Assembly: GCA_043779265.1 (NCBI GenBank)
Contig: JAYWEM010000155.1
Location: 1 to 34,250 of the forward strand
Length of the DNA: 34,250 nt
Reading direction: 5' to 3'
Source: a bacterium
GTDB taxonomy: Bacteria; Eisenbacteria; RBG-16-71-46
In this document: one piece after another, positions 1 to 34,250 of the stretch
Position numbering within the stretch: the stretch's first letter is position 1
Layout: the number at the start of each line of letters is the position of its first letter
Program-made: the position numbers and the translations under genes
Notes under the pieces: model-generated
Databases searched by the model: none
What the model saw: the letters and a program-made list of their open reading frames with translations, nothing else
Told to the model about the DNA's origin: nothing

Positions 1-33
1 GCCCCGGAACTCGCGCGTCCGAAAGGGACGCCC

Positions 34-1584
34 GTGAAGCAGCGCATCATCATCAATGCGGACTCGTTCGAGACCCGCATCGCCATCCTCGAGAACGACG
101 AGCTCGCCGAGCTCTTCGTCGAGCGTGCCGAGCAGCGCCGCAGCGTCGGCGATGTCTACAAGGGTCGCGTCAACGCCGTCCTGCCGGGTATGCAGTCCGC
201 ATTCGTGGACCTCGGCCTGCCCAAGACCGGCTTCCTGCATGCCTCCGATCTCGCCGAGTCGCTGGGCGCGCTCGAGGACCTCTCCGATGCCGACGACGTG
301 GCCGGGGACCGCGGCCGACGCCGCCGCGCGCCGGTTCCGAAGATCGAGGACCACCTGAAGAAGGGCCAGGAGATCCTGGTGCAGATCACCAAGGAGTCGA
401 TCGGCACCAAGGGTCCGCGTGTGACGCAGCAGATCAGCCTGCCGGGGCGCTTCTGCGTGCTCATGCCGGGCGTCGATCACGTCGGCGTCTCTCGCCGCAT
501 CGAGGATCGCGCCGAGCGCCAGCGCATCAAGGCGATCATCTCCGACCTGAAGCCCAAGGACGTCGGGGTCATCGCCCGTACGGCGGGTGAGGGCAAGGGC
601 GATGCCGAGTACGCCGCGGACATCAAGCACCTCGCCCGGCTGTGGCAGAAGATCGAGAAGAAGTCCGAGAGCGTGCGTGCACCGTCGGTGGCGCACCGCG
701 AGCTCGAGATGACCGCCGGGCTGATCCGCGATCTGTTCACCGACGAGGTGGACGAGATCTTCATCGACGACAAGGATTCCTTCGATGAGATCCAGCGCTA
801 TCTGAAGGCTGTCTCGCCGGAACTGGTCGACCGCGTCAAGCTCTACAAGGGCCGCGACCCGATCTTCGACGCCTTCGGCATCGAGGCGCAGATCGAGAAG
901 ACGTTCGAGCGCAAGGTGTGGCTCAAGAAGGGCGGCTACATCTGCATCGATCACGCCGAGGCGCTGGTCGCGATCGACGTCAACACCGGCCGGTTCACCG
1001 GCAAGAAGAACCAGGAGGAGACGATCTTCCGCACCAACCTCGAGGCTGCGGTCGAGGTGCCGCGTCAGCTCAGGCTGCGCGACATCGGCGGCATCATCGT
1101 GGTCGACTTCATCGACATGGAGATCGAGGCCAACAAGCGGCTCGTGCTCGACACGCTGCGTACCGAGCTGCGCAAGGATCGTGCTCGGACCAAGGCCTTC
1201 GCGGTCAGCGAACTGGGTCTGATCGAGATGACGCGACAGCGCGAGCGTTCGTCGCTGCTGCACTATTACACCGAGGACTGCCCGACCTGTGGCGGACTCG
1301 GCAAGGTGCCGAGCAGCGAGACCATGTTGGTCAAGCTCGAGCGCGCCATGCGGCGTGTGATGGCGATGGGCGGACACAAGAAGGTGATGGTCAAGGTCAG
1401 CCCGGAGGTCGCGCTGTTCTTCGTCGAGCAGGAGGCGCGTCGCTTCACCGATCTCGAGAAGCGATTCAAGCTGCAGATCGACCTCAAGGACGATCCCCAG
1501 CTCAAGCGCGGCGAGATGCGGGTGTTCGCGCACGACAAGCACGAGCTGACGCAGCAGGTGGTGGGAGGAGTCCCGGGGACCTGA
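34..1584 (+). CDS. rng: Rne/Rng family ribonuclease (RNase G-like, no long C-terminal scaffold)
   Basis: S1 domain start (VGDVYKGRVNAVLPGMQSAFVDLG), catalytic AIDVNTG and LRLRDIGGIIVVDFIDM motifs, Zn-link CPTC; 516 aa. Confidence 0.93.
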   Translation: MKQRIIINADSFETRIAILENDELAELFVERAEQRRSVGDVYKGRVNAVLPGMQSAFVDLGLPKTGFLHASDLAESLGALEDLSDADDVAGDRGRRRRAPVPKIEDHLKKGQEILVQITKESIGTKGPRVTQQISLPGRFCVLMPGVDHVGVSRRIEDRAERQRIKAIISDLKPKDVGVIARTAGEGKGDAEYAADIKHLARLWQKIEKKSESVRAPSVAHRELEMTAGLIRDLFTDEVDEIFIDDKDSFDEIQRYLKAVSPELVDRVKLYKGRDPIFDAFGIEAQIEKTFERKVWLKKGGYICIDHAEALVAIDVNTGRFTGKKNQEETIFRTNLEAAVEVPRQLRLRDIGGIIVVDFIDMEIEANKRLVLDTLRTELRKDRARTKAFAVSELGLIEMTRQRERSSLLHYYTEDCPTCGGLGKVPSSETMLVKLERAMRRVMAMGGHKKVMVKVSPEVALFFVEQEARRFTDLEKRFKLQIDLKDDPQLKRGEMRVFAHDKHELTQQVVGGVPGT

Positions 1585-1644
1585 TCGCCTGGGCCGGCTG
1601 GCGCGTCCAGCCGGTACACCGGATGAATTCCATTGCTTGGGACG

Positions 1645-1674
1645 AGGGGGGAGCCGTAGACTCGGCTTCCCCCT
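1645..1674 (+). terminator. GC-rich hairpin after rng, probable terminator
   Basis: AGGGGGGAGCCG-TAGACT-CGGCTTCCCCCT 12-bp stem followed by only a short T tract. A second hairpin CCGGCTGG/CCAGCCGG lies just after the rng stop. Confidence 0.5.
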
Positions 1675-1738
1675 TGGTCCGATTCCCCCCGACCGGTCCA
1701 GTCACCCGTCACTTCCGACCGGTCCTCGAGGCTCGCCG

Positions 1739-3577
1739 ATGCCCTGGCGCTGGGGAATCCTGCTTGGCTCGAACGCTGATGAGTTGCGGCCGCACGGCCA
1801 GCGGCTCGCCCGTCGGCAGCTGCGAGTCGGGGCCGAGCTGCTCATCGGTCTGATGCTCGCGGCTGTGGGCCCCCTCGCCGACCTGGCCCGCGCTCGCTCG
1901 GGCGACGTCGGACTCCTCCAGTGGATGGCGAGCGTGACCGGCGGCGTGCTCGTCTTGGACGCGCTGGTGCGCGCGCGCGATCGCGCGAGCCGCGGACTGT
2001 TCTCGCACCTCTCGCTGGCGGGAGCGGCCGGCCGCTTCTCGATCCTCGTGCTCGCCTCGGCGCTGTTCGCGATCCACCTCTTCGCGTTCCAGGACTATCG
2101 CGTCGACGACGCCTACATCACGTTCCGATATGCGCAGCATCTGATCGAGACCGGCTCGGTCAGCTGGAATGTCGGTCAGCCCGCCGTCGAGGGTTACTCG
2201 AACTTCCTCTGGATGTTGCTCGCTGCCGCCGCCCTCGGAGCGAACGCCGATCCTCTGTTGGTGTCGCGTATCGTCTCGCTCGCCGCCCTGATCGTGGCGG
2301 CCTGGCTGGTGGCGCGCCTCGCACGGCGAGTGGGTGGCACGAGGCGCGCCTCACGACTCTCGGCACTGGCATTCCTCGCCATCCCGGGTTTCGTGTTCTG
2401 GGGCATGAGCGGGCTCGAGACGGCGAGCGTCGTGGCGCTCGCGCTCGCCTTCCTCGAGGTGTCCTCGAGCGATCTCGAACGAAGGCGCGCGCCGTGGCGC
2501 TCCGCGCTCGTGGCGCTCGCGCTGCTGCTGTCGCGTCCCGAGACACCGCTGTTCCTGGGGCTGTCGCTCGCGCCGATGCTCATCGGCCGGGATCTTCAAG
2601 CTCGTCGCACCGCCCTCGCGATCCTCGGCATCACGGCCGCGCTCGTGCTGCCCTATCTCGCCTGGAAGTGGCTCACATTCGGCTCGCTGGTCGCCAACTC
2701 GGCGGTGGCGAAGGCGGGTGCGTTGCGCGGCCTGCCGATCGTGACGCAGGCCTATCTGTTCGCCTTCCCGTTCCTGCTGCTCGCATTGGCGCGAGCGGCC
2801 CGCGGTTCGACGCGGCTCGAGCTGCGGATCTGGCTCGCCTGCGCCGGCTACGCACTCGCGGGCGTTCACGTCGCTTCCCAGGTGGCGCATCAATTCCGCT
2901 TCTTCCTGCCGGTGCTGGCTGGCGTCTGTGTGGTGATCGGACCGGCTCTCGACTGGCTGGCGACCGTCGGCGTTCCCGCGCCGCGCCGCCGCAGCGCCTT
3001 CGCCGCCTTGTCGGTGGCGTTCCTGTTGTTCGCCCTGGCGCCGGTGTTCGAGACACGAAGCTACGCGCGGCTCGAGTCCGCCGGACTGACCGAGGCGCAC
3101 GAGTCGATCGGGCGTGCCCTGGCGATCGCCTACGAGGGAGAGGGGCTGCTCGCCGCATCGGACTGCGGCTTGATCCCCTATGTCTCCCGCATGCGGACCA
3201 TCGATCTGTGGGGGCTGAACGACGCGCACATCGCGCGTCACGGGCTCGATCCGGAGCGCGTCATGGCCGAGCACCCGGACGTCGTCATCCTGCACAGTGT
3301 CGGCGACGAGACGTTCCGCGCTCGCGAGTCCTATGACCTGGCCATGCACGCGGCCGTCTTGCGCGAGCCGGAACTCGTGCTGCGCGGGCGGTGGTCGTTC
3401 AGTGGCTATCGACTGTGGGTGTGGTCGCAGCGACCGCTGCCCGCGATCGGCGCGGTCGCTGGCGGGTTCAGCCCCGTCGAACACGCGCGTGCCGAATCGC
3501 CGCATCGTCGGGCTCCCGCGTTGGTCGTGGTCGGGCCCATCCGTCACACTGCGAACCTGCCGTCCGCATCACGATGA
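1739..3577 (+). CDS. GT-C fold integral membrane glycosyltransferase (AftB/PMT-like); start uncertain (1739 or later)
   Basis: Motif DDAYITFRYA..L..G...WN.G..VEGYSNFLW after the first TM helices, SGLET and LSRPE motifs, about 12-13 hydrophobic segments, and a periplasmic C-terminal domain (GLIPY..IDLWGLND.HIA). The track start at 1637 overlaps the terminator hairpin. Confidence 0.75.
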   Translation: MPWRWGILLGSNADELRPHGQRLARRQLRVGAELLIGLMLAAVGPLADLARARSGDVGLLQWMASVTGGVLVLDALVRARDRASRGLFSHLSLAGAAGRFSILVLASALFAIHLFAFQDYRVDDAYITFRYAQHLIETGSVSWNVGQPAVEGYSNFLWMLLAAAALGANADPLLVSRIVSLAALIVAAWLVARLARRVGGTRRASRLSALAFLAIPGFVFWGMSGLETASVVALALAFLEVSSSDLERRRAPWRSALVALALLLSRPETPLFLGLSLAPMLIGRDLQARRTALAILGITAALVLPYLAWKWLTFGSLVANSAVAKAGALRGLPIVTQAYLFAFPFLLLALARAARGSTRLELRIWLACAGYALAGVHVASQVAHQFRFFLPVLAGVCVVIGPALDWLATVGVPAPRRRSAFAALSVAFLLFALAPVFETRSYARLESAGLTEAHESIGRALAIAYEGEGLLAASDCGLIPYVSRMRTIDLWGLNDAHIARHGLDPERVMAEHPDVVILHSVGDETFRARESYDLAMHAAVLREPELVLRGRWSFSGYRLWVWSQRPLPAIGAVAGGFSPVEHARAESPHRRAPALVVVGPIRHTANLPSASR

Positions 3578-3879
3578 CCCACAAGGTCACCGAAGCTGCC
3601 GGATCCGGAGTACCCTCGATGACAGGGCCCACATCCTCGAACCGCACGATCCCCAATGCGCCAGCCGCCAGCGTCTCGAGTCCGGCGGCGCAGGCGCTGC
3701 GCGAGTCGTTCGCGTGCGTGCTGTGGATCGCGCTCGGAGGATTCCTCTACGCGGCCGGGCTCCTCGAACCGGAGCGTGCGTCGCTGCTGTGGGGTGGCGC
3801 GCTCTCGCTGACGTGGGGGATGACGCGCGGCGTGTTCGCGCTCGGGTTGTTCTTCAGCGCAGCGCGACGCGGAAGCTGA
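3574..3879 (+). CDS. small membrane protein (about 101 aa, 2 TM)
   Basis: ATGA overlap with the GT-C stop (3574-3577); two hydrophobic helices in the C-terminal half. Confidence 0.5.
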   Translation: MTHKVTEAAGSGVPSMTGPTSSNRTIPNAPAASVSSPAAQALRESFACVLWIALGGFLYAAGLLEPERASLLWGGALSLTWGMTRGVFALGLFFSAARRGS

Positions 3880-4441
3880 GCGGCCGCTGGAGTCGCTCGA
3901 ACCCGGCTCGGCTGGGTTCGGCCATGTCCGCCACCACGCGATCGAGTGCCCGGATCGAGTTGAGTTCGAGGATGGCGGCTCGGTCGGCCGGCGGACCGGG
4001 CACGACCACGATCAGTCGCACGCGCACGCCGACCTGGTTCCACGCTTCCGCCGCGGCCCGACTCGGCGGATAGCCGGGGACGATCACCAGGTACTCGGAG
4101 TCCTCGGGCAGCGGCATCCGGGCCAACGCTTCGAGCCGGTCCCAGCCGGCGGGCCAGGCCGGGAGTTGCAGCACCACACGGGTCAGTCCGCTCACATAGT
4201 GGAGGCTCTCGAGGTCCCGAACGCTCGGGAGCCGGTCCAGCACGACCGTTGCCCCGAATCCGAGGTCATCGAGCACCAGCACGAGCGGAGGGGGCTCGGG
4301 GGCCCGGGAGGCCAGGGCATCGGTCCGGGCGGGTGGCGGATCGACTGCGCCCGTCCGCAGGGAGTCCTGCGAGGCGGCACAGGCCGTCAGGGCCAGTCCC
4401 AAGGCGAGTATGGAGATGCGGGCGAGGCGCGGGTGTCCCAT
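3854..4441 (-). CDS. hypothetical lipoprotein
   Basis: Signal peptide with lipobox LTA-C; GGAGG SD at 4446-4450 (minus strand); TAGGAT -10-like box at 4469-4474. Confidence 0.65.
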   Translation of the reverse strand: MGHPRLARISILALGLALTACAASQDSLRTGAVDPPPARTDALASRAPEPPPLVLVLDDLGFGATVVLDRLPSVRDLESLHYVSGLTRVVLQLPAWPAGWDRLEALARMPLPEDSEYLVIVPGYPPSRAAAEAWNQVGVRVRLIVVVPGPPADRAAILELNSIRALDRVVADMAEPSRAGFERLQRPLSFRVALR

Positions 4442-4492
4442 GGATCCTCCGTGAAGGGGCGAGGCCGTATCCTAGCCCGGCGCCCCGCGGCG

Positions 4493-4522
4493 TTGACACT
4501 CGTTTCCGGAGCGTGATACAAA
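4493..4522 (+). promoter_or_regulatory. sigma70-type promoter for rplU-rpmA
   Basis: Perfect TTGACA at 4493-4498, 18-bp spacer, TG-n-TACAAA extended -10 at 4514-4522. Confidence 0.6.
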
Positions 4523-4649
4523 CACGGGCCCTTTCTGGGAGCACCCATTGGCCATCCGAGGCCGCTGGGAGTCCCGCCGCGGCCGCTCACAGCGCGCCGA
4601 GAGTGCGCGGACGTCACCCTTGTCGGCTTCACAGGAGTCACCGGAACCC

Positions 4650-4961
4650 ATGTACGCCATCGTCGATATCCACGGCGTTCAGACCAAGGTCACGCCCGAA
4701 GAGGTGCTTACCGTGCCTCTCATGAGCGGTGATCCTGGCGCCAAGCTCACCTTCGACAAGGTGCTGCTCGTCGGCAACGGCGACCGCATCGCGGTCGGCC
4801 AGCCGAGCGTCAAGGGCGCTTCGGTCTCCATCGAGATCATCGAACATCTGCGCGGCCCGAAGTTGCGCATCTTCAAGTTCAAGCGCCGTCGCGACTATCG
4901 TCGTCGGCGCGGTTACCGCGACGAGCTCACGCGCATCCGCGTGACCGGCATCGTCAGCTGA
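4650..4961 (+). CDS. rplU: 50S ribosomal protein L21
   Basis: [14 protein letters not shown]...FDKVLLVG...[10 protein letters not shown]...[27 protein letters not shown] upstream; adjacent to rpmA. Confidence 0.97.
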
Positions 4962-4976
4962 CGGGGAGCGTGACTC

Positions 4977-5246
4977 ATGGCGCATAAAAAAGGCCAGTCT
5001 TCCACTCGCAACGGTCGCGACTCCAATTCCCAGCGACTCGGCGTCAAGAAGTTCGGTGGCGAGCGCGTGCGCGCCGGCCACATCCTGATCCGTCAGCGTG
5101 GCACCGTGGTGTTCGCGGGCGCGAATGTCGGCATGGGCTCCGATGACACGCTGTTCGCGCTCATCGACGGCACCGTGGAGTTCGCCCGTCAGGGTCGCAA
5201 CCGCAAGAAGATCAACGTGGTGCCGTTGGCTGCCACAGCCAACTGA
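4977..5246 (+). CDS. rpmA: 50S ribosomal protein L27
   Basis: [28 protein letters not shown]...ILIRQRGT signature. Confidence 0.98.
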
Positions 5247-5333
5247 ACCGATCGGATCTGATGTGACGAACGCCGCCACCGGCCCACCGGCTTGGCGGCG
5301 TCTCGCTTTTCCGCTGCCATCCAGGAGGAACAC

Positions 5334-6266
5334 ATGAAGAATAAGGTCGCCGTCATCGGCGCTGGCAATGTGGGCGCGAGTACCGCGCTCTACATCGCCG
5401 AGCGCGGGCTCGCGGATGTGGTCCTGATCGACCGCCAGGAGATGGAGGGCATGCCGCAGGGCAAGGCCCTCGACATGCAGCAGTCGGCGCCGCTCTGGCA
5501 CAAGGGCGGGCGCATCGAGGGTTCCACCGATCTCGCATCGGTGAAGGGCTGTGACGTCGTGGTGATGACGGCGGGTTTCCCGCGCAAGCCCGGCATGTCG
5601 CGCACCGATCTTCTCAAGGCCAACGCCGACATCATCCGTCCGGCGGCCGAGGCGGTGAAGACCCACGCGCCCAACGCGTACGTCGTCGTCGTGACCAATC
5701 CGCTCGACGTGATGGCGTGGCTGTTCTGGCACACCACGGGATTCCCCAAGCACCGCGTGCTCGGCATGGCGGGCATTCTCGATTCGGCCCGCTTCCGCGC
5801 ATTCCTCGGCATGGAGCTGGGAGTCTCGGCGGCCGACGTGCAGACGATGGTGCTGGGCGGGCACGGCGACTCGATGGTGCCGCTGCCACGCTACACCACG
5901 GTGGGCGGCATCCCGGTGAGCGAGCTGATGCCGCGCGAGCGGCTCGACGCGATCATCCAGCGCACGCGAGATGGCGGCGCCGAGATCGTGAAGCTCCTGA
6001 AGACCGGCTCGGCCTATTACGCACCGGCGATGTCGGCGGTCGAGATGGTCGAAGCGCTCCTGACCGATCAGAAGCGCCTGGTGCCGTGCTCGGTGATGCT
6101 CGAGGGCGAGTACGGCCTGAACGGCATGTTCTGCGGCGTGCCGGTGATGCTGGGCGGCAAGGGCGTCGAGAAGATCGTGCAGCTCGAACTGGATGCCGCG
6201 GACAAGGCCGCTCTGCACAAGAGCGCCCAGGACGTGGCCGACATGATCGCCGAGCTGAAGGGCTGA
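5334..6266 (+). CDS. mdh: malate dehydrogenase (LDH-like family)
   Basis: GAGNVG Rossmann motif, TAGFPRKPGMSR substrate loop (Arg indicates MDH), LDSARF, LGGHGD, RTRDGGAEIV; AGGAGG SD before ATG 5334. Confidence 0.95.
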   Translation: MKNKVAVIGAGNVGASTALYIAERGLADVVLIDRQEMEGMPQGKALDMQQSAPLWHKGGRIEGSTDLASVKGCDVVVMTAGFPRKPGMSRTDLLKANADIIRPAAEAVKTHAPNAYVVVVTNPLDVMAWLFWHTTGFPKHRVLGMAGILDSARFRAFLGMELGVSAADVQTMVLGGHGDSMVPLPRYTTVGGIPVSELMPRERLDAIIQRTRDGGAEIVKLLKTGSAYYAPAMSAVEMVEALLTDQKRLVPCSVMLEGEYGLNGMFCGVPVMLGGKGVEKIVQLELDAADKAALHKSAQDVADMIAELKG

Positions 6267-6286
6267 GGCTTCGCGCAGCTGGATTC

Positions 6287-6324
6287 ACGACGCCGCCCCG
6301 GCTATCGCGCCGGGGCGGCGTTGT
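6287..6324 (+). terminator. hairpin after mdh
   Basis: ACGACGCCGCCCCGGC-TATCGC-GCCGGGGCGGCGTTGT 16-bp stem about 20 nt after the mdh stop. Confidence 0.65.
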
Positions 6325-6342
6325 CATGTAAGGGGGAGTGGG

Positions 6343-6698
6343 ATGCGCGGGGCCTGGACTGCAGTCGGGCTGCTGATCCTGAGCAATGTGTTCATGACGT
6401 TCGCCTGGTACGGCCAGCTGAAGACGCACCGGACATCGCCGTGGCTGATCGCGGCGCTCTTCTCGTGGGGGACGCGCTCTTCGAGTACCTGCTGCAGGTG
6501 CCGGCCAATCGCATCGGACATCGCGTGCTCACCGTGCCGCAGCTGAAGATCCTGCAGGAGGTGATCACGCTCGCGGTCTTCGCGCCGTTCGCGATCGTGT
6601 ACCTCAAGGAGAAGCCGAGGCTCGACTTCGTGTGGGCGGGGCTCCGCATGGTGGGTGCGGTCTACTTCATGTTCCGAGGACATCCCGTCAAGCCGTGA
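6343..6698 (+). pseudogene. DMT family (DUF486-type) small membrane protein split by a 1-nt frameshift near 6472
   Basis: One frame gives MRGAWTAVGLLILSNVFMTFAWYGQLK...FSWG and another gives ALFEYLLQVPANRIG...QLKILQEVITLAVF...VYFMFRG. Adding 1 nt restores a 118-aa family member. Confidence 0.8.
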
Positions 6699-6938
6699 GG
6701 GTTGGCGGGCGATGATTCCGCTTGACGAGTTGTGGGGGTGGGCTCGATCCACTTCGCTGGTCGTGTGCTCGCAGCCCCATGGTGCGCTCCCACAGGCGAC
6801 GCCTTGGCTCGCGCGCGAGACACGCTGACGAGTTGCCGTGAACGCACGCGATGATCGCCTGGCGGTGCTCCACGAGCGCCGTGATCGCACGTGCTAGGTT
6901 GGGCAAAGCCCCGCGACTCGCCCCCGCGGATACCAGCC

Positions 6939-8288
6939 ATGCGCTCGCTCTCACACCTCGCCGATCACGTCCTGCTGCACGATCTCAAGTCGCTTGTCGT
7001 TCGAGAGTGCGGCACCACCGCCGAGCTGCTGGCGCACCTGGCCGAGGCCGAGGAGCGGCGCCTCCACTTGCCCGCGGCCTATCCCTCGATGCACGCCTAC
7101 TGTGTCGGCGAGTTGCACTTCTCCGATAGCGAGGCGTTCAAGCGCATCCAGGCAGCGCGCGCGGCTCGCCGATTCCCCGCCATTCTCGAAGCCGTCGCGG
7201 CGGGGCGGCTTCACCTGAGCGCCGTGCTCCAACTCGCGCCTCACCTGACCGTCGAGTCGGCAGACGAGCTGATCACGGCGGCCACCCACCGGACCAAGGC
7301 AGAGCTGGCGCTGGTCATCGCCCGGCACTGCTCGCGAAAGGACGAGCCGTCGCAACGGGTTCCGGAACCCGTTGAATTCCTTGAGAAATCGACGGGGCTG
7401 GCCTCGGCCGACGCTCTCGAGCTGACCGCGGGGACGAGCGAGAGTGGTTCGTCTCCGGCTGTCCAGCCCGTCGCCGCCCCGTTGCGCGGGCGCTTCGATC
7501 TTCGCGCCACCCTCGACCAGGAGGCGCACGATCTGCTGCTGTACGCCAAGGCGCTTCTGGGACATGCGATCCCCTCCGGCGACCTCGCGCTGGTGCTCAA
7601 GCGTGCGCTGGCCGGGCTCGTCCAGGCTGAGGAGAAGCGCATCTTCGCTGCCCACTGCCGCACGCGGCCTCGGCGTGGCACTTCGATCGACCGACGTGTG
7701 CCTGCCGAGATCCGCCGAGCCGTCTGGCTGCGAGAGGGCGGCCGTTGCACGTTCACGAGCGAGACGGGCACGCGCTGCTCGTCTCGCACGCGCATCGAGT
7801 TCGACCACGTGACTCCCGTCGCCAAAGGCGGCGAGTCCACGGCGACCAACCTTCGGCTCTGCTGCCGCGCTCACAACCAGTACGCGGCCGACCGCACGTT
7901 CGGCGCCGGGTTCATGGCGGGCAAGCGCGTGGCGGCGCGTGGCCGTGCTGCGCAGCGGCGAGAGCGGAAGGCAGCGGCTCAGCATGCTTCGACGAGCTGC
8001 GGGACCGAGGCCCAAGCACTTGCTGAGCCCGAATCGAGTTTCGCACCTGCCCCGGGGCTGGCGGATCCCGACTCGCGCCGCGCCGAATTGATCCCGTGGC
8101 TCCGAAGGATGGGCATGCGCGTGGACGAGGCTCGGCACGGCGCGGCCATGTGCGACCACCTGTCCGACGCTTCTCTCGAGCAACGCGTGAAGTTCGCACT
8201 GGCTGCGCTGGCGCGTGAGCGTGACCGGCTGAGGCCGCATGCGGCTCAGGCAGCCGCCCGAGTCCCCGCCCAGATGATGGCTCACTGA
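6939..8288 (+). CDS. HNH endonuclease with helical (DUF222-like) N-terminal region and short RuvA-C-terminal-like helical tail
   Basis: N-terminus LSHLADHVLL...LLAHLAE.EERRL...AYPSM.AYCV..LHFS..EAFKRI.AAR; HNH core RRAVWLREGGRC...RC...IEFDHVTPVAKGGE.T..NLRLCCRAHNQY; TG-n-TAGGTT -10-like box at 6892-6900. Confidence 0.85.
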   Translation: MRSLSHLADHVLLHDLKSLVVRECGTTAELLAHLAEAEERRLHLPAAYPSMHAYCVGELHFSDSEAFKRIQAARAARRFPAILEAVAAGRLHLSAVLQLAPHLTVESADELITAATHRTKAELALVIARHCSRKDEPSQRVPEPVEFLEKSTGLASADALELTAGTSESGSSPAVQPVAAPLRGRFDLRATLDQEAHDLLLYAKALLGHAIPSGDLALVLKRALAGLVQAEEKRIFAAHCRTRPRRGTSIDRRVPAEIRRAVWLREGGRCTFTSETGTRCSSRTRIEFDHVTPVAKGGESTATNLRLCCRAHNQYAADRTFGAGFMAGKRVAARGRAAQRRERKAAAQHASTSCGTEAQALAEPESSFAPAPGLADPDSRRAELIPWLRRMGMRVDEARHGAAMCDHLSDASLEQRVKFALAALARERDRLRPHAAQAAARVPAQMMAH

Positions 8289-8337
8289 CAGCGCGATCCA
8301 CGTTGGAAGCGGATTCGCCAGTATCAGTCCGGAGTGG

Positions 8338-8753
8338 GTGCGGCGGAACGGCCGCGTGTCGGTTCTGGCAGCGCATGGCAGCACCAGCTACACGGGCGGA
8401 CAGGAGCAACGTGATCTGGCAGCGATCGATGCGAGCACGGGACTGGCGTCGGCTTGGAATCCCATACTGGTCGCGGATCCCGAGGGGGCTATTCCGACGT
8501 GCGCGCGCTCCGACTCGGGGGCAATGCGCTCAGGGTCGGCACCCGCTTCCATCTCGTCTTCCCATTCCTGCGGGGGCTCGGATACTCGACGGCGCAGGCG
8601 CAGCGCGGGGCCGGACTGTGCGATGCGTTGCCGAATGCTCCGCTCGAAGCGCGCATTCGCTTCGCCCTGGACGCGCTCGGGCCCGATCCGGAACGGATCA
8701 CGCTGCACTGCGCGGATCGTTCGCCGGCGTTCGTCGCCCCCGAAGTGACGTGA
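8338..8753 (+). pseudogene. chimeric remnant: decayed beta-propeller repeats fused to a second copy of the HNH C-terminal helical domain
   Basis: NGRVSVLAAHGSTSYTGG..RDLAAIDASTGLASAWNP, then in another frame DVRALRLGGNALRVG, then LVFPFLRGLG...FALDAL (8553-8678), which matches 8085-8210 at 19/42 aa without gaps. Confidence 0.55.
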
Positions 8754-8774
8754 TTCCGCCGGCAGGGTCCGTGG

Positions 8775-8803
8775 TCGACACTCGCGGGCGAGCCTGCTAG
8801 CTT
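8775..8803 (+). promoter_or_regulatory. sigma70-type promoter for the kdsB-pyrG-kdsA-kdsC-kdsD operon
   Basis: TCGACA (8775-8780), 17-bp spacer, TG-n-TAGCTT (8795-8803), 8 nt before the GTG at 8812. Confidence 0.5.
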
Positions 8804-8811
8804 GCAATCCC

Positions 8812-9579
8812 GTGTACACGGGACCCGCATCACCTCGCCGCGCCGTCCTGGGTGTCATCCCCGCCCGCTACGGCGCGTCTCGTTTTCCAGGCAAGCCACT
8901 CGCGTTGCTATGGGGAAAGCCCATGCTCCAGCATGTCTGGGAACGGGCTCGTGCTGCGAAGGGTCTGGATGCCCTGGTGATCGCCACCGACGATGATCGC
9001 ATCGAGGCGGCGGCACGCGCCTTCGGCGCCGAGGTCGAGCGCACCTCGCCTGATTGCGCGAGCGGCACCGACCGTGTGGCCGAAGTGGCGCGCCGTCGAC
9101 CGGAGGCCGCGATCGTGCTGAACCTGCAGGGCGATGAGCCCGAACTCGAGACCGAGGCGGTCACGCTGCTGGTCTCGGCCATACTCGCCGATCCGGCGGT
9201 TCGCATGGGCACGGTGGCGCATCATGAGCCGGATCTCGCCGCGATGGCGAGCGAGCATGTTGTGAAGGTCGTCGTGGACAGCGCGGGCGACGCGCTCTAC
9301 TTCAGCCGCGCCGATCTCGCGGGTGCCTCGCAGGGCGGGCCGGCGCTGCGGCACGCAGGCGTCTACGCATTCAGTCGCGACCTGTTGCTCGAGTTCGCGA
9401 CGTGGCCCCCCGGGCGGTTGGAGCAGGCGGAGCGGCTCGAGCAGTTGCGCGCTGTCGAACGTGGGATCCGGATCCGAGTCGTGGTCGGACGGCGGCCTTT
9501 CGCGGGCGTCGATACGCCCGAGCAGATGGCGGCCCTCGAACTCCGAGGCCCGCGAACACCCAGTGTGACGCACCCCTGA
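8812..9579 (+). CDS. kdsB: 3-deoxy-manno-octulosonate cytidylyltransferase
   Basis: VIPARYGASRFPGKPL, SGTDRVAE, NLQGDEP, ALYFSR, LEQAERLEQLRA, GVDTPE. Confidence 0.95.
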   Translation: MYTGPASPRRAVLGVIPARYGASRFPGKPLALLWGKPMLQHVWERARAAKGLDALVIATDDDRIEAAARAFGAEVERTSPDCASGTDRVAEVARRRPEAAIVLNLQGDEPELETEAVTLLVSAILADPAVRMGTVAHHEPDLAAMASEHVVKVVVDSAGDALYFSRADLAGASQGGPALRHAGVYAFSRDLLLEFATWPPGRLEQAERLEQLRAVERGIRIRVVVGRRPFAGVDTPEQMAALELRGPRTPSVTHP

Positions 9580-9617
9580 CCGACCCTCGGAAGGGACTCC
9601 AAGGGAGGAGCAACCGA

Positions 9618-11278
<1,661 letters not shown>

Positions 11279-11282
<4 letters not shown>

Positions 11283-12088
11283 AGCCGTTCCGGATCGGGG
11301 ATGCCGAGGTCGGAGGATCGAGCCTGCTCGTGGTCGCGGGCCCGTGCGTGGTGGAGAGTGCCGATCTCTGTCTCGAGGTCGCGACCCATCTGCGCATGCT
11401 GTGTGCGGCGCGCGGCATGCCGTTCGTGTTCAAGGCCAGCTACAAGAAGGCGAATCGCTCGAGCGGGCTCAGCTTCGCGGGGCTCGGTGACGATCTCGCG
11501 CTGGCTGCGTTGGCGCGTGTCCGCAAGGACGTCGGCGTGCCGGTGCTGACCGACGTGCACGAGACGGGGGACTGCTCCGCCGCGGCCGAGGTCGCCAACG
11601 TGCTGCAGATCCCGGCGTTCCTCTGTCGCCAGACCGCGCTGCTCGAAGCGGCGGCCCGCACCGGCAGAACCGTGAATGTGAAGAAGGGACAGTTCCTGCC
11701 GCCCGCCGACATGGCGAATGCGATCGCCAAGATCTCCGCCGCCGGCGGCCAGCGCATCCTGCTGACCGAGCGCGGCAGCATGTTCGGCTACGGCGACCTC
11801 GTGGTCGACATGCGAGGTCTCGTGGTGATGCGCGATCTCGGCTGGCCGGTGCTCTATGACGCGACGCACAGCCTGCAGCGTCCGGGTGGGACGCAGACGG
11901 GCGGCGATCGTCACTTCGCGTTCCCGCTCATGCGTGCGGCACTCGCCTGCGGCGTCGATGGCCTGTTCTTCGAGGTCCACCCCGATCCCTCCAAGGCCAA
12001 GAGCGATGCCGCGACGCAGTTGCCGCTCGCCGAGGCGGAACGATTCCTCGACCACGCGCTCCGCGCGCATGAGGCCTCCCGTGGCTGA
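11279..12088 (+). CDS. kdsA: KDO-8-phosphate synthase
   Basis: AGPCVVES, FKASYKKANRSS, LQIPAFLCRQT, KKGQF, DATHSLQRPG, FFEVHPDP..AKSD; ATGA overlap with pyrG. Confidence 0.96.
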
Positions 12089-12626
12089 GTCCCCCAAGTT
12101 CCTCGATCTCGCGCCGGCGCCGATCCCGCATCCTGTGAAGCTGATCTTCCTCGACGTCGACGGCACGTTGACCGATGGCATCATCGGCTTCCTGAGAGAC
12201 GGAGACCTGCGTCACTTCTGGGTTCGCGATGGCCTGTCGCTCGAGTGGGCCCGCGAGTCGGGCATGCTGCCGGTGATCATCTCGGGCCGCGCCTCGCTCG
12301 CAGTGACTGCGCGCATGCATGACCTGGGACTCGAGCACTACCTGGGAGCCAAGGACAAGGTGGCGATCGCCGAAACGGTGCTGGCCCGCGAGGGCATCGC
12401 GTGGAACGCCTGCGCCATGATCGGAGACGACCTGCCGGACGTTCCGCTGTTCCGCCGCGTCGGTTGGGCCATCGCCGTCGCCGATGCCAGTCCGCACGTG
12501 CTTCCCTTCGTGCACGGCGTGACGCGCGAGAAGGCCGGCTTCGGTGCGGTCCGTGAGGCTGTGGAGCACCTGCTCAAGCACAACGGCACATTCGAGCAGG
12601 TGCTCGATCGCTACGAGGCGAGATGA
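12081..12626 (+). CDS. kdsC: KDO-8-phosphate phosphatase (HAD family)
   Basis: LIFLDVDGTLTDG, VRDG, IISGR, IGDDLPD, G.GAVRE; GTG start at 12081 overlaps the kdsA stop. Confidence 0.9.
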   Translation: MAESPKFLDLAPAPIPHPVKLIFLDVDGTLTDGIIGFLRDGDLRHFWVRDGLSLEWARESGMLPVIISGRASLAVTARMHDLGLEHYLGAKDKVAIAETVLAREGIAWNACAMIGDDLPDVPLFRRVGWAIAVADASPHVLPFVHGVTREKAGFGAVREAVEHLLKHNGTFEQVLDRYEAR

Positions 12627-13591
12627 GCGGCCGCTGGGCGGAACGCGCGCGCGGCATCATCCGAGAGCAGGCCGCCGCCGTCGCGGCGCTCGAGGCGCAC
12701 ATCGGGCCCGAGTTCGACCTCGCCGTCGAGACCCTCGCCGGAACCCGGGGCAAGACCATCGTCTCGGGCGTCGGCAAGTCGGGGCTGCTCGGACAGAAGA
12801 TCGCGGCGACGCTGACCAGTACCGGCACGCCCTCGGTGTTCATGCATCCGACCGAGGCGCTGCACGGCGACGCCGGGTTGTTCGCCAAGGGGGACGCCGC
12901 ACTGTTCCTCTCGAAGAGCGGAGCGAGCGAGGAGTTGCTGGCGCTGATGCCCTACCTGGAGCGGCACGGCATCCCGCTCGTCTCGATCGTCTGTCAGCCG
13001 GGCTCGCCACTGGGCCAGAAGAGCAAGGTGAGTCTTGTGGTCGGGCCGGTCGCGGAGTCCTGCCCGCACGACCTGACGCCCACCACCAGCATCACGCTGA
13101 CGCAGGTGATGGGGGACTGCCTCGCCATCTCGCTCATGGAGCGACGCGGCTTCGCGCCCGAGGACTTCCGCTTCCTGCATCCGGGCGGGCTGATCGGCCG
13201 CTCGGCCGCGAGGCGCGTGGAAGAGCGCATGCACGCGGGTGATGCGATGCCGCGCGTCGAGCTGGGCACCGGGCTGCGCGAGCTCATGCTCGAGATCATG
13301 CAGAAGCGACTCGGCATCACCACCGTCGTCGATGCCAAGGGGCAGTTGGCCGGCGTCATCAGCGACGGCGACTTCAAGCGTCTGCTGCTCAAGCAGGATG
13401 ATCCGTGGCCGCTGACCGCCGCCGAGATCATGAGCCGGACGCCGAGCACGATCGCTCCTGATGCACTGGTGGCGAGTGCGGTGCGTCAGATGGAGGAGCG
13501 GCCGGGAGGAGCGATCACCGCGCTCGTCGTGATCGATGCCGAGCGGCGTCCGGTCGGCATCCTGCACCTGCACGATTGCCTGCGCGGCTGA
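12623..13591 (+). CDS. kdsD: arabinose-5-phosphate isomerase (KpsF/GutQ, SIS plus CBS domains)
   Basis: SGVGKSG..G.KIAATLTSTGTP, EALHGD, PTTS, HPGG, two C-terminal CBS domains. Confidence 0.94.
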   Translation: MSGRWAERARGIIREQAAAVAALEAHIGPEFDLAVETLAGTRGKTIVSGVGKSGLLGQKIAATLTSTGTPSVFMHPTEALHGDAGLFAKGDAALFLSKSGASEELLALMPYLERHGIPLVSIVCQPGSPLGQKSKVSLVVGPVAESCPHDLTPTTSITLTQVMGDCLAISLMERRGFAPEDFRFLHPGGLIGRSAARRVEERMHAGDAMPRVELGTGLRELMLEIMQKRLGITTVVDAKGQLAGVISDGDFKRLLLKQDDPWPLTAAEIMSRTPSTIAPDALVASAVRQMEERPGGAITALVVIDAERRPVGILHLHDCLRG

Positions 13592-13603
13592 CGAAGCGCG
13601 GCG

Positions 13604-14959
13604 CTACGGCGCCGCGAATTCAGCGGCCTGCTTCTCGTAGCGCGCGATCGTCCGCTCCGAGCGCTGATCGGCCGGCATCGCCTTGGCCCGCTTGAGCGAC
13701 TCGGTCACCCAGTGCCGGACACCGGCGGCATCCGCCATGTCGCGATGGAGTGCGATGCGCGCATCGAGCACGACGAACTGTCGCGGCCCGTACACGAGCG
13801 CAAGAGCGCGATCGCTCGCGACCTTCGCCTCCGGCCAGCGCTTCATCGCCTTGAACGCGAGTGCGAGGCGAGCGGGCGGGTTGTAGTCGTCCGGGAACTC
13901 GCGCTGGCTCTGCTCGAGCGAGGCCACCACGCGCTCGAACGTGCCGAGTACCATGGCGAGTGAGACGCGATGCGAGTCGAACACCGTGCGCTCGTGCGGC
14001 GTGCGAGCCGCATCGGCCTCGCGATCGAGCATCGAGAGATGCTCCACCATGAGCGCTCGGGCGCCGGTCGAGTCGCCCGCAGCCTCGCGCGCTGACTCGA
14101 GACTGAAGTAGACGCCGCTTCGATCGTCGGCGGGGAATCGCTCGCGCGCGCCCACCAGCTCGCGGCACGCCGACTCGAATCGTGCGACCCACGCCTTGCG
14201 CTGTGCGTGCTCGGCGGGCAGCGAGAGCGCGGCATCGAGGCCGCCGGCCGCCAGCGTTGCGGCCGAGGAGGTGGCCGACAGCTTCGGCCAGGCCGCAATC
14301 GCCTGCTGCACCGCGGCCAAGGGACGTTTGGCGCTCGAAAGGGCGAACATGCGCGACTCGACGGCGCGTGCGTAGTCCGGCCAGTCCTCGGGGGCTGAGG
14401 CGAGTGCGCGCTCGAACGCGTCGGCGGCGCCGGCGTGGTCCTCCTTGCCGTAGAGTCGATCGGCCTCGATCAACGCCTGGTAGGCGGGCGTCGAGACGTG
14501 GCCGCCTCGGACCGCGGCCTCCCCATCCGACAGCAGCTTCTCCAACTGGCCGACCGAGGCACCGCCGACCCAGCGGATCGCGACGCTCTCGGAATCGGGG
14601 TCGACGACGAAGTAGGTGGGCACGGCGCTGACGCCGGTGCGTTTGCGGAACGCGGCGTTCTTCGCCTGCTCGATGTCGACCGAGAGCCAGACGTAGCGCG
14701 ACGCTTGCGGCACGAGGGCCGAGTCCGTGAACACGAACGCGCGCATGGAACGGCAGGCGTGGCACCACGGTGCCCACATCTCGACGAACACCGGCAGTTG
14801 CTTCTCGCGTCCCTCGGCCATGGCGCGGCCGATGTCGTCCTCGATGAAGGGGAGGGCGAAGCGGGGCGATGCCCCGCTCTGGGTCGTGGAAGTGGCGGGT
14901 GCGGCGGCGGCGGCCGGGGCCGCGACTGCGAGCAGGCAGAGCAGCAGGAGTGGGCGCAT
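13604..14959 (-). CDS. secreted thioredoxin-domain protein with TPR-like helical repeats
   Basis: Signal peptide MRPLLLLCLLAVAAPAAAA, WAPWCHAC active site, cis-Pro motif AVPTYFV, Ala-rich helical repeats; TATGCT -10 box 6 nt upstream of ATG 14959. Confidence 0.8.
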   Translation of the reverse strand: MRPLLLLCLLAVAAPAAAAAPATSTTQSGASPRFALPFIEDDIGRAMAEGREKQLPVFVEMWAPWCHACRSMRAFVFTDSALVPQASRYVWLSVDIEQAKNAAFRKRTGVSAVPTYFVVDPDSESVAIRWVGGASVGQLEKLLSDGEAAVRGGHVSTPAYQALIEADRLYGKEDHAGAADAFERALASAPEDWPDYARAVESRMFALSSAKRPLAAVQQAIAAWPKLSATSSAATLAAGGLDAALSLPAEHAQRKAWVARFESACRELVGARERFPADDRSGVYFSLESAREAAGDSTGARALMVEHLSMLDREADAARTPHERTVFDSHRVSLAMVLGTFERVVASLEQSQREFPDDYNPPARLALAFKAMKRWPEAKVASDRALALVYGPRQFVVLDARIALHRDMADAAGVRHWVTESLKRAKAMPADQRSERTIARYEKQAAEFAAP

Positions 14960-15126
14960 GAGCCGAGCATAGGGCCTCAAGTGACCGCGCGGAATGGTCG
15001 GGCCCGGGTCGGGCCCGGGTGGGGGCCGCGTCCGTCTCACCTCAGGCGGCGTCGGTCGGTCGCTTCGCCACCAGCCGACTCGGTCGGTCCCGAGCTGACG
15101 CCAGAACCCGAAACGACCGACCTTCC

Positions 15127-15642
15127 ATGCGCCGCAACTCGTGGGTCATCGTATGCCTGTCACTCGCCGCGCTCGCCACGCCGGGATTCGCCGCGGAGGC
15201 CCCGCCGCCCTGCAGCAGCGCCGAGTATCGGCAGTTCGACTTCTGGATCGGTCGCTGGGACGTCGCCTCGCCGCAGGGACAGGTGCAGGGCAGCAATGAG
15301 ATCAGTCGTGCCCTCGGCGACTGCGCGCTGCGCGAGCGCTGGAAGGGTTCGCAGGGGATGAGCGGCGAGAGCCTCAACTCCTATGACGCCACGCGCCGGA
15401 TGTGGCATCAGACGTGGGTGGACGACCGCGGCACGCTGCTGACAGTCGAGGGCGGGTTGCGCGACAGCAGCATGGTGATGCAGGGCGTACGACCGGGGCC
15501 GGGCGGCAAGAGCGTCCGGCAGCGCATCACCTGGACTCCCAAGTCGAAGGACGAGGTGCACCAGCATTGGGAGACCTCGAGCGACGACGGGGCCACGTGG
15601 ACAACGGCGTTCCTCGGGGTCTACCGGCGCGCCAAGCCCTGA
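15127..15642 (+). CDS. secreted conserved hypothetical protein (beta-barrel, DUF1579-like)
   Basis: Signal peptide ending ...TPGFA; C..AEYRQFDFWIG.WDV, G.SLN.YD....WHQTWVD, S.DDG.TW...F.G.Y.R. Confidence 0.7.
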   Translation: MRRNSWVIVCLSLAALATPGFAAEAPPPCSSAEYRQFDFWIGRWDVASPQGQVQGSNEISRALGDCALRERWKGSQGMSGESLNSYDATRRMWHQTWVDDRGTLLTVEGGLRDSSMVMQGVRPGPGGKSVRQRITWTPKSKDEVHQHWETSSDDGATWTTAFLGVYRRAKP

Positions 15643-15751
15643 TCCCCGGGGTTCGTCCAGCCGAGTGCGCGGTCCCGACGCAGACGTCGATGAGGCGTCA
15701 AGCCGGACCCCTGCCCGCCCGATAACTCAAAGGGAGGCTCGCGGATAGTTG

Positions 15752-15768
15752 CTGGCACAAGCCGTGCT
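15752..15768 (+). promoter_or_regulatory. sigma54 -24/-12 site
   Basis: CTGGCACAAGCCGTGCT: GG (15754-55) and GC (15766-67) separated by exactly 10 nt, matching TGGCAC-N5-(T)TGCW. Confidence 0.65.
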
Positions 15769-15796
15769 TGAACGCATCCTCCGCGGGGGTTAGCGT
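15768..15796 (+). promoter_or_regulatory. sigma70-type promoter for the lptC-lptB-rpoN operon
   Basis: TTGAAC (15768-73), 17-bp spacer, TAGCGT (15791-96). Confidence 0.55.
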
Positions 15797-15845
15797 GCCT
15801 CTCAGAGGTGGTCTCCGCAGGGAGCGGAGCATCCTCGACCCCTCC

Positions 15846-16433
15846 ATGACCGAATCCCGACGCCATACGTCCCGAGCATCGTCCGCAGCCGCCCTCATCG
15901 CCCTTGCCCTGACGCTGTTCGGGTGCGGGGAAGGGGCCAAGCGGCATGCCACCGTGCCACCCGGTGAACTGCCCGACCAGGAGGTCTCCGACTTCGTGCT
16001 GACCGAGACCGATCAGGGTCGCCCGCAGTGGACGCTCTACGCGCGCTCCGCCTCGACGTTCACGGCGCAGCAGGTGATCCGTGTGCGCGGCGTTCGAGTG
16101 GACTTCTTCGGTGAGGACGGCAAGCGTTCCTCGGAGTTGATCGCCCGCGAGGGCGAGATCCATCAGGAGCGCCGCGACATGACGGCGCGAGGCGGCGTGG
16201 TGCTCTCGACCGATGAGGGCACGCGAATGACCACCGAGGAACTGCAGTATCTGAACCTCGCCAACATGATCACATCCGATCGCCTGGTTCGCGTCGAGCG
16301 GCAGGGCGACGTGCTCGAGGGCGTCGGCTTCGAGAGTGACCCCGGGCTCAAGCACTTCGAGTTCCGCACCAAGGTCCGGGCCACTGTCCGCAACAGCGGT
16401 GCCGCACTCGAATCACGACTGGCGCCGCGATGA
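15846..16433 (+). CDS. lptC: LPS export periplasmic protein LptC (lipoprotein-type N-terminus)
   Basis: Beta-jellyroll pattern (W.L.A..A, VRVDFF...G...SEL.A.EG, G.VV......TEEL.Y......I.SD..V......L.GVGFESD); position before lptB; lipobox LFG-C. Confidence 0.85.
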   Translation: MTESRRHTSRASSAAALIALALTLFGCGEGAKRHATVPPGELPDQEVSDFVLTETDQGRPQWTLYARSASTFTAQQVIRVRGVRVDFFGEDGKRSSELIAREGEIHQERRDMTARGGVVLSTDEGTRMTTEELQYLNLANMITSDRLVRVERQGDVLEGVGFESDPGLKHFEFRTKVRATVRNSGAALESRLAPR

Positions 16434-17197
16434 CCCAGGCCGCCGCTGAGCCGATCGTGGACGGAGCCGTCGCGACCGACGGGCTGGTGGCGCAGGGGCT
16501 CGAGCGCTACTACGGTCGCTGGCGTGTCGTCACTGGAGTCGATGTGAGCGTGCGCCGAGGTGAAGTGGTCGGGCTGCTCGGACCCAACGGCGCCGGCAAG
16601 TCGACGACCTTCCAGATGATCGTCGGGCTGTTGCGTCCCAACTCGGGTCGCATCCTGCTCGATGGCCGCGACATCACGCTCGAGCCGGTCTATCGCCGTG
16701 CGCGACTGGGGCTCGGGTATCTGGCGCAGGAGCCCAGCATCTTCCGCCGTCTCACGGTGCGCGAGAACGTGCTCGCGGTGCTCGAGACCATGGCGCTGTC
16801 GCGCAGTGCCCGCGAGGAGCGCCTAGGCGAACTGCTCGACGACCTGAATCTGACGCATCTGGCGAACCGGCAGGCGCACAAGCTCTCGGGTGGAGAGCGG
16901 CGCCGCGTCGAGATCACGCGCTCATTGGCGCGGCAGCCGTCGTTCATGTTGCTCGATGAGCCCTTCGTCGGGATCGATCCGATCGCGGTCGAGGAGATCC
17001 AGGCGATCATCGCGCGGCTGCGCGCTCGCGGGCTCGGCGTGCTCATCACCGATCACAATGTCCGCGTGACGCTCAACACGACGGACCGCTCTTACATCAT
17101 GTTCGATGGCCGCATCCAGCTCGCCGGTTCGCCTGCCGAACTGGCTTCGAACGCATTGGCTCGCCAGTACTATCTCGGCGACAGCTTCACCCTCTAG
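16430..17197 (+). CDS. lptB: LPS export ABC ATPase LptB
   Basis: GLLGPNGAGKSTTF, GYLAQEPSIFR, LSGGERRRVEI, LLDEPF.GIDPI, LITDHNVR, YYLG..F.L. Confidence 0.95.
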   Translation: MTQAAAEPIVDGAVATDGLVAQGLERYYGRWRVVTGVDVSVRRGEVVGLLGPNGAGKSTTFQMIVGLLRPNSGRILLDGRDITLEPVYRRARLGLGYLAQEPSIFRRLTVRENVLAVLETMALSRSAREERLGELLDDLNLTHLANRQAHKLSGGERRRVEITRSLARQPSFMLLDEPFVGIDPIAVEEIQAIIARLRARGLGVLITDHNVRVTLNTTDRSYIMFDGRIQLAGSPAELASNALARQYYLGDSFTL

Positions 17198-17210
17198 GGA
17201 AGGCACCGCC

Positions 17211-18644
17211 ATGGACATGAGACCATCGCTCCACTTGCAGCAGAAGCAGTCGCTGATCATGACGCCGCGACTCCAGCAGGCGCTCAAGCTGCTCCAGGTG
17301 CCGACACTCGAACTCCAGCAGATCCTCAAGCAGGAGATGCTGCAGAATCCGCTGCTCGAAGAGGTCGATGACGTCCTCGACCAGGAGGACATCGAGCGCG
17401 AGGGTTCGGCCGACGAGGAGAACAACAAGGAGGCGGAGGACCCGGCGGAGGACGACCCGATCGATTGGTCCGAGTACCTCCAGGACGGTCTCGATCGCAC
17501 CTACGTCCCGTCGAGTGAGCAGGGGATCGAGTTCCTCGAGAAGGTGCCGGTCACGCGGTCATCGATGGCCGAGGGCCTGCTCGAGCAGCTCCACTTCCTC
17601 AGCCTCTCCGAGGAGACGATGCGGATCGCCGAGTTCCTCGTGGGCTCGATCGATGATCGCGGCTGGCTGGTGACCCCGATCGAGGAGGTGGCCAGCATGA
17701 TGGGCACCACGGTCGAGAACGTCGAGCGGGTGCTTGCCGTGGTGCAGGCGCTCGAACCGACGGGTATCGGCGCGCGCGATCTGCGCGAGTGCCTGCTCAT
17801 CCAGCTCGATGCGCGCGGTGATCGCGACACGCTCCCGTGGAAGCTGATCCACGATCAGTTCGATCACCTTGTGAATCGCCGCTTCCCCGAGATCGCGCGC
17901 CTGCTCAAGGTGACGCCCGAGGAGGTGCAGGCGGGCGCCGACGCGATCGCCAGCCTGAATCCGCGTCCGGGAACCGCGATCGCCGACGAGGAGACGCGCT
18001 ACGTCACGCCCGACCTGCTGGTCGAGCGCGTCGATGACGAGTACGTGGTCATGCTGAACGACCGGCATGTGCCACGCCTGCGCATTTCGAGCGCCTACGC
18101 GAGCGTCATCAAGGGCAAGAAGAAGCCCGAGGCGACGACGACCGAGAAGGAGACGCGCACCTACATCAAGGACCGGCTCGCCTCGGCCAAGTGGCTCATC
18201 CAGACGATCGAGCAGCGCCGCCGCACGATGATCAGGGTGATGGAGTGCATCATCCGCGAGCAGCGCGAGTTCTTCGATCGCGGCATCGCCTACCTACGGC
18301 CGCTGACGCTGGCCGCCGTGGCCAGGCAGATCGACATGCATGAGTCCACCGTGTCGCGCGTCTGCAGCGCCAAGTACGTGCAGACGCCGCGCGGAGTCTT
18401 CGAACTCAAGTTCTTCTTCTCGAGCGGTCTCGAGACCGACGACGGCGAGGATGTCTCGGCGCGCACCGCCAAGGACATCATCCGCACGCTCATCGACGAA
18501 GAGAGCAAGCAGGACCCGCTCTCGGACCAGCGCATCGCGGAAATGCTGCATGAGAAGGGCCTCCACATCGCGCGACGGACCGTGGCGAAGTATCGTGAGC
18601 AACTGAGCATCCTGCCGGCGAGGTTCCGCCGGCGCGTCGCCTGA
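17211..18644 (+). CDS. rpoN: RNA polymerase sigma-54 factor
   Basis: Region I MTPRLQQALKLLQ, GIGARDLRECL, MHESTVSR, RpoN box ARRTVAKYRE. Confidence 0.97.
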   Translation: MDMRPSLHLQQKQSLIMTPRLQQALKLLQVPTLELQQILKQEMLQNPLLEEVDDVLDQEDIEREGSADEENNKEAEDPAEDDPIDWSEYLQDGLDRTYVPSSEQGIEFLEKVPVTRSSMAEGLLEQLHFLSLSEETMRIAEFLVGSIDDRGWLVTPIEEVASMMGTTVENVERVLAVVQALEPTGIGARDLRECLLIQLDARGDRDTLPWKLIHDQFDHLVNRRFPEIARLLKVTPEEVQAGADAIASLNPRPGTAIADEETRYVTPDLLVERVDDEYVVMLNDRHVPRLRISSAYASVIKGKKKPEATTTEKETRTYIKDRLASAKWLIQTIEQRRRTMIRVMECIIREQREFFDRGIAYLRPLTLAAVARQIDMHESTVSRVCSAKYVQTPRGVFELKFFFSSGLETDDGEDVSARTAKDIIRTLIDEESKQDPLSDQRIAEMLHEKGLHIARRTVAKYREQLSILPARFRRRVA

Positions 18645-18688
18645 CCCCGCCGCACCTGCTGTCCTCTCCGCTGAGAAGGAGGATCGCC

Positions 18689-19051
18689 GTGCAGATCCAG
18701 ATCACTGCGCGTCACCTGGAACTCCCTGCCGCCGCTCGCGCGTTCGCCGAGGACCGGCTCGAGAAGCTGCAGCGCATCAACTCCGACATCCTGGCCATCC
18801 ATCTCATCGTGAGTGCCGAGCGTGAGGGCCACTCCGCCGAGATCACGCTGCGCGTGCACCAGCACGACATCGTGATCTTCGAGAAGCACGAGCACGTCCG
18901 GACGGCGATCGAACTGGCCGCCGACCGCGTCGAGGAGCAACTCCGCCGCCTCAAGGAGAAGCGCATCGATGGTCGCCAGCGGCACGAGGGCGGCCGCGGC
19001 CTCAATGCCCAGCTCGCGGATACTCCCGCTGGAGACGAGGACGAGGACTGA
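18689..19051 (+). CDS. hpf: ribosome hibernation promoting factor (short HPF/RaiA)
   Basis: MQIQITARHL....A...LEKL, AI..A.DRVEEQLRRLKEK; AAGGAGG SD; canonical position after rpoN. Confidence 0.88.
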   Translation: MQIQITARHLELPAAARAFAEDRLEKLQRINSDILAIHLIVSAEREGHSAEITLRVHQHDIVIFEKHEHVRTAIELAADRVEEQLRRLKEKRIDGRQRHEGGRGLNAQLADTPAGDEDED

Positions 19052-20023
19052 GTGAAGACCCTGAGCGTCGCACGGCTCTACGAGGATCAGCGAGAGGACC
19101 TGCAGCTCGAGTTGCTCACCGAGAACGTGGCCTCGCCGTGTGACATCTCCGTCAGTGACATCCATCGACCCGGCATGGCGCTCATGGGGTTCGTCGAGAA
19201 CTTCCTGCCCGAGCGCATCCAGATCATGGCGCAGACGGAACTGACGTACCTCGCGACGCTGTCTCCGGAGGGCGTCCGCGCCGCGATCGACCGCCTGTTC
19301 CAGTTCACGATGCCGCTGATCGTCGTGTGCAAGGGACTCGAGGTGCCGCCCTACCTGCTGAAGTGTGCGGCGGAGAAGCAGGTGCCGGTGCTCCGCACCA
19401 CGCAGAGCACGACGCCGTTCATCCACTCGATCACCAGCTACTTGGACCACATGTTCGCGCCGTCGGTCTCGGTGCACGGCTCGCTGGTCGATTGCTACGG
19501 CGTCGGCCTGATGTTCACCGGGCGCAGCGCCATCGGTAAGTCGGAGACCGCGCTCGATCTGGTCGAGCGCGGTCATCGCCTCGTGGCCGACGACGTCGTC
19601 ACGATCACCAAGCGGCACGGCGACGTGCTGATCGGCACCGGGAATCAGCTGTTGCGGCACCACATGGAGATCCGCGGCCTCGGCATCATCGACGTGCAGT
19701 CGATCTTCGGCATCCGTTCGATCCGCGTGCAGAAGCGGGTCGAGGTCGAGGTGAGTCTCGCCGAGTGGTCCGACGACGAGGACTACGAGCGCGTCGGCAT
19801 CGACGAGCGCAAGACCTCGGTGCTGGGCGTCGAGATCCCGCTCGTGCAGGTGCCGATCACGCCGGGCAAGAACATCACGGTCATCGCCGAGGTGATCGCG
19901 CTGCACTACCTGGTCAAGGTCTATGGCGGCTATTCGCCGGCCGAGCGTTTGAACCAGCACATGCTCGAGGTGATGAAGCGCAAGAGCGCGGCGCGCGCCT
20001 GGGTGCGTGAGGACACCGAATGA
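19052..20023 (+). CDS. hprK: HPr(Ser) kinase/phosphorylase
   Basis: IHRPGMALMGF, VHGSLVDCYGVG, Walker A GRSAIGKSETAL, GHRLVADD, MEIRGLGII. Confidence 0.95.
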   Translation: MKTLSVARLYEDQREDLQLELLTENVASPCDISVSDIHRPGMALMGFVENFLPERIQIMAQTELTYLATLSPEGVRAAIDRLFQFTMPLIVVCKGLEVPPYLLKCAAEKQVPVLRTTQSTTPFIHSITSYLDHMFAPSVSVHGSLVDCYGVGLMFTGRSAIGKSETALDLVERGHRLVADDVVTITKRHGDVLIGTGNQLLRHHMEIRGLGIIDVQSIFGIRSIRVQKRVEVEVSLAEWSDDEDYERVGIDERKTSVLGVEIPLVQVPITPGKNITVIAEVIALHYLVKVYGGYSPAERLNQHMLEVMKRKSAARAWVREDTE

Positions 20024-20418
20024 GCGGCAGCATCCAGGGTCTGATGGTCATGCACGCCGATCTCGCCGGCGCACTGTTGCGTGCCGCCGAGAAGGTGTAC
20101 GGCCCGATCGAGGGCGTGCAGGTGCTCTCGAACAGCGATCTGTCGCGCGAGCAGCTGGAAGCCGAGATCGAGCAGGAGGTGAAGGGCTGGACGGCGGGCG
20201 GCGTGTTGTTCACCGACTTCTGGGGCGGCTCGTGTCACATGTGCGGTGCCAGCGCCGCGAGGCGGCACGGCGAGGTGGCGATCATGACCGGCGTCAATCT
20301 GCCGATGCTGCTCGACTACCTGCACAATCGCGACCGCCTGCCGCTCGGCGAACTGGTCGAGCGCCTGCAGCAGAAGGGCCGCGACAGCATCCGGATCCAG
20401 CGCGGCCAGACGGCATGA
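20020..20418 (+). CDS. PTS mannose/fructose family EIIA
   Basis: Phospho-His in VMHADLA, FTDFWGGS, TGVNLPMLL. Confidence 0.85.
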   Translation: MSGSIQGLMVMHADLAGALLRAAEKVYGPIEGVQVLSNSDLSREQLEAEIEQEVKGWTAGGVLFTDFWGGSCHMCGASAARRHGEVAIMTGVNLPMLLDYLHNRDRLPLGELVERLQQKGRDSIRIQRGQTA

Positions 20419-20900
20419 GCTGGCTGCTCCACCGGATCGACGATCGGCTCATCCATGGCCAGGTGCTGGTCGCCTGGGGGCAGCGCATGGACCCCGCGCG
20501 CATGTGGGTGGTCGATGATGCCGTCGCCGCGAGCGAGTGGGAGCGCCAGTTGTTCATGGAGTCGGCGCCCGGGTTCGAGGTGCGCGTGCTGAGCGTCGCC
20601 GAGGCCGCCGCAGCTTGGAGCGAAGAGGCCTCGGCCAAGGGCGGCGCGTTCCTGCTGGTGCGGGACCTCGCCACCGCCTCGCGGCTCGTGGCGGACGGGG
20701 CGCGGCCCGAGGCGTTCAATCTGGGCGGGCTGCACTACGCGCCCGGCAAGCTCAAGGTGAACGAGTACGTCTACTTGGACGATGCCGATCGCGCCGCGGC
20801 GCGCGAGTTGTTAGCGGCCGGCGTTGCGCTGGAAGTGCAGGACGTGCCGGCCTCGCGGGCGCAGGCGCTCACGGAACTCGATCCCCGGATGCGGGCATGA
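20415..20900 (+). CDS. PTS mannose/sorbose family EIIB
   Basis: RIDDRLIHGQV..AW, NLGGLH, VQDVP; ATGA overlap. Confidence 0.9.
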   Translation: MSWLLHRIDDRLIHGQVLVAWGQRMDPARMWVVDDAVAASEWERQLFMESAPGFEVRVLSVAEAAAAWSEEASAKGGAFLLVRDLATASRLVADGARPEAFNLGGLHYAPGKLKVNEYVYLDDADRAAARELLAAGVALEVQDVPASRAQALTELDPRMRA

Positions 20901-21607
20901 AGCCCGAGTTGGTGGGCACGGTGATGCTGGGCGGATTCGCGGCGCTCGATGCGACGCCCGTCGCGCAGACGCTGCTGTCGCAGCCGCTCGTCACCGCGAC
21001 CGCGCTCGGCCTGCTGTGGGGCGATCTGCCGACCGCGCTCGGCGTCGGTGTCGTGCTGCAGATCCTCGCAGCGAGCACGTCGCCTCTGGGCTCTCGAACC
21101 CCCGAGGACTACGCGACCGGCGGCGTCGTCGGCACTGGCGTTGCGCTGGCGCTCGGGGCGAACGCGCCCTACGAGTACTGGCGGCAGAGCGCCATGCTGA
21201 TCGGCGCGTTCGCCGGCATGCTGACGGCGGTCGGCGGTGTGCCGCTGATCAAGTGGCAGCGCCGCCGCAACGAAGGACTGAGCCGCTGGTGCGAACAGGC
21301 GCTTCGCAGCGGCGACGAGGCCGCCCTGTCGCGGGCGCATCTCGCCTCGGTCGCGCTCGCCTTCGGCGTCGGTGCGGCCTACTGCGCCGCCGCGATGGCG
21401 CTTCTGATACTTCTCACCAAGGGTCCGGTCGTCAGCGAGTCGATGCGACTGGCGCGCGGCTGGGAGTTGCTGCAGCCGCTCTGGCTCGGCTTCGGCTTCG
21501 CGCAACTCCTGCACGCGTTCGTCCAGCGCCGACTGACGCGTGCCGCCGTGTTCGGCGCCTCGCTGATCGGCGCCTGGCTCGTGTTGGTGATGGAGTGGAT
21601 GCGATGA
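20897..21607 (+). CDS. PTS mannose family EIIC
   Basis: ALD.....Q.LLSQPLV....LGLLWGD..TAL.VG..LQ.......PLG...P.D; hydrophobic; ATGA overlap. Confidence 0.8.
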   Translation: MKPELVGTVMLGGFAALDATPVAQTLLSQPLVTATALGLLWGDLPTALGVGVVLQILAASTSPLGSRTPEDYATGGVVGTGVALALGANAPYEYWRQSAMLIGAFAGMLTAVGGVPLIKWQRRRNEGLSRWCEQALRSGDEAALSRAHLASVALAFGVGAAYCAAAMALLILLTKGPVVSESMRLARGWELLQPLWLGFGFAQLLHAFVQRRLTRAAVFGASLIGAWLVLVMEWMR

Positions 21608-22365
21608 CGCACCTGCCGGGATCCACGCTGTTCGCGATGGGCATGCGCGCGCAATTGCTGCAGGCGACCTGGAACTTCGAGCGCCAGCAGGGAGTGGGCT
21701 GGGCCTACGCTCTGCAGCCTGCGCTCGAGAAGCTCTACCCCGATGCCGAGACGCGCCGCGAGCGTCTGGCCGAGCACACCGCCTACTTCAACACCCAGCC
21801 GACGCTGGCCTCGCTCGCATTGGGCGCCGTCGCGCGCCTCGAGGCCGATCGCGCCGCCGGCCACGGCCCCGATGCCGCCGGCATCGGCCGCATCAAGTCG
21901 GTGCTCGGCTCGACGCTGGCGGCGATGGGGGACCGGCTGTTCTGGTTCTCGCTGCGGCCGTTCGCCGCGGCGCTCGGCGTGCTGGTCGCCCTGGCGCGGC
22001 CCGACTCGATCGCCCCGGCGGTGATCCTGGTCGGCGTCTACGCCAGCGTGCATCAGGCCGTCCGGCTGCTCGGGGTGGGCTGGGGCTATGCCAAGGGCCC
22101 TGCGGTGCTGGGAGGGGCGCTTCGCAGCCGTCTGGAGGCCTCGGTGACGCTGCTGGCCTACGCCGGCTGCATCATCCTCGGGGTGGCCGTGGCGTGGTCG
22201 CTGGCGCCGGGAGGCGAGCCGCGCCCGGTCGCGCTACAGTCGGCGCTCGCCTGCGGGCTGGGGCTCGGGCTCCTGACCGCCCAGCGAGCGCGGCCGTCGC
22301 CCACGCAGTGGGCTCTGGCGCTCGGGGCGTTGGGACTCTATGCCGCCTGGCAGCGGCTCGGTTGA
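21604..22365 (+). CDS. PTS mannose family EIID
   Basis: LQATWNFERQQGVG, H..YFNTQP, LAAMGDRLFWFSLRP. Confidence 0.88.
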   Translation: MTHLPGSTLFAMGMRAQLLQATWNFERQQGVGWAYALQPALEKLYPDAETRRERLAEHTAYFNTQPTLASLALGAVARLEADRAAGHGPDAAGIGRIKSVLGSTLAAMGDRLFWFSLRPFAAALGVLVALARPDSIAPAVILVGVYASVHQAVRLLGVGWGYAKGPAVLGGALRSRLEASVTLLAYAGCIILGVAVAWSLAPGGEPRPVALQSALACGLGLGLLTAQRARPSPTQWALALGALGLYAAWQRLG

Positions 22366-22381
22366 GAACACGGAGGGCCGC

Positions 22382-22651
22382 TTGTCGGAGATCCAGCTCG
22401 TCATCTTGAACCAGTTGGGCCTTCATGCGCGCGCCTGCGCGCTGTTCGTCAAGGCCGCATCCAAATACAAGTCGGACATCCTCGTGGCGCGCGATGACCT
22501 CGAGGTGAATGGCAAGAGCATCATGGGCGTGATGATGCTGGCCGCCGAGGAGGGCGCCACCATCGTCGTGAAGGCGGACGGCCCCGACGAGCAGGACGCG
22601 CTCGTCGCGATCCGCGAGCTGGTCGAGGGCAAGTTCGGGGGCGAGCCTTGA
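22382..22651 (+). CDS. ptsH: phosphocarrier protein HPr
   Basis: NQLGLHARA (His15), VNGKSIMGVMML (Ser46); GGAGG SD before TTG 22382. Confidence 0.93.
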   Translation: MSEIQLVILNQLGLHARACALFVKAASKYKSDILVARDDLEVNGKSIMGVMMLAAEEGATIVVKADGPDEQDALVAIRELVEGKFGGEP

Positions 22652-24402
22652 TCCTGCAGGGGATCGGAGCGTCGCCCGGTCTCGCCCTCGGGGCCGTGCA
22701 TCGGCTCGAACCCGAGGTGCTGACGGTCCATGAGCGCGAGATCGCGCCAGCGGCCGTCGATGCGGAGATGGCGGGCTTCCAGCGCGCGATCGAGGAGTCG
22801 CGCCGCGAGCTGGCCGGTATCCGAGACGGCATCGGCGCCGAACTCGGCCCCGACGAGGCCGCGATCTACGACGCGCATCTGATGATCCTCGATGATCCCG
22901 AACTGAAGAAGTCGGTCGAGCACGGCGTGCGCGTGCAGCTCCGTAACGTCGCCTGGGTGTTCCGCAGCGCCATGGCCGCCTTTGCGGCCGCGTTCGAGAA
23001 GCTCGAGGACGAGTACCTGCGTGAGCGCCGGGCCGACATCCTCGATGTCGAGCGCCGCGTGCTGCGCCATCTGCTCGGCACCGACTCGCGCCTCATCGAT
23101 CAGGTGACCGCGCCCGTGATCGTCGTGGCGCACGACCTCGGCCCGAGCGAAGTGGCGAGCCTGCCGCGCGACAAGGTGCTGGCGTTCGTGACCGAGGTCG
23201 GCGGGCGCACGTCGCACGGCGCCATCGTGGCGCGCGGCCGCGGCATCCCGTCGATCGTGAGCGTGCGAGGCGCGCTGCACGCCGTGCGCAACGGCATGGA
23301 CGTGGCCGTCGATGGCTTCGCCGGCACGCTCGAGTTGGAGCCCGATCAGGAGCGCCAGGCGGTCTACGCCGCGCGCTTCGAGAAGCAGACACTGCGTCGC
23401 GCCGCCGCGCGCGCCATGCAGGGCGAGCCGTCGGTCACTCTCGATGGCAAGGCCATCGAGCTGGGCGTCAACATGGAGCAGCCCGAGGATGTGACCGAGG
23501 CGCTGGCCGCCGGGGCCGAGAGCATCGGGCTGTTCCGCACCGAGTTCTTCTATCTCAACCGCATCGACCTGCCGGGCGAGGATGAGCAGTACCGCGCCTA
23601 CGCGCGCGTCTGCGAGTCGATGCAGGGTCGCCCCGTGCTGTTCCGCACCATGGACCTGGGCGGCGACAAGGTGGCGAGCTATCTGGGTGTGACGCACGAG
23701 ACCAACCCGTTCCTCGGGTTGCGCGGCATCCGCTTGGCGCTCGCGAGCCCCGACATGTTCCGCACCCAGCTGCTGGCGCTGCACCGCGCCAGCGCGCATG
23801 GCCGCGTGCGGCTCATGTTCCCGATGGTCTCGAGTGTCGATGAGCTGGATCGCGCGCTGGCGCTGCGCGACGAGGCGGTGGCCGACCTCAAACGCAAAGG
23901 GCTGGCGCAGGCCGATTCGGTTGAGACCGGCATCATGATCGAGACCCCGAGTGCGGTGTGGATGGCCGATGCGCTGGCCAAGAAGTCGGCGTTCTTCTCG
24001 GTCGGAACCAACGACCTGACGCAGTACACGCTCGCCATGGACCGCGACAACGAGCGGCTCTCGGGCCTCTACGAGCCGCTCGACCCGGCCATCCTGCGCA
24101 GCATCGCGCACACCATCCGCGCCGCGAAGGCGTCCGGTCGCTGGGTCGGCGTGTGCGGCGAGATGGCGGGCGACCCGCACACCGCCGTGCTGCTGGTCGG
24201 ACTGGGCGTTGATGAGCTGAGCATGTCGGCGTTCGATCTGCCGCGCGTGAAGGCGGCGATCCGCTCGGTCCGCTACGACGCCGCGAAGGCGCTCGCCGAC
24301 GAGGCGCTGACCTTCTCCTCGTCGGTCCTTGTGCGCGCATTGGTGCGAGACCGCATCGACACTCTGCTCCCCAGCTACCTGGCCTACGAACGCCTGACCT
24401 GA
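22648..24402 (+). CDS. ptsI: PTS enzyme I (PEP-protein phosphotransferase)
   Basis: GIGASPG, GGRTSH, GLFRTEF, RTMDLGGDK, ETNPFLGLRGIR, GTNDLTQY, VCGEMAG; no N-terminal GAF domain. Confidence 0.95.
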   Translation: MILQGIGASPGLALGAVHRLEPEVLTVHEREIAPAAVDAEMAGFQRAIEESRRELAGIRDGIGAELGPDEAAIYDAHLMILDDPELKKSVEHGVRVQLRNVAWVFRSAMAAFAAAFEKLEDEYLRERRADILDVERRVLRHLLGTDSRLIDQVTAPVIVVAHDLGPSEVASLPRDKVLAFVTEVGGRTSHGAIVARGRGIPSIVSVRGALHAVRNGMDVAVDGFAGTLELEPDQERQAVYAARFEKQTLRRAAARAMQGEPSVTLDGKAIELGVNMEQPEDVTEALAAGAESIGLFRTEFFYLNRIDLPGEDEQYRAYARVCESMQGRPVLFRTMDLGGDKVASYLGVTHETNPFLGLRGIRLALASPDMFRTQLLALHRASAHGRVRLMFPMVSSVDELDRALALRDEAVADLKRKGLAQADSVETGIMIETPSAVWMADALAKKSAFFSVGTNDLTQYTLAMDRDNERLSGLYEPLDPAILRSIAHTIRAAKASGRWVGVCGEMAGDPHTAVLLVGLGVDELSMSAFDLPRVKAAIRSVRYDAAKALADEALTFSSSVLVRALVRDRIDTLLPSYLAYERLT

Positions 24403-24424
24403 CCCCTGTGGAGATTCCCCCGAG

Positions 24425-25501
24425 ATGGCGAGCCCGCAAGTGAGTCTCGAGCCCCCGTATGGCGAGCGCGATCCGCGCGGCATGTCCGCCCTGATCGAGG
24501 CGCTGCCCGACCACATCGACCAGGCGCTCGAGTTGGCCGTGAGGTCACCATGGACGCCGCCGAATCGTGAACCCGACCTGCTCGCCTACGGCGGCATGGG
24601 CGGTTCGGGCATCGCTGGAGAACTGACCGCCGCGATGATCGCCGATGAGGCGCCGCGGCCGTTCCTCGTGGTGCGCGACTACGCGTGGCCCGCCTGCGTC
24701 ACGACGCGCTCGCTGGCCGTGCTCTCGAGCAACAGCGGTGACACCGAGGAGACGATGGCACTGGCGCGCCAGGCCGAGCATCGGCGCGTGCCCGCGATGG
24801 CGCTGTGCTCAGGCGGTGCGCTGGCCGAGCACGCCCGGCGGCTCTCGCTGCCGCTGCACGGCATGCCCTCGGGGATGCCGCCTCGCGCCGCGCTCTTCCA
24901 TGGGTGGGTACCGGTGACGCTGGTGCCGCACGTGCTCGGCTGGTGCTCGGACCCGGTGCCCGCGTGGCGCGAGGCCAGTTCGCTCCTGCGCGATCGTCTG
25001 GCCCGGCTGGCCCTGGCCGTGCCGACGGCCTCGAACCCCGCCAAACAGCTGGCCCATGCGCTCGACGGCAAGCGTCTCCACGTGTACACGGGCCCCGGCA
25101 TGATGGCCGCGATGGGCGTGCGATGGAGACAACAGCTCAACGAGAATGCTAAAGTCCTCGCCCATTCAGCGGCGGTGCCCGAGCTGGACCACAACGAGAT
25201 CGTGGGCTGGCAGGGGGCCGAACCGGGCCGAGGCGAGCTGGCGATCGTGGTGTTGCGCGATCGCGAGGACAGCGCCGAGACCCGGCTCCGGCTCGACGTC
25301 ACGTTGGAATACGCGACGCGGCAGGGCGCCACGGTTCACACGGTCGAGAGTGAGGGGGAGAGTCGCATCGCGCGGCTGGCCTCGCTCGCGCAGACCGCCG
25401 ACTTCGTCAGCCTCCATCTTGCGCTGCTCGGCCAGGTGGATCCCACCGATATCACCAGCATCGAGCTGCTCAAGCGCCGGCTCGCCGAGAGCCGCGCTTG
25501 A
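24425..25501 (+). CDS. bifunctional phosphoglucose/phosphomannose isomerase (PGI/PMI)
   Basis: [55 protein letters not shown]. Confidence 0.9.
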
Positions 25502-25559
25502 TGAACCCGCGACCTGGGTCGGTTGTGCCGACCCTGGTCGCTCCATGAGGAGTCACACG

Positions 25560-26699
25560 ATGGCTGCGCGCCACCTGTTCACGTCCGAATCGGTCACCGA
25601 AGGCCACCCCGACAAGATCGCGGATCAGATCTCCGACGCCGTCCTCGACGCCATGCTGGCGCAGGACAAGATGAGCCGCGTGGCCTGTGAGACCATGGTG
25701 ACGACCGGACTCGCCGTGGTGGCGGGTGAGATCACGACCAAGGCGTACGTCGAGATCCCCAAGCTCGTGCGCGCCGTGATCCATGACATCGGCTACAACG
25801 ACGCCTCGTACGGGTTCGACTCGCACACGTGCGCCGTGGTGACCACGATCGACCAGCAGTCGCCCGACATCGCGATGGGCGTCAACACCGGTGGCGCCGG
25901 CGACCAGGGCCTGATGTTCGGCTTCGCCTGCAACGAGACGCCCGAGCTGATGCCGCTGCCGATCATGCTGGCGCACAAGCTGGCCATGAAGCTGTCGCAG
26001 GTGCGCAAGAAGGGCGTGGTCGACTACCTGCGCCCGGACGGCAAGACGCAGGTGACGGTGGAGTACGAGGGCACGGTCCCGGTGCGCATCGACACCGTGG
26101 TGCTCTCGACGCAGCACTCCGAGAACGTCACCCAGGCCAAGATCCGTAAGGACATGCTGGAGAAGGTGATCATGCCGCTGCTGCCCAAGCGGCTGCTCAA
26201 GGGCAAGGCCCCCAAGTTCCACGTCAACCCGACCGGAAACTTCGTCGTGGGCGGCCCGATGGGCGACTGCGGGCTGACCGGGCGCAAGATCATCGTCGAC
26301 ACCTACGGCGGCATGGGCCGTCACGGCGGCGGCGCGTTCTCCGGCAAGGACCCGAGCAAGGTGGACCGCTCGGCCTGCTACGCTGCGCGCTACGTGGCCA
26401 AGAACCTGGTGGCCTCGGGACTGTGCGATCGCGTCGAACTTCAGGTGGCCTACGCGATCGGCGTCGCGCAGCCGGTGAGCATCACCGTCGACACGTTCGG
26501 CACCGGCAAGGTGAGCGATGACAAGATGACGAGCCTGGTGCGCAAGCACTTCGACCTGACGCCCAAGGGCATCATCGACCACCTCAAGCTGCGTCGGCCC
26601 ATCTACCGCAAGACCGCGGCCTACGGCCACTTCGGCCGCCCCGACTTCGCGTGGGAGAAGACCGACAAGGCGAAGTTGCTGGCGGGCAGCGTTCGCTGA
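25560..26699 (+). CDS. metK: S-adenosylmethionine synthetase
   Basis: [59 protein letters not shown]. Confidence 0.98.
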
Positions 26700-26729
26700 T
26701 CCAAGGGCGCGCCGACTGGACGTGACGAG

Positions 26730-26761
26730 AGGCCCCGGTCCGTGTGGACCGGGGCCTTCTT
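26730..26761 (+). terminator. intrinsic terminator after metK
   Basis: AGGCCCCGGTCC-GTGT-GGACCGGGGCCT perfect 12-bp stem followed by TCTT. Confidence 0.8.
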
Positions 26762-26837
26762 GCGTGGGGGGGCATTTCGGAGCGTGGGGATGCAGGGCTC
26801 CCGAGGGTGCTCAGGCGTCGAACGAACCAGCTAGGTG

Positions 26838-26877
26838 AAAATAAAACCTTGAAACAGAAATACCATCCGTCCAAGAT
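26838..26877 (+). promoter_or_regulatory. putative promoter with AT-rich UP element for the propeller/teneurin-like unit
   Basis: AAAATAAAA tract, TTGAAA (26849-54), 17-bp spacer, CAAGAT (26872-77); conspicuously AT-rich patch; GGAGG SD at 26929-33. Confidence 0.45.
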
Positions 26878-26943
26878 GCCGCGCATCGCTCAAGGCTCAT
26901 GAGCGCCATTGTGTAGCGGATATCCTGGGGAGGTTTCCGGCGG

Positions 26944-28831
26944 ATGCGATCGATGCCATGGCTCCACGCGGCGATTCTCTCGGCTGCCGTGACGCCGAGC
27001 TTCGGGTCGGTCAAGACTTCTGCCGTGCGTTCGACTTCGATCCCTGTGTCCCCTGCTTGCATCGATTGCATCGACGTTCGCACAGGTGCGTCATTCCAGA
27101 CCGCGGTCCTGACCGTGGGCGAGTCTGGCGCGATCGACTCGACCAGTTCTTCCGCCTCGAGACTCTGCGTGGGGGCGCTTGCCGCGGTGCACTCGGTCGT
27201 GTGCTCGGACGGTGCTGGCGGAGCGCTGGTCGCGTGGGTCGAGCCCGCGGGTGAGGACAACGACCTACGCCTGCAGCGCGTCGACGCGCAGGGATCGATC
27301 GTTGAAGGCTGGCCGCAGGGAGGCCGCATCGTCTGCGACTCGCGCGGCTCGCAGAGTCAGCCGGCACTGACACGCGATGGCTCGGGCGGCATCTGGCTCG
27401 CGTGGAGCGACCATCGCGGCTCTCCCCGCGCGAGCGTACGCGTCATGCGCCTGGAGTCGGACGGGACGCCTTCGGGCAACTGGCCGGGGGGTGGTCGAGC
27501 GGCCACCGCATCGACCGCGGGGCAAGCTGTGCCACGGCTGGCGCCGAGCGCCGATGGGCGCCTGTGGCTACTTTGGCAAGAGGGACGTGCGGGGGTCCCG
27601 TGACCTGCGCGCGCTGGTATTCGAGCCGAGTGGGTCGCTCGCTGCGAACTGGCCCGATTCGGGCCGGGTGGTGGTGGGGGGTGCCGCTGACCAGTTCCGA
27701 CCACGGATCGCGGCCGATGCGACTGGCGGGATGTACGTGGCCTGGAGTGAGGCGGGAGTAGGAGGTGAGAGCGTGCATCTCACCAGAGTCGGCACCTCGG
27801 GCGCGCGCGCCGACGGTTGGGACGAGGTCTCCTTGAGCGGCGCGCGCCACGAGGCGCGAGTGAGTTCCATCCTCGCCGATTCGAACGGGGTGCATGTGGC
27901 CTGGTCGAGTGGGCAGGAGGACTCGGTCGTCGCGCGCGTCGCGCGTCGCATGGCCAGTGGTGGACTCGCGAGCGGTTGGCCGGAGTCGGGCGCGATCCTG
28001 GGAGGCTCGACCGGCGACGATCCCGTGCTGCTCGCCGACGGGAGCGATGGTGTCTATGCGGCCTGGACCCGAGCGGGCGAGCGTGGCGACGGAGTGGTGG
28101 CGCTGACTCGGCTGGATGAATCCGGCGTGGTGGTCGAGGGATGGCCGAGCGTGGGACTCGAGATGCCGGATGCGCCGGGGGACGAGCATGCGCCGAAGCT
28201 GGTCGCGGCCGACGCGGGAGTCCTCGTCTCGTGGTCGAGAGGCGAGGGCACGGCAGGCGGCACCATCCTGCGATCCGGCGCCAGCCTGGGCGAGATGCTT
28301 CCCGCACTGCTATCCACTGCGAGCTGGCCGGACCTGGTGCGCCTCGAGTGGTCGCTCGCCGGAGCCGTGCCCTACGCGATCGGCGTGGAACGGCGGGTGG
28401 AGCAGGGTGAATGGGTGCGCCTGCATGAACTCGAGCCCGACGCGGAGGGCCGCATGCCCGTCGAGGATCGCGACATCGAGCCCGGCGGCCGGGTGATCTA
28501 TCGCCTGCGCCTCTCGACACCGTCGATCGAGGCGACGATGCCGGAGGTGGAGGTTCTGGTGCCCCGTGCGGCGCCGCTGGCGCTGCACCGCATCCGCATG
28601 CAGGGCGAGCGACTGCAGGCATGGTTCTCGCTCGCGAGCCGCGAGGAGGCGCGCCTCGAGGTGTTCGACGTTCAGGGTCGGCGGGTGTTCCGCCAGGCGG
28701 TTCGCGCGGAGCACGCGGGGGACTCGGAGGCATCGTGGCCGACGCCGGTGCGATTGCGCTCGGGCGTGTGGTTCGCGCGATTGACGCAGGGCCGCGAGAG
28801 CCGCGGGCTGCGTGTGGTGCTGACACGATGA
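26944..28831 (+). pseudogene. secreted repeat (beta-propeller-like) protein with C-terminal FlgD-Ig/T9SS-like domain; +1 frameshift in the G5 run at 27591-27595 (real or sequencing error)
   Basis: Seven repeats of type xDGxGGxxVAW with GWP motifs run across ORFs 26944-27603 and 27377-28831. Removing one G gives ...QEGRAGSRDLRALV..., a 628-aa protein ending LEVFDVQGRRV...SGVWFARLTQG. Confidence 0.75.
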
Positions 28832-31800
28832 GGCCTAGGCTCCGGCTCTCGGCCGGCCGCGGACTGGTCACGGCCCTGTTGTTGCTGGCCGCGGCACTCC
28901 TGCCGCGTGAATCCGCGGGCGCCTGCGCCGATACCGTGGTGGCGCGCGCGGTCAAGCGCTATGCGATCACCGGCAGTTCGCCGCAGACGTTCACCGAGAA
29001 CTGCACGTTGGCGGTGGTGGCGGGTCGCCGCTATCTGGTGGAGGTGCTGCGGCCGACCGGCGGGCCCAGCGGCAGCTACGCGCGCGTGGTCTACAAGGGC
29101 GTCGAGGTGCTGGGCACCGACGACCTGGGTGCCGGGGGCGTGCTGGTGAGCCGCGTGATCGCACCCGAGACCACCGCGACGCTGCTCGTGACGCTCTCGG
29201 GCAGCGTCGGATTCGGCGTGGACCTGCGCATCACGCACGTGCCGGAGCCGATGTACGCGGTCTTCAACAGGACGTTCGTGCGCGGCAGCGGCGCACCCAA
29301 GTGGCAGTCGCAGACGTTCGGGTTCCTCGACGGCACGCCGCCCGGGCCGTACCGGATGACCATCGTCAACGGCAACCCCGACTCCTCGCTGCGCACGCAG
29401 AACACCGAGATCGAGCTGAACGGCAACCCGGTCGTGTTCACGGGTGAGATCACGCAGGGCCGCGCGATCCTCACCTACGATGTGACACTGGAGTCCGAGA
29501 ACACCGTCCGGGCGAAGATCCACAGCCCCTCGGGCCGCAAGGTGAGCCTGTACTTCACGGCCACCGACACCTCGGGGCCTGCCATCGCGTTCGCCGCGCC
29601 ACCCGAGACGCTCGTGACACGTGATGCCACGATCGCGATCGGCGGCTTCGTGACCGAACCCGAGACCGGCGAGCGCCTGACGATGGACGGTGCGGCGGTA
29701 GCGCTGGTCGACGGCGCATTCTCGACGAGTGCGGCGCTGGCGACCGACGGCTGGCGTCAGTTCACGTTCGAGGCCACGAACGGCGGCTGCCAGAGCGCGA
29801 CAGCGACGCGCGTGGCGATTCGGGACACCTTGTCCCCGAGCATCACGATCAACTCGCCGAACCAGGCGTCCACGACCGTCTCTTCGGCTACGGACAGCAT
29901 CACCATCTCCGGCACGTGGCGCGACTCGACCCGGACGACGATCCGCGTGGACGGAGATACCGTGGCGACGGGCTGGGCGCTGCACTCGCCACTCGGGTTC
30001 TCGAGCAAAGTGCCGCTGGACTACGGGCCGAATGGGATCCTGGTCATGGGCCACGACGCGGCGGGCAACATCACGCGACTCAAGCGTTATGTGTTCCGCG
30101 CGCCGCCGGGCGGCTCGGGAGCGGACTCGAGCGCGTTCGCGGGCGGCGTCCCGGCGCTGCACGCCACCGAGGCGGCGGCGTTCCGGGGATCGATCCGGTT
30201 CCTGATCGCCGGCCAGAGCGGCATCGACACGACGGCGCTGCTGCCGGCACGCGAGGCCGTCGTCCGTGGGCGCGTGCGCTCACGCGACTTCGGCCCGCTC
30301 GGCGGCGTGCGGGTGAGCGCCATGGGGCAGAGCGCACTCGGTTCCACCGAGACCCGCAACGACGGCTGGTTCGACCTGGTGGTGAACGGCTCGGGTCCGG
30401 TGGTGCTGCGGTTCACGCGGCAGGAGTTCCTCGAGGTGCAGCGCCAGCTCGAGGTCCCGGCGAACGACTTCGCCACGCTCGGCTCCGATGTGACGATGAT
30501 CGGCCGCAGCACGAAGCTGTACGCCGTGAACACGAGCGGTACGCCGGCCCCCATCCGCGGCCGGTTCGAGGGGGACGCCAACGGCGAGCGCGAGATGACG
30601 ATGCTGTTCGCGCCTGCGACGGTGTGCTCGGTGACCACGAGCGGCGGCACCAGCACGTACACATCGTTCTCGGTGCGCTTGAAGGAGTTCACGGTGGGCG
30701 CTGAAGGGGACGAGTCGATGCCGGGTTCGTTGCCGCCGAGTTCCGCCTACACCTACTGCGTCGACATGACCGTGGCCGAGGCGGAGTCCGGCATACCCTC
30801 GGATGCGCCCGCCGACGTGCGGTTCAGCAAGCCGGTGGTGACCTACGTGCGCGAGTTCCTGGGGCTCAGTGTGGGCATGCGCATGCCTTCGGGTTGGTAC
30901 GATCAGCGGCGTGGCGTGTGGGTGGCTTCGGAGGACGGCTGGATCGTGAAGGTGCTGGGCAGCTCGAGCGGCCTGGCACTGCTCGACACGGATGGAGACG
31001 GCATTCACGACTCGCAGTCGAGGTTCGACAGTCTCGGTATCGACAGTCTGGAGCGGGCGCGGGTGGCGAGTCTGTACGCGGCCGGAGACAAGCTGTGGCG
31101 GGTCCGGGTGGAGCATTTCTCGCCGCGCGACCTCAACCTGAACGTGGCGGCGCTGACACTCGCCGCGAGCCCGGCCGCAGCGCGAGCGGGGCAGTTCGGG
31201 CAGTTGTTCGAGTTGCCGAGCGCCTCGTGCGGCTGCGTGATCGAGAACGAGAATCGCGTGCTGGGCGAGACCATCCCGGTGCAGGGCACGCCCTACGCCC
31301 TGCACTACCGCAGCAACCGCCAGCCTGGTGACAAGGCGATGCGTTCGATCCGCATCCCGCTCACGACGACGTTGCCCACGGGGCTGCGAGCGGTACGGCT
31401 CGAAGTCGAGGTGGCGGGTCGACGGTTCGCATGGCGGTTCCCATCGCCCGTGGCGAACGACGTGTTCCTGTTCGACGACTGGGACGGGACCGATGTGTAT
31501 GGTCGGCAGGTGCGTCGCTCGCTCGAGGCGACTGTGCGCATCGGCTACGAGTTCGATGCGTTCTTCTCCGCAGCGAGGCCGGGGCAAGGTGGCGCGTTCG
31601 GAGACGGCTCGCGCATCAAGACGACAGGGGCCTTCTCCGCATCGCAGGATCGCGCGGTGGGACGCATCGTGTGGAGCACGCAACGCATCGCCTTGGGAGC
31701 GCCGAGCATGGCTGCGGCGGGACTCGGTGGGTGGACGATCTCCCCACATCACGTGTACGACTCCAACGGTCGCGGCGCGCTCTATCGAGGTGATGGCGGG

Positions 31801-34250
31801 TTCCAGTACGGGACACGGAACTATGCGACCATCCGACCATTCGCGGGCAGCGGGCAGCTGATCTCGGTCCAGCCACAACGGCCACCGGACGGGACTCTCG
31901 CACTGCACAACCAGCTCATGAACATCAGTCCGGGAGACCTGCTCGTGTGGCCGAACGGGGACCTCTACTTCTCGGACGTGGGGCTCGGGGCCGTGGGACG
32001 GATCGCCGCGGACGGGAAGTTCTATCGCGTGATCGGCAACTCGACGTTGGAGCCGGGCTCCTATGCCGGCGATGGGACGCTGGCGAACGCCTGCGCGCTC
32101 AACAAGCCGCGGTCGATCGCTCGCATGGCCAACGGGAACCTCGCCGTGCTCGATCAGCAGTTCGCCGCGGTCTACGAAGTGCGTGCAGACAACCGCATCT
32201 ACCGCTTCGCAGGCGGATCCACGGGGCCGTGGGTGGAGGACACGCTCGCGATCCATGCGAGGCTGAACAATCCCTACTCCATGGCCGTCGGACCCGATGG
32301 CGTCATGTACATCGCGGATGAGATGCCGGGGAACCCGAGTCGCGGCAGGATCGTCCGCGTCGGGACGGATGGCCGGATCCGGACCTTCGCCGGCTCGGCG
32401 GGCGCTGCCACGCCCAACTTCGGAAACGAGACGAGCGGACGCGCGGACTCGCTGGCGATCGCACCCCGGATCGACGACATCGTCGTGGCCCGGAACGGGG
32501 CGATCTACTTCACGGAGCAGGCGCTCGAGCGCATCCGGCGTATCACGCCGGACGGGATACTGAGCACCGCCTACGTCGACGACTTGGCCTTTCCGAGCGC
32601 CGTCACGGAGGCCCCGGACGGGTCCATCTGCTTTCTGAGGGCGAAGGACAATGCAGTCACGGGCGCCTATCGGCTCGAACCCACGGGGGCGGCGACCGCG
32701 ATCGCGGGCGGAATCGCGCCGGGGGACTGCGCGAGTTTCGCATCACTCGCCGACGGTCCGTTCGCCGCCGCAGTCCGATTCCGCGGGCTCACCTCGCTCA
32801 CGTTCGGCCGGACCGGCGAGCTCTTCATCGCACAGACGTGCAATGGCGGTTCCGGCATCCTGCGAATGTCTCAGGAAATGCCCGGACAGGGTGCCGATGA
32901 GATCGCCGTGCCGAGCACCGATGCGAGCGAGGTGCACTATTTCACGCTGAGCGGCCGTCACCTGCGAACGGTCGATGTCACGACCGGGATCGTCTCCCAT
33001 CGCCTCGAGTACGACAGCGGCGGCAGGCTCGTGCGCATCCTGGATGCCGACGGCGACACGACGCGCATCACACGCGACGGCAGCGGCGTCGCGCTGACGA
33101 TCGTCGCCCCGAGGGGACAGGTGACGACGCTGACGCTCGCCGACTCCGCTCGGGTGCTCGCTCAGGTGACTGCGCCGGGCTCTCGCACTCACACGATGAC
33201 CTACACCGATGGCGGGCTGCTGGAGACGTACACCAATCCGCGCTCGAGGACCTGGGACTACGTGTGGGACGCCGCGCAGGGCCGGCTGTACGAGGACCAC
33301 GACCCTGCAGGGGGATGGCAGAGGTTCGCCCTGACGCAGGGGGACACCTCGCGCCGGGTCGTCAAGACCACAGCCGGGGCCCGTAGCACCGAGTATGTGC
33401 TCCTCGAGCGTCGAAACGGGTTCCGCCGACACTTCATCCATGCACCCGGCGGCGTGACGCAGAGCTGGGTGGACAGTGTCGGAACCGGCTCGGGGACAGC
33501 GACCATCGACTCCCTTCGCGGTCCAGTCACGGTCTCGCGCGGGCCAGCCGGGGAGCAGCGGATCGGATTCCAGCGCAGGGACCCGCGCTACGGCTGGGTC
33601 GCCCCGGTCGACACGCACGTGGTGTTCTCGCTGACCTCCAGCGGACCGGCCGCCTACGTCGGCTCGAGGCGGCTCCGCAGTGGCGCGACCGTGCAGGAGA
33701 GCTTCGCCATGAATGGGCGACGTTGGCTGAGCATGTACGACACGACAGCGATGCGGCACCACGCGCGAACGCCTGCCGGCCGATTGACGACGACGCAGCT
33801 GGACGCAGCGGGCCGCCCGACCAGCAGCACGCTCGGCACGCTGGCGCCGACCACCATCACGTACGACACGCACGGCCGTCCGACGCTGGTGGCGCAGGGC
33901 GGTCGCGGCCTGCGGCTCGCCTACGACGCGCTCGGCCGCACGTCTCATGTGCGCGACACGCTCGGTCGCATGACCACGTTCGGGTACGACGACGCCGACC
34001 GCATCACGTCGCAGGTGCTGCCGGGGAACCGCACGGTGGGGTACGGCTACGACGCCAACGGCAACCTGACGAGCCTGACGCCGCCCGGCCGTACGGCGCA
34101 CGCGTTCGCGCACACGCCGATCGATCTGGCGGAGTCCTACACGCCGCCCGCGGTCGCCGGCGTCTCGGACCCCGCGACCCGCTACACGTACGACCTCGAC
34201 GGCCTCCTGACGTCCCTGCAGCGCGCCGACGGCGGTGACGTGAGCCCGGG
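28828..34250 (+). CDS. teneurin-like RHS/YD-repeat protein, 3' truncated by the window end (>1800 aa)
   Basis: ATG 28828 (ATGA overlap); no in-frame stop seen to the window end. Signal peptide; DTxxPxI Ig-like repeats (29566, 29824); TTR-like AVVRGRV..GPLGGVRVS..TETRNDGWFDLVVNG (30256 on); FN-plug ENRVLGETIPVQGTPYALHYRS, WDGTDVYGRQV, GLGGWTISPHHVYD; NHL repeats (MAVGPDGVMYIADE); YD repeats (YDALGR, YDDADRI, YDANGNLTSLTPPGR). Confidence 0.9.
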   Translation, partial: MRPRLRLSAGRGLVTALLLLAAALLPRESAGACADTVVARAVKRYAITGSSPQTFTENCTLAVVAGRRYLVEVLRPTGGPSGSYARVVYKGVEVLGTDDLGAGGVLVSRVIAPETTATLLVTLSGSVGFGVDLRITHVPEPMYAVFNRTFVRGSGAPKWQSQTFGFLDGTPPGPYRMTIVNGNPDSSLRTQNTEIELNGNPVVFTGEITQGRAILTYDVTLESENTVRAKIHSPSGRKVSLYFTATDTSGPAIAFAAPPETLVTRDATIAIGGFVTEPETGERLTMDGAAVALVDGAFSTSAALATDGWRQFTFEATNGGCQSATATRVAIRDTLSPSITINSPNQASTTVSSATDSITISGTWRDSTRTTIRVDGDTVATGWALHSPLGFSSKVPLDYGPNGILVMGHDAAGNITRLKRYVFRAPPGGSGADSSAFAGGVPALHATEAAAFRGSIRFLIAGQSGIDTTALLPAREAVVRGRVRSRDFGPLGGVRVSAMGQSALGSTETRNDGWFDLVVNGSGPVVLRFTRQEFLEVQRQLEVPANDFATLGSDVTMIGRSTKLYAVNTSGTPAPIRGRFEGDANGEREMTMLFAPATVCSVTTSGGTSTYTSFSVRLKEFTVGAEGDESMPGSLPPSSAYTYCVDMTVAEAESGIPSDAPADVRFSKPVVTYVREFLGLSVGMRMPSGWYDQRRGVWVASEDGWIVKVLGSSSGLALLDTDGDGIHDSQSRFDSLGIDSLERARVASLYAAGDKLWRVRVEHFSPRDLNLNVAALTLAASPAAARAGQFGQLFELPSASCGCVIENENRVLGETIPVQGTPYALHYRSNRQPGDKAMRSIRIPLTTTLPTGLRAVRLEVEVAGRRFAWRFPSPVANDVFLFDDWDGTDVYGRQVRRSLEATVRIGYEFDAFFSAARPGQGGAFGDGSRIKTTGAFSASQDRAVGRIVWSTQRIALGAPSMAAAGLGGWTISPHHVYDSNGRGALYRGDGGFQYGTRNYATIRPFAGSGQLISVQPQRPPDGTLALHNQLMNISPGDLLVWPNGDLYFSDVGLGAVGRIAADGKFYRVIGNSTLEPGSYAGDGTLANACALNKPRSIARMANGNLAVLDQQFAAVYEVRADNRIYRFAGGSTGPWVEDTLAIHARLNNPYSMAVGPDGVMYIADEMPGNPSRGRIVRVGTDGRIRTFAGSAGAATPNFGNETSGRADSLAIAPRIDDIVVARNGAIYFTEQALERIRRITPDGILSTAYVDDLAFPSAVTEAPDGSICFLRAKDNAVTGAYRLEPTGAATAIAGGIAPGDCASFASLADGPFAAAVRFRGLTSLTFGRTGELFIAQTCNGGSGILRMSQEMPGQGADEIAVPSTDASEVHYFTLSGRHLRTVDVTTGIVSHRLEYDSGGRLVRILDADGDTTRITRDGSGVALTIVAPRGQVTTLTLADSARVLAQVTAPGSRTHTMTYTDGGLLETYTNPRSRTWDYVWDAAQGRLYEDHDPAGGWQRFALTQGDTSRRVVKTTAGARSTEYVLLERRNGFRRHFIHAPGGVTQSWVDSVGTGSGTATIDSLRGPVTVSRGPAGEQRIGFQRRDPRYGWVAPVDTHVVFSLTSSGPAAYVGSRRLRSGATVQESFAMNGRRWLSMYDTTAMRHHARTPAGRLTTTQLDAAGRPTSSTLGTLAPTTITYDTHGRPTLVAQGGRGLRLAYDALGRTSHVRDTLGRMTTFGYDDADRITSQVLPGNRTVGYGYDANGNLTSLTPPGRTAHAFAHTPIDLAESYTPPAVAGVSDPATRYTYDLDGLLTSLQRADGGDVSP

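Follow-up and report, generated by a model that had tools for sequence, protein, structure and literature searches.

Bacterial teneurin-like proteins (TLPs) are an already described family of polymorphic toxins, for which the solved structure of the B. inaquosorum protein (BiTLP) serves as the paradigm. In BiTLP the tip is severed at the DPxG core and hidden in the shell, and the family combines toxic tips with downstream immunity genes (PMC13018210). A second cut occurs at G723|S724 in the FN-plug by a mechanism that the authors call unresolved, and the serine at this cut is not among the inclusion criteria for TLPs as given in that report (PMC13018210). Raoelijaona et al. (2026, PMC13018210) surveyed 139 TLP genomes in six phyla and placed the Paenibacillaceae nearest to animals in their tree. 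According to the same source only 3 of the 9 tips tested were toxic in E. coli, a signalling role is left open, and no delivery machinery is evident for TLPs; export and release stay open (PMC13018210).

Two further systems are relevant here. Type A cargo of the type 9 secretion system (T9SS), which a review places in Bacteroidota, is exported by Sec, recognised by its tag, passed through SprA and anchored or released by PorU (PMC10202324). The genes of the TANFOR toxins lie close to T9SS cargo genes or immediately follow them, and export of these toxins by the T9SS is described as a proposal (Jana et al. 2020, PMC7073777). In the available text of Zhang et al. 2012 no passage on Por secretion was found. 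Our literature searches, which left subscription journals outside, found nothing linking the T9SS or PorSS with Eisenbacteria, no useful result on the T9SS in neighbouring phyla and, among the papers listed, nothing on TLPs with a T9SS-tagged partner.

The DNA analysed here (the window, 34,250 nts) is an entire contig (C155) of a genome (G000); the nearest named homologs are Ca. Eisenbacteria. The block at 9402-26699, which we take by eye to comprise the housekeeping genes pyrG, kdsA/C/D, lptC/B, rpoN, hpf, hprK, a mannose-type PTS, ptsH/I and metK, is interrupted by two genes, one on the minus strand for a thioredoxin-TPR protein and one for DUF1579. Ahead of it, a frame of 465 aa with an HNH nuclease motif at its C-terminus (6891-8288) lies between ribosomal/translation-type genes and pyrG. 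The TLP module follows metK; in four relatives examined this slot is taken by other genes (the contig of a fifth ends at metK), and the module is therefore regarded as an accessory insertion. The genes found after metK in relatives are here on another contig, C191. A perfect 12-bp inverted repeat (26730-26757), right after metK, lies at the left edge of the module; having no T-run, it was not listed by the terminator scan. Neither a sigma-70 promoter nor a T-tailed terminator was seen at 26500-29000.

The first-pass annotation of this DNA had proposed a frame that begins at ATG 28828 and stays open up to the window end, and translation bears this out, giving 1807 codons (1807 aa) with zero stops. 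The ORF lister gives this frame as 28621-34248, 3'-open. The longer start was rejected: the 69 extra codons overlap the upstream gene and have a GC3 of 0.57, as against a steady 0.81-0.93 along the gene itself. Since the extension combines low GC3 with overlap, and since the relative P0002 (72 % identical) begins at the position matching ATG 28828, the sequence makes it likely that the gene starts there. Residue 1806 of the window TLP (P0001) aligns with residue 1804 of P0002, at 72 % identity over the whole stretch; as P0002 has 2372 aa, about 565 codons must be missing past the contig end. This missing 3' third was found on no contig of the genome when all were searched, nor do the terminal 21-55 bases of the window occur a second time elsewhere. 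One contig in each of two public runs (X1 and X2) stops at base 34250 as well. Run X3 contains a related sequence with 7 listed differences in the TLP gene, 5 of them synonymous. Elsewhere in the genome, a 42-codon scrap of TLP YD shell, 76 % identical to P0002, sits between unrelated genes (G000:C105:36381-36506) and spans the point where the window TLP breaks off.

The window protein is almost certainly a bacterial TLP, judging from its TTR, NHL and YD profile matches in teneurin order and from the alignment of its residues 441-1778 with BiTLP, TIP insert included, at an E value of 6e-160. The identity given by the first-pass annotation thus holds, and the protein adds a member to a family already known. 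Animal teneurins match at E values of 1e-28 to 1e-45. A generic Rhs/YD protein was rejected, as non-TLP Rhs structures match only short YD stretches (E 1e-4 to 1e-9), and so was a teneurin of the animal type, which would have an intracellular domain, a type II membrane helix and eight EGF repeats, all absent here, while the TIP domain is present. In a protein atlas the window protein matched only unnamed clusters, all below 0.9.

All features of the TLP lie on the plus strand, and Pfam profile matches support the order and coordinates of the teneurin domains as first annotated, with two corrections. A Sec/SPI-type signal peptide at 28828-28923 was recognised by eye from its basic n-region, hydrophobic core and A-G-A before the mature Cys, both in the protein's own sequence and in the N-termini of 35 relatives; inspection of the N-terminal sequence revealed no lipobox. 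It is followed by two tandem beta-sandwich domains of jelly-roll/CUB-like type (28924-29577, aa ~33-250) that belong to no Pfam family. In the single-sequence model this pair has a pLDDT of ~55 and the whole N-terminal part, of low confidence, one of 42, and its best structural matches (Z 8.8-7) are tied and generic. The signal peptide, beta-sandwich region and two Ig repeats of the earlier description are thus retained, with the beta-sandwich modelled at low confidence. The two bacterial Ig-like stalk domains (29578-30117) are covered by Glucodextran_B in 2 stretches (46.5 bits), with a Pfam match at aa 337-423. The TTR-like domain (30247-30483) is matched by TTR_TEN PF25020 at aa 474-552 with 84.9 bits (cut-off 27).

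The first correction concerns the TIP (teneurin insertion protein) domain, a bacterial-only insert between TTR and FN-plug that had been overlooked and that is seen at about 30484-31080 as an unbroken alignment to the B. inaquosorum TLP. The second concerns the FN-plug, which begins near 31080 and not at 31240; its boundaries (31081-31845) were mapped from BiTLP residues 673-928, and its Pfam match at aa 842-911 reaches 26 bits, just under the cut-off of 27.8, in the cut-short TLP. The NHL beta-propeller (31846-32880) is placed by TEN_NHL at aa 1014-1239 (32.3 bits, cut-off 27.1) and by the BiTLP alignment. The linker that had been described before the YD shell is found at aa 1358 (32899-32991) and coincides with the start of the TEN_YD-shell profile. 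The first half of the YD shell, recognised by TEN_YD-shell and RHS_repeat, runs from 32899 to 34250, where the contig ends ~565 codons before the expected stop; TEN_YD-shell, matching from aa 1361, stays under its cut-off of 50 with 35.7 bits in this incomplete gene. Both the FN-plug and the YD-shell profiles pass their cut-offs in the full-length P0002.

It had also been suggested that a TLP from a candidate lineage would bear on the bacterial origin of teneurins. The lineage is indeed a candidate one, but a special bearing is not borne out, the scores of P0002 against vertebrate teneurins being unexceptional among the three TLPs compared. Bit scores against most solved vertebrate teneurins are 274-310 for P0002, 375-410 for the Bacillota-type TLP P0053, which has an S-layer domain, and 254-280 for a Sorangium TLP, a comparison of three proteins rather than a tree. 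A particular link between the Eisenbacteria-type TLP clade and animals is thus not supported by sequence; this clade retains the TIP domain that animals lack. The account of teneurin origin stays as it was.

The chain break of BiTLP at G723|S724 aligns with G802|C803 of the window TLP (31231-31236), and the conserved serine of the FN-plug is thus replaced by Cys803, a conservative swap of nucleophiles. Across 192 TLP cores this column holds Ser in 155, Cys in 25, Thr in 2 and other residues in 10, with Ala in none; the Cys residues fill one clade of 19 members and occur in 6 other sequences. Such exchange of hydroxyl and thiol without alanine is expected of a side-chain nucleophile in an N-O or N-S acyl shift, as in inteins and Ntn hydrolases. 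Since Ser, Cys or Thr occupies the position in 182 of the 192 homologs and Ala in none, the alignment suggests that the residue at the plug cut acts as a nucleophile. A counterpoint comes from Tse15, where the serine at a similar cut is dispensable and a downstream glutamate is needed, according to the authors' reply in PMC13018210. In TLP cores, acidic residues are frequent 3 and 5 positions past the plug cut.

The reading of the protein as an encapsulated toxin, also proposed on the first pass, gains support through its relatives, the window gene's own 3' end lying beyond the contig. A two-aspartate DPxG core pattern is present in 23 of 25 long relatives, P0002 among them. Their tips measure 88-164 aa, and only 3 pairs are alike at E<1e-3. 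When the tips of 15 proteins were scanned with profiles, one TseH match (45.9 bits) and one DUF4157/eCIS core exceeded their cut-offs, and two matches, to Ntox44 and Tlde1, were weak. Moreover, small ORFs, mostly of lower GC3, directly follow 9 of the 11 complete TLP 3' ends; the 6 scanned gave no confident family. In one relative an orphan RHS core with a weakly Colicin M-like tip and a small downstream gene of its own (L030:14531-16004) comes after the main TLP with its immunity-like gene. The sequences make it very probable that a TLP and the small gene downstream form a toxin-immunity system, and by analogy with the relatives and BiTLP the window TLP is likely a shell-packaged antibacterial toxin. 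It could be argued instead that it is an adhesin or a kin-recognition surface protein like animal teneurins and carries no toxic cargo, a reading to which the Ig stalks and NHL propeller lend themselves, as do the minority of tips toxic in E. coli and the signalling role that the authors leave open (PMC13018210), and the position of the gene's own tip past the contig end. We consider this improbable, since the relatives show the pattern of polymorphic toxins: a protease core, tips that are hypervariable, domains like those of effectors, orphan cassettes and small genes downstream.

Directly upstream of the TLP lies a second gene, the partner, which is frameshifted in the window. Its 5' piece (26944-27603, plus strand, 219 aa) encodes a signal peptide and the first ~60-residue propeller repeats and shares 33-45 % identity with intact partners over their N-terminal third. 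The frame changes near 27590-27600, after which this piece runs into a stop. The 3' piece (27590-28831, plus strand, in the frame of ORF 27377-28831), 40 % identical to the partners in loci L029 and L030, carries the remaining propeller repeats, an FN3-like domain (~28300-28570) and, at ~28570-28828, a C-terminal signal domain of T9SS type A; it ends in a stop codon that shares an ATGA with the TLP start. The contigs from runs X1 and X2 have the same frameshifted partner sequence and may be the source of this DNA. In a related sequence, 4 of the 5 differences in the partner are synonymous.

Intact partners, mostly 630-700 aa long, start with a signal peptide, which is followed by about seven repeats of 60 residues each, an FN3-like domain and the C-terminal domain. 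The T9SS tag profile TIGR04183 matches the C-terminus of 9/9 intact partners at E<=0.1 (best 3.3e-5), with scores near the cut-off. The AlphaFold model of the L029 partner is all-beta (pLDDT 81), and its best matches, at 8-13 % identity, are propeller-plus-Ig proteins. A profile of the first 50 residues of the partner was not specific to TLP-linked copies. We rejected a fusion of partner and TLP by read-through, as the TLPs have signal peptides of their own; fusions were likewise found neither in 9 matches among longer proteins nor in 210 TLPs, which is weak evidence. A second TLP module in the same genome (L001, G000:C153, 1-7124), 32 % identical, has an intact partner with a GTGA overlap and a Ser at the plug cut, and likewise breaks off where its contig ends; by its core it falls into the smaller of the two partner-bearing clades described below, by its partner into the main group. 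The C153 partner passes the TIGR04183 cut-off, and the frameshifted window copy is not among the 107 listed matches.

These 107 TIGR04183 frames come from the window genome, which also encodes SprA (a 2132-aa frame) and adjoining PorV and PorU genes, all three over their cut-offs, at C127:11443-15833 and C46:3005-9403. SprA occurs in 186 of the 206 genomes of the phylum. Profiles for GldK, GldM and GldN matched nothing in this 92 % complete genome, the GldM and GldN profiles having matched no control either. With GldK, GldM and GldN not found, the T9SS of the window genome, as read from its genes, is at least non-canonical and looks reduced or divergent. Two secretins of the genome lie in operons that by eye are of the pilM-Q type. 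These secretins look pilus-linked, and nothing else was seen in the genome that would let a 2400-aa protein cross the outer membrane.

Is the partner a fixed companion of the TLP? TLPs occur in 20 of the 206 genomes of the phylum, at 24 places that are all within the window's family, and the partner is directly upstream at 20 of the 22 places with upstream DNA (2 have none). It is present at 10 of the 11 testable places outside the set from which its profile was built. The two family TLPs without a partner have other N-termini: one (L037, G010:C46) has Cys-rich repeats, the other (L141, G126:C111), with a repeated beta-propeller N-terminus, stands on a stretch of 52 % GC that may be foreign, and either may be foreign or mis-binned. 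In the reverse direction, the partner profile was run across the family with 13 candidates scored per genome. All of the 19 matches with at least 520 bits (10 outside the training set) precede a TLP, and scores then drop to 436. Four of the next-ranked paralogs were fetched, and none of the 3 with enough downstream DNA precedes a TLP. The junctions of partner and TLP overlap or lie within 40 nts. Among 81 further TLP loci, 80 of them metagenomic, 4 have a partner, each directly upstream, and 77 have none, 46 of these with at least 2 kb of upstream sequence. Some loci without a partner (e.g., L084, L093, L095 and L099) share an N-terminal domain pair similar to that of the window TLP, so this pair does not require the partner everywhere.

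In a tree of 192 cores, the loci that bear a partner are found in two clades, one of 32 sequences (support 1.0) and one of 4 (support 0.99). Of 25 partners, 22 form one group, which also takes in a single free paralog, and the other 3 cluster with free paralogs. Over 10 pairs the identity of partners correlates with that of the TLP N-domains (Pearson 0.92), Ig stalk (0.71) and core (0.29), a gradient that is also expected from adjacency alone in genomes that are kin. Partners have diverged to 25-54 % identity (77 % in one pair) and cores to 35-57 % with the pairing kept, and the modules lie at different chromosomal sites.

A number of modules are damaged or flanked by other elements. Broken ones were seen at L031 (internal stop), L032 (IS insertion) and L138 (frameshifts in both genes). 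At L130:10944-11793 a second partner gene begins, ~2 kb past a complete TLP and at the edge of the contig, which may point to tandem modules. A short tyrosine recombinase gene together with a gene for an Ig-repeat lipoprotein-like protein with HYDIN/ASH-type domains flanks three modules (L029:15241-17549, L030:2411-4428 and L031:2626-4772), upstream in one and downstream in two, and may be a mobility cassette.

These observations make it probable that the partner is functionally tied to the TLP. The genes could also be fellow travellers, the partner being an ordinary secreted propeller without any physical role, whose promoter came to serve an ancestral TLP and which has been inherited along with the toxin. 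Its propeller family counts a dozen or more paralogs and the T9SS tag about 100 frames in the window genome, the loci are kin, similar TLP N-termini exist without a partner, and in the window the partner is broken while the TLP frame is open, all of which would suit such an origin. Nevertheless, we hold it to be unlikely, since the pairing is kept despite the divergence of partner and core, across chromosomal sites and in two separate TLP clades, since none of the 19 top-scoring partner matches stands alone, and since the partner differences in the related sequence are, with one exception, synonymous.

We therefore propose, with about even odds in its favour, that the TLP is a likely shell toxin whose gene takes second place in a conserved module of two genes, and that its T9SS-tagged propeller partner likely carries it to, or anchors it at, the cell surface. 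Both proteins have signal-peptide-like N-termini, and the stop codon of the first gene overlaps the start codon of the second or nearly reaches it, from which we infer joint translation of partner and TLP and their entry into the periplasm through Sec. The coupling of the genes suggests that the partner would then bind the N-terminal beta-sandwich pair of the TLP and either take it through the T9SS-like translocon or tether it afterwards, PorU fixing the partner to the surface. No T9SS tag was found on the TLP, whose C-terminus in relatives is the variable tip; as this end is the payload, it leaves no room for a tag. By analogy with BiTLP, where these events are known, the shell would fold round the tip, the DPxG aspartyl core would sever it inside, and the second cut, with Cys803 as the presumptive nucleophile of the window TLP, would loosen the lid in the FN-plug. 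The unrelated tips of the relatives, some of them like known antibacterial effectors, and the small gene would then act as toxin and immunity. Given its frameshifted partner, the window copy of the TLP may no longer be displayed.

Within this proposal, T9SS-dependent export or anchoring of the TLP is a reading of the sequences to which we give slightly less than an even chance. The folded shell may exceed the width of the SprA pore, and we know of no case of a tagless protein carried by type A cargo, nor did one appear by title in the literature on hitchhiking cargo. The toxin might leave otherwise, by vesicles, lysis or a channel of another kind, with the partner exported alone to serve outside as a dock or a target-binding adhesin. 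The coupling data fit this separate exit too, the shell is large and the Gld motor parts were not found by profile. A propeller distantly like the partner's is moreover found in cis, within the YD repeats (aa ~997-1377) of P0131, an Rhs protein of Ca. Limnocylindria, another phylum, as would fit a role in targeting. We rate it as rather unlikely all the same, since the genome offers no other evident outer-membrane passage for so long a protein, its secretins looking pilus-linked, and the overlap of stop and start codons suggests joint handling from synthesis on. As to the proposal that the TLP travels with its partner, its most specific form, a two-partner export module in which a T9SS signal is borrowed in trans, a reduced SprA-PorV-PorU apparatus works without the known motor outside Bacteroidota, and the plug is uncapped by a Ser/Cys acyl shift, is speculative and, taken as a whole, doubtful.

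For the question of TLP delivery, the fixed T9SS-tagged partner provides a concrete candidate, and the natural swap of Ser for Cys makes the mechanism of the plug cut directly testable. SprA, PorV, PorU and about 100 tagged proteins are here encoded in a candidate phylum, while reviews, as far as their available text goes, place the T9SS in Bacteroidota. The TLP family was known; the fixed partner and the Cys at the plug site are what the first-pass annotation had missed.

In comparison with the described systems, the window TLP shares with BiTLP (PDB 9IFO and 9PT5; PMC13018210) the order TTR-TIP-FN-plug-NHL-YD and the Ig stalk, and its relatives share the DPxG core, a small variable tip and a small downstream gene. 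It differs by its lineage, which is outside the six phyla reported as surveyed (Eisenbacteria has 0 mentions in the main text of PMC13018210 and 10 searchable supplements of 11), by having no lipobox although its host is diderm, by a Cys in place of the conserved S724, and by its coupling to an upstream T9SS-tagged gene, of which the available text of PMC13018210 makes no mention. With the animal teneurins (Ten-2, -3, -4 and Ten-m) it has in common the superfold domains and their order. However, it lacks their transmembrane/EGF part and possesses TIP, while its relatives keep an active-type core and have no fixed Tox-GHH end. The partner and its presumed machinery resemble the type A cargo and PorU/PorV attachment complex of the T9SS (PMC10202324) in the C-terminal beta-sandwich tag, SprA, PorV and PorU; here, in contrast, GldK, GldM and GldN were not found, and the available text of PMC10202324 describes no untagged protein being carried. 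The closest likeness in gene arrangement is with the TANFOR toxins of Bacteroidetes (PMC7073777), where a toxin with a signal peptide and no T9SS tag is likewise encoded beside T9SS cargo genes. Their scaffold is unrelated, and, as far as that report describes them, they are enriched near varied cargo within Bacteroidetes, whereas the TLP module pairs its toxin nearly one-to-one with a single partner family in a phylum outside Bacteroidota.
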